Of a stretch of 64,000 nucleotides of DNA, positions 1-64,000 are shown one piece after another (within the stretch, counting starts at the first letter, position 1; the number at the start of each line of letters is the position of its first letter). Below the pieces are notes generated by a model. The model was not told the origin of the DNA, ran no database searches, and saw only the letters and a program-made list of their open reading frames with translations. The position numbers were made by a program, and so were the translations under genes. Origin of the DNA: Macrostomum hystrix (lineage: Eukaryota > Animalia > Platyhelminthes); assembly GCA_950097015.1 (NCBI GenBank), contig CATNEN010000025.1, forward strand, positions 4,278,001 to 4,342,000. The letters are read 5' to 3'.

Positions 1-290
1 CAATGTTTCCGATTGTAGCGATCGATGACTGCCCATCCTCGGTGCTAATCTCCAGCAGACCATTGCCGATTCGCAATAGATTGGCAGAGAACTCATGAGC
101 TGTTTCGTCTCCTTGAATTGTAGCTCTCATGTTTGTTCGTAGATGCAACTTCACAACAGATGGCCACAGGTGAGATGATTTTAGGCAAGCATTAATCTCA
201 TCAGCAGGAGTGCCACGCGGAATCACAGGCAGCGTCTGTCTAAAGTCTCCAGACAGCAGCAGAGTGACACCACCCATCAGTTGATCGCCA
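1..290 (-). mobile_element. PIF1-family helicase fragment, Helitron RepHel type; 5'-truncated, frame runs off the left edge
   Basis: My translation of the minus strand: DQLMGGVTLLLSGDFRQTLPVIPRGTPADEINACLKSSHLWPSVVKLHLRTNMRA...EFSANLLRIGNG. This matches the GDFRQ-LPV, L-NMR and LL-IG-G motifs of Helitron PIF1 helicases. Similarity is lost upstream of ~290. Confidence 0.85.
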
Positions 291-708
291 GCCTCTCTCT
301 TTCTTCTATCCCAGGCTGGCTGGAGAGAAATATAGACCGGAGAGCCCTGCGCACTGGGACGCCACCGCACTCACCGCACTCAGTCTCAGTGCTGCTTGGG
401 GGCCAGTAGACAGTCTAGGGGTTTGGGCTGTGTACATTCACGGCTTGAAATACAATGTACAGTCTAGGGCTTCGGCGCCCGGGAAAGGGAGGGGGTGGCT
501 GTAATAAAATTTGGCCCGCAGAGTGGCGGAGGGGAGTTGGGGTGGCTGTCCTCGGAAAACAAAAAGTGACTCACTTTGAGATGATGCAGCTTTGCTCTGG
601 ATTGAGTAGAGACTAGCAAGATTTGCCCCCCTTCGGGGAGCAGAAATACTTTTAATTCGTCTAGTATAGACTTTTTAGAAGCTGAATTTACAGCTTTTTA
701 AAGCTACT

Positions 709-1812
709 ATGAACCCCCAGTTGACAATGATCCCCCAGTTGACAATGATCCCCCAGTTGACAATGATCCCCCAGTTGACAATGAACCCCCAGTTGACAAT
801 GAACCCCCAGTTGACAATGATCCCCCAGTTGACAATGATCCCCCAGTTCACAATGATCCCCCAGTTGATGATGATCCCCCAGTTGATGATGATCCCCCAG
901 TTGAGAATGATCCCCCAGTTGACAATGATCCCCCAGTTGAGAATGATCCCCCAGTTAACAATGATCCCCCAGTTAACAAAGATCCCCCAATTCACAATGA
1001 TCCCCCAGTTGATGAAGTCTCCCTATTGATGATGATCCCCAGTTAACAATGTTCCTCCAGTTGACAATGTTCCCCCAGTTATCAATGATCCCCCAGTTGA
1101 TGATGATCACCCAGTTGACAATGATCCCACAGTTGACAATGATCCCCCAGTTGACAATGATCCCCCAGTTGACAATGATCCCCCAGTTGATGATGATCCC
1201 CCAGTTGAAAATGATCCCCCAGTTGAAAATGATCCCCCAGTTGACAATGATCCCCCAGTTGAGAATGATCCCCCAGTTGACAATGATCCCCCAGTTAACA
1301 AAGATCCCCCAGTTCACAATGATCCCCCAGTTGATGAAGTCTCCCCATTGATGATGATCCCTAGTTAACAATGTTCCTCCAGTTGACAATGATCCCCCAG
1401 TTGACAATGATCCCCCAGTTGATGATGATCACCCAGTTGACAATGATACCCCAGTTGACAATGATCCCCCAGTTGACAATGATCCCACAGTTGACAATGA
1501 TCCCGCCGGTTGACAATGATACCACAGTTGACAATGAACCCCCAGTTGACAATGATCCCCTAGTTGATGATGATCCCCCAGTTGACAATGATCCCCCAGT
1601 TGACAATGATCCCCAGTTGACAATGAACCCCCAGTTGACAACGATCCCCCAGTTGACAATGATCTCCCAGTTGACAATGATCCCCCAGTTGACAATTATC
1701 CCACAGTTGACAATGATCCCCCAGTTGACAAAGATCCCCCTGTTCACAATGATCCCCCAGTTGACAAAGATCCCCCAGTTCACAATGATCCCCGAGTTGA
1801 CCATGATCCCCC
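709..1812. repeat. 18-bp satellite (CCCCAGTTGACAATGATC)n, left part of an array split by an insertion
   Basis: Directly visible. It accounts for the NWGIIV/MIPQLT ORFs. 1371-1812 is nearly identical to 11503-11944. Confidence 0.97.
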
Positions 1813-1816
1813 TATA

Positions 1817-1831
1817 GGTAGGCGAATGACG
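1817..1831 (+). repeat. Left terminal inverted arm GGTAGGCGAATGACG of the YR element
   Basis: 14/15 match to the reverse complement of 11444-11458. Confidence 0.85.
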
Positions 1832-3402
1832 TTTTTTTGGAAATCTGACGTCCTGGCTGCGTAACTTGACGTCATATTTCATAATTTTCGCAATAGCGTC
1901 AGATTTTGCATCAGAATTGCGTCAGATTTTGCGTGATGAAATCTGACGCGTCATGAAATTGAATAAAAAGTAAGTTAAAATGATTGTTTTGATATGCGCT
2001 AGAATTTAGTACAGTATTAAGTTCCTATAAGTAAATACAGCCACGTTATTCAGGGTGAGAAATGTGACGCGTGCAATGAAAAATGACGCGAGTTACGCTG
2101 AATGACTCGAAAATTAAAACAAAATCACGCGCAATTTTAAATCGCCAATTGTTGCGACTTGCGAAGCTGTTGCAAATATTATTGTGTTATTTGAAACTAG
2201 TTGTTCGTTTGTTGGACTACAAAATGTACAGTGCGCTAAGAAGCTTTAGAATTTGAGGAGATCAAGTTTTAATTGATTTTGCAATTTATTTGAATGACAC
2301 TAAATAATATAGATAGTATGTATAAATTAATACATACCTGTGCTGTATATTCCTGTATACTCATACTGTCAAATGTGTTGAGCCAATGTAATTAAGAGAT
2401 ACATATTTACTCTTTATTTACTAAATGGAAACTCAATTATCCAAGATTGATTTGTAGGCAGGCGTTTGGTCACATGCCAATCTATTTTACTGTAGGCCTA
2501 CTTTTGTATGTTAGGCCTATGTATGCCATGTCTATGCTATTGTAAAGTGAAGATATCTGCAAAGCCAAAGATTTATTATGTTTAAGTCTAACTAGGTAGC
2601 TATATAGTAAGATGGTCAAAGCTTATCTTATATTCTTATATTATCCATCTTGTATTATTGATGTTGAGATAATAAATATAAGAATAAGTGATATAAGATA
2701 TTGACCATCTTATATTAAGATAGTCAACATTATCCTAACTATTGACTAATACTAAACTCAATATCTGTATCCTATGGCAACATAGTATATAATTACTAGA
2801 GATGGAATGAATAGTTTATGAAAATGAATACAAAAAATGGAATATTTAGGTTCATATTTTCCAAATACAATACAAATACAAATATGAAATAGTATCACTG
2901 TCAACTGTCAACAATTATATACAATAACTCATTTATATAATACTCATATCATATACTATATCACCTATTATGCTAGCAAACTGCTTTGTGAAAAGTTTAG
3001 GTATAGCCTAAATATATAAGACATAGAGATATAGCACAAAAATACTTATATCATGCTACTGATTATATAATCATATGATCAGTTACATGTCAATGCTATT
3101 TTCCACTCTAGTCTCAACATGCCTTATAGTCTTGTACACCTAAGTGACCCAACTAAATTCCTTTCTTTTGGGATAATTCACCATGTGAACTATTCATTTT
3201 TGTTAAAACAGATATCTTACATAATTCCTAATACCAAATATAGATACAAATTGGAAAAATAGGCAGATATCAGAATACTGGAATATAGAATATCAAATAT
3301 TTGTTCCATCTTTGATAATTACTCTGTTATATCTCTTTTTTGTATTCCATTTGTGACTTAGTTTTTAGATTATATTAAATTTTCATCTAGATAAATTATA
3401 GA

Positions 3403-6400
3403 ATGCTTCTAAAAATATTGCCCAACTTTGCTCAACATAAATCCCTAAACTTTTTGTTAGGCCTTTGTTTAAAGCTTAATTTTAATAAAGATTTACAGTA
3501 TTTGTTAAATATAGGGTCTTTATATAGTATATATATAGCTTGCTTAAAAATATACATTTTCAGGTTGACTTCTATGTTGGCTGCTGGTAATAGCCAGCAT
3601 GCTCCACAGTCCAGTGAGCCTACCACTGGGACTTGTGTGCCTCAACTTCCAAGCAAATTGATTTCTTTGTCAGATGCAAGCATTGATATTGGCCAGCATG
3701 CTCCACAGTCCAGTGAGCCTACCACTGGGACTTGTGTGCCTCAACTTCCAAGCAAATTAAGTTCTTTGTCAGATGCAAGCATTGGTATTGGCCAGCATGC
3801 TCCACAGTCCAGTGAGCCTACCACTGGGACTTGTGTGCCTCAAGTTCCAAGCAAATTAAGTTCTTTGTCAGATGCAAGCATTGGTATTGGCCAGCATGCT
3901 CCACAGTCCAGTGAGCCTACCACTGGGACTTGTGTGCCTCAACTTCCAAGCAAATTGATTTCTTTGTCAGATGCAAGCATTGATATTGGCCAGCATGCTC
4001 CACAGTCCAGTGAGCCTACCACTGGGACTTGTGTGCCTCAACTTCCAAGCAAATTAAGTTCTTTGTCAGATGCAAGCATTGATATTGGCCAGCATGCTCC
4101 ACAGTCCAGTGAGCCTACCACTGGGACTTGTGTGCCTCAACTTCCAAGCAAATTAAGTTCTTTGTCAGATGCAAGCATTGATATTGGCCAGCATGCTCCA
4201 CAGTCCAGTGAGCCTACCACTGGGACTTGTGTGCCTCAACTTCCAAGCAAATTAAGTTCTTTGTCAGATGCAAGCATTGGTATTGGCCAGCATGCTCCAC
4301 AGTCCAGTGAGCCTACCACTGGGACTTGTGTGCCTCAACTTCCAAGCAAATTAAGTTCTTTGTCAGATGCAAGCATTGGTATTGGCCAGCATGCTCCACA
4401 GTCCAGTGAGCCTACCACTGGGACTTGTGTGCCTCAACTTCCAAGCAAATTAAGTTCTTTGTCAGATGCAAGCATTGGTATTGGCCAGCATGCTCCACAG
4501 TCCAGTGAGCCTACCACTGGGACTTGTGTGCCTCAAGTTCCAAGCAAATTAAGTTCTTTGTCAGATGCAAGCATTGGTATTGGCCAGCATGCTCCACAGT
4601 CCAGTGAGCCTACCACTGGGACTTGTGTGCCTCAACTTCCAAGCAAATTGATTTCTTTGTCAGATGCAAGCATTGATATTGGCCAGCATGCTCCACAGTC
4701 CAGTGAGCCTACCACTGGGACTTGTGTGCCTCAACTTCCAAGCAAATTAAGTTCTTTGTCAGATGCAAGCATTGGTATTGGCCAGCATGCTCCACAGTCC
4801 AGTGAGCCTACCACTGGTTCTTGTGTGCCTCAACTTCCAAGCAAATTAAGTTCTTTGTCAGATGCAAGCATTGGTATTGGCCAGCATGCTCCACAGTCCA
4901 GTGAGCCTACATTTAATGAGAATGACCAGCTTATTTCAAAGTTTCAAGGCAAAATTCATCAGGATTCACTTGCACAGGCTTCAGATGCATTAGCAATTGA
5001 CTTGCTCAATGAACTTAATTCTGCTTGCTATGTCTTGGGCACACATGCAGGCTCAGCATCTGATTGTTCCATCGCCACAAACAATGGAGCTGATGAAAAT
5101 TTTCTTTCCATGCTAGAAAGTGCCAATGAATGTCTGGCTGGTCATGTTGAATCTGCAAGTGAAGAACCTGACTTACATCAGGTTCCAGTTTTATCCGATC
5201 TAAATGGCTCTTCTAATCGCGGTTGCAGTTATGTGTGCTACTTGGATCCAAATCATATTATCAACCAATCAAGAATTGCTGAACATTTTGAAAGGCACCA
5301 CTTTGGAGAAAACATGATAAAGAGTAGTAGTGAAATTCGCCAAGAGCTATATCGGCACAACAAAGTTTTCATTCAGTCTGCTTCAATGGCTACATCAAAA
5401 ATGGCACATGTGGTTGAAGAGCCAGTTAAGCAAGCTCGTGAAAGGCAAGGAAGTGATTTCATTTGCCCCTTTGATCAGTCGCATCGAATTTCAAAGTCTC
5501 GGTTTACTGAACATTTTCAACGTCGCCATATGGGTGAATTTGTTCCAAGTGAGCGAAAGAAGGCCATTGAGTTGGCTAAAGCGTTGACCAGTGAGCAAGC
5601 AGAAGCTCCAAGCTCATCAAATGGCGACTGTCCACTTTGCCATCTACCATTTGCTTATATGGTAAGCCATCTTCGATTTTGGCATGAACTCCAAATCTCA
5701 GATGCACACGAATTGCTAAAAGAAGAAAAGAAAAAAGTAGTCATTAAGCAAGTCCAAGAAAGTTGGGAAGAAAAAGCTAAGAAAAAAGAAGCCCTGAAGC
5801 CTGTAACTGTCAAGCCAACTAGCACGCCAGCCACTGTGCCAACTTTAACAGACTTTGAAGCAAACTTACGAACTTATTTAGGTACGAAGAAGGCTGAAAG
5901 CACATCCCAGCAGATGAGACAAGCTTTGCGTGCTATCATGAACTATATCCAGACTGACAACCTAATAGATGTTATCACTGAATCAAATCGAAGTGCTATT
6001 ACTGCTTTCTTGACTGAGAAGAGTGATAAATTTGCTGATGCATGCAAGCCATATGTTGCGGCATTAGTTCGTCTGGGCGAGTATTTAAAGACGAAGTTCA
6101 ATAAACTAATTACTGAATTGGAACTGACTGCCGAATTGGACTCTTTTAAAATAGCTAGCGCTTGCTATGGAAAGTCTCGTAACCAAGACAAAAAGCGTGC
6201 AGAAATAGCTCGACGGCTCAAATTAGATCGATTCATACTTCATTCAGATGAACTCCAGGCAGTATTTAATGTGATACAAGAGTTTAAAGCCAAAGCTGAG
6301 GACGATCTTGACTCTGAAGAGTGTGTAATATTTCTAGGCTTGAATTTTACCATTTCTCCACAAGGCGCAAATCGTCCTGATGTAGTTTCGAAAGCAAAAG

Positions 6401-7485
6401 TTAGCGAATTTCTGCAGTGGAAGAATGACATTAACATGGATCCTGCCGCATTCTTTGAAGTTCACGAGCACAAGACAGCAGAAGATGGTCCTGTTTTTAT
6501 CTATGCTGCTGACATAAAGGATCTTCTACTTTCGTATGGAGAACATAGGCTTGAGTCTGGTGCGAAGCCGAATGAAAATTTTTTTCTGTTTAAGGCAAGG
6601 AATCACTCGTTTGCAACCTTCCTGCGAGAAAAGAGACGGAAATTCCCGTCACTTCTTGCACTAAGCCGAATATCTCCGAACATAGTTCGGCATGTCTTCG
6701 AAACTAAAAGCCGAGAGGTGAATGACAATGACACGCAACATTTAGTCAACCGTGCTTTGAATCATTCACATGCTACTGCTACAAAGTCGTACATGGCAAG
6801 TACCCAAACACATGCCCGAGCAGCTAGTAAAGCTCTTCAGAACACTATCAGTCATTTTCTCAAGCGAGATGCTGCCAGCTCAAGCGAAACTACTGACCAA
6901 GATCTGCAGAGCACCAGCAGTCAAGTTCTCCAACGAGGTTCAGCCAGCTCAAAGCGAGATACTGCCGGCTCAAAGCGAGATGCTGGCAGCTCAAAGCGAG
7001 ATGCTGCCAGCTCAAAGCGAGATGCTGCCAGCTCAAAGCGAGATGCTGCCAGCTCAAAGCGAGATGCTGCCAGCTCAAGCGAAGCTACTGACAAAGATCT
7101 GCAGAGCACCAGTAGTCAAGTTCTCCAACGAGGTTCATCCGGCTCAAATCGAGATGCTGCCAGCTCAGGAAAAGCTAACAGAGCTAGCGCCCCAAAGCCG
7201 TCGAAATTGCCACGAAATTTCGGAATTGTTGATCTTGATGACGACTCTGATGCTCTTAGTGCCTTTACTGAAGCTAAAAAGCATCCCAGCAAAGAAGACA
7301 CGCATCCAAACACGAAATTTCATGTTGTCACTTTTAATAAGCCAATGGCGGAAAAAAGACGTGCTTCTGATGATAAAAAAGAAAGTAATACGAAGAGTCA
7401 TATAAAAAAAAAGCAGGCGACTGCAACACGAAAAGCTGTGCGAGTCGTACGACTGTGGCGACATTGTATGTGCCAAGTACTCTAA
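3403..7485 (+). CDS. Tyrosine recombinase/integrase with 33-aa repeats, two CHHC-like fingers and a C2H2 finger; probable real start ATG 3574
   Basis: YR motifs: R in GANRPDVV (6373), K in HKT (6472), N-I-V-R-H box (R 6688), H in LNHS (6763), Y in TATKSY (6790). Fingers: CYLDPNH...HFERHH (5236), CPFDQSH...HFQRRH (5464), CPLC...HLRFWH (5629). The first ~55 codons look like AT-rich intron ending at the TTTTCAG acceptor at 3563. Confidence 0.8.
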   Translation: MLLKILPNFAQHKSLNFLLGLCLKLNFNKDLQYLLNIGSLYSIYIACLKIYIFRLTSMLAAGNSQHAPQSSEPTTGTCVPQLPSKLISLSDASIDIGQHAPQSSEPTTGTCVPQLPSKLSSLSDASIGIGQHAPQSSEPTTGTCVPQVPSKLSSLSDASIGIGQHAPQSSEPTTGTCVPQLPSKLISLSDASIDIGQHAPQSSEPTTGTCVPQLPSKLSSLSDASIDIGQHAPQSSEPTTGTCVPQLPSKLSSLSDASIDIGQHAPQSSEPTTGTCVPQLPSKLSSLSDASIGIGQHAPQSSEPTTGTCVPQLPSKLSSLSDASIGIGQHAPQSSEPTTGTCVPQLPSKLSSLSDASIGIGQHAPQSSEPTTGTCVPQVPSKLSSLSDASIGIGQHAPQSSEPTTGTCVPQLPSKLISLSDASIDIGQHAPQSSEPTTGTCVPQLPSKLSSLSDASIGIGQHAPQSSEPTTGSCVPQLPSKLSSLSDASIGIGQHAPQSSEPTFNENDQLISKFQGKIHQDSLAQASDALAIDLLNELNSACYVLGTHAGSASDCSIATNNGADENFLSMLESANECLAGHVESASEEPDLHQVPVLSDLNGSSNRGCSYVCYLDPNHIINQSRIAEHFERHHFGENMIKSSSEIRQELYRHNKVFIQSASMATSKMAHVVEEPVKQARERQGSDFICPFDQSHRISKSRFTEHFQRRHMGEFVPSERKKAIELAKALTSEQAEAPSSSNGDCPLCHLPFAYMVSHLRFWHELQISDAHELLKEEKKKVVIKQVQESWEEKAKKKEALKPVTVKPTSTPATVPTLTDFEANLRTYLGTKKAESTSQQMRQALRAIMNYIQTDNLIDVITESNRSAITAFLTEKSDKFADACKPYVAALVRLGEYLKTKFNKLITELELTAELDSFKIASACYGKSRNQDKKRAEIARRLKLDRFILHSDELQAVFNVIQEFKAKAEDDLDSEECVIFLGLNFTISPQGANRPDVVSKAKVSEFLQWKNDINMDPAAFFEVHEHKTAEDGPVFIYAADIKDLLLSYGEHRLESGAKPNENFFLFKARNHSFATFLREKRRKFPSLLALSRISPNIVRHVFETKSREVNDNDTQHLVNRALNHSHATATKSYMASTQTHARAASKALQNTISHFLKRDAASSSETTDQDLQSTSSQVLQRGSASSKRDTAGSKRDAGSSKRDAASSKRDAASSKRDAASSKRDAASSSEATDKDLQSTSSQVLQRGSSGSNRDAASSGKANRASAPKPSKLPRNFGIVDLDDDSDALSAFTEAKKHPSKEDTHPNTKFHVVTFNKPMAEKRRASDDKKESNTKSHIKKKQATATRKAVRVVRLWRHCMCQVL
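3595..4909 (+). repeat. 99-bp coding tandem repeat, ~13.3 copies (33 aa QHAPQSSEPTTGTCVPQLPSKLSSLSDASIGIG)
   Basis: Directly visible; copies near-identical and in frame. Confidence 0.97.
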
Positions 7486-7735
7486 CTATCCCTTCTGGCC
7501 TGCAATGATCTGCAACGATCCACGAAGCAACAGTCACTTCCGGCAACAAGAGCTGCATGTGCAGTTCTTTGAAAGTCCACCTACTCGTATGTGGATCAAG
7601 CTTGGAAATGTTAAGCCATTTGATTCATCTGACAGGCCACAGCAGGCTGATTCAGAGCTACTCGCTGCATTCACAACCGCTTACGAAGCTACACTGTTCC
7701 TTCCCGATGAACGACTGAATCGCTATCTTGTTTAG
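7406..7735 (+). CDS. PWWP domain in the +1 frame relative to the YR ORF; probably its true C-terminus
   Basis: Frame after the A9 run (7404-7412) reads KKSRRLQHEKLCESYDCGDIVCAKYSNYPFWPAMICNDP...LHVQFFESPPTRMWIKLGNVKPF...RYLV*. This fits the GD-V-AK---YP-WPA and HVQFF signatures of PWWP domains. Confidence 0.85.
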   Translation, partial: KKSRRLQHEKLCESYDCGDIVCAKYSNYPFWPAMICNDPRSNSHFRQQELHVQFFESPPTRMWIKLGNVKPFDSSDRPQQADSELLAAFTTAYEATLFLPDERLNRYLV

Positions 7736-7779
7736 AACCTCCTGCGCGCAATTTTTCTAAGCTTTCTTAGGAAAACCGG

Positions 7780-10395
7780 GCATTAAGATGCGAGTATTTA
7801 CTTTTTGTCAATAATGAAGCGCTGTAATTCAGCCATATTTGGCGCATTTAATGTTTCGTTCAATGTGTTTTTTTTCAACCATTTTTATGCGCAACTCGCT
7901 TCCTATGCTACAGCTCAATCTTCATCAGTGCCGCATTAAACAGCGACTCAGAGTTGGGTTTTCACTCACTATATTACTTTCCAGTAGAATGAAAGAAAAT
8001 TCGCTTCTAAATTGTCACATGAATCTAATTTTCCATAGCCCACATCTGAGGCGTCATTTTTATAAACATGCAGTAGTTTTCCATAGCCCACATCTGACGC
8101 GTCATTTTTCTAAACATCGTAAGTGAAACCTTGCTCTGATCGCGGGCATTGAGATACTTATTTTTTGTCAATAATGAAGCGCTGTAATTCAGCCATATTT
8201 GGCGCATTTAATGTTTCGTTCATTGTGCTATTTTTCAACCATTTTTATGCGCAACTCGCTTCCTATGCTACAGCTCAATCTTCATCAGTGCCGCATTAAA
8301 CAGCGACTCAGAGTTGGGTTTTCACTCACTATATTACTTTGCAGTAGAATGAAAGAAAATTCGCTTCTAAATTGTCACATGAATCTAATTTTCCATAGCC
8401 CACATCTGAGGCGTCATTTTTATAAACATGCAGTAGTTTTCCATAGCCCACATCTGACGCGTCATTTTTCTAAACATCGTAAGTGAAACCTTGCTCTGAT
8501 CGCGGGCATTGAGATACTTATTTTTTGTCAATAATGAAGCGCTGTTATTTAGCCATATTTGGCGCATTTAATTTTTCGTTCATTGTGCTATTTTTCAACC
8601 ATTTTTATGCGCAACTCGCTTCCTACGCTACAGCTCAATCTTCATCAGTGCCGCATAAAACAGCGACTCAGAGTTGGGTTTTCACTCACTATATTACTTT
8701 CCAGTAGAATAAAAGAAAATTCGCTTCTAAATTGTCACATGAATCTAATTTTCCATAGCCCACATCTGAGGCGTCATTTTTATAAACACGCAGTAGTTTT
8801 CCATAGCCCACATCTGACGCGTCATTTTTCTAAACACACAGTAGTTTTCCATAGCTCACAGCTGACGCGTCATTTTTATAAACACGCAGTAGTTTTCCAT
8901 AGCCCACATCTGACGCGTCATTTTTATAAACACGCAGTAGTTTTCCATAGCCCACATCTGACGCGTCATTTTTCTAAACACACAGTAGTTTTCCATAGCC
9001 CACAGCTGACGCGTCATTTTTCTGAACACGCAGTAGTTTTCCATAGCCCACATCTGACGCGTCATTTTTCTAAACATGCAGTAGTTTTCCATAGCCCACA
9101 GCTGACGCGTCATTTTTCTAAACACACAGTAGTTTTCCATAGCCCACATCTGACGCGTCATTTTTATAAACATCGTAAGTGAAACCTTGCTCTGATCGCG
9201 GGCATTGAGATACTTATTTTTTGTCAATAATGAAGCGCTGTAATTCAGCCATATTTGGCGCATTTAATGTTTCGTTCATTGTGCTATTTTTCAACCATTT
9301 TTATGCGCAACTCGCTTCCTATGCTAGAGCTCAATCTTCATCAGTGCCGCATTAAACAGCGACTCAGAGTTGGGTTTTCACTCACTATATTACTTTGCAG
9401 TAGAATGAAAGAAAATTCGCTTCTAAATTGTCACATGAATCTAATTTTCCATAGCCCACATCTGACGCGTCATTTTTCTAAACACACAGTAGTTTTCCAT
9501 AGCCCACATCTGACGCGTCATTTTTCTAAACACACAGTAGTTTTCCATAGCCCACAGCTGACGCGTCATTTTTCTAAACACGCAGTAGTTTTCCATAGCC
9601 CACATCTGACGCGTCATTTTTCTAAACATCGTAAGTGAAACCTTGCTCTGATCGCGGGCATTGAGATACTTATTTTTTGTCAATAATGAAGCGCTGTAAT
9701 TCAGCCATATTTGGCGCATTTAATGTTTCGTTCAATGTGTTTTTTTTCAACCATTTTTATGCGCAACTCGCTTCCTACGCTACAGCTCAATCTTCATCAG
9801 TGCCGCATTAAACAGCGACTCAGAGTTGGGTTTTCACTCACTATATTACTTTCCAGTAGAATGAAAGAAAATTCGCTTCTAAATTGTCACATGAATCTAA
9901 TTTTCCATAGCCCACATCTGAGGCGTCATTTTTCTAAACACACAGTAGTTTTCCATAGCCCACATCTGACGCGTCATTTTTCTAAACACACAGTAGTTTT
10001 CCATAGCCCACATCTGACGCGTCATTTTTCTAAACACACAGTAGTTTTCCATAGCCCACAGCTGACGCGTCATTTTTCTAAACACACAGTAGTTTTCCAT
10101 AGCCCACAGCTGACGCGTCATTTTTCTAAACACGCAGTAGTTTTCCATAGCCCACATCTGACGCGTCATTTTTCTAAACATCGTAAGTGAAACCTTGCTC
10201 TGATCGCGGGCATTGAGATACTTATTTTTTGTCAATAATGAAGCGCTGTAATTCAGCCATATTTGGCGCATTTAATTTTTCGTTCATTGTGCTATTTTTC
10301 AACCATTTTTATGCGCAACTCGCTTCCTATGCTACAGCTCAATCTTCATCAGTGCCGCATTAAACAGCGACTCAGAGTTGGGGTTTTCACTCTCT
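7780..10395. repeat. Nested tandem array inside the YR element: ~264-bp spacer plus a variable number (2,2,9,4,6) of 48-bp units, each with a TGACGCGTCA palindrome or a single-base variant
   Basis: Equivalent positions at 7839, 8199, 8559, 9255, 9711 and ~10263 give spacings 360, 360, 696, 456, 552 = 360 + n x 48. Confidence 0.95.
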
Positions 10396-11443
10396 ATATA
10401 TTCTCTTAATTTCGCTTTCAAATAATCAAGCAAATAAAGTTTTCCATGGCCTACATCTTTTTTTAAAGTTTTTGTTGTTTAAAGTTGAAAGCATATCCAA
10501 ATCAAGTTCGGCTTTGTGTTTTCAACGAATTTGTCGTCCTATACAACTTCTGGGTAGTAAACTACTAGCGTACAAGTAGTCGTTAACATGGAATGTGCTG
10601 CAAATTTATGAATTTGTTCTAATATTTCTTTTTTATTGACACTCGTAAAATTAAAAAGTGCATGAAGAAGATACTGAATTTGCACATTTTTTACTATAGT
10701 ACTGAATGAGGCAGTGAAGTATGAAGTTGATAAATCTGACGCGTCATTTTTAGGGGTCTCAGTTTGACATTCATGGAACTGACACAGTAAGTGAAATCTT
10801 CTATGGAAATCTAACGCGTCATTCCTTACGCAGTACTAAACTTGAAGTTTTAATTTAGTAGAAAAATGACGCATCGTTCTTTAGCACGTTAAAGTATTTA
10901 GTACTTCGCACTGAAAGTTGAAGTACTGTACATACTCGTAGTACAGTATTCTATTCTTCCGCACCCACATGTAGTAACTTTCATTTAGTTTCAGTATTAG
11001 TATTAGGTAAGTAAATTAGTATTAGTATTACTATATTCATAGCATTATCGACGTTATCGTACATTTCTCCAAATTGGACATCAGATTAAACTGCTCGGTA
11101 GTGCACTGCATATTTTGATTTCTAGCTTCTGTAAGTGATAAATTTTTAAATACCGAATCGTGTACCGAAGTTACCCATCATCGTGTGTATATTTCCATTA
11201 ATATTTATTGTTCAACAGACAGGACTCTGTAGTTCAGAATCTATATACAACCAAGTTTCTGTGCATTGGTTTAAGAGTGAAATGCAAGTGCTGACAAACT
11301 CTGCTATAAAATGGTTAGGGTTAGGGTTACGGTTTGCGGAATTTAAATTTTTGTGTCGCTACCATAAGACTACACTAGCGTCATTTTAGCGTCATTTTTC
11401 AGTACTTTCTAAAAATTATCGCTACGTCAGAATTCCACTTCTG

Positions 11444-11458
11444 CGTCATTCACCTACC
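11444..11458 (-). repeat. Right terminal inverted arm CGTCATTCACCTACC of the YR element
   Basis: Reverse complement GGTAGGTGAATGACG versus left GGTAGGCGAATGACG. Confidence 0.85.
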
Positions 11459-11460
11459 CC

Positions 11461-12400
11461 ATTTGATGATGATTCCCCATTGATGAAGATCCCCAGTAGA
11501 CAATGTTCCCCCAGTTGACAATGATCCCCCAGTTGACAATGATCCCCCAGTTGATGATGATCACCCAGTTGACAATGATACCCCAGTTGACAATGATCCC
11601 CCAGTTGACAATGATCCCACAGTTGACAATGATCCCGCCGGTTGACAATGATACCACAGTTGACAATGAACCCCCAGTTGACAATGATCCCCTAGTTGAT
11701 GATGATCCCCCAGTTGACAATGATCCCCCAGTTGACAATGATCCCCAGTTGACAATGAACCCCCAGTTGACAACGATCCCCCAGTTGACAATGATCTCCC
11801 AGTTGACAATGATCCCCCAGTTGACAATTATCCCACAGTTGACAATGATCCCCCAGTTGACAAAGATCCCCCTGTTCACAATGATCCCCCAGTTGACAAA
11901 GATCCCCCAGTTCACAATGATCCCCGAGTTGACCATGATCCCCCATTTGATGATGATTCCCCATTGATGAAGATCCCCAGTAGACAATGTTCCCCCAGTT
12001 GACAATGATCCCCCAGTTGACAATGAACCCCCAGTTGACAATGAACCCCCAGTTGACAATGATCCCCCAGTTGACAATGATCCCCCATTTGACAATGATC
12101 CCCCAGTTGACAATGATCCCACAGTTGACAATGATCCCCCAGTTGACAATGATCCCCAAGTTGACCATGATCCCCCATTTGATGATGATTCCCCAGTTGA
12201 CAATTATCCCCCAGTTGACCATTACCCTCTAATTGACAATGATCCCCTAGTTCACAACGATCCCCCAGTTGACAATGATCCCCCAGTTGACAATTATCCC
12301 CCAGCTTACCAAGATCCTCCAGTTGACAATTTTCCCCAGTTTACCTTGATCCCCATTTTGATGATGACTCCCAATTGACGTTGATTTTTCAAACGCTGGG
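11461..12400. repeat. 18-bp satellite, right part of the split array, with a 484-bp higher-order period
   Basis: Same monomer as 709-1812; ATTTGATGATGATTCCCCATTG recurs at 11461 and 11945. Confidence 0.97.
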
Positions 12401-12409
12401 TTAGCCAAG

Positions 12410-13910
12410 ATTCAAACTCAGGTTTCGCTATGTTTTAAACCCTGGTGGGCTATGATTCAAACTCTCGTTTTACCATGATTCAAACTCTAATTTAGCCATG
12501 ATTCAAACTCTATGTAGCCATGATTCAAACTCTGGTTTAGCCATGATTCAGACGCTGTGATGATTTAAAGTCTGCTTTAGCCATGATTCAAACTCTGTTT
12601 TAGCCATGATTTAAACTCTGGTGTAGCCATGATTCAAACTCTGGTTTCGCCTTGATTCAAATTTAGCCATGATTCAGACTCTAGGTTAGCCATGATTCAA
12701 ACGTTGCGTTAGCCATGATTCAGACTCTGGTTTAGCCATGATTCAAACTCTGGTTTAGCCATGATTCAAACTCTGGTTTAGCCATGATTCAAACTCTGGT
12801 TTAGCCATGATTCAGACGCTGTGATGATTTAAAGTCTGCTTTAGCCATGATTCAAACTCTGGTTTAGCCATGATTCAAACTCTGGTTTAGCCATGATTCA
12901 GACGCTGTGATGATTTAAAGTCTGCTTTAGCCATGATTCAAACTCTGTTTTAGCCATGATTTAAACTCTGGTGTAGCCATGATTCAAACTCTAGTTTCGC
13001 CTTGATTCAAATTTAGCCATGATTCAAACGTTGGTTTAGCCATGATTCAGACTCTGGTTTAGCCATGATTCAAACTCTGGTTTAGCCATGATTCAAACTC
13101 TGGTTTAGCCATGATTCAGACGCTGTGATGATTTAAAGTCTGCTTTAGCCATGATTCAAACTCTGTTTTAGCCATGATTTAAACTCTGGTGTAGCCATGA
13201 TTCAAACTCTGGTTTCGCCTTGATTCAAATTTAGCCATGATTCAGACTCTAGGTTAGCCATGATTCAAACGTTGCTTTAGCCATGATTCAGACTCTGGTT
13301 TAGCCATGATTCAAACTCTGGTTTAGCCATGATTCAAACTCTGGTTTAGCCATGATTCAAACTCTGGTTTAGCCATGATTCAGACGCTGTGATGATTTAA
13401 AGTCTGCTTTAGCCATGATTCAAACTCTGTTTTAGCCATGATTTAAACTCTGGTGTAGCCATGATTCAAACTCTAGTTTCGCCTTGATTCAAATTTAGCC
13501 ATGATTCAAACGTTGGTTTAGCCATGATTCAGACTCTGGTTTAGCCATGATTCAAACTCTGGTTTAGCCATGATTCAAACTCTGGTTTAGCCATGATTCA
13601 GACGCTGTGATGATTTAAAGTGTGCTTTAGCCATGATTCAAACTCTGTTTTAGCCATGATTTAAACTCTGGTGTAGCCATGATTCAAACTCTAGTTTCGC
13701 CTTGATTCAAATTTAGCCATGATTCAGACTCTAGGTTAGCCATGATTCAAACGTTGGTTTAGCCATGATTCAAACTCTGGTTTAGCCATGATTCAAACTC
13801 TGGTTTAGCCATGATTCAGACGCTGTGATGATTTAAAGTCTGCTTTAGCCATGATTCAAACTCTGTTTTAGCCATGATTTAAACTCTGGTGTAGCCATGA
13901 TTCAAACTAT
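12410..13910. repeat. 23-bp minisatellite (TTAGCCATGATTCAAACTCTGGT)n with higher-order variants
   Basis: Directly visible, e.g. units at 12732 and 12755; recurring variant CAGACGCTGTGATGATTTAAAGTCTGCT. Confidence 0.95.
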
Positions 13911-14149
13911 GCCTACACATCGGCTATTTCGACTGTTGGTTAGTGGGTGCAAAAATCAGCCTTATAAAATGAATTCTCAAAGTTCTGGCTTTGTACAATG
14001 AAGTGAGAAAATAGAGTACACTCAGTCTCGCGGTTGGTTGTGTACATTTATTTCCAATTTGTCTCCAGAGTGCAGGCTTCTAACTCAGTCAGCGAGGGGG
14101 TGTTGCGCAATTTGACGATGCAATTCCAATTCAGCGGCAGTGAGTAAAA

Positions 14150-14690
14150 TTCTCAATAGGCCAAGATGGTTTGACCTTTGAAAAAATCATGTTTTTCGAA
14201 TATTTAATCCCTTTAGCAATAAAGTTAAGCTTAATAAAAATACGTGTATAATTGTCCCCATATTTGGCATCTTTTGGTGAAGAAATGGTGAAAATCGGTT
14301 GAGCCGTTCGGGAGAAAATCAATTACAAGCAAGCAAGCAACCAAGCCACCATTTCATTTTTAGTATAGTGGATGTTCAAAATTGACAGCATTGTTGGAAA
14401 ACATGTAAAGTGTAAGTGGATCAAATTTGGAGAAAATCTGACAAAGTGGGGCGACGATATGTCGAATTGAGTGATTTTTTGACGATTTTTGAGCAGTTTT
14501 TTGCACTTTTGAGCAGGAAGGAAATGATTTTTCGGGAATTTGAGTAGCCTATTGCACTCAGCGTAGGTGGTTTTAGGTATGTGCAAAGTTTGGTGCGATT
14601 TGGTTGAGCGGTTTCGGCGTCTATAAAGACAAAAGGTTGCACACACACAGACAGACAGAGTTTTCACTTTTATATATATAGATTCTCTGA
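14150..14690 (+). mobile_element. Possible two tandem non-autonomous Helitron-like (Lep1/HINE-style) 3' ends
   Basis: AAATCGGTTGAGCCGTT followed by (CAAG)n at 14290-14345, and TTTGGTTGAGCGGTTT followed by (CAGA)n and TTTTATATATATAGAT at 14600-14685. Resemblance recalled from insect non-autonomous rolling-circle elements; not verified. Confidence 0.35.
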
Positions 14691-14857
14691 TTATTAATTG
14701 TTCATCATTCTTACTGAAAAAAACTGCGTTTAAACTTAGTACAATGCATGCTCTCACTAGCCATTGTAGATTATTGATGGCAAAGAATATAAGACCTGGC
14801 TGATTCAAAATATTTTTAGGTAGTTGTTTTTTGTCCGGGTAACCGGACAAATAGCCA

Positions 14858-15237
14858 TTTGTTTATCCATCTGGTTAACCAGTTAACCACCCAAGGACTT
14901 AATTTCTCCCCTTTCAACGAGTAGGAGCAACAATCCTCCCAAAGACCACTCTTGCCCTGCTGAGAGCCATCTTGAGTCTTGACCTCACAAAGACCAAACT
15001 ATACCATTGAACTAAGTTAGTCCCTGAAACAACCGAATTTCTGGAAAAGGGTTTAATTTTTTTAATTAGCTGATAAGCGAAAATAATTTGAGACACTCAC
15101 TTCCAATCTGAATGACCGTCCTTTTGCAGCTTGTTAATTATTTTATCTTACAAATGATAGAGGTTCTTGTGGTAGCGCTACAACCCCTTATAACTTAGTT
15201 ATAAGTTATAACTCGGTTAACCAGATGAATAATCAAA
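14858..15237. mobile_element. Small MITE-like element with ~23-bp imperfect inverted ends
   Basis: TTTGTTTATCCATCTGGTTAACC (14858-14880) versus the reverse complement of 15215-15237 (2 mismatches). No clear TSD. Confidence 0.45.
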
Positions 15238-16399
15238 CCATAACCAGCCATATTTTTATTATAGCTACATACTTTAGAGCTAAATCTAAATCTTTTTACT
15301 ATTATATATAGTAAACTAAATACTATACTATATATTATTTTGACACATGCTTTGTTTAGATTAGAAAAGTAACTATTACATATACATACCCATAAGGACA
15401 GACAAAGGCAATCTTTAACTTAGCCATGTTTGATTACTTTTACAAATTTTACAGCTAACAATGACTGGCCAACCTCAGGCACACATCCTATCTTATTATT
15501 GCTCTACACCTCTTGCAATGCTTTTTTTCATAGCAAAGTAATGCCCAAAATGGGATATCAAACTTCAAAGTAATACTCCAATTTTATGGACTTTAACCCC
15601 ACCCAGCAGTCTGAAAAAGTGCAATTTAAATGTTGAGAAAACTGTTTTTAATGATTAGCTCTCTTGAATTGTAAATAGGCCTAAGCCAAAGTTGAATCAC
15701 ATTTATTAAGTTTTTATCAATGAATTGATAAGTATACAATGTCATTACTAATTGAAGGAAAATCCAGTCATAAACTAAGATAAACCTTTAAAATATTTGT
15801 TTTCCAATTGTTTTCAAATATTTATGATAAAGTTACTTTTATAATATTCTATAATGGATTTGCAACTTCCCTCCTACCACATGCATTTAGAAGCATTATC
15901 CATAGTGCCATCATTTGTTGGCCATTAAAAGTTTTTTGCTCATGATAATCAGTCGCAATACAACACACATAGGAACAAAATCTTTAGAAGTACATGTATT
16001 TACATACATATATTACATTTTACTTTAGAAGTACAATATATTATCGTCACCGGTCTTTTTGATTTTGGGTACACACCAAGAGCAGTTGGACCTAACATGT
16101 TTTTTCTTAGACATCAACGACTTGTCACGTTGTGCATGCTTTCTTTTGTGTCAATTCACCACTTTTTAATATACACTTTAAACAAAAATAGAATTCGTCA
16201 CAGCTTAATTCAGATCCAGTAGATTATTTACTACTGAAGGCAGTTTGTTTAAATCGCCTTTGCACACATCGAATTAGGATGTCCCATTTGATTGTTCATA
16301 AAGGTTCTTTTAATCGCAAGTAAGTGATGCCTTAACGGCAGACGACATGTCAACCTCCAAATCTAATCGTGATGAATGTGTGCCTTTTTACACGATTAA

Positions 16400-17186
16400 A
16401 AGGGTTACAGTCAGGTGGAATTAGAATGATCGGGGCCAAACTGTTTACGGGATCATTGTACGTGCAGATGGGACAGACGGGTAAGGGTGGACTGGTGCGA
16501 GAAAATGCTGAAAGAATTTGACGGTGGAGCATCAAGAAAGATTTTTGACATCGTTAGTGGTGATGGGACTTGGGATGTACCAGTACCAGTATATGTGCCA
16601 GTCGGAATTAAGAAGATGGTGGCCTCCTTCATCACCGTCTCTGGCCATCTGGTGTCGGTGCCCCTTGAGGACCATCGCTCAGTGCCTGCAGCATGGTACA
16701 CCAGCCACCGTCTTCCTCAAGTCTTCATCATCGCTTGGTGCCAGAGGTGACCAAACACAGCTAGAACCCGAGGCCTCCAGCTGACCAGGACAACGCCAGC
16801 TCTCACACCGCGCATTGCTGTGACTTCCGCGTTTCTGTAGCAAAATTAAGTGAAACTGTTCTCCCATCCACCCTACTCGCCTGACCTAGCCCCTGCGACT
16901 TTTTCTGTTTTCGACAGTCAAGCAGCAGATTCGAGGCCAGGGATTTGAATCTCCAGCCTAGCAAGCCTATATGCCATGCAATGAACACCCTGCCAAAGTT
17001 CGGCCTTCTCACAAGCTTTGAGCAGTGTTTTCGCCGAATGTAGAAGTGCAACGTTGCTGGAGGGACTTACTTCGAACAAGTTTAGAGTTTCATTTTGTTA
17101 TCCTGTTTTTAACTATTCCGATCTAGAAAAACGGAAGTGACCCTCGAGGGAGTGACCGAAAGGAGTGGCGAGGGAGTGACCTCGTA
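16400..17186 (+). pseudogene. Decayed Tc1/mariner (mariner-type) transposase relic with right end
   Basis: Frameshifted fragments RVDWCEKMLKEFDGG...DIVSGDGTW, QDNASSHT, HPPYSPDLAP and KC...G.YFE. Right end GTGACCCTCG/GTGACCTCGTA ending in TA. Left TIR not found. Confidence 0.8.
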
Positions 17187-17774
17187 TTGAGCACTTTTAA
17201 GGGCTTTTAGCCCTTATGCGACAGAACATAGTGGGACGTCGCTGAATCTCTGTCAAAAAAACAATGATGCCATGTCTCCGATGCGTATAGTGTGTTATCT
17301 TTTTAGCTGTTTACTGTTTAACCCTGTTTGCTGAGTATATATATCTCAGCTGGCATATTTTTAACAGTTTTTCAAAAATGTGAAAAAATTAACATCTATG
17401 CCATGAAACAAAAATAAATTTTAGCTATATGGTTGCCTGCTGGTAAACGAATTTCTCTCTGCAGGCCGCAAAATGTGTGTATTTTCGATCAAATCCATTT
17501 AAGGAAAATCTTTTAAATATACTCGTACATATCTTCCAGTACGCCAACTTAATTACTTATATACACAACACGAAAATAAGAATCTCTGGTCATGAATTTA
17601 CTCCAAGCGACTTCGAAAATGGTAAAACAGAAATTAAAAGTTTCAAAATGCAGCTTTGCTAGGCTATTTGATTTGGATGTGGACTAAAAATTGGCAGGAA
17701 GTAAAAACTACTCCTATCAGAGCAGAGTTTGAATATGTCTGGAGGTGGCAAATAGACAGTTTTGAAAAGCTGTT

Positions 17775-18530
17775 TCATTCGATCTTCTTCTGTGGCCCGA
17801 TCGAACCACTGCAGCTGGATTGGGACAGATTTGAGCTGACCTCCTTCAGCCCCCGCTGCTTCTGCTGCTTCAACAGCTTCAGATCGCTGTCGGTCTGTTT
17901 TGCGGGTTTCTGATTGTCATGATTTTCTTTCTGCTGGTCGCCGTTGTCCAGATATTTCCTAAGTCGACGCTCAATGAACGGCAGTCTGGAGCCGACATTA
18001 GCCAAGGAGTTGATCCAGCTGGGGAACTGCGCCTGCGGACAGAGCAGCTGGCCAAACGTGGCGCTGAAGTGATTGCAGTTGCGCCTCAGCAAGTCGTAGA
18101 ACGTCCCGGCGAACAGGCTCCGGCCCAGCCATTCGCTAATCAGCAGCACGTCTTCGCGCTTGTAGTCAGTGTAGCCAAGCTGCACGGACTTCTTGAAAGT
18201 CATCGCGCACTCCATAGATTTGACATCTTTTGGGCGCATTCTGAATACTCCGCAATCGCCGAATGCGATCTCAACTCCGTACACCTCCAGGCCGGTGTGG
18301 TAGGCAGCCAGGCGGAGTCGCTTGGTGACGCGGTTGGTCCAGTGCAGGTCGTACACGCTGATGAACACGGGCTCTCTGCAGCCGGGAGTTGGCGCGACTG
18401 GCTGACCGTCCGGTCGCATGAGCCGCTGTTGAGCGCTGGCCGTGCCGATGTGCAGGCGACCGCTGGGACTGCGGCACAGCTGGTGCTCCATCTTTATTTG
18501 CTCCATTGGATATGCGATATTTCGCTGCAT
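17775..18530 (-). CDS. DESI2: PPPDE-family peptidase (deSUMOylating isopeptidase 2-like), intronless
   Basis: VFISVYDL, YHTGLEVYG (catalytic His), Y-LL-RNCNHFS (catalytic Cys) and P-WIN-LA motifs. Confidence 0.85.
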   Translation of the reverse strand: MQRNIAYPMEQIKMEHQLCRSPSGRLHIGTASAQQRLMRPDGQPVAPTPGCREPVFISVYDLHWTNRVTKRLRLAAYHTGLEVYGVEIAFGDCGVFRMRPKDVKSMECAMTFKKSVQLGYTDYKREDVLLISEWLGRSLFAGTFYDLLRRNCNHFSATFGQLLCPQAQFPSWINSLANVGSRLPFIERRLRKYLDNGDQQKENHDNQKPAKQTDSDLKLLKQQKQRGLKEVSSNLSQSSCSGSIGPQKKIE

Positions 18531-21097
18531 ATTGTGTGCTATATTAAGGCAGTGCGATAATGCAACAGTGCCAGCGCCTGCGCAGGATATTCATCGGTAC
18601 AATAGCCCATTAACTACATGCTAGTTGTATAACAATAACAAGCAACCTAACCTTGGAATTAACTTGTACAGTAGCTGCGGCTGTTGGCGATGTACACATA
18701 TGGATGTACATGTCGGCTATGTAAATGTACATGCAGGCAAGTTATAAAATGTGCATGCTTAGCTTTATATTTTTAACCAACCCAATCTGCAAACAGCTTA
18801 ATCCATCTAGCTGAACTCAATCTTACACTGACAATTTAAATGACTATTTTCTGGTGTACATGTGTAAGGAATAGAGAAAGTTAAATAGCATGTTTAGGAA
18901 TTGTTTGATTGCATTGAGATAGAGCCTTTAAACTGCAAGCAAATTTTAGGCTGCCCTAACATATATTGATTTGAGAAAATCAAATAACGTGTATTTTATG
19001 TAGGTAAATTACACGTGCTGTGCAAAACTTCAGAATTTGTTGCACTTGCTGCTGTCAGTAGCCGTTGAGCGAAGAAAATACTGCAAAAAGTTTTCGACGA
19101 CGGAGCTTAAGTATGCAAATTCAGGATTAATTAAGAATTCAGCCAACGATAATCGATACTTAATTCAGCACGCGTGTCTGCTCATTGATCCCATCAGTAG
19201 TCGATCTGCCTGGCTTCTCTAGCCGGGATTATAATCCCCCCGGAGAGAAAGAGGGCACCGATAATACATGATCCGGTATCATATACTAGGGCCCTATTAA
19301 AAGTACGTGCGCTTTAGTGAAGCTTTGCTAAGCCCTATATCTATTGGGAAGGGCTTCTTATGCCTGAGTTCCCAGAGTAGGTACAATTTTGCAAGCACCT
19401 CTCTGCATAAATTGATACTTAATCGCATCCTTTAGTACATAAGCTGTGCATTGTGAACTGCAACTGACTTTCGGCTGCGGGATCATGTGAATCAACGATG
19501 CAGTGGATATGATAATCAGGGAATCAGGAATTCAGTGAAAAAGGACAATTGGAAATCAAGAAACAAGTGACTTACAGGATGACACTTACTATAAAATAAA
19601 AAAACTTGTTTTAATATAAAAACTATAATATCTACTCTAAAAATGACTGAAACAAAAAAACCGCAATCACAATCAGTTTTGTTTTCAATAGAAAATAACC
19701 TAATAATCAATCTCTAGACGAATAATTGTTATCATAGGATATATTCTCCAGCACAGTATTATTTCGTAAGTAATTTATTGTTCTATTGTAGGCAGAATGA
19801 AAATAACGAAATATAACTAATATTATTTCGTACCAAAGTGACACCAGATGAAAACTCGAAAGAAAAGTATTTCAATAACAATTTCTTAAATTAATATTTT
19901 GGCAGCTAAAATATAACGACTAACACTAGAGCTACAACAGAAGTGGCTATTATGATAGGATGCCTGTCCAATGTCAGTTAGCTAAAAATTATAAGGCTTA
20001 TAGAAATTGATGATCTGTCAGTTATCTAGGTAAAGAAAAGTACAACACAGATAGGTGGAGATCAGCTCTTGCTAGGTTAAAGTTCGGAAGAAGCAATGAG
20101 TGATCCAATCCACAATGAATTGTCAATCAGATCAGTTAGAAATAGAGTATAGAATAGGGAATATAAAATTGCCTTAGCCTGGTCATTTAGGCGCTTCTAA
20201 CGAGCAGAAACTCGGAAACTAAAAATAGGTATTACAAAGTCAAGATAGAATTTATTTAACGCGAAAGATAGAACGAAAATTCCTACGAATTGTCTCACCT
20301 AAAGTAAATGTCAACAAATTGTTGATACATTTTTGAAAAGCAAGAAAAATATCTATTAAATAGCAAACGAAAGTAGCAACGAAGATAAAAAATTCGGATG
20401 TAAAAATAGAGGTGATTAAAAACAGCAACTTACGTATTTTTTTTAGAATCTTCTAAGTAGTTTCTTTAGGGCTCTTTCATTGCTTTTTGTTGACCACGCT
20501 TAGAAAAAATGTGACTACGTAACAGAAAGCAACAAAAATGTTGCTAGCACTAAGTAGATATTCGCTTGAATCGAAATTGGTCGGCCATTAAAACAATTCT
20601 AGAGCACAAACATTAAATAATAATCTAGATGACAGACACAGACCTGTTTTAGAAAATTCCTGAGGGAATTCTTAACTGCGATTAAATTATCTGTTTAGTT
20701 TACTTCAGAAGATAACACACCATATATGTGGTCTAAAAAACTTTTTTAATCTATTAGACGAACCGCACATTATGTTTCTTTATCTGCATTTGACTACTTA
20801 ATTAGTTCAGTTCACCTTAAGTTAATGAGCTAGTTATCAAATTATCTAGTTAGAATAAAATTAGATAAGATCAATAAGTCTGGCCCATGGCGGCGGGTGG
20901 TGGTGGCACAAAGGCCTCACAAAGGAAGGCGCGCTTATCTTCTAATCTTGATTAGTTATCTGAACTAACTTAGCAGGCGAGAGGCGATAATTGAAATCAG
21001 AATGACAACCTCTGTCAAATAAATAAACAAATAATAAGCGATTACTTTTTTGCACCTGTTTATCTGATGGGGGAAGTAGAATAATGATATGCATGCC

Positions 21098-22451
21098 TCA
21101 GGCCTGATAGGTGGACGAGGCCACCTGACCGCCGCGACCAGTCCAGTTGGTGTGGACAAACTTGCCCGGCTGGTCCACCAGCTCGTACTGATGGGCGCCG
21201 AAGTAGTCCCGCTGGGCCTGCAACAGGCTGGCTGGCAATCTGCCGCATCTGAAGCCGTCGTAGAAGCTCAGGGCGGCCGAGAAGGCCGGGCAGGGCACTC
21301 CGGCAGTGACAGCGGCGGCTAGACAGCGACGCCAACCGTCGTTAGCCTGACGCATGACGCCAGAGAAGAACGGATCCAACAGCAGGCTGTCCAGCTGCGG
21401 ATTGCGCTCGAAGGCAGCCTTGATGCGGCCGAGGAACTGGCTGCGGATGATGCAGCCGCCGCGCCACATCAGGGCGATGCCGCCCAAGTTGAGCTTCCAG
21501 CCAGTCTCGGCCGATTGAGTTTGCATCAGCATGTAGCCCTGGGCGTAGCTGACTATTTTCGAGGCGTACAGGGCCTGGTGGACGTCTTCGATGAAGGCGG
21601 CGAGATTAGCCGGCCTGGCGGGCGGCTGCGACGGTCCGGGCAGGGCAGCGGAGGCGCGCACCCGCTCGGCCTTGTAGCGGCTCAGATGACGGGCGAAGAC
21701 GGCTTCGGCAATGAGCGTCAACGGGGTGCCGGCGTGCAGGCTGGTCACCACTGTCCACTTGCCTGTGGGCGTCAGTGGTATTTCTAGTAGTAGTACCCGA
21801 GTATAAAATACTCCTAACATCCTAACCCTTAGTGGCAGAGCTGTCTAACGCGTTTGCCTATCGCACCAAGCTCCGTGAGCTCGAATCCGCTGCGAAGCCA
21901 CATTCATTGGGGACGCAGCCGCGGAGAGGGCTTGGGGGCTAGTCACAATAAAAGTGTAACACGGCCTGACGATGAGAAAGTCAGGGTAGATATACGAGTA
22001 CATACATTTGTGTGTGCCTGAGTACGATATGTGTGCGTGTGCGCTCAGGAGTCAGTGGAATTGACAGATTGGATTAGAAGACGAAGGTATTACCATAATT
22101 GTTTGTAGTAACGGAATTAGTCATTAGTAATACTTGTAGCAGTTGCAGTTCCAATAACACCTACTTAGACGAAGCAGCAGAAACTCTAACAGACCAATTC
22201 AAGAAGGAATTGTTATAAAGACCCACAATACCACTAGTGGCTACTAACCAGTGCCCTTCTGTCCGGCCACGTCCAGAATCTTGTCCACAGTGTGCTGCCC
22301 GTCTTCGTCGCGGTGGCGCAGAATATCAGCAGTTATTTCGATTAGAAACGAGTTCAGATCGCCGTCGTTCCAGCGGCTGAAAACGTCGGCCATTTCGTCG
22401 TTGCTAAGGCCGCAGACCTCCTTTAAAAGGTGGTAGGCCTCGCAGATTAGC

Positions 22452-22484
<33 letters not shown>

Positions 22485-25400
22485 TAGAGAATATGAATTG
22501 CGCTGAGCATGTAGCTAATGTGCAAGAATATGACTAAACATAGATTTTTAAGACTTAGCTTTTAATCAGAAACAATTAAATACTGAGCGATTCTGAGCGA
22601 TTCGATTACGCGGATCAGATGAAGAGTCGGATGAAAATTCCTGAAGAATTGCAGAATGTGAATCCTTGAACTATTGGAGGATGAGAATCCCTGAACAATA
22701 GGAGGATGAGAATCGCTGAACAATAGGAGGATGAGAATCCCTGAAGAACTGGAGGATGAGAATCCCTGAACAATAGGAGGATGAGAATCCCTGAACAATA
22801 GGAGGATGAGAATCCCTGAACAATAGGAGGATGAGAATCCCTGAACAATAGGAGGATGAGAATCGCTGAACAATAGGAGGATGAGAATCCCTGAAGAACT
22901 GGAGGATGAGAATCCCTGAACAATAGGAGGATGAGAATCCCTGAACAATAGGAGGATGAGAATCGCTGAACAATAGGAGGATGAGAGTCCCTGAAGAACT
23001 GGAGGATGAGAATCCCTGAACAATAGGAGGATGAGAATCCCTGAACAATAGGAGGATGAGAATCCCTGAACAATAGGAGGATGAGAATCCCTGAACAATA
23101 GGAGGATGAGAATCCCTGAACAATAGGAGGATAAGAATCCCTGATGAACTGGAGGATGAGAATCCCTGAACAATAGGAGGATGAGAATGCCTGAACAATA
23201 GGAGGATGAGAATCCCTGAACAATAGGAGGATGAGAATCCCTGAAGAACTGGAGGATGAGAATCCCTGAACAATAGGAGGATGAGAATCCCTGAACAATA
23301 GGAGGATAAGAATCCCTGATGAACTGGAGGATGAGAATCCCTGAACAATAGGAGGATGAGAATCCCTGAACAATAGGAGGATGAGAATCGCTGAACAATA
23401 GGAGGATGAGAGTCCCTGAAGAACTGGAGGATGAGAATCCCTGAACAATAGGAGGATGAGAATCCCTGAACAATAGGAGGATGAGAATCCCTGAACAATA
23501 GGAGGATGAGAATCGCTGAACAATAGGAGGATGAGAATCCCTGAACAATAGGAGGATGAGAATCCCTGAACAATAGGAGGATGAGAATCCCTGAACAATA
23601 GGAGGATGAGAATCCCTGAAGAACTGGAGGATGAGAATCCCTGAACAATAGGAGGATGAGAATCCCTGAACAATAGGAGGATGAGAATCCCTGAACAATA
23701 GGAGGATGAGAATCCCTGAACAATAGGAGGATGAGAATCCCTGAACAATAGGAGGATGAGAATCCCTGAACAATAGGAGGATGAGAATCCCTGAAGAACT
23801 GGAGGATGAGAATCCCTGAACAATAGGAGGATGAGAATCCCTGAACAATAGGAGGATGAGAATCCCTGAACAATAGGAGGATGAGAATCCCTGAAGAACT
23901 GGAAGATGAGAATCCATGAAGAACTGGAGAATGAGAATGCCTGAACAATTGGAGGATGAGAATGCCTGAACAATAGGAGGATGAGAATCCCTGAAGAACT
24001 GGAGGATGAGAATCCCTGAACAATAGGAGGATGAGAATCCCTGAACAATAGGAGGATGAGAATCCCTGAACAATAGGAGGATGAGAATCCCTGAAGAACT
24101 GGAGGATGAGAATCCCTGAACAATAGGAGGATGAGAATCCCTGAACAATAGGAGGATGAGAATCCCTGAACAATAGGAGGATGAGAATCCCTGAAGAACT
24201 GGAAGATGAGAATCCATGAAGAACTGGAGAATGAGAATGCCTGAACAATTGGAGGATGAGAATGCCTGAACTATTGGAGGATGAGAATCCCTGAACAATA
24301 GGAGGATGAGAATCCCTGAACAATAGGAGGATGAGAATCCCTGAACAATAGGAGGATGAGAATCCCTGAACAATAGGAGGATGAGAATCCCTGAACAATA
24401 GGAGGATGAGAATCCCTGAACAATAGGAGGATGAGAATCCCTGAAGAACTGGAGGATGAGAATCCCTGAACAATAGGAGGATGAGAATCCCTGAACAATA
24501 GGAGGATGAGAATCCCTGAACAATAGGAGGATGAGAATCCCTGAAGAACTGGAAGATGAGAATCCATGAAGAACTGGAGAATGAGAATGCCTGAACAATT
24601 GGAGGATGAGAATGCCTGAACAATAGGAGGATGAGAATCCCTGAAGAACTGGAAGATGAGAATCCATGAAGAACTGGAGAATGAGAATGCCTGAACAATT
24701 GGAGGATGAGAATGCCTGAACTATTGGAGGATGAGAATCCCTGAACAATAGGAGGATGAGAATCCCTGAACAATAGGAGGATGAGAATCCCTGAACAATA
24801 GGAGGATGAGAATCCCTGAACAATAGGAGGATGAGAATCCCTGAACAATAGGAGGATGAGAATCCCTGAACAATAGGAGGATGAGAATCCCTGAAGAACT
24901 GGAAGATGAGAATCCATGAAGAACTGGAGAATGAGAATGCCTGAATAATTGGAGAATGAGAATGCCTGAACAATAGGAGGATGAGAATCCCTGAAGAACT
25001 GGAAGATGAGAATCCATGAAGAACTGGAGAATGAGAATGCCTGAACAATTGGAGGATGAGAATGCCTGAACTATTGGAGGATGAGAATCACAGAAGAACC
25101 AGATCTATCAAACAATGAAATATGAATAATTAGATTGATTACAAGGAATCAACAAGAACTCGTGTGCAGACGTTACCATCTTGACAAAGTGGCCGGCGCC
25201 ACCCTCGCCCACCCAGTCGCAGCAAGGCTGGTCGTCCGCTTTGGCGCAAATCGATTGAAAGATAGGCCTGATTCGCGGCCAAGCGTCCGGATGACCGCCG
25301 GGCATCAAAGAAGGGCCGTGCCTGGCGCCCTCCTCGCCGCCGGAGACACCGGAGCCGACAAACAAAAGACCGGCGGCATTGCAGCGCTCGAAACGGCGCT

Positions 25401-26300
25401 GAAGAAATTAAAAAAATTGTTATATATTCTTCGAATATCTCTTCAATCCGTTGGACTCACTCAAAGTTATAGGTCTATGGCAAGACATTTTTAGCGTGTA
25501 ACTCACTGTTGAGTCATCAAACTCGGAGTTGCCACCGTCAATTATAATGTCGCCTTTCTCAAGAAGGGGAACCTGTTTAAAGTGCAATAATAAGTTCTGT
25601 TGTGAGGACAAAATTTGATCATTCAAAAGAAGTTTACCTCTCTTATAGCTAAATTGAGAGTGACTATCAAAATCAAACTCTGAATATGATGTGATAAATC
25701 TGAGGATCTGTGAGGGTGGCTGCTGAATCTGAGGATCTGTGAGGGTGGCTGCTGAATCTGAGGATCTGTGAGGGTGGCTGCTAAATCTGAGGATCTCTGA
25801 GAGTGGCTGCTGAATCTGATGACCTGGTAAGGTAGAAAACAAGCAATGAATTGGTCTCGAGTTTGGATAGACCCGCATATCAGGGGGACTGAAGTGTGCC
25901 ATCTCGCGCTCAAAATAGCTATTAGCTAATATGTAAATGATGTAAATTTTTAGTTACCAGATTGTCAATGAAGTCGTCCACAGGTTTTCCAGCCTGCACC
26001 AACATCATGACAACGCGCGGCCGCTTAAGAAGCTTCACCAGCTCCTCCAATGAGTGGGCGCCAACCACTTGGGTTCCTTTGGCTTCATTGTCAAGGAATC
26101 GATCCACCTTAGATACTGTGCGATTGAAGATGCCCACCTTTAAATGGTGCAATAAATTTTTTACACAGTCAACTAATTAGATTATCAAAATGATATTTGT
26201 ATTAACTATCAGACAGTTATTTACCTTGAAGCCATGATCATTCATGTTTAGAATCAAATTCTGTCCCATAACAGCAAGTCCAATCAAGCCTATGTCACAG
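21098..26300 (-). CDS. PGD: 6-phosphogluconate dehydrogenase, decarboxylating; exons 26225-26300, 25958-26137, 25507-25572, 25177-25398, 22249-22483, 21098-21762; first codons not located
   Basis: [83 protein letters not shown]. All junctions GT-AG with consistent phase. Confidence 0.97.
21828..22070 (+). mobile_element. tRNA-derived SINE, copy 1 (in last PGD intron)
   Basis: A-box-like TGGCAGAGCTG, B-box-like GCTCGAATCC, shared body CCTGACGATGAGAAAGTCAGG and GCTCAGGAGTCAG. Confidence 0.7.
22675..25090. repeat. 25-bp minisatellite (GGAGGATGAGAATCCCTGAACAATA)n, ~95 copies, in PGD intron
   Basis: Directly visible; explains the 828/502/748-aa minus-strand ORFs. Confidence 0.97.
25695..25825. 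repeat. 29-bp repeat, ~4.5 copies, in PGD intron
   Basis: AATCTGAGGATCTGTGAGGGTGGCTGCTG at 25697, 25726 and onward. Confidence 0.9.
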
Positions 26301-27533
26301 CTAAAAGTGAAAGAAGTGAATGAAAGGGAAGCTTAAATTGCTTATATTTAAGTAAATAGTTGGTAAAAAGCTAATTGGCTAATTATTTCTAGGTAACACA
26401 ATCTCATGGGTGCCTTGTCTTTAGGTAACTGTCACAATTTCTAATATAGCTTCTATGGTGGGGAGAGCTCTTTGGTATATGTTATACACAATGTATATTA
26501 TAAATTAAACACAAAAACCTAATTCTTAAAGAACCTTGACTACTAATTTTATTATCAACCCACACTAGCAATCAGCAAAGACAGTTATCATTTCTGCAAT
26601 TATTATAATTTTATTCAAATATGTAAGTTTTTGTACTTGTAGTAAAACAATTGTCAACTCTAGTGTTAGTCATAGTAAACCACACAAGAACAACATTTTA
26701 TGGCTCTAATGCTGACCATAAGTTCATAACAACTGTATAATATTGACAAAGACAGAATAAATAATATTAAACTTTTTAGATATTTTCATTTATTGTGCTC
26801 TCTCTTTGCTTATCTGCATTTTTGCCCACTTAAAAAGTGTCTACACTTGCAAATCACTAACAAAAAAACTTTTCTTGCATATTTTTAAGATGTGTTTGGC
26901 ATCAGAGTCCAATCTAAACTCATTTTTTGATAGCCCATATGAGAGTTCTAGCCCATACCAACATAGATGCAGTTTTAAGTGGATTAATCTGATAAGCTCA
27001 CACTCGAGGCTCGAGGCTCTGAGCAGATCCATAATTTTTTTATTATAATGAAACAAGAAAATTATAGCAATTTTACCTTTCCATTTTATAGCAAAACAGG
27101 TGCGAATGTACAAAAAAGTATCGGTCGAAAAAATTATTTAGAAGACTTAAGTTAGAACGTCTTAAGTTAAACTTTCTTGCTAACTGCATGTACAATAAAA
27201 TCTGTTTTAAAGGCGCTCTAGAAATAAATGTTACGACCTCAACGTTTAAAATTGAGTTTTTTTTAAGAAAACACGGAAGTCTTGTAACACGTAACTAATT
27301 GTGGCATCTTGGCTTTATTTTGTATTTTTGTCCAGTTAAAGTAAAATTGTTGTTGCAAAATTATACGAAAAAACGACTAGTATTTTCCATTGTTTAGATG
27401 CTTACTGTGCGTAGACTTTTTTAAATAACTAACGAAAGGTCTTTAATCTTAAAAATCACCAACGACGAAGACGTCGAATCAAGTAGGTTCAATTGCGAAA
27501 GAAAAATTCTTGACCGCTTACTAAAAAACTGGA

Positions 27534-29199
27534 ATGCATCTAACCTGTCCTTTGTGGATTCGTCGAATCCCTAAGATCTATCGTAACAATGATCCTTTCT
27601 TTCAGCGGAATATTTACCTCCAGTTTTCGTTTGTAAGTTGCGCGATTTTCGATTTTTGTTGCAATCAGATTTTTTAAAGAGATTGACTTTTATGCACAGT
27701 GCATAAGTATATATTTATAACAATTGACTTTTTCAGTTAAATGTTTTGCTTTTTGTGTGTATATCGAATTGTGTTTGATCTAGCTAAGTCCAATTTTGCA
27801 CCCTGACTGGGTGTGTTGTGACTAATAGTGATAGTTGTAGATTGCTACTATTACTTTTTATGCCTGTGATTTAATATTTTTAATTTAAATTTTTTAATTA
27901 TCAATATAAAATTAAGGTTAGTGATAATACAAATGACTAGAGTTAAATTATTTTTATACCATTTCAATTTTCTCATTGGAAGTGCTTATTGCTGCAGGGC
28001 AATCCTCTAGCTTTGCATTTTAATATTTATTTTTGAAAGGTAACAAATTCCATAGCAAATAACTAATACATGTGAATATTTAAATTTGCACACTTTTTTA
28101 ATGATTTGGCAGTGTGGTTTATGGTTTACAAAACTAGAGCTATTTTATACCATTAGAGTTCAAAGAACCAAAGAATGTTGCCAAAAGTAACAAGGCACTG
28201 CCTGCTGCTGCAACACTATCACTATTAGTCACAACACACCCAGTCAGGGTGCAAAATTGGACTTAGCTAGATCAAACACAGTTAGTTGGTTAGGTTTTTT
28301 ATGTATTTGAACTACAAATGGCAAATAAAGTTATAATACTTAAAAAAATCGTTTCAATAGCAGTAATAAGATTATTAGGTTACTGTTACCAACAGCCTGT
28401 TTTGTTTTAGTCATGTTGATTTTCTTGCTTAGATTGATATGCACTGTCAAAACTTGTTAAACAATGTTAATCAATCTATCGAAATGGTTTGACAGTATGC
28501 AAGACTGTTTGGTTTCTCATGTTCACCAAGTCTAATAATTTAGAATACTTTAAACTTGTGTTTCTACTGACAATAGCATTGTGAGGAACACAGCATTGCA
28601 GCAAACAATTACCTTTCTTCAAAATAATAATAATAGCCAACTATGGACTAGTCCTATACAGTGTATACAGTGTATTGCTTGATTCAATTATATGCTATCA
28701 TCCCACATTTTATAACAAAAATAACTTTTTGTAGTTGTTCCGTGGCCGCTCCAGTCGCTGCTTTCGTCTGGCCGAGAAGCGCTTTTTAAAAGCCTTCCAG
28801 CACATGAATGCCATGCGAGCTGTGCGCAAGGATAAGTTTGCTGAGCTGTGCGACAGCCGCATTGACGCCGCCTGCACTGAGCACGGCATTCCTGGCGAAA
28901 TGCTTCGCAACGGACTGGCCCGCATGAACATCCAGCTGAATCGAAAGTCCCTTCAACAGCTGTCTATTTACGAGCCGTTCAGCTTTAAGGTGAGCCATTG
29001 TGCTCAGGAGTTAGTAGAATAAACTCTTACTAGCCTAATTACCGAAACTATCACCTTTCAGGGCCTAGTGGACCTGGTTAAGCAGTACCATTCTGAGCTG
29101 GGCATTGTGCCGCCGAATGCAGAACCGCCAGCTCAAATTGTGACTCGCGGCCTTCTACAATCGCCTGTTGTGCCTGGCAATCGTAAATACTACGAATAA
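27534..29199 (+). CDS. MRPL20: Mitochondrial ribosomal protein L20 (bL20m); exons 27534-27632, 28735-28989, 29062-29199
   Basis: MHLTCPLWIRR...|LFRGRSSRCFRLA...SRIDAAC.EHG...L.R.NIQLNRKSLQQLSIYEPFSFK|GLVDL. This is the L20 signature; phase-0 GT-AG junctions. Confidence 0.92.
27770..28280. mobile_element. Foldback/MITE-like element: perfect 66-bp inverted repeats around a 379-bp AT-rich spacer, in MRPL20 intron 1
   Basis: 27770-27835 is the exact reverse complement of 28215-28280. Confidence 0.8.
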
Positions 29200-29474
29200 T
29201 GCAATTAGTAAATTACGTTAATTGTTTCAATTAAAGTGCTTTTTTACTGTAGCGTGTTAATTATTCTTTTAAGATCCTTAGTCAACTTGACGCTGGATAA
29301 AAAATCGTTACCTGTAACTCTTGTTTGTGAAATTCTATCTAAAGAAATGACGTTTTTATATTTTGTTAGTTAATCATACTTCTAGCTGAATTGCCTTTCA
29401 TGGCTGTGTCTAACAGACGTTTTGACTTTGTGTTCTTTCCACTTTTTGTTTTCTAAAAAACTGTAAAAAACTGT

Positions 29475-29787
29475 ATCAGCCCCTAGACAACCAGACAGCC
29501 TAGTGCTGTATAGTTTGTTATCAGTTATCAGCCCCTAGACAACCAGACAGCCTAGTGCTGTATAGTTTTTTATCAGTTATCAGCCCCTAGACAACCAGAC
29601 AGCCTAGTGCTGTATAGTTTGTTATCAGTTATCAGCCCCTAGACAACCAGACAGCCTAGTGCTGTATAGTTTGTTATCAGTTATCAGCCCCTAGACAACC
29701 AGACAGCCTAGTGCTGTATAGTTTGTTATCAGTCATCAGCCCCTAGACAACCAGACAGCCTAGTGCTGTATAGTTTGTTTTCAGCTC
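29475..29787. repeat. 52-bp minisatellite, ~6 copies, between MRPL20 and Daxx
   Basis: Units at 29475, 29527 and onward. Confidence 0.95.
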
Positions 29788-29877
29788 CTAGACGACATGT
29801 ACACACAGGCACTCGAAGGCTGCTAAAATAAGCTTGTAAGATATATTTCACAGTTAGTTTTAAACAATATCTTGCAG

Positions 29878-32800
29878 CATAACCATCAGCATCCACACAA
29901 GCAGCAACAGCAGCATGAAGGTAAAGCTGCGGGCGCATCTTCTGACTTGGCCGAATTCAACGCCGCCTGGCATCAGCTGGAGTCGTTCCTGACGTCGGTG
30001 ATGCAGAATGACGATTATGATCGCATCCTACTGCGTAGCCTGCGCCGGCACTACGACAATGCCGTAGCTAGCCGGTCAGCCAATCGCCTGACACCCGCTG
30101 GAGCGCGTCGCTTATTTGACAGCCTGCGGAAGGAGATTTCCGCCTCCGTGTTCAAACTGGTTTGCGCATTCGACTCTCGACTAGACCTACAGGATGGCCT
30201 CAACGATGCAGCCGATGCGCCCTCGTCCGAGTCAGCAGCCGGAGTCGTCGGCGAAGATGATGAGGCTTCGAAATCTGGCAAAGCGTCAGACGAGGACTGC
30301 GATGATAAAAAGTCTGATACTCAGTCCAACACGGATGCTGCAGCTGACGACGACGAAGATGACGGAGAGAACGATTCGGATAATGAGGCTCCAGCGGAAC
30401 CCGGCGCTCAGTCAGCTGACTGCGTCGGCGTTGATCATGCCGACGATGAGCAACCGGCGCCAAAGAAGCGAAGAATCGAGCTGACACGCATCGCCGACTC
30501 GCCCGATCCGAGACCAGCCGAGCTGCCGTGTTCTTCTGGTCAGCAGCAGCAGCGCAGGCAGGCGCTGGCAATGCCAGATCAGCTATCCGCCGACGATTTC
30601 GACAATCAGGCTGGCGACGATGCCGATTTGACGCCGGAAGAGCGTCAGAAGGCGCGCACCCTGCAGGACTGCCTCTGCCGAATTCTGGCCAAAATTCGGC
30701 GATTGCAACGGTTGGAGATGAGCCTGGACGATCTGCGCTCGGAGAGCAGCGTCTACCTACAGGAGGACAGGCTGAAGCAGCGCGCGCTGCAGGTTAGTCC
30801 CGGCGCACCTGCTGTTTCTCGTTCTCGACCCTGTAGTTCAGGGATCGGCTACGCCTGCGGGCCAGATGCGGCCATCGAAGCTCCCAAATCCGGCCCGTTG
30901 TTGCCACTTCTGAAAGCTAGACTCTAGAGTATCCTGTTTCATCTCTCTTCGGTCTTGTCTTTCCCTTGTCTCATCTCTCCCCTGTCTCATCTCTCCCGTG
31001 TCTCATCTCTCCCCTGTCTCATCTCTTCCGTGTCTAATCTCTCCCGTGTCTCATCTCTCCCCTGTCTCGTCTCTCCCGTGTCTAATCTCTTCCCTGTCTC
31101 ATCTCTCCCGTGTCTAATCTCTCCCGTATCTCATGTCTCCCTTGTCCCCTGCTGTTTAGTGATTTTCCCAATTCGCAAATTTCACCATTTCGCAGGTGTA
31201 CACTAGCCTGTGCCGACTCCGGCGCGCGCCCCAATCGGCTGCGCTGACAATCGGGCCGCGATTCCGCTATCGTTGCTCTGCGCACCCGGAAATTGGCGAA
31301 CTCATCGAGTGCTACGTCAATAAACGGAGAGGATTTCCCGACCTGCCCAAAGTGTTAAAGATTGTCGCCTGGTGCAATCGGCGACACAAGCTCGGCTGGT
31401 CTCAGGCCGAGGTTCGCCGCTGCGCTGAGACTGTCTTTAAAGACGTCGGCGAACAGCTTCAACAGCGACGCAAGCGGGACCTGTTTGACTGCCTGTTCTC
31501 CGACCTGCCGGACGGGTGGGTTTTGTGCTGCTTGTTTGATAATAAATAAAATAAATTCTTCCTATATTCATCGTCTGATTCTTTCTGTTCTTTGTTATTA
31601 ACGTCGGCTATAACACCCGCATTACAATTCTGTCCTACACCCCTGCAATCGTCTGTCATAAACCCCTGCAATCGTCTGTCATAAACCCCTACAATCGTCT
31701 GTCATAAACCCCTGCAATCGTCTGTCATAAACCCCTGCAATCGTCTGTCATAAACCCCTACAATCGTCTGTCATAAACCCCTACAATCGTCTGTCATAAA
31801 CCCCTACAATCGTCTGTCATAAACCCCTACAATCGTCTGTCATAAACCCCTGCAATCGTCTGTCATAAACCCCTACAATCGTCTGTCATAAACCCCTGCA
31901 ATCGTCTGTCATAAACCCCTGCAATCGTCTGTCATAAACCCCAACAATCGTCTGTCATAAACCCCATACAATCGTCTGTCATAAACCCCTGCAATCGTCT
32001 GTCATAAACCCCTACAATCGTCTGTCATAAACCCCTGCAATCGTCTGTCATAAACCCCTACAATCGTCTGTCATAAACCCCATACAATCGTCTGTCATAA
32101 ACCCCTGCAATCGTCTGTCATAAACCCCTGCAATCGTCTGTCATAAACCCCTGCAATCGTCTGTCATAAACCCCTGCAATTGTCTGTAATAAACCCCTAA
32201 AACTGTCAGGAGCTAGGCTACAATGGGGTTATGTCACTACTTAAAGGTCGGGGGTTGGATTCCTAACTCCACTGGAACAATTTGTGTCCCTTAGCAAGGC
32301 ACAATTATGCATTGCTTCAATTCACCCAGCTGTTAAAAGGTACCAGCATCAGCTCTATTATCTTCTCAATAGTATTTGTAAAGACAAATCCCTATTCGAC
32401 GCCGACAACTCCAGGGCTGCACTGGACGCCGACCCGGCTGAGTCGGACGCGGACCTGCGGCACCGGCTGGAGCGCAACGCCGCCAAAGGCAGCGAACGCC
32501 TGGCCTCGGTGCTGTCCGCCTTCTCCGCTATGACCGAGGATGGCGCCGGCGAGTCTTCCGCGCGCGGCGATGATAGCAGCGGCTCGGACAGCGACAGCGA
32601 ATCCTCTGACACTGAAGAAGACGACAACAACGGCGATGATAACGGAGATGGTAGCGGCAAAGGAGCCGACAGCGTTGGTGACTCGCCGAATAGCGAGGGT
32701 GACAATGGGGCTAAGAAAAGTGAGCATGACAATGAGGAGCCCGAGGATAGACATCGCCGGGAACAAGAAGCTGGCAAACAAACTGAGAAGGAATCAGAGC

Positions 32801-33291
32801 AGACAAGTCAGCCGGCTGTGCCAGTGTGCGATGATCCAGACATTGTCGACGACTCGGACTCCGTGCAGATTGTCTCTCTATCGCCTCCGCCACCGCAGCC
32901 AAAGCGAACAGAGCAGCCGAGACTCAGCCATAGCTCGGCGTTGCATCAGCCTCGGGCACAGCTGACTGCAGCCCAACAGCCGGTTGTCGATTTGGACAGC
33001 TTGTCGGCCAAGATTAAGCAGCCGCGACCGCTGCCTAATTTCTTTTCTACTGCGTCAACTTCCGCCGCTGCCAACGCTTCGTCGTCTTCTAATTTTGCGT
33101 TGGCCGATCGAATTCAACTGCAACGGCCGACAAATTTGTTTAGTCGCAACTTGCAGCAGCAGCAGAAGCGGTTGCCGGGTCCAACGGTTGTCAAGACAGC
33201 CTATGGCAGCGGAGGAGTCCCTCGTTTCACTTCTCAACAGCCTCCGCGCATAGGCACTGTTAGCTCGGATTCTGTCATTCAGATTGACTGA
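29878..33291 (+). CDS. DAXX: Death domain-associated protein 6 (Daxx, H3.3 chaperone); exons ~29878-30792, 31196-31515, 32415 (or 32295)-33291
   Basis: Histone-binding domain motifs EMSLDDL...S.YLQEDRLK, FPD...VL.IV, FKDVG.QLQ.RR..DL, DPA.SD..L..RL.RN. Acidic region and terminal SIM-like SDSVIQID. Start codon and third-exon acceptor uncertain. Confidence 0.88.
30839..31151 (+). mobile_element. hAT MITE, degenerate short copy with ~10 units of the 16-bp satellite, in Daxx intron 1
   Basis: CAGGGATCGG...GCGGGCCAG..CGGCC.TCGAAGCTCCCAAATCCGGC...AGTATCCTG matches the reverse complement of 40820-40917. Followed by TCCCCTGTCTCATCTC-type units and ends CCCCTG. Confidence 0.7.
31636..32200. repeat. 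23-bp minisatellite (CCCCT[G/A]CAATCGTCTGTCATAAA)n in Daxx intron 2
   Basis: Directly visible. Confidence 0.95.
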
Positions 33292-33325
33292 GATCAGCTG
33301 GGATTAACTATCATTCTATTGCTAT

Positions 33326-33880
33326 TACGGGCCCCTCTATTGATATATTTTAGTGGGTAGCCTATATCGGCCCCTCTATTGATATATTTTAGTGGGTAGC
33401 CTCTATCGGCCCCTCTATTGATATATTTTAGTGGGTAGCCTCTATCGGCCCCTCTATTGATATATTTTAGTGGGTAGCCTATATCGGCCCCTCTATTGAT
33501 ATATTTTAGTGGGTAGCCTATATCGGCCCCTCTATTGATATATTTTAGTGGGTAGCCTATATCGGCCCCTCTATTGATATATTTTAGTGGGTAGCCTATA
33601 TCGGCCCCTCTATTGATATATTTTAGTGGGTAGCCTATATCGGCCCCTCTATTGATATATTTTAGTGGGTAGCCTATATCGGCCACTCTATTGATATATT
33701 TTAGTGGGTAGCCTATATCGGCCCCTCTATTGATATATTTTAGTGGGTAGCCTATATCGGCCCTCTATTGATATATTTTAGTGGGTAGCCTATATCGGCC
33801 CTCTATTGATATATTTTAGTGGGCAGCCTATATCGGCCACTCTATTGATATATTTTAGTGGGCAGCCTATATCGGCTTCT
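33326..33880. repeat. 39-bp minisatellite, ~14 copies, just after the Daxx stop codon
   Basis: GCCCCTCTATTGATATATTTTAGTGGGTAGCCTATATCG repeats. Confidence 0.95.
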
Positions 33881-34671
33881 CTATTTTAGTCAAACTTGAT
33901 TTATTTCTACCCAATTCCAGCATTTGCGCTGTTGCATTCAATAATCGATTGCCTGTAATTTTTTCAGGGTGTCTCTTTAAAACGTCAGTTTGCTTATATT
34001 AATGAAGGCTTATTAGTAAGTATTTAAAGTCTTTGTCGTTTAGTGTTCATTATTTATTATTACCGTTGCTATTGATCAGTTTATTGTGTATTTAGTTTTC
34101 TGTGTGTTCCGCATTCCCTTTAGGTAATCACAACCATTGCTATCACTACATTTTTTGTACATTTAAACGGCCTAATATTGTGCAATAGGAAATGCCACAT
34201 ATTCTGTAACTATCCCATTTAGTTTTCATAGTCTTCCTAGACTTGTGCTTTATTTTGTTTAATTCTGTCAGATTCCAGTCACTGTGCCTCGTCTTATTCT
34301 GAGAATGGCCAAATTCTTGGATTCCTGTCCATCTAAAATTGGTAATGCTAAGCATCAATTAATACAATGAAATCTTATCTAGACATGTGCGTCTGTTTAC
34401 TTTTTATAATTTTGCATTTTTTATTTGACCAATAACGATAGGAAAATGCCAAGTTTTTTTTAAATTAGCCTCAATCTCACTTTTCCACTAAACGTTTGAG
34501 CTAATACACATCCCTCTCAATTGGCTTCATTTACCGCTCAGTTGTAACATAAATAAAAAAGCAATTTGCTTCACACGACGCAATAAAGAATTCTTTGTCT
34601 TTGAGTATTTTTCTTCGCTTGGCTAATATTAATAATTGCAGGAGGGCTGCGGGGCAATGGCACTTCATTCG

Positions 34672-34950
34672 GTGACACTAGACAATTCTGCCAGGAGGCA
34701 GTTCTGCCCATTTCGCTGACTCCTGAGCACACTCGAAGGTGTGTACATCTGCCCTGACTTTCTCAACGTCAGGCAGTGTACACTCTCACCTGTGCCTTGG
34801 AGGTTGGCCCTCAAGGACGTCAATTTCACGTCAAGCTGCCAAGCCTTCTATTCGCGGCTGCGCCCCAAATGAATGTGGCCTCGCCGCGGAATCGAGCTCA
34901 GGGACCTTGGTGTAAGAGACAAACGCGTTATCCACTCTGCCACTCACCCC
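34672..34950 (-). mobile_element. tRNA-derived SINE, copy 2
   Basis: Reverse complement aligns by eye with 35186-35500 over its length. Confidence 0.75.
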
Positions 34951-35185
34951 ATCTTCACTCGTATTATTCTCTAGGTAACTCAGATTACTGACTACTCAGA
35001 TTGTTCAGTAGGCTGTTGAGAATATGCTAGTTCACTAAACAAGTGACAGCAAACATCCGGTTAGGTAAATGTAGACAAGAATGACAAAAATGCATTGCGA
35101 AATCACAGTAACACATTGCTATTGACTAACGCGAGATAACTTTACTGAGCCGAACAAATCTTGATGTAATTCTATATATTGTTGC

Positions 35186-35500
35186 TGGGTCGGTGGCAGA
35201 GCGGTTATCGCATTTGCCTGTCGCACCACGGTCCCTAAGCTCGATTCCACGGCGAGGCCACATTTATTTGGGGCGCAGCCGCAGAGAGAAGGCTTGATGG
35301 CTTGTCGTGCAATTTACGCCCTTGTGGGCCAACCTCCAAGGCACAGTGAAATGTACACTGCCTGACGATGAGAAAGTCAGGGCAGATGTACACACCTGTG
35401 TGAGCGTATGCCTGCATACAGTATCTGTGTGCATGTGTGCTCAGGAGTCAGCGAAATGGGCAGAAAAGCCTCCTCGCTGGCTGCGGGTCTAGTGTCACGT
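35186..35500 (+). mobile_element. tRNA-derived SINE, copy 3
   Basis: A box TGGCAGAGCGG, B-box-like GCTCGATTCC, body shared with copies 1 and 2. Confidence 0.75.
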
Positions 35501-37150
35501 GTCACAATTTTTATAACAAATTCGTATAGAATTTTCTGCTTTTGCTGCGTCAACTGTTTGTAGTCTTGAAGCTACCCGTTTTACAGCACGAATCTCGCGG
35601 TCACAAGTCTGAGGCTCTTACCTGTCTCTGTGCAGCTTTGCAGACTGACTTGTAAGACTTCAGCCTAAACATCTCAGAATTCATGCTGCTTTAAAGCAGG
35701 CTTAATCAACTCAAATTAACTGCTCCATTAGTGAGGCTGATGATCCTCAAGCGCTGCCCTCCTGCGTCACCGCCGCACTCGACTCGTCACAAAAGAAAAT
35801 TTCGTTAAATATTTCCAACTGAGATATAAATTATCATCTTGCAGCAGCTCCGGAGGGTAGGGCCGAGCGAGGAAGTATAGATCAGGCGCATGTCTGCTGC
35901 TTTGAGAAGCAGCAAATCCCCCGGGATGCTAGGTGGCGGCTTATATTTTAGGGGCGCATTGCGGGCCGGTCTAATGCACCGGTCCGTGACAAATGGCGCT
36001 CGTGCGCGGCCGCAGGAAACTGCAATTTCCCCCCCCGCCCCGCCCACCTCTCGATCCACTCCGCTATTCCATCTGCATCTCTCGCGGCCTCTTCCATTGC
36101 CTCAATCTCACATTCTTTGTTTCTCCTGGGGGGTCGCGGTATCGTATCGTCCTCTGAGAACAGCCCGGCTTGAGGGAGGAGCCAGAGACTAGGGGACATT
36201 CTTCATCTGTCACGCCGCAGGCCCCGCTGCAGCAAATAATAGATTGCTCAGATTACTGGCGATGCATAAGGAGGATTAAACTGGCCGCGAAATTGTGCCT
36301 AACAAATGTTACACGGACATATGATTGGTTGATTGGTTGAAAGCTACTGCGCTACGCTTCCAAAGGCTGAGTACAGTCTGTTCAGTCCATGGACTGCGGA
36401 TGCCGCCGTACCAACCTAAATTTCTATCTCAGCTGATGCTAGTAACTCTTGATTACCTCTCGATCGTAGGGTTCCAAGCTTAAGTCGCTATAAAATGCTG
36501 AAAAATGGTATCTGAAATGCCCACAAACTGAATTTCCTTGCGTCGCAATAAAGGTTGGATAAAAAATCCTCTGCTCGTAAAAGAAAAAATCGTAGCTGCT
36601 GCTACGACGGAGGTGTCAGTCAGAATTGAGTTGCGCTTGTACTTTTACAATGAATGGGAGACAGGCCGAGTCCAGGGCTCCTCTCTCAGGAATTCTGGTT
36701 CAGGCAGAAGAGACGGAACACATTTTTATTCACTATATTTTATTACTCTGGTCTGCCGAAAACACAAAATGCCTCATAAAATTGTCAATCTAACGGGTTA
36801 AAGCAACTCAAAAGGTGGCGGGTTACCAGTTGGCTTGTAAGAGTTATAACTGGCAAGAGAGACGTTTTTACGTACAAAACATAGGATAAAATTGCTCAGT
36901 TTTTACTGTGCCTTGGCTCGCATGATCACGCGCTTTCGTGTTCCCGTGAATAGTAGCCCCATAAGTCACTGCCCCCTTACCCTCCTATCTCATCTCGCAG
37001 CCAATAGCAGGCTAAGTTTGTCCAGCAGGACGTCAGCTGACTATATATCAGGTTGTGATAGTTGGCGATATTATTTTTTTTCAAGTTCAAGACAAAATCC
37101 CTACCTAAGAAGAAAATTCAAGCAAAAAAACTGAAAACAAGTGCAAGAGC

Positions 37151-39045
37151 ATGAGCACAAACCTGTTTGAGCTGTTCATGTGCTCACTGGTGACATGCGG
37201 CAGCAACTCAACTCTGAACATCACCCAGCAGTCCGTCCGTATGGCTCAGAATGTTTCCAACTCTCTGGGCAGCGACGCCGTGTGTCCCGGCTGTCAGCTG
37301 TTCTACCTGGTGGTCACTCCCCTGATAGTGATCCTTGGTTGCGTTGGCAACATCCTCTGCATCAAGGTGTTCACCAGGCGTCGCTTCCACAACCAGAGCG
37401 CCAGCGTGTTCTTCGCGTTCCTGTCCGGAGCGGATCTTCTGGTCCTGCTGTTTTACGTGGTGCCCGAGTGGTTGCAGCGACAGAATTTTCTGCCGATGGA
37501 GCTGAAGAACTGGCTGAACCTGCAGATCGTGTGCCAGGCGCAGCTGTTCTTCTCCTACTCGTTTCGGCTCGTGTCCGTATGGATGCTGGTCACGTCCACG
37601 GTGGAGAGATACGTTGGTGAGTTTGTTTGCCGGTGTGAGATGCGTTAGTGAGTGTGTTTGCCGGTGTGAGATGCGTTGGTGCGTGTGTTTGCCGGTGTGA
37701 GATGCGTTGGTGAGTTTGTTTGCCGGTGTGAGATGCGTTGGTGAGTGTGTTTGCCGGTGGGAGATGCGTTGGTGAGTGTGGTAACAGGTGTGAGGCAGGT
37801 TGGTTTAGTGTGTCTGCCGGTGTGTGAGGCTCTAGACAGTATGCTGACAGTATTTTGTCACTCTGTCACCAGGTGTCACTGCCAACCTCACTCTGTCACC
37901 AGGTGTCACTGCCAACCTCACTCTGTCACCAGGTGTCACTGCCAACCTCACTCTGTCACCAGGTGTCACTGAAAACCTCAATCTGTCACCAGGTGTCACT
38001 GCCAAACTCACTCTGTCACCGGGTGTCACTCCCAACCTCACTCTGTCACCGGGTGTCACTCCCAACCTCACTCTGTCACCGGGTGTCACTCCCAACCTCA
38101 CTCTGTCACCAGGTGTCACTCCCAACCTCACTCTGTCACCAGGTGTCACTCTCAGTGTCATTCTGCCACCAGATGTCACTCTCAGTGTCATTCTGCCACC
38201 AGATATCACTCCCAGCATCCCTCTGTCACTAGGTGTCACTCTCAGTGTCACTCTGTCACAAGCTCAGTGTAGACTTTCCTTTCCATGCTGTCTCAATCAC
38301 ATTTTCTCTCACCTCACTCCCACGAGTCACGAGTGGGAGTGACTCATGGGCAGTTTGCTAATGTCGTCTTACGTTTCTATACAAAAGCAATTGCGTTGTC
38401 TCTATTGTCTTTCGCCTAATCTCCAGCACTCACTTATTTTGCATGGCTTTCAGCATCTCCTCAAATCCAGATGATCCTGGCACACATAAAATCTCGTAGC
38501 TAGCTTAGCATCTTTGTCTCCTAAGGCAATCACAGGGACTTCCTATCAGGTTCTGGCACCAGCGCACCAACCTCTCAACTATTTATCTAATTTTTCGCGA
38601 GAAGTTAATAAAAATATAATAAAAATGTTGTTATACAGGCACCGCATTAACGGGAACTGTTGGATGCGTAGGACCCTTGGGACAGTTGCTTTTGTATAAC
38701 ATTTTGAGTGCACACACACACACACATTCTTCGCCTGCTTCTCCCTCCACAATGGCCCCTTCAGCTGCTTCTAAAAGCCCTCATAATAACACGCACTCCT
38801 GGAGCTGTCGGGTTGCAGGAGAATAGCTGCTCTGGGGTGGGGCGGGGCAGACGCGGAGGCGGGAAGGAGAAATGGGAAGAGATGGGGGTTGGAAATAAAA
38901 TTTCAGACCCAACTCCCCTCCCAAGTTGGGAGCGTGGATAGAAATGAGAAATGAGTCTGCAGTGAGCACACGAAAGTCATAGAGTTGTGCAGCACTTGAA
39001 CTAGAATATCTGTGCCCGGATTGGACTCTGCTCAAACTGCGGCCT

Positions 39046-39087
<42 letters not shown>

Positions 39088-42000
39088 TGAATTGTCTTTC
39101 ATCTGTGGCCCTCCCCTGTCCGTTTTCAACATGCAGCTTTGCCTAATTTCAGCCATTGAAGCAAGTTCGGATATCTGCGGGGAAACGTTGATGAAAATGG
39201 GGAGTTATTTCAAATGATCCCGCTGTCCGGGGTAGCCGCTGAATATGAGGGATAAACTTGCCAGCCAGCAGCGTGAGTCGCATTTGCATTCCATCTCAAG
39301 GGAGACGATCGATATTAAACATAATCTGAAATTATGTCTTTTAGTAAATAATTCTAGAGTTTTTACGGCTAACCAATGCGATAATGAGGAAGAGAGAGCA
39401 AGGTTCAGTTGCTGCTGCTGCTGCCGCTGCTGCGATGTAAAAATAGTGTTTAGCATCAAAATCTGTGTTCGCTTTGTTGTGCATGCTGAGTTTAACAATA
39501 TGAGATCCGGTCTGGGCCAGGTGAGTCCCTTGGGTCCCCACAGAGAGGGGAACAATTAACCTAGCATTCTATACTCTAAATGTCAGTCAGTCATTTTTAC
39601 GGCCTAATCCAAAGCTCCCATGAGCTACTATTATTGTCGCAATCGATTTCCGTGACCGCAGGCTGAAATCAGAAAGGGATTTTTTGCTAGTTTAACAGCT
39701 GCTGTGTCTATACAAGCCTCTTTTAATGTCTTTGTGCGTCCAACATCACTTTTGTTTAGTTGCTGAAGGATCTCCATGAAGTATTTGGAAACCCGAGGTA
39801 ATCCTTAAAAGATCTCACTCACAGCTCTGTGAGATCATAGATAATCCCTAAAACAGGGGTCGGCAAACTTATTGGCGATGAGAGATTGGAGATGACGATT
39901 GGAGATGAGACAAGGGAGAGATGAGACAAGGGAGAGATGAGACAGGGGAGAGATGAGACAGGGGAGAGATGAGACAGGGGAGAGATGAGACAGTGTAGAG
40001 ATGAGACAGGGGAGAGATGAGACAGGGGAGAGATGAGACAGGGGAGAGATGAGACAGGGGAGAGATGAGACAGGGGAGAGATGAAACAAGGGAGAGATGA
40101 GACAGGGGAGAGATGAGACAGTGTAGAGATGAGACAGTGTAGAGATGAGACAGGGGAGAGATGAGACAGGGGAGAGATGAGACAGTGTAGAGATGAGACA
40201 GGGGAGAGATGAAACAAGGGAGAGATGAGACAGGGGAGAGATGAGACAGTGTAGAGATGAGACAGGGGAGAGATGAGACAGTGTAGAGATGAGACAGGGG
40301 AGAGATGAGACAGTGTAGAGATGAGACAGGGGAGAGATGAGACAGTGTAGAGATGAGACAGGGGAGAGATGAGACAGGGGAGAGATGAGACAGGGGAGAG
40401 ATGAGACAGGGGAGAGATGAGACAGGGGAGAGATGAGACAGGGGAGAGATGAGACAGTGTAGAGATGAGACAGGGGAGAGATGAGACAGTGTAGAGATGA
40501 GACAGGGGAGAGATGAGACAGTGTAGAGATGAGACAGGGGAGAGATGAGACAGGGGAGAGATGAGACAGGGGAGAGATGAGACAGTGTAGAGACGAGACA
40601 GGGGAGAGATGAGACAGGGGAGAGATGAGACAAGGGAGAGATGAGACAGGGGAGAGATGAGACAGGGGAGAGATGAGACGGCGGGAGAGATGAGACAGGG
40701 GAGACATGAGACGGTGGGAGAGATGAGACAAGGGAGAGATGAGACAGTGTAGAGATGAAACAGGGGAGAGATGAGACAGTGTAGAGATGAGACAGGGGAG
40801 AGATGAGATAGGGGAGAGATGAGCCAGGATACTGTAGGTGTTGGAAGGGGCAATGTGCCGGATTTGGGAGCTTCGAGGGCCGTAACTGGCCCGCGGGCCG
40901 GAGTTTGCCGAGCCCTGCCCTAAAAGATCCCACTTAAGATCAGTAAAATCAAAGATAACCCCGAAAAAATCCCACTAAAAGATCCGTGGGATCATGAATA
41001 ATCCCTAAAAGATCCCACTCACAGCTCTGTGGTATCATAGATAATCCATTAAAGATCCCACTTAAAGATCCCACTCACAGATCAGTGGGATCATGAATAA
41101 TCCCTAAAAGATCCCACTCACAGCTCTGTGGGATCATAGATAATCCATTAAAGATCCCACTTAAAGATCCCACTCACAGATCCGTGGGATCATGAATAAT
41201 CCCTAAAAGATCCCACTCACAGCTCTGTGGTATCATAGATAATCCATTAAAGATCCCACTTAAAGATCCCACTCACAGCTCTGTGGGATCATAGATAATC
41301 CATTAAAGATCCCACTGAAAGATCCCACTCACAGATCAGTGGGATCATGAATAATCCCTAAAAGATCCCACTCACAGCTCTGTGGGATCATAGATAATCC
41401 ATTAAAGATCCCACTTAAAGATCCCACTCACAGATCAGTGGGATCATGAATAATCCCTAGATGATTCTAGTGAATGATCTAGAAGTTCTCAGGTCATCTG
41501 CTCGCAGACACAATGAACTGAGGCCGTATGCCAATATTTTCTAACTTAAACATCACTTTAAAAGGACATTTCTTCGAGCCCAGAGGGTGTGTCGGCGGCG
41601 TGGCGAGAGTTCTCGCATAAATAATTTGCTAAGTCAACAAGGTGGCTCTCTGAGAAACCTAATGCGGTCCAGAATCGAGCAGCCTCGCTTAAAGCATTTT
41701 CATTGAGACCAAATCGTGTGGCTTGAAGATGCATTTTTCCTAACTTTAAAGAACGGCAAAATAAGTGCATTCAGTGGGCAGTGCCGAGTTCATGGTAAAA
41801 TTAATAATTAGTCCCTACCCCTCGTTTGAAATAGGACAGTGAATTGAAAGATGAGTGTGGTTAAAAATTGCGGAAGTTTCTTGGAAATTCAATAGGGGCC
41901 ATCGGGAAGGAATTAGGCCCTGTTTGCCGTCAGATGCAGCCAGCCGTATTGAAAATCTTCTTATTCACTCGCATAGTTCGGCTGGTGAGCTAAACTAGGC

Positions 42001-45000
42001 CTCGGCTAGAGTGCTCACTCACGCTCACACAAAACTCTAAACCTGATCACATTCCGTGCTGATCCTTCTATCTGACTCTCACCCATTCTGTCTCACCCAT
42101 TCTGTCTCACCCCTTCTGTCTCACCCATTCTGTCTCACCCATTCTGTCTCACCCATTTTGTCTCACCCCTTCTGTCTCACCCATTTTGTCTCACCCATTC
42201 TGTCTCCCCCATTCTATCTCACCCATTCTGTCTCACCCATTCTGTCTCACCCCTTCTGTCTCACCCATTCTGTCTCCCCCATTCTATCTCACCCATTCTG
42301 TCTCACCCATTCTGTCTCACCCATTTTGTCTCACCCATTCTGTCTCACCCATTCTGTCTCCCCCCATTCTATCTCACCCATTCTGTCTCACCCATTCTGT
42401 CTCACCCATTCTGTCACCCATTCTGTCTCACCCATTCTGTCTCACCCATTCTGTCACCCATTCTGTCTCACCCATTCTGTCTCACCCCATCTGTCTCACC
42501 CATTCTGTCTCACCCATTCTGTCTCACCCATTCTGTCTCACCCATTCTGTCTCACCCATTCTGTCTCACCCATTCTGTCTCACCCATTCTGTCTCACCCA
42601 TTCTGTCACCCATTCTGTCTCACCCATTCTGTCTCACCCATTCTGTCACCCATTCTGTCTCACCCATTCTGTCTCACCCCATCTGTCTCACCCATTCTGT
42701 CTCACCCATTCTGTCTCACCCATTCTGTCTCACCCATTCTGTCTCACCCATTCTGTCTCACCCATTCTGTCTCACCCATTCTGTCTCACCCATTCTGTCA
42801 CCCATTCTGTCTCACCCATTCTGTCTCACCCCATCTGTCTCACCCATTCTGTCTCACCCATTCTGTCTCACCCATTCTGTCTCACCCATTCTGTCTCACC
42901 CATTCTGTCTCACCCATTCTGTCTCACCCATTCTGTCTCACCCATTCTGTCACCCATTCTGTCTCACCCCATCTGTCTCACCCATTCTGTCTCACCCATT
43001 CTGTCACCCATTCTGTCTCACCCATTCTGTCTCACCCATTCTGTCTCACCCATTCTGTCTCACAGACAGAAGACCTCTTCTGTCTTGTCTTCTATTTGTC
43101 ACTCCCAGCCTACTGTTTTAGCTGTACTATTAGCTGAATGGCAGCTCTCGTTAATCTCAGAAAGCGACACCTCATTTGTGTCAGTGGCGCTGCCCAAACA
43201 TTGTTTTTCTTACGCGGCTAAGAGTTAATTAGACTGGGAAACCATCAATGGACAATGGACTGATTAACAAACCCAGAATTTGCAATGAAAAATCACTCCT
43301 TTCTACTTACCTTTTGCCTTTTTGGACAGAGGATAGTAGTTTTAAAAAAATAAGTTTTTTCTGTAATATTGTTAGCATTAGACCTGCTCTGAAGCGGAAG
43401 TTTTTGGGAGAAAAAAGCTTATTCACTCGCATCCTTAATTGCTCCCACAGATTAATTGAGTGCTAATCTAGGATTTCCAGTCTTGAGCAGTTGTGAACCG
43501 ATCTCATTGTGAGCTATCTCATTAGCTGCCATCTGGCACAATCTCCTGCCTATTCTGTCCTCATCCTCTCGCTTCCTCGAAGTTTTTTTCTTTTAGTTTT
43601 TTCCTCAACCTTCATCGATTTCCTCAGCTCAGCTTCCTGTCACCTGAACTGCGGCTTATCTATAGCATCTCAGCCTCTATAGCTCCATCGCCCTGGCTCT
43701 TATCGGCTTATGTCAGCTCAGCTGTTCTCACGCTAGCTAGAGGTCCGGTATCGATCTTAGAGCGCCTGTAGACTTAAGGTGGGAATTCCTCTGTTCTGCT
43801 TGGCCATTTTTTTAAGTCATTAATTGTTGCAATTTTATTTGGCAGTCTAAACTCATTTGCCATGGGTGCAATTGGCCATTATTGACACTTGACAACTGGC
43901 CAGCCCCCTTAACTATCTAGCAATTCCTGACTGCTGGTAATAACAGGCCAGCGTTCGCCAAATGCGGACAACCCACAGTTCATATCGGGCTAGCCTACAG
44001 TTGACAACGGGCTAACCTACAGCTGATAACGGGCAAACCTACAGTTGACAACGGGCAAACCTACAGTTGACAACGGGCAAACCTACAGTTGAGAACGGGC
44101 AAACCTACAGTTGATAACGGGCAAACCTACAGTTGATAACGGGCAAACCTACAGTTGATAACGGGCAAACCTACAGCTGATAACGGGCAAACCTACAGCT
44201 GATAACGGGCAAACCTACAGTTGACAACGGGCAAACCTACAGTTGATAACGGGCAAACCTACAGTTGACAACGGGCAAACCTACAGTTGATAACGGGCAA
44301 ACCTACAGTTGATAACGGGCAAACCTACAGTTGATAACGGGCTAACCTACAGCTGATAACGGGCAAACCTACAGTTGACAACGGGCAAACCTACAGTTGA
44401 CAACGGGCAAACCTACAGTTGATAACGGGAAAACCTACAGCTGATAACGGGCAAACCTACAGTTGATAACGGGCAAACCTACAGTTGATAACGGGCAAAC
44501 CTACAGTTGACAACGGGCAAACCTACAGTTGATAACGGGCAAACCTACAGTTGACAACGGGCGAACCTACAGTTGACAACGGGCAAACCTACAGTTGATA
44601 ACGGGCTAACCTACAGCTGATAACGGGCAAACCTACAGTTGATAACGGGCTAACCTACAGTTGACAACGGGCAAACCCACAGTTGATAACGGGCAAACCT
44701 ACAGTTGATAACGGGCAAACCTACAGTTGATAACGGGCAAACCTACAGTTGATAACGGGCAAACCTACAGTTGATAACGGGCAAACCTACAGTTGACAAC
44801 GGGCGAACCTACAGTTGACAACGGGCAAACCTACAGTTGATAACGGGAAAACCTACAGCTGATAACGGGCTAACCTACAGCTGATAACGGGCAAACCTAC
44901 AGTTGATAACGGGCTAACCTACAGCTGATAACGGGCAAACCTACAGTTGATAACGGGCTAACCTACAGCTGATAACGGGCTAACCTACAGCTGATAACGG

Positions 45001-45783
45001 GCTAACCTACAGCTGATAACGGGCAAACTCTAAGCTGATTATTCACTGAGATTGGGTACACGCATTCGCATCCTTAGCCAGCCACCCCACCGCCCTCGCC
45101 CAGGAGTCCGCTACCCGCTGCTTCGCCGTCGCATCTGCACAATGCGCAACGCCCGCCGCATCATCTTCATTCTGGTGACAATAAGCTACGCGCTCTGCCT
45201 GTGGAAGCCGTTCATGTCCGTCACGAAGCAATCTAGTGACAACTCGAGTGTCTGTCTGTCAAAAACTGACGACCGCGTCCTCATGTTCGCCACAGACGCC
45301 GCCTACGCCGCCCTGCTGACCGCCATCCCATCCGCTATCATCTTCGTGTTCAACGCGCTGATTGCTCGCCAGCTGCTGGTGGTTCGTCACAGGTCGGCCA
45401 GCAACGCGGAACGAGCCAATCACGACGTGGCGGGTCAACAGTTTGCCTGCCTGCTGGTTCTGGTGTCCACCGCCTTCCTGTTGCTCACCTGCCCCTACTA
45501 TGTGGTCTGGCTAACCAGCTTTGTCATCAAGTTCAAGCTCATGCGCAGCGTGTCAACCATGGGCATCACCGATCTGGCCGACAGCGGCGATGGCATTCGT
45601 CAGGGCCACTACGACAGCGCCCTGACTGTCACCAGGACCATCTACTACCTGACCTACAGCGTGAACTTCTTTCTCTATTCCTACGCCAGCGCCTATTTTC
45701 GCAACGAGATGAAGCGAATGTTCACCGTGAAGCAGACCAGAGACCGGGCCAGGCGCTTCTACCGGCACCATCACCACGGCAGC

Positions 45784-45818
<35 letters not shown>

Positions 45819-46227
45819 TCCGGACGGAACTATCAGCGGCGTCGGGGCGACCTCGGCCGCCAACTGGGGCGGTAGCGGCGGCAATGGCCGGCTGCATTTC
45901 ACAATGAGCCGGCCCAGCAACAGCTGCGATCCCAGCTCCTATGCCGGACTGCTGGATCGCTACAAGAAGATTACCATCAAACGGATGCCGACAATGAGGA
46001 AGCCGGCTGAGCCGCAGCAGCAGCAGCAGCAGGAGGATCAGGCTCAACAGCAGCCAGCTCAGCAGCAGGAGCAGTGTTCGAACCAGCCAGCTCAGCAGAC
46101 GCCGCAGAAGCAGAAACGCAAGCAGAAGCAGCTCCAGAAGCAGCAACAGCAGCAGCAGCAGCAGCTGACGGAGATAGTCAAAGCTGAGATGCACAGCTGC
46201 CATGCCATTGAAGAGGCAAGTGGCTAA
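37151..46227 (+). CDS. Class A (rhodopsin-like) peptide-type GPCR; exons 37151-37616 and 45104-46227
   Basis: TM1 GN, TM2 L...D, TM3 C...SVW...ERYVG|VRYP, TM5 P...IF.FN, TM6 F...T.P, TM7 YS.NF.LY, Gln-rich tail. Phase-1 GT-AG junction joins cleanly. Resembles FMRFamide/myosuppressin-type receptors but the ligand is unknown. Confidence 0.9.
37605..37780 (+). repeat. 31-bp repeat, ~6 copies, containing the GPCR exon-1 end and splice donor
   Basis: GAGAT[A/G]CGTTG|GTGAGT recurs with donors at 37617, 37648, 37710, 37741 and 37772 (37679 is GTGCGT). Confidence 0.9.
37855..38270. repeat. 30-bp minisatellite (CTCTGTCACCAGGTGTCACTGCCAACCTCA)n in GPCR intron
   Basis: Directly visible. Confidence 0.95.
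39854..40917 (-). mobile_element. Non-autonomous hAT element (MITE) with 8-bp TSD, filled with a ~900-bp 16-bp satellite (GAGATGAGACAGGGGA)n
   Basis: TIRs CAGGGGTCGGCAAACT / AGTTTGCCGAGCCCTG (15/16). Perfect TSD CCCTAAAA at 39846-39853 and 40918-40925. Subterminal GGCCCGCGGGCC. Confidence 0.92.
40918..41460. repeat. Composite repeat built from AAAGATCCCACTCACAG / GGATCAT units; its first unit (39810-39853) is separated by the hAT insertion
   Basis: Directly visible. Confidence 0.9.
42075..43062. repeat. 14-bp minisatellite (CCCATTCTGTCTCA)n
   Basis: Directly visible. Confidence 0.97.
43990..45028. repeat. 22-bp minisatellite (ACAGTTGATAACGGGCAAACCT)n near the GPCR exon-2 acceptor
   Basis: Directly visible. 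Confidence 0.97.
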
Positions 46228-46544
46228 GAACTCCTTCTCAACCTGCACCTTCAAGCCAGTGGCACTCTCTGTCGATGGCCTTTGAATTTTTAATCGACCT
46301 AAACGCAAAGGACCTAGTTAGATTTGCGAACTTCAATCCTGTTGACATAATTTTTAGTTTATACCGATACCGATATTCAGTATCGATCCGATGTTTAAGG
46401 CTTTTCTTCACATTATGCAAGTTTTACTTATGTTATTGGCGCTATGTGGCATTCTACAACTAGTGAACTCGATTGCAATATCTACAGCACATCACAGTTA
46501 CTACTCGTGTTACAATCATATTACAAAACAACAGGCAGAACTGT

Positions 46545-47640
46545 CCTTAGCAACGGAATCACTCTAAACAGAACTCTGCTTAGCAACGGAATCACAGTAA
46601 ACAGAACTCTGCTTAGCAACGGAATCACTCTAAACAGAACTCTCTATAGCAACGGAATCACTCTAAACAGAACTCTCTTTAGCAACGGAATCACTCTAAA
46701 AAGAACTCTGCTTAGCAACGGAATCACTCTAAACAGAACTCTGCTTAGCAACGGAATCACTCTAAACGGAACTCTCCTTAGCAAAGGAATCACTCTAAAC
46801 GGAACTCTCCTTAGCAACGGAATCACTCTAAACGGAACTCTCCTTAGCAAAGGAATCACTCTAAACGGAACTCTCCTTAGCAAAGGAATCACTCTAAACG
46901 GAACTCTCCTTAGCAAAGGAATCACTCTAAACGGAACTCTCCTAAGCAACGGAATCACAGTAAACAGAACTCTCTTTAGCAACGGAATCACTCTAAACTG
47001 AACTCTCCTTAGCAACGGAATCACAGTAAACAGAACTCTGCTTAGCAACGGAATCACTCTAAACAGAACTCTGCTTAGCAACGGAATCACTCTAAACAGA
47101 ACTCTCTATAGCAACGGAATCACTCTAAACAGAACTCTCTTTAGCAACGGAATCACTCTAAACAGAACTCTCTTTAGCAACGGAATCACTCTAAACAGAA
47201 CTCTCCTAAGCAACGGAATCACTCTAAACGGAACTCTCCTAAGCAACGGAATCACAGTAAACAGAACTCTCCTAAGCAACGAAATCACAGTAAACAGAAC
47301 TCACCTTAGCAACGGAATCACTCTAAACGGAACTCTCCTAAGCAACGGAATCACAGTAAACAGAACTCTCCTAAGCAACGGAATCACAGTAAACAGAACT
47401 CTCCTTAGCAACGGAATCACTCTAAACAGAACTCTCTTTAGCAACGGAATCACTCTAAACTGAACTCTCCTTAGCAACGGTATCACAGTAAACAGAACTC
47501 TGCTTAGCAACGGAATCACTCTAAACGGAACTCTCCTAAGCAACGGAATCACTCTAAACAGAACTCTCCTAAGCAACGGAATCACTCTAAACGGAACTCT
47601 CCTTAGCAACGGAATCACTCTAAACAGAACTCTGCTTAGC
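46545..47640. repeat. 33-bp minisatellite (AGCAACGGAATCACTCTAAACAGAACTCTGCTT)n downstream of the GPCR
   Basis: Directly visible. Confidence 0.97.
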
Positions 47641-48997
47641 AGCGACATCAATCCTTGCAGTATTTTCTTAGCAACTGGTTCACCCAATTCTTAAAAATAC
47701 GTTTGATAAATTAATGTTTATTCATATAATATTTTTATGGCATCATTACTATTAAAATTTTATTTTATTTTTGTGCGTGCTTGATTTATACAAAAAACAA
47801 GCAACTGTTCGATTAACATAAAAACTGCATCTATAGTTATTAAAAACTATATTTTTTGCTTAATTCATAAATCCCGTTTTTCGCACCCAAATTTCGTAGA
47901 TCATTATAGCGTAGTAGTTTTTAGCATCCTGTTTAGCACAGTCCTGAGAAGTAATAATTGTTTATTGCGCAACCACGTCAGTGCAAATCGTGCATTATTA
48001 GGCTTAGACATTCTGAGAGCGATGAAGACAATTAAAATGCGGATGTTGTACTGCATTGCTTTGTGTTTCTAATTTTCTGCGCTCGCTTTGTCCTGTTAGT
48101 ACACGTGTACTTTTAAAATCCTCACTATGAGTTCAAACGTTAGATATAAATTTATTGCTCGCAACCAAGGTTACAATTATTGTTAGAGAAATGTCTATGG
48201 TTCATAACTGTGAACCATATGACCGGGCCATAGACGATTCTACCATTGAAACTAAAGGAATACGAGTATATAATATCAGTTTAATTACATGCCATTTACA
48301 TGTTGATGTCTGTGATCTTAAGTGAAATCCTCAGTCATTCTAGTTTATTCACCCGACCATAGACTATAACGTACTTTGATGCATATTCAATTTTGACGTT
48401 ATTTTTTTACTTTAAAACTTGCCCCCCCCTACAATAACACGCGATGTGAGTGTCAATGATTTTACCAAACGAGAGATATCTCGTTTGGGTTTGGGTGCGA
48501 AAAACGGGAATTATGTCTCGTAGACAGCTTTTGCCTTCATGCTTTGGAAATATTTTGACTTTAATTTTAAACTTAACAAAGTATTTTTGGTTCCACAGTT
48601 GACCTAGCAATTTTTCCTTTGTCTAAAATAGTCGTGGCAATAAATAAACAATGTGTTTGGTAGATATTCTTTCAGCGTCATTCGAAATCATTTTCAACGA
48701 CGCAATAATCGCTGCTGCAGCTGTGAAACAAATTTTTGCACTTTCAGCTCTTCACCTCATTGTGGACCATCACCTGGACGATTCATTCCACTGGCACTGG
48801 CGCTGAGCAGTGCTTGGCATTTAATCTAGCGAAATCGCTAATAGCAACGCTGCATAGTTGATGAAGGCGCTGATTTTAATAAGCGCACTGATTGCGTGCT
48901 AGGAAAGCAAAATTGATTAATAAATCTGGCAGACTGACCTTTCTGAATATCATAACAAGTGGCTTATGGCTCAGCATAGACTATCTGAATGTTCAGA

Positions 48998-49480
48998 CGA
49001 GGTGAGAATTGGATTATGGGATAGGGTGAGAATTGGATTATGGGACAGGGTGAGAATTGAATTATGGGATAGGGTGAGAATTGGATTATGGGATAGGGTG
49101 AGAATTGGATTATGGGATAGGGTGAGAATTGGATTATGGGATAGGGTGAGAATTGGATTATGGTATAGGGTGAGAATTGGATTATGGGACAGGGTGAGAA
49201 TTGGATTATGGGATAGGGTGAGAATTTGATTATGGGACAGGGTGAGAATTGAATTATGGGATAGGGTGAGAATTGGATTATGGGATAGGGTGAGAATTGG
49301 ATTATGGGATAGGGTGAGAATTGGATTATGGTACAGGGTGGGAATTGGAGAATGGGACAGGGTGAGAATTGAATTATGGGACAGGGTGAGAATTGGATAA
49401 TGGGATAGGGTGAGAATTGGATTATGGGACAGGGTGAGAATTGAATAATGGGATAGGGTGAGAATTGAATTATGGGACAG
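48998..49480. repeat. 24-bp minisatellite (GGGATAGGGTGAGAATTGGATTAT)n
   Basis: Directly visible. Confidence 0.95.
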
Positions 49481-50354
49481 CGTGAGGATTTAGAAGAGCG
49501 AGAGGATATGGAAGAATTGAAATGGAGCTATGGAGAAGATTGTGGTGGGAACATGGACAGAAAATATGAAAAGAAGCTGAAGAGGAAGCAAAAGACGAAA
49601 GGATTAAGAAGGTCGGGCAATTAGGACTCACGATGGGGCAGGAAATCGGCAGACTCAAATTTCGTGTATCTTATTGCTTGCGAAGTGCGGCTTTTCGATA
49701 TGCCTATGGGAAGCGAGCCCGGCTGTTGCTAAGGCAGTTAGTTCCTCAGCTAATTGAATATGCGCAGCAATTTGTCTCCAAGGATAAGCCAAGCTAAGTA
49801 GGCTAAGAGCGATTGGGAAATCCGCTCAGCTGCCTACCCGACTGACCCGTCGGGGGACAAGCAATTAACCTCGGGATGCGAAACTTCTTCTGCTGTGCAC
49901 TAAAACCGAAACAGTGCAGGAAGCATGGCTGCAAGAATGTGATCCTCATATGGGGGAAATGGTTGCATCCTCATAGCAACAGGATTGTTATAATTGTATC
50001 TCCCTTAGCAACAGGCTTTCTTAAACAGCATCCACCTTAGCAACAGGATTGTTTAAACAGCGTCTACCTTAACAACGGATTTGTTTAAACACAATCTACC
50101 TTAGCAACATGATTTTTTAAACAACATATACCTTAGCAACAGATTAAAAAAATGGCATCTACCTTAGCAACAAGATTGCTCAAACAGCATGCTACTTGGC
50201 AGCAGATTAGATAGACAGATGGGCATTACAGAGCCACACGCACAGCCAGTTGCAAAACCGCAGGCTGCGTACAGCTGTTCAGTCCGTGGACTAGGGAAAG
50301 GACGCGCCGTCGGTAAGAAGACCGAAGCTCTTAACACAGACTGCGAGGTCTATC

Positions 50355-50650
50355 AGACAATAAATTAACTAATCAGTCAATAAATTAACTAATCAGTCAA
50401 TAAATTAACTAATCAATCAATAAATTAACTAATCAATCAATAAATTAACTAATCAGTCAATAAATTAACTAATCAGTCAATAAATTAACTAATCAATCAA
50501 TAAATTAACTAATCAGTCAATAAATTAACTAATCAGTCAATAAATTAACTAATCAATCAATAAATTAACTAATCAGTCAATAAATTAACTAATCAGTCAA
50601 TAAATTAACTAATCAATCAATAAATTAACTAATCAGTCAATAAATTAAGC
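50355..50650. repeat. 20-bp AT-rich minisatellite (TAAATTAACTAATCAGTCAA)n
   Basis: Directly visible. Confidence 0.95.
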
Positions 50651-51364
50651 AACTCAAACAATTTTTAGAAGTGACACATAAGTGTAACATCGAGAGGCAG
50701 TTTGTGAGCCATTGAGATAACTATATATTTAGCTTTATGCATATCTGTAATGAATAGTTCTGTATGCACACACATTATTGCAACATGGCGGCTACCAATC
50801 AAAAGACACAGCAGTAGTTAAGATGGACATACAAGGAGAATTAAAACACCGCTAAAAAGGACAAACAATCAAACAAACAAACAACAAAACAGAAATAAAA
50901 AATGAAGCACAAAATAAAAAGCGACCGACCTGACTTGGGCGGTCAAGCGAACTTTGAAATGAAAAAAAAGGCCTTTACAAAAATCCGGAACCGATTTAAA
51001 CAAACAAATATGAAGAAGAAAAAAATGTTTCATTTGGTCTTGCTTCGCAACCGAAGGCTAAATTTAATTTCTGGCTACGACCACAAGCAAATGGCATGGC
51101 GGTTAAAAAATTAACAAAAAAATGCACGACCTGCCGAGATGATTAAAACAAAATAATGCAGGCCAACAAAATAAACTAGAACCAACGATTGGAAACAAGA
51201 GACCAGACGCAAACATTAGTGCGATGAGTTAATCGGAGAATTGGACATAAAAACAGAAGACGACTCTTTATAAACACATTTTTGACAAATGACAGCAAAA
51301 CTCTAGACAGCTTCAAAAGTTTGGTCACTTCTGGGGTCAACATGAGGAGGTTAAGTGACGTCAG

Positions 51365-52040
51365 TCTATTGGATATCACGTGACTTATTCCGTTGGAAAT
51401 CACGTGACTTATTCATTTGGAAATCACGTGACTTATTCCATTGGAAATCACGTGACTTATTCTATCGGACATCACGTGACTTATTCTATCGGACATCACG
51501 TGACTTATTCTATCGGATTTCACGTGACTTATTCTATCGGATATCACGTGACTTATTCTATCGGATATCACGTGACTTATTCTATCGGATATCACGTGAC
51601 TTATTCTATCGGGTATCACGTGACTTATTCTAGCGGATATCACGCGACTTATTATATCGGATATCACGTGACTTATTCTATCGGATATCACGTGACTTAT
51701 TCTATCGGATATCACGTGACTTATTCTATCGGACATCACGTGACTTATTCTATCGGATTTCACGTGACTTATTCTATCGGATATCACGTGACTTATTCTA
51801 TCGGATATCACGTGACTTATTCTAGCGGATATCACGTGACTTATTCCATCGGGTATCACGCGACTTATTATATCGGGTATCACGTGACTTATTCTAGCGT
51901 ATATCACGTGACTTATTCCATCGGGTATCACGCGACTTATTATATCGGGTATCACGTGACTTATTCTAGCGGATATCACGCGACTTATTATATCGGACAT
52001 CACGTGACTTATTCTAGCGTATATCACGCGACTTATTATA
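51365..52040. repeat. 24-bp minisatellite with an E-box (TCACGTGA) in most units
   Basis: CACGTGACTTATTCTATCGGATAT, ~28 copies; some units carry CACGCG. Confidence 0.95.
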
Positions 52041-52624
52041 TAAATAATTAAGTGACCCTAACCCACTAAGTGACAGGATAGATACAGATAAAAATAGAAG
52101 CCAGAATTATGTAGAATCAGAAAACATCAACTGTGCAAATAAATAGCTGAAGTTTTGCTTATCAGACGAAACAAGACAACCAATTTACATGAGATGGCAT
52201 GCTCTACTTTATTGAAATACATAAAGTTCCTATTAAAAATACAATAATATAAAGAACAATAATTAGATTTAGAATAGCGATACAGAAATACAGGTTGCAG
52301 TGGTGGTAATTATAACTTTTTTTAACTATGCGAATAAATAATTAGTCATAATCACTTAAAAAGAATAATTATTGACAAAGAGGAGAAAATAAAATATTTT
52401 TTCAGTCTTTACTAAAAGGTTTGAAATAACACAAGATGGACGATTAGATAACAGAAAAGAACACAAAATACTGAAAACAACTGGATTGGGGCGTGCCGCA
52501 GTGTGTGGGTGTGTGTGTGCTGCGTTGCAAAGCAGAACCATGGATTGCTCGACCGAGTATATCACAACAATGACTGATAAACAGTGATTGATGGTGCCCT
52601 TATAGGCTATAAGAGAGATACGAT

Positions 52625-53130
52625 GTGGAAGATTCGTGTAGGATGCGGAAGATTGATGTAGGATGCGGAAGATTGATGTAGGATGTGGAAGATTGATGTA
52701 GGATGTGGAAGATTGATGTAGGATGCCGAAGATTGATGTAGGATGTGGAAGATTGATGTAGGATGCCGAAGATTGATGTAGGATGTGGAAGATTGATGTA
52801 GGATGTGGAAGATTGATGTAGGATGTGGAAGATTGATGTAGGATGTGGAAGATTGATGTAGGATGCCGAAGATTGATGTAGGATGTGGAAGATTGATGTA
52901 GGATGTGGAAGATTGATGTAGGATGCCGAAGATTGATGTAGGATGTGGAAGATTGATGTAGGATGTGGAAGATTGATGTAGGATGTGGAAGATTGATGTA
53001 GGATGTGGAAGATTGATGTAGGATGCGGAAGATTGACGTAGGATGCGGAAGATTGATGTAGGATGTGGAAGATTGATGTAGGATGTGGAAGATTGATGTA
53101 GGATGTGGAAGATTGATGTAGGATGTGGAA
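52625..53130. repeat. 20-bp minisatellite (GATGTAGGATGTGGAAGATT)n
   Basis: Directly visible. Confidence 0.95.
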
Positions 53131-53855
53131 AAATGATGTGGGAAGTGCATAATTGATAGGGGGTTCTGAATATTGATAGCAGGGGGTACACACGTTTGAT
53201 TGTGAATAAGAGATGGTTAAAGATAAATTGATTATTGAATCCAGGACAGAATACAGCAAACTATACTCTGCTAAACTGGTGAGTCTAGCAATCCAACGGG
53301 TTCTACAGACTGCAGCGCTGTCATGTGTTAAAAAGGAAAATCAAGAAATTGTGTGATGACAAGATGAATGACAACAATTATGTTTACATTTTAAGAATCA
53401 GAGTCTCGCTCAAAATGAATCCTTCATGTAATATAATCGATACTGAAAGAATTGTTTTAACTTCTTATAGTACAGGTCCATGCTTGGCTTATATATTTAT
53501 ATCGGACAGATTGGTCCCAAAAAATAAACAAAGAAAATAAGAAAATAAATTTAATGGTAAAATGAAGCATTGCCGGTAAACGCGTATGTAAATAGTGACT
53601 GCAGAAAAGTAACAACAACAAAAAAATATGAAAAAACCGGTGCCAGACAAACAAAAACAAACAAAAACATTTCAATTCTCTACTATAGATATTGCCTAAG
53701 AAAAAATCTAATTTTATTGGACAGCAAATAGAATTCACAAACACAGAGAGACAGAGAGACAGACAGTCAAAAACAGAGAATAACAATAGAACTGAAAAAT
53801 AGCATCATCTTATATAATACGAGCAATCATAATAATATTACCGCGCCGCTAGAAA

Positions 53856-56800
53856 TTAATCCGTGGCCCGATCGTCTAGACCATCCAACACCAGGTGCTT
53901 CAACAACAGCGAGACGACGATGGCTGCGAAAGCGAAGGCCACAAGCAGTGCGGCTGCCAGGCGCTGCTCCGACCAGACGCCGCCGCCACCGTCGCCGCCA
54001 ACAACAGGATTGCGCTGCGTCGACGATGCGCCCGGAGAATTGGCAGAAGAAGTCGACGATGACGACGTGGCGCTGGTTCCGCTAGCAGTTAGGGCGCGCG
54101 TGATGAACACGACGCCCTGGGAGAAGGCGCCGATTAGTTCTTCGCCAGAGTCGGCGCAGCGGCGAGCGGCGGCTACGCGCACCTGATACTCGGTGTTGGG
54201 ATTCAGGTAGGTCAGTTTGCACGATTGGTCAGAGCCGCGGTACACCTGCGCGAGAATGAGAAAGGCGTTTTTGGCGGGATTGCATCGGCGCATCCGCGGC
54301 CTGTTTTACAACTCACATCCCTGTGTCCATGAGTGCTCAGGAAGCCAATTAAGCATACCCTAAGCAGGGCGCTAACCTGTCTGTAGTCAGAATCTCGCTC
54401 GTTCACTGCAAGCAGTTGCAGCACATAGACAATGGTGTCGCGTCCCATTGGTCGAAGGCTGGCCCAGTCGACCCGGCAGCTGTCCTGCGTCAGTTCAGAC
54501 AATCTCGGCGGCTTCAGTGCCGGCGGATGCGCCTTGCCGGTGGAGAAGCGGACCGGGCCGGAGTAGGGTCCGCCGCCGGCCTCATTAGTGGCGCGAATGC
54601 GGAAGTGATAGTCTGTGAGCTCGGCTAGCCTGGTTAGACGGGTGCTGTGGGCGCCGCCCTGGTACACAACCTGCCAGCCGGAGTCCAATGATCCAGCGGC
54701 CATCTCAACCTAACAAATTTGTCATGAGGGTTGCATCTAGATACGGGCTAAATCTAATTTTAGCCAAGTGAATAAATCTAGATTTGCAGCTGAATTGTCA
54801 GGTGGTTAGAAAAGGTGTGAAATCTGAATGTGTAACGCTTCACCGAAGGTGAAATTAAAAAAATGCAAGCAAAAGCTTTTAATCAGTTTTTTTTCGCGTC
54901 AACAGGCAAAGAACAAAAGGAAGTTCTCACAATGAAATGTTTCCAATTTGAAAAAAAAGTTTTTTTGCGACACAGGATTTAGGACAAAGGGACTGCCTTG
55001 AGAGCAACGTGGACACCAAGGATTGAAATAATTAAAATAATTACTGAAGAAGAAACTGAGGAGCAAACACAAAGGAGCAAGCAGAAAGAGGGGCGGGGCA
55101 GGTTGCTGGCGGTTCAAGACCCTTATAATTACCAGAGGAGCAGAAACAGCACACACAGAGCTCACCTATAAAATTACAATGCAAGGATGATGAGGTAGAA
55201 AGTGACGTAGGAGCTAGTCTAGCAGGGGGAAGCTATACTGCTAGAGGAGACACGGCCAGGTCGCAAACCTGGCATTATTTAGTCTCTCGCTCCCACTGCT
55301 GATTGCCTAGGGGGGTGAATCTCACACAAAAAATCCTTAATGTGTTGAGTTGAGAATAGAGAAAACATCATTATTGAGCCGTGGCAAAAATATCGCCTGC
55401 CCGTACCGCAAGCTTCTGCACGGCGCTAGCTAGACACACAATATATAAGCTTCTGCTTAGCAACAACGAAGCTAATGAGGCACGGACGCGGCTCGAATGT
55501 GCTAATCTAAAAAAGCCCCCCCCGGCCTCAAAGCCGAGTGAATATAAAAAAATATCTGCTCAATATAGTGCAGCGCGATGAGGCCTAGCTCAAGTTGTAG
55601 ATTAAAAAATCTGGACGGCAACACGCGATTTGTCTTTGTCATTGTATTGGATGTCAATACAGAGCGACTTTGTGCCTTTTGTATGTTAGATAATCAAATG
55701 TGTTTTTTACTATCCTATTACACAACTAATACTTACTCAGATGAAATTTTAAAACCAACACACCGCTGCCACCTAAACTGCCTCACCTGGTATTGCAGCA
55801 TCCCACCGCTGCCACCTGAACTGCCTCACCTGATATTGCAGCATCCCACCGCTGCCACCTAAACTGCCTCACCTGGTATTGCAGCATCCCACCGCTGCCA
55901 CCTGAACTGCCTCACCTGATATTGCAGCATCCCACCGCTGCCACCTGAACTGCCTCACCTGATATTGCAGCATCCCACCGCTGCCACCTAAACTGCCTCA
56001 CCTGGTATTGCAGCATCCCACCGCTGCCACCTGAACTGCCTCACCTGATATTGCAGCATCCCACCGCTGCCACCTGAACTGCCTCACCTGGTATTGCAGC
56101 ATCCCACCGCTGCCACCTAAACTGCCTCACCTGATATTGCAGCATCCCACCGCTGCCACCTAAACTGCCTCACCTGGTATTGCAGCATCCCACCGCTGAC
56201 ACCTAAACTGCCTCACCTGGTATTGCAGCATCCCACCGCTGCCACCTAAACTGCCTCACCTGGTATTGCAGCATCCCACCGCTGCCACCTGAACTGCCTC
56301 ACCTGGTATTGCAGCATCCCACCGCTGCCACCTGAACTGCCTCACCTGATATTGCAGCATCCCACCGCTGCCACCTAAACTGCCTCACCTGGTATTGCAG
56401 CATCCCACCGCTGCCACCTAAACTGCCTCACCTGGTATTGCAGCATCCCACCGCTGCCACCTGAACTGCCTCACCTGGTATTGCAGCATCCCACCGCTGC
56501 CACCTGAACTGCCTCACCTGGTATTGCAGCATCCCACCGCTGCCACCTGAACTGCCTCACCTGATATTGCAGCATCCCACCGCTGCCACCTAAACTGCCT
56601 CACCTGGTATTGCAGCATCCCACCGCTGCCACCTAAACTGCCTCACCTGATATTGCAGCATCCCACCGCTGCCACCTAAACTGCCTCACCTGGTATTGCA
56701 GCATCCCACCGCTGCCACCTAAACTGCCTCACCTGATTTGCAGCATCCCACCGCTGCCACCTAAACTGCCTCACCTGATATTGCAGCATCCCACCGCTGC

Positions 56801-59800
56801 CACCTAAACTGCCTCACCTGATATTGCAGCATCCCACCGCTGCCACCTGAACTGCCTCACCTGGTATTGCAGCATCCCACCGCTGCCACCTGAACTGCCT
56901 CACCTGGTATTGCAGCATCCCACCGCTGCCACCTGAACTGCCTCACCTGATATTGCAGCATCCCACCGCTGCCACCTGAACTGCCTCACCTGGTATTGCA
57001 GCATCCCGACGTTGCGTCCGTCGCCCCAGCGCAGTTTTAGCGAAGTTGCTTGGTTGTGGACGCACTCGATTCGTGGCGGATTAGGCGGCAGCGAGCCAGT
57101 TACTACGCGACAAGGCGCTGAGTAAGGCCCCTGTCCGACTGCATTGCTGGCGCGCACTCGCACCTGCGGATTAACAGTGTAGCAGCTTTGTATAGACTAA
57201 GTCCTATGCAAGTCTTCTACTATTTCTTATTGTATGTTCGCGGACAGAAGAGAAAAATGAATTAGGGAGGCAGAAAAGTTATTAGCCGATGTTGTGATGA
57301 CGTCTGATTGCGTACTGCACAGATTATAATAATACGACGTGTAATAGTAAACGAGTGGACAAATAAGAAACAACAGTTGCTTAGCAGTTAAGTGTGACGG
57401 GAAATAGGGAATAGGGAAATATTCCATTCCTTGGTCTGAGTTCGCCGACTGTGACTAAGAATATGAAGGGCTTGACAAACAACCAAGCAAATAAACAATA
57501 TTGGCAGGCTATTCAATATGCGGTCAACAATGTACTCACTTTGTACTGAGTATCCGGCAGTAGATCGGACACAGTTAGCTCAGTCTGGTCCGCGTCCAGC
57601 TGTATTGGAGGCTGATCATTGACGCACACCGAATATCCACTGATCTCCGAACCATTGTCAGCTGGCGGTGTCCAAATAACTGTCAGCGAGGTAGCCTGGG
57701 CCGAAGCGCGCACGCTCTGAACAGTGTCCGGCGAACTGGCCGGCGTTGTTGCCTGAGTCACAGGCGAAAATGGACCAGCGCCGGCGCTATTCACAGCCTG
57801 ATGGAAGAGGCAAATTTTAAGCTATGTAGAGACTGCAAATACAAAACAAAACAAAACAAAAGGAGCCAAGAATGGAGCCAATATATTCAAAATGCGGAAA
57901 CAATGATCACACGAAAGATTTTACAGGAATAAATCCTAGATAAAAAACACAATATAATAATAATCTGCACTCACCTGAACACGGAAGCTGTAAGTAGTGA
58001 CTGGCTGCAAATTTTTCGCATCGTAACTCAATGACTCGCCGGTATGCAGCTGAAATTTTAAGACAATTTATTTTTACAAACGAGCTTTTCCAACTTACTA
58101 CTCATTATAATAACAGTAGGGAGATTCGAACATTATGTGTATTTATTTACTTTTATCAAAACTGATTTGGCTTACTACGAGTAGAACATTGTTTACCAGG
58201 CAGTAAAAATGGGTAGACTAGACTTTTAGATTACATTGTTATTGATAGCTTTGAAGACGCCGCCAAAACGGCCACTGTTTTTCTTAGATTTTATGCACAG
58301 CTTTGATTCTTAGCAGACACTATGAAAAGACTCCGGTTGTGGGAACCGAGTAGGAGGCTGGGCATTCTAGGCTAGATAGAAAATCAATGGAAAAGAGGCT
58401 GGCTTCAGAGGCTAATCGGGGGCTAATTAGCCAGGAGGAAATGTCAATAATGCATGACCACAGCACACAGCGGGCATGAATTTGCAACTCGATGGATGCA
58501 ACTACTAGATCGGTGGATATAGAACAGGGTTTGAGTCGGGGGCCGGAGCAGACCAAGGGTGGGCGGAACAACAGGGGGAAATAAAGAACCGAGTGGAAGG
58601 GCGCAGGATCCGATATAATACAGGCGTAGGTATATCGAGTATGTAGGGCCTGGGTTGCTTATATATTTTCCCACTCCTCTCAGTCTCTACCGCCCGCCTC
58701 TCCCCGCCTTTACAACGAGCTATCTATCTGTCCAGCATCTGTGTGCATATAGGCTGGCAAAGGCGGGCGGAAGTAATTAACTTGGCAGACTATAATATAT
58801 GGAATATAGACTGCAAAATCTCGCAGAAATGCAGAATGTGGTACAAACATAGTTTATATAAAACATAAAAAAGATAATTTGAGCATCTTCTAAAATGTAA
58901 AGAATAAAAAGTATAATCTAGGTGAATGGATTGCGATAGACTGACCAGCACAAATTCAGCGTCTGGTCTCAGCTGCCACTCCAGTCTGTACTCGGACACT
59001 GGCGCACCCCGGCATGGCGGACAGTTCCAGGCGATGTTGGCCGTGTGCGGCGATCTGCAGGCGACTGTTGGCGCTGGCGGCGCCTCTGGCACGCCTGGCG
59101 CGCTGGCGACCATCAGCGGCTCCGACCAAGCGCCTGCGCCGGCTCGATTCAGGGCGCGCAGACGGAACGCATAGCAATGACCCGGAATGAGGCCGGTGAC
59201 TGAGCACTCCAGAGCTGGGCCTTTGTACACCTGGGATTGTAGAATTGTTCATAATTAGCTAATAATTGGTTTTTGTAAATTACAGGACGAAAATTTACTA
59301 ACGTCATAATACACTAATACGTAAAGTGTTCTTCACAATCCCTAATCTTTCACTATCCAAATACCTACATAATCCCAATACCTTCACAATCCATATACAT
59401 TTATAATCACAATACATTCCCAATCCTTTTACATTTACAATCCCTATACCTTCACAATTCCTATACATTCACAATCCCAATACCTTCCCATTTACAATAA
59501 CTTCACAATCTCTATACATTCACGATCCCTATACATTCACAATCCCTATACATTCACAATCCCTATACATTCACGATCCCTATACATTCACAATCCCTAT
59601 ACATTCACGATCCCTATACATTCACAATCCCTATACATTCACGATCCCTATACATTCACGATCCCTATACATTCACGATCCCTATACATTCACGATCCCT
59701 ATACATTCACAATCCCTATACATTCACGATCCCTATACATTCACAATCCCTATACATTCACGATCCCTATACATTCACAATCCCTATACATTCACGATCC

Positions 59801-62800
59801 CTATACATTCACAATCCCTATACATTCACGATCCCTATACATTCACAATCCCTATACATTCACAATCCCTATACATTCACGATCCCTATACATTCACAAT
59901 CCCTATACATTCACAATCCCTATACATTCACGATCCCTATACATTCACGATCCCTATACATTCACAATCCCTATACATTCACAATCCCTATACATTCACA
60001 ATCCCTATACATTCACAATCTCTATACATTCACGATCCCTATACATTCACGATCCCTATACATTCACAATCTCTATACATTCACAATCACAATAACTTCA
60101 CAATCTCTATACATTCACAATACCATTAACTTCACAATCTCTATACATTCACAATCCCTATACATTCACAATCCGTATACATTCACAATCCCTATACATT
60201 CACAATCTCTATACATTCACAATCACAATAACTTCACAATCTCTATACATTCACAATACCATTAACTTCACAATCTCTATACATTCACAATCCCTATACA
60301 TTCACAATCCCTATACATTCACAATCCCTATACATTCACGATCCCTATACATTCACAATCCCTATACATTCACGATCCCTATACATTCACGATCCCTATA
60401 CATTCACAATCCCTATACATTCACGATCCCTATACATTCACGATCCCTATACATTCACAATCCCTATACATTCACAATCCCTATACATTCACGATCCCTA
60501 TACATTCACAATCCCTATACATTCACAATCCCTATACATTCACGATCCCTATACATTCACAATCCCTATACATTCACAATCCCTATACATTCACAATCCC
60601 TATACATTCACAATCCCTATACCTAGAAAACGCCAATAGCTGCACAAGTCGCAGGTTTACACCATGCAGTCAATGAAAAGGCCGCAGCTACTATGCGGTT
60701 CCCTTAAGGGCTGCATACAGCTGTTCAGTCCGTGAACTGGGGGGACGCCAAACCCACCCAGCTCATGCTGGTACCTGTATTTTACAACTGAAGGTATAAG
60801 TAATGGAAAAGCAAGTGGATTCGTGTTAACGAGTTCGTACTCATTGGAGCTTTGGACTTTTGATCCAGAAGTCAGGAGTTCAGGTTCAAAGGAAAAAGTT
60901 TTACTAATAAAGGCACTCGATTTTCTAATACAACACTTGTATTAGCTGGGGCAACTCGTAATCCAACCTGACGACTAGCGGGCTCTTCCGACTCCTTCGA
61001 CTCCGCATCGCGTTCGCCGGGGGCGTCAACTGTCAACGAAGCTCCCAGAATAGTCATGCCAACCTCGTAGCTAGTCACCTCGGCGCCTCCCGTGTATCTG
61101 GGCGGCGACCAGGCCAGGCAGATTAAAGCGGCCCGCGGTCGACCGTGAAGACGCGGCGGCGCTGGCGCGTCGGGCGCCACAGGCGCGGTAACGACAGCCA
61201 GCGGCTCGCTAGGCGCGGACAGGCCGGCGCTGGACCTGGCCAGCACAGTCACCGAGTAGTTGCAGCCGGGCTCAAGGCCTTGTACGGTGAATTCGCGCTG
61301 ATCCGCAGGCAGTGAGTCGGCCAGCACGCCGCCTGGCTCCATGCCAACCTGGTGGGGTGATGATGATGCGGGATTATCTCGAAGGGATCTTGAAAAGCGG
61401 GGATAAGAAGCTAGCGGGGAAGTCAATGATGCGGGATTATCTCGAAGGGATCTTGAAAGCGGGGATAAGAAGCTAGCGGGGAAGTTAATGATGCGGGATT
61501 ATCTCGAAGGGGATTCGGAAAATGGTGATAAAAGACCAGTGAGAAATTCGCCTGGAGAAAACCTCGGAGCGAACCTGATAAGACAGCAACGGGGAGCCGC
61601 CATCATCAGCTGGGGGCTCCCAGGCCAGTTTGAATGCGTTGGGCCGCGGCTGTCCGCGCAGAGCCGGCCGGCCGGGCTGTCCAGGCCTGTCCGGCAGTGT
61701 CGAATAGGCGGTCACGGTGCTCCACTTGGACGCTCCGTCCTCGTTGACAACCTGCAGCCGGAAGCGGTACTCGGTGTTGCGGCGCAGGTTGGACACGCAA
61801 TGGCTGAGCTCCGGGCCGCTGTACACAGTCATGAAGCCGTGCCCAGTGGCTTCATCCTCCATCTGTAGGACGAATTCTTCGTCGGACTGCTGCGGCCGGC
61901 GTTGCCAGCCGATGGCGAGAGAGTTGACGCAGCGCTGGGACAGGCACGGCGGTTCCGGCTGTTGCGGCGCGGCGCCGCTAGTAGTCATGACAACCGGCGT
62001 AGAGAACTCGCCGACGCCAACAGAATTGATAGCGGCAACGCGCAGACAGTAGGCGGTGCTGGGAGCCAGTTTGATCAGTTTGAATTGACGCTGAGCACCG
62101 CGGTAGACTTCACTAAACTCAGGCTCTGAATTTTTGGGAGGGCGTTTGAGTCGCTAGAGAAGGATTTGAGTCGCTAGATAAGGATTTGAGTCGCTAGAGA
62201 AGGATTTGAGTCGCTAGATAAGGATTTGAGTCGCTAGAGAAGGATTTGAGTCGCTAGAGAAGGATTTCAGTTGTTAGAGAAGGATTTGAGTCGTTAGAGA
62301 AGGATTTGAGTCGTTAGAGAAGGAGTTGAGTTGTTAGAGAAGTCTTTCAATCGTTAACGAAACTATTTAACGACAGATTTCTCATTTTCCATGACGACAT
62401 GTCCTTTCAACAGTGGTGAAATGTGCTATATTTCACTGAGGTCTTTTCCCAAGCATCACAGAATAATGCAAATAATAAAGTTGATACTGTCCTAAAAACC
62501 AGACATAATGGATCCGGCCTCCCTAATCCTATTTTCCAGAAAGCTGGCTGCCTGCCATAGTCAAAAAAAGGATCAACGAATAGCGAGAGGAAATTTGAAA
62601 CGCAGGCCCGGTTGCAAAAGATTCAAAATAAAAGCCACATTTTTTCAAAGCGGCTGCAAAAAAACGCCCGGCATAGAAATGGAATATCTATACAGACGGT
62701 TCGAAGCAAACACAGCGATTTCTGCTCACTCTTTGCTTATCCTCGTGTGCAGCAAAAAGCGTAACACTTGGTGGTTAGGTTACCACTATATCCAAAACAA

Positions 62801-64000
62801 TTAATAACAGAAAGTCTGTAAACAGACGATTAACAATCGGTAAACAGACGATTACCAATCGGTAAACAGACGATTACCAATCGGTAAACAGACGATTACC
62901 AATCGGTAAACAGACGATTACCAATCGGTAAACAGACGATTACCAATCGGTAAACAGACGATTACCAATCGGTAAACAGACGATTACCAGTCAGTTAAAC
63001 AGACAATTACCAATCGGTAAACAGACAATTACCAGTCTGTTAAACAGACAATTACCAGTCTCTAAACACACAATTACCAGTCAGTTAAACAGACAATTAC
63101 CAATCGGTAAACAGACAATTACCAGTCTGTTAAACAGACAATTACCAGTCTCTAAACACACAATTACCAGTCTGTTAAACAGACGATTACCAATCGGTAA
63201 ACAGACAATTACCAACCTTTGAACAGACAATTACAAATCTGTTAAACAGACAATTACCAATCTGATAGACAGACGTAAAATCAATACCTTAAATAGACGA
63301 TAACCAATACACAAAACTAGATTCAATATAAATAAATATATATATATAAGATCAGAGTTCACTGCTGCTCACCTGAGCCCGGCGCATTACGGGCGCACTC
63401 CAAGGAATAGGCGACCACTTTTGCGCCGTTGTCTTCAGCAGGAGGCGACCAGCGCACAGACAGGCCGCTTTTAGTTCGCCCAAACTGTTGCGGCGGCGAG
63501 GGCGCGGCCGGGGCGCTGCACAGGGTGCAGAACGCCCTTGGCTGGGTAAATCTGCCACGCAGCGAGTCCACCTTAGCCAGAGCTTTGATGTGGTACTCGC
63601 GATTCGGCTTCAAATCTTGCAGGCTGATCTCCTCGGCCTGGCCGTCGAAGACGCGATTGTAGGCTGCGTCGGAGCCGGACTCTGAGAGATGAAGCTCGAA
63701 GTTCAGGCTGGGATAGAAGGCCTCGGGCAGACAGTCAGCTGACGGCGGGAACAGGTGAATTAAGGCACTTCTAAGCTGGATCTCCGATACCTGGGGCAGC
63801 TTGATGCTGGCTAGGGCCTGGCGCAGAGCCTCTTCGGTAATGTTGGCCTGCTGCAATAGGCTGCGCAGATCCGGTTGCGAGTCGGCGACAGCGGAGACTG
63901 CAGCTTCGTTTGTTGATGCTGTCGAGGATGGCGTTGACGAGGTGGGTGCAGTCGACGGGACCTGCTGGGACCCTCGCTGCTGCTGCTGCTGCTGCTGCTG
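53856..64000 (-). CDS. FNDC3: Fibronectin type III domain-containing protein 3 (FNDC3/mtgo-like), 5'-partial; exons >64000-63373, 62125-61575, 61348-60968, 59230-58946, 58049-57975, 57797-57540, 57163-56990, 54709-54377, 54245-53856
   Basis: Tandem FN3 repeats (W-PP-D-GG, Y-FR--A-N--G-G--S) and a C-terminal tail anchor EQRLAAALLVAFAFAAIVVSLLL. Consistent GT-AG phases. Confidence 0.9.
55762..57007 (-). repeat. 43-bp repeat, ~29 copies, made of the last ~18 nt of a FNDC3 exon plus its splice donor
   Basis: Unit on the coding strand GGGATGCTGCAATA[C/T]CAG|GTGAGGCAGTT[C/T]AGGTGGCAGCGGT; the first donor is at 56989. Confidence 0.95.
59520..60622. repeat. 17-bp minisatellite (ATCCCTATACATTCAC[A/G])n in FNDC3 intron
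   Basis: Directly visible. Confidence 0.95.
61360..61520. repeat. ~63-bp duplication (~2.5 copies) next to a FNDC3 splice acceptor
   Basis: GATGCGGGATTATCTCGAAGGG occurs three times. Confidence 0.85.
62150..62345. repeat. 20-bp minisatellite (AGGATTTGAGTCGCTAGAGA)n in FNDC3 intron
   Basis: Directly visible. Confidence 0.93.
62815..63265. repeat. 22-bp minisatellite (AAACAGACGATTACCAATCGGT)n in FNDC3 intron
   Basis: Directly visible. Confidence 0.93.

Follow-up and report, generated by a model that had tools for sequence, protein, structure and literature searches.

Previous studies have defined Cryptons as mobile elements whose sole enzyme is a tyrosine recombinase and from which reverse transcriptase (RT) and long terminal repeats are absent (Goodwin, 2003; Kojima and Jurka, 2011, PMC3212892); their 4–6-bp terminal direct repeats are recombination substrates, and a circular intermediate has been proposed (PMC3212892). 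Recombinase sites consist of 11–13-bp inverted repeats lying 6–8 bp apart, and the animal Cryptons (A and I) have no C-terminal domain, no terminal repeats and a DUF3504 match at E ≤ 8e-12 (PMC3212892). The same authors were unable to demonstrate monophyly of the Crypton groups, and Platyhelminthes is not among the phyla they give. Transposons are also known to capture histone readers, mostly Chromo and PHD domains (bioRxiv 10.1101/2021.11.30.470311).

The window (the whole 64-kb stretch of DNA that was analysed) holds at 1813–11460 a segment that is probably a macrostomid flatworm DNA transposon with its own tyrosine recombinase, working by a Crypton-like logic and belonging to a rare group that we have not found described. 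Like Cryptons, it encodes the recombinase as sole enzyme, in one ORF and with neither RT nor DDE transposase, lacks long terminal repeats and carries short terminal direct repeats (here CCCC), and it presumably excises as a circle and reintegrates. It departs from them in the 14–15-nt inverted arms beside its ends, in the N-terminal CHHC-like and C2H2-like fingers and downstream PWWP domain of its coding region, and in missing the His of the R-H-R-Y tetrad. Identity with CryptonA or CryptonI was rejected, given a missing DUF3504 match, the downstream PWWP, and the presence of both terminal CCCC and inverted arms. A first-pass annotation had proposed a Crypton-like element without RT and with an architecture outside the described families; both points hold, the succession of fingers, recombinase and PWWP being absent from the Crypton descriptions examined. 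The group is apparently uncatalogued. As a whole, the observation in that annotation is confirmed and its interpretation partly supported.

The segment is a discrete insertion. When the 300 nt to the left of 1813 and the 300 nt to the right of 11460 are fused, the product is identical to the following satellite unit, at its junction 11944/11945, through the whole 300-nt left flank and the first 82 nt of the right one. Shifts of the element ends by −4 to 0 nt fit equally well and every other shift fits worse, so that the boundary ambiguity is exactly the 4 nt of CCCC. On the basis of this match the element comprises 9648 nt on the + strand, including the right CCCC (11457–11460); the left CCCC (1809–1812, + strand), a 4-nt direct repeat common to the target, is the proposed crossover core. 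The uninterrupted target, …GATCCCCC followed directly by ATTTG… (11941–11948, + strand), lies within the higher-order satellite unit (484 nt) that follows, and the precise ends and clean empty site claimed earlier are thus borne out, with the qualification that a paralogous unit of the satellite, and not an allele, provides this “empty site”. The surrounding satellite has an 18-nt monomer with a C5 run, so the abundance of CCCC targets alone could explain the insertion site. No second copy of the element was found elsewhere within the 64-kb window (blastn). An animal origin, also claimed at first pass, agrees with the 65% identity between a neighbouring PPPDE gene and a protein of Macrostomum lignano.

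The main ORF (3403–7485, + strand; 1360 aa) contains repeats, fingers, the tyrosine recombinase and a low-complexity tail, and its true start is probably M58 at 3574. Ahead of it lies an AT-rich, non-coding leader (2101–3573, + strand; 26–33% GC) with no ORF of at least 70 aa, a candidate promoter, UTR or intron; GC content climbs at ~3500. The N-terminal part of the protein is made of a 99-nt (33-aa) tandem repeat at 3585–4910 (+ strand; 13.4 copies, 98% matching), in agreement with the first reading of 33-aa repeats, though the recent activity of this copy that had been deduced there does not follow, homogeneous tandem repeats being unable to date transposition. Two CHHC-like zinc fingers (5236–5529, + strand; aa 612–633 and 688–709) match Pfam zf-U11-48K (PF05253) in two stretches (E 1.5e-7; 31.6 bits, cut-off 21.1), and GTSF1 CHHC fingers were among the matches in a profile search; the fingers had been called CHHC-like at first pass, and their ligands are really C-H-H-H, the fourth being His, not Cys, in both. 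The C2H2 finger that had been noted is C2H2-like, with short spacing (C-x2-C-x9-H-x4-H; 5629–5685, + strand; aa 743–761), and the S/R/D-rich linker corresponds to a 21-nt (7-aa, S/K/R/D/A) repeat of 6.7 copies at 6943–7082 (+ strand). As the annotation had it, RT, gag, DDE and capsid domains are absent from every ORF of the element (domain search). Its “one long coding unit” is right for repeats, fingers and recombinase, which share the 1360-aa ORF, and wrong for the PWWP, which lies in the +1 frame.

The tyrosine recombinase (5842–6822, + strand) comprises an N-terminal helical, core-binding-like part and a catalytic domain, as judged by predicted fold and invariant residues. In an alignment of seven diverged family members, R991, K1024, R1096, H1121 and Y1130 are invariant, and these columns are exactly the R6373/K6472/R6688/H6763/Y6790 picked out at first pass; all catalytic residues are kept among relatives of 25–39% identity. 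Where a His would be expected, three residues ahead of the second Arg, the window protein has N and relatives have T or R; because this HxxR His is missing throughout the family, its catalytic set is a pentad, not a hexad. The AF2 model of the recombinase (mean pLDDT 78) retrieved tyrosine recombinases as all of the top ~30 Foldseek matches in the PDB, e.g., XerA (1.2e-4), lambda Int, XerD, XerH, Cre and Tn1549 Int, with alignments of ~350 columns that, by target length, span both target domains. Fold matches in BFVD were nearly all integrases, and a family profile searched against the PDB found XerA as its best match, with the His-Tyr motif and the second of the catalytic Arg residues inside the alignment. 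Among the profiles named in the annotation, PWWP and zf-U11-48K matched; the window protein gave no match to Phage_integrase (PF00589) at E ≤ 10 and none to DUF3504, and a distant relative (P0011) alone comes close to the Phage_integrase cut-off (25.9 bits against 27.1). At the level of model and sequence, then, the fold and the family-invariant R-K-R-H-Y confirm the protein as a predicted tyrosine recombinase, though one missed by Pfam.

An exhaustive search for members of this rare group yielded 13 relatives in all. The nearest are hypothetical proteins of M. lignano, PAA84835.1/PAA66829.1 (38% identical to the window protein over matched stretches) and PAA91811.1/PAA87763.1 (25%), which share with it N-terminal repeats, fingers, the recombinase and a low-complexity tail; tandem repeats are present at their N-termini, but in sequence they are unrelated to the 33-aa repeat. 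The M. lignano relatives are 8–10-kb elements with sharp ends. Two of these loci, L001 and L004, are 99% identical over 9.4–10.5 kb, and two others, L003 and L005, are 99% identical over ~8 kb; in each pair the neighbouring genes differ and homology breaks off sharply at the element ends. Such 99%-identical copies at non-syntenic loci show that the family is mobile.

The end architecture points to recombinase sites. Of two arm candidates, GGTAGGCGAATGACG (1817–1831, + strand) and GGTAGGTGAATGACG (11444–11458, − strand), the first is separated from the left CCCC by 4 nt (TATA) and the second overlaps the right CCCC by 2 nt; the only other occurrence of the left-arm 15-mer is inverted at the right end (chance expectation 0.09). 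Through this asymmetric placement the joined ends acquire a 6-nt centre, CCTATA, flanked by an inverted repeat with 13/14 matches, a value reached by 0/300 shuffles; in L001 the inverted arms match at 14/14 positions around the same centre. The arm sequences differ between the window element and L001, yet complementarity is kept in each. Despite the lack of any DNA similarity between the window element and the M. lignano loci (blastn), the window element and the L001/L004 family have the same left end, CCCC/TATAGG, and the same right end, …CC/CC, with CCCC at both ends of L001 and L004 as in the window; the end design is thus conserved with one M. lignano family. The elements encoding PAA84835.1/PAA66829.1 resemble the window element in their CCCC, TATAGG and CCTATA ends and in their GTCATTTT arrays, and a metagenome relative (L002) starts with CCC/TATAGG and an arm and has six GTCAT motifs in the next 200 nt. 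The PAA91811.1/PAA87763.1 elements have other ends (a CC or CCAT repeat, with TTACAG-type motifs and, once joined, no significant ungapped inverted repeat), and such a repeat is equally missing from the joined ends of L003/L005, the M. lignano family further removed from the window element.

Short motifs recur beside these ends and inside the element. The 5′ subterminal region (1813–2100) is dense in TGACG/GCGTCA-type motifs and includes one TGACGCGTCA at 1944, the 3′ arrays (7798–10180, + strand) are 360/456-nt units of 48-nt subrepeats, each with TGACGCGTCATTTTT, and the 3′ subterminal region (10700–11443) holds more GCGTCA and GTCATTTT motifs. All window occurrences of TGACGCGTCA (21/21) fall inside the element, as do nearly all of GTCATTTT in the window (29/31), L001 (31/31) and L004 (41/42).

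These features invite comparison with well-studied recombinases. The joined ends resemble loxP, FRT and dif in having two ~14-nt inverted arms around a short asymmetric 6-nt centre, and the fold of the recombinase matches that of Cre, Flp and XerCD; unlike in those systems, the target of the element shares CCCC alone with it and has no recognisable arms, and the protein is some fourfold larger and has extra domains. With lambda Int and the Tn916/Tn1549 integrases, the circular form contains a complete core and each integrated end retains one element arm, while a separate N-terminal DNA-binding domain reads extra sites near the ends. The putative counterparts here are the GTCATTTT clusters for the extra sites and the zinc fingers for the N-domain; the internal tandem GTCATTTT arrays (20–40 copies) are without counterpart in lambda or Tn916. 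In the cycle that we infer, the recombinase would pair both ends and exchange strands inside the CCCC repeats, releasing a circle whose junction (14-nt arm, centre CCTATA, inverted arm) would be a full core site and leaving the donor with a single CCCC, and the circle would reinsert at another chromosomal CCCC. Since each integrated end has one element arm, we propose the GTCAT(TTT) motifs beside the ends and in the arrays as accessory (“arm-type”) sites, which the N-terminal zinc fingers would bind much as the lambda Int N-domain binds arm sites. It counts against this model that core and targets have only CCCC in common, whereas the arms define a 6-nt centre; for strands to be fully exchanged over a mismatched centre, heterology would have to be tolerated or resolved by replication. 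The missing HxxR His, the failure of Pfam Phage_integrase and DUF3504 to match, the L003/L005 ends and the frame offset of the PWWP, with its absence from the relatives examined, likewise weigh against the overall reading, and neither a circle junction nor an excision product was seen.

The PWWP domain that the annotation reported is genuine by profile: Pfam PWWP (PF00855) matches the piece 7406–7732 at E 1.3e-14 (54.9 bits, cut-off 25.6), and its closest relatives are NSD2 PWWP1 and the MSH6 PWWP, both with Y, W and F in the same alignment columns as here. In PWWP structures these columns form the methyl-lysine cage. Its reading frame (7406–7735, + strand; 109 codons plus a stop at 7733–7735) is +1 relative to the main ORF and meets the recombinase frame, one base away, at an A9 homopolymer (7404–7412, + strand), the sole homopolymer in the interval between 7406 and ~7455 where a frame switch must lie. 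Because of this one-base offset the coupling of PWWP and recombinase is putative. If made as a fusion, the C-terminal PWWP would anchor the recombinase on nucleosomes methylated at H3K36 and skew the choice of target, and the chromatin reading or self-targeting suggested at first pass should be taken in this conditional sense. Chromodomain integrases of chromoviruses and the LEDGF/p75 PWWP–lentiviral integrase pair likewise couple a histone-mark reader to an integration enzyme and thereby steer it to targets, with the difference that the pair here would consist of a PWWP reader and a tyrosine recombinase; we found no report in the literature of a PWWP paired with a tyrosine recombinase, and no paper on a CHHC finger so paired. 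It is possible, though we tend to doubt it, that the PWWP is dead cargo, an untranslated fragment captured from a host NSD- or MSH6-like gene with no role in transposition, in an element otherwise as described. Such a fragment would account for the frame offset, for the lack of a separate start codon upstream of the domain, for the similarity to host-type PWWPs and for the absence of a PWWP from L001 and L002 (tblastn), from the ORFs of elements L001 and L003 and from the relatives’ proteins (Pfam scans). A dead fragment sits less easily with 109 open codons running exactly from the A9 run to the natural domain end, with the strength of the profile match and the alignment of Y, W and F with NSD2, or with a position on the same strand, abutting the ORF, where the open frames overlap by just 80 nt; moreover, assemblies often contain such one-base errors in homopolymers of 9 nt, or the change could be very recent.

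The remaining alternatives concern the element as a whole. Decay of a DIRS- or Ngaro-type retroelement that lost its RT has next to no probability: these are the other recombinase-bearing elements of animals, but no remnant of RT, RNase H or methyltransferase occurs in any frame, neither split direct repeats nor inverted terminal repeats with an internal complementary region are present, and three diverged families share one RT-less layout with a single intact ORF each. Membership in DIRS, Ngaro, PAT or VIPER was rejected on the absence of RT/RNase H and of the diagnostic repeats. The 15-nt inverted repeat near both ends, and CCCC on both sides but once in the empty site (formally the pattern of a 4-bp duplication), could also suggest a TIR element mobilised by a trans-acting DDE transposase with a fixed CCCC duplication and the recombinase as passenger, for which the Mariner–Crypton composite MarCry-1_FO offers a precedent (PMC3212892). 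We consider this very unlikely. The element has no DDE domain, CCCC occurs at 3/3 independent insertions (window, L001, L004), and the recombinase keeps every catalytic residue across relatives only 25–39% identical; the inverted repeats are asymmetric relative to the CCCC (+4 nt and −2 nt), on which grounds, with the missing DDE domain, membership among DDE cut-and-paste TIR elements was rejected. This asymmetry and the CCTATA centre are conserved in the M. lignano family, which favours a recombinase core site over transposase ends. Finally, chromatin and transcription proteins have repeatedly arisen by domestication of Crypton recombinases (ZMYM, KCTD1, QRICH1; PMC3212892), the element is single-copy within the window and its relatives are low-copy in the protein collection, all compatible with a zinc-finger, recombinase-derived PWWP chromatin protein of the host that is no longer mobile. 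Such domestication is extremely improbable for a discrete insertion in satellite with an intact paralogous empty site, whose catalytic residues are kept, unlike those of DUF3504 proteins, whose relatives are 99%-identical, sharp-ended copies at non-syntenic loci, and whose cis motifs and end architecture are conserved.

By its sequence the window is animal DNA, with host genes or exons encoding a PPPDE peptidase (17775-18530, minus strand), the C-terminal domain of a 6-phosphogluconate dehydrogenase (21098-21820, minus), a DAXX-like histone-binding domain (32284-33291, plus), two rhodopsin-type receptor pieces (37151-37648 and 45052-46227, both plus) and fibronectin-III repeats (54212-63856, minus). 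Among 5.8 billion proteins searched, the best match to the PPPDE reading frame is a Macrostomum lignano protein (65% identity); the host is accordingly a macrostomid flatworm, distinct from the annotated M. lignano assembly. An 18-nt satellite with a 484-nt higher-order unit occupies positions 1-1812 and 11461-12330; its monomer approximates CCCCCAGTTGACAATGAT, and neighbouring units are identical across hundreds of bases. This array is interrupted by the segment 1813-11460. When the flanks are joined without that segment, they reproduce the next satellite unit exactly over 300 nt of left flank and 82 nt of right flank, and the match is perfect only where the ends are placed at -4 to 0 nt, so the boundary ambiguity is exactly CCCC. 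The clean empty site reported in the first-pass annotation is thus real, but it is a paralogous satellite unit rather than an allele. Between its ordinary host genes the window carries an unusual abundance of tandem repeats: many more mini- and microsatellite arrays, with periods of 23 nt among others (12388-13900, 22562-25048, 39819-43228, 46444-47001 and 51380-53259), yield long spurious ORFs.

The inserted segment is a real and well-delimited tyrosine-recombinase transposon. It belongs to a rare group centred on flatworms, and its domain layout is new relative to published descriptions of Cryptons. Its main ORF (3403-7485; 1360 aa), which likely starts at M58 (nt 3574) given the rise in GC content there, encodes in order a set of 33-aa repeats (13.4 copies; 3585-4910), two CHHC-like fingers, a C2H2-like finger, a ~330-aa domain and an S/R/D-rich tail carrying 7-aa repeats. 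The repeats, the C2H2 finger and the S/R/D-rich linker were all correctly read in the first-pass annotation, as were two CHHC-like fingers insofar as they match Pfam zf-U11-48K in two stretches, although their ligands are actually C-H-H-H. Domain scans agree with that annotation: none of the segment's ORFs encodes a reverse transcriptase (RT), gag, capsid or DDE transposase domain. Rfam found no RNA families in window 1-14000. Sub-threshold Pfam matches on ORFs of the 48-nt repeats (HEM4, HTH_50, GtrA and others) were rejected as repeat artefacts.

The ~330-aa domain is a tyrosine recombinase, as had been proposed. Neither the whole ORF nor its recombinase part matched any integrase or DUF3504 family in Pfam, including the Phage_integrase and DUF3504 profiles that had been suggested as a check, so the assignment rests on fold and conserved residues. 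Word-seeded homologue searches, whether with region 640-1160 or with the family alignment, returned no matches, low-complexity words having probably swamped the candidates; an exhaustive search was therefore needed, and phmmer with aa 640-1160 against 1.84 billion representatives recovered only 13 relatives. A locus search with the family alignment yielded one 2.5-kb metagenome contig that carried no added information. Aligned relatives share the motifs GNAxRPDV, HKT, YRxxxET and LxH…A.QSY, and R991, K1024, R1096, H1121 and Y1130 are invariant; these residues correspond exactly to the catalytic codons R6373/K6472/R6688/H6763/Y6790 picked out from the sequence alone. The His of HxxR is missing family-wide, being N in the window protein and T or R in the relatives. 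Searched against the PDB, the family profile best matched XerA (E 0.009), over the second catalytic Arg and the His-Tyr motif. An AlphaFold model built from the alignment has a mean pLDDT of 78, exceeding 90 across most of the catalytic part, and its top ~30 Foldseek matches in the PDB are all tyrosine recombinases (XerA at 1.2e-4, lambda Int, XerD, XerH, Cre, Tn1549 Int, IntI), with alignments of ~350 columns that, by target lengths, span both target domains. Integrases also make up nearly all matches in a viral structure library.

Comparison of relatives shows that the family is mobile and extends beyond the sequenced Macrostomum genome. The two best-annotated relatives, both hypothetical proteins of M. 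lignano, each occur in two or three copies that are >90% identical and lie on separate contigs. We compared four of these loci, which fall into two families: L001 and L004 share 99% identity across 9.4-10.5 kb, and L003 and L005 share 99% across ~8 kb. In both pairs homology has sharp limits and the genes on either side are not related, so the copies are dispersed transposons and not homeologous host genes. Their layout resembles that of the window element (i.e., one long ORF with N-terminal repeats, fingers, recombinase and a basic low-complexity tail). The window element gave no blastn matches, either at the M. lignano loci or elsewhere in the window. Long tandem arrays follow the ORF in the L001/L004 family, while the large repeats of L003/L005 are 444-nt units in the 5' part (L003 10448-13603 and L005 9660-12335; 6-7 copies, differing in number between the two loci) that repeat the first coding segment of the ORF. 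Every full-length family member has N-terminal tandem repeats and a repetitive basic C-terminal tail, yet no sequence relationship links the N-terminal repeats of different members (33-aa, 8-aa and ~23-aa units; aa ~85-200 in relative P0001 and aa ~75-200 in P0002), recurring and turning over fast across the family with no evident function. P0002 and a further relative, P0003, come from short contigs (L002 and L007) of one environmental metagenome (ENA sample ERZ23491819).

The element ends add to the earlier observations a conserved design that, read from sequence, is that of an unusually legible core site. At the window element, CCCC is followed by TATAGGTAGGCGAATGACG on the left and preceded by CGTCATTCACCTA on the right; at L001 and L004, the corresponding sequences are TATAGGCACGTTTATGAC and GTCATAAACGTG. 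Both elements thus have CCCC at each end and TATAGG after the left CCCC. Each also has a 14-15-nt inverted repeat, of which one copy begins 4 nt inward of the left CCCC and the other shares 2 nt with the right CCCC. Joining the ends head to tail with one CCCC yields an arm, CCTATA and the inverted arm in the window element and L001 alike, with complementarity at 13/14 and 14/14 positions, respectively (reached by 0 of 300 shuffles). The CCTATA centre is the same in both. Most arm positions differ between the two elements, yet within each one the two arms still match as complements; in two elements without DNA similarity, the arms have changed together. Such a combination is the pattern that would be expected of a recombinase core site, and it fits the geometry quoted for recombinase sites in the Crypton literature, i.e., 11-13-bp inverted repeats 6-8 bp apart (PMC3212892). 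The metagenome locus L002, whose protein shares 31% identity, starts with CCC followed by TATAGG and an arm, and then carries six GTCAT motifs in 200 nt. L003 and L005 end differently (a CC or CCAT repeat, TTACAG-type motifs), and their joined ends hold no significant ungapped inverted repeat.

A second motif, GTCATTTT, whose GTCAT part is the outer half of each core arm, is concentrated in the elements: 29 of its 31 copies in the 64-kb window lie inside the element, as do 31/31 at L001 and 41/42 at L004. Its clusters adjoin both ends and recur in the tandem arrays, which are built of 48-nt units in the window (where the motif is part of TGACGCGTCATTTTT) and of 80- and 190-nt units in M. lignano. 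We take these copies as candidate accessory binding sites. The window also holds a perfect TGACGTCA at 1867-1874 and 21 palindromic TGACGCGTCA sites, motifs that resemble bZIP/CRE-type sites and might be bound by host transcription factors instead of, or besides, the element's own protein.

The PWWP domain named in the first-pass annotation is well supported (Pfam E 1.3e-14; a 109-codon frame at 7406-7732) and is nearest to NSD2 PWWP1 and the MSH6 PWWP, with Y, W and F matching the NSD2 residues at those columns. The single long coding unit described there holds in that all domains share one strand, but relative to the main ORF the PWWP is read in the +1 frame. The two pieces were searched separately. 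The switch falls between 7406 and ~7455, where the sole homopolymer is an A9 run (7404-7412). An inspection by eye for a short GT-AG intron bridging the frames near this run gave candidate pairs of 29 and 32 nt, which are of the wrong length class. We consider it fairly probable that the PWWP is, or recently was, a C-terminal fusion to the recombinase: the domain is strong and intact, lies on the same strand directly adjoining the ORF and is not preceded by a start codon of its own, and its open frame extends precisely from the A9 run to the natural domain end. Against this stand the one-base offset, the single copy in view and its absence from relatives (none in L001 or L002 by tblastn, nor in the L001 and L003 element ORFs or the relatives' proteins by Pfam). 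A role for this chromatin reader in target choice is plausible. The single insertion observed, however, gives no support for H3K36me-guided targeting: it lies in a satellite with a C5 run, and so the target CCCC, in every 18-nt monomer, and target abundance alone explains the site.

The element is most likely a Crypton-like DNA transposon. It agrees with the working definition of Cryptons (elements that encode a recombinase but no RT and bear 4-6-bp direct repeats at their termini, with no long repeats; PMC3212892; PMC13465315), having a recombinase without RT, 4-bp CCCC terminal repeats and no long repeats, which upholds the earlier assignment. It departs from the animal groups CryptonA and CryptonI, which are described as having recombinases that match DUF3504 and as lacking both a C-terminal domain and terminal repeats (PMC3212892). 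That survey found no terminal repeats in animal Cryptons, and Platyhelminthes are missing from the phyla it lists (PMC3212892). We found no paper pairing CHHC fingers or PWWP domains with tyrosine recombinases, none pairing PWWP with Cryptons, and no substantive pairing of Macrostomum with Cryptons, in keeping with an architecture that had been called unrecognised. Histone-reader capture by transposons is a known theme, mainly for Chromo and PHD domains (bioRxiv 10.1101/2021.11.30.470311); if translated, the PWWP could serve as a histone reader, encoded by the transposon itself, that directs a tyrosine recombinase, much as LEDGF guides the integration of retroviruses.

The insertion, the recombinase, family mobility and the conserved end design are directly supported; the first-pass observation is confirmed and its interpretation upheld in part. 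No Crypton in animals is known to have a defined recombination site, and to our knowledge their transposition has not been reconstituted. For this element a route of movement can be proposed. Recombination between the two CCCC repeats would release a circle with the complete core site at its junction, leaving the donor with one CCCC, as in the observed empty site, and the circle would then integrate at another CCCC. With a single element arm at each integrated end, excision probably requires assistance. Because the arms define a centre of 6 nt but a target shares only CCCC, mismatches would have to be crossed in the second strand exchange, or replication would take its place. The GTCATTTT end clusters, together with an N-terminal DNA-binding module apart from the recombinase body, suggest an arrangement like that of lambda Int or Tn916. 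Put together, these points allow a fuller reading that we regard as tentative and rather unlikely to hold in every part: a deep-branching and uncatalogued lineage of eukaryotic DNA transposons with a tyrosine recombinase, still active in macrostomids and heterobivalent like lambda Int (zinc fingers on GTCATTTT, recombinase body on a lox-like arm-CCTATA-arm circle core), one branch of which may have gained an NSD/MSH6-type PWWP reading H3K36-methylated chromatin among ubiquitous CCCC targets.

The family offers an explicit, testable site (joined arm-CCTATA-arm with CCCC crossover), which makes directly testable the circle model for such elements, the idea that added zinc fingers read accessory sites and, should the PWWP be translated, its steering of the recombinase; a eukaryote-native recombinase with a short target may also interest genome engineers. 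In M. lignano, a solitary GTGCC-CCCTATAG-GGCAC (L001 3340-3358) lies 3.85 kb upstream of the element there and resembles the joined core of that element, GTGCC-CCTATA-GGCAC, apart from a single added base at either side; it may be a chance match, a pseudo-site or a remnant.
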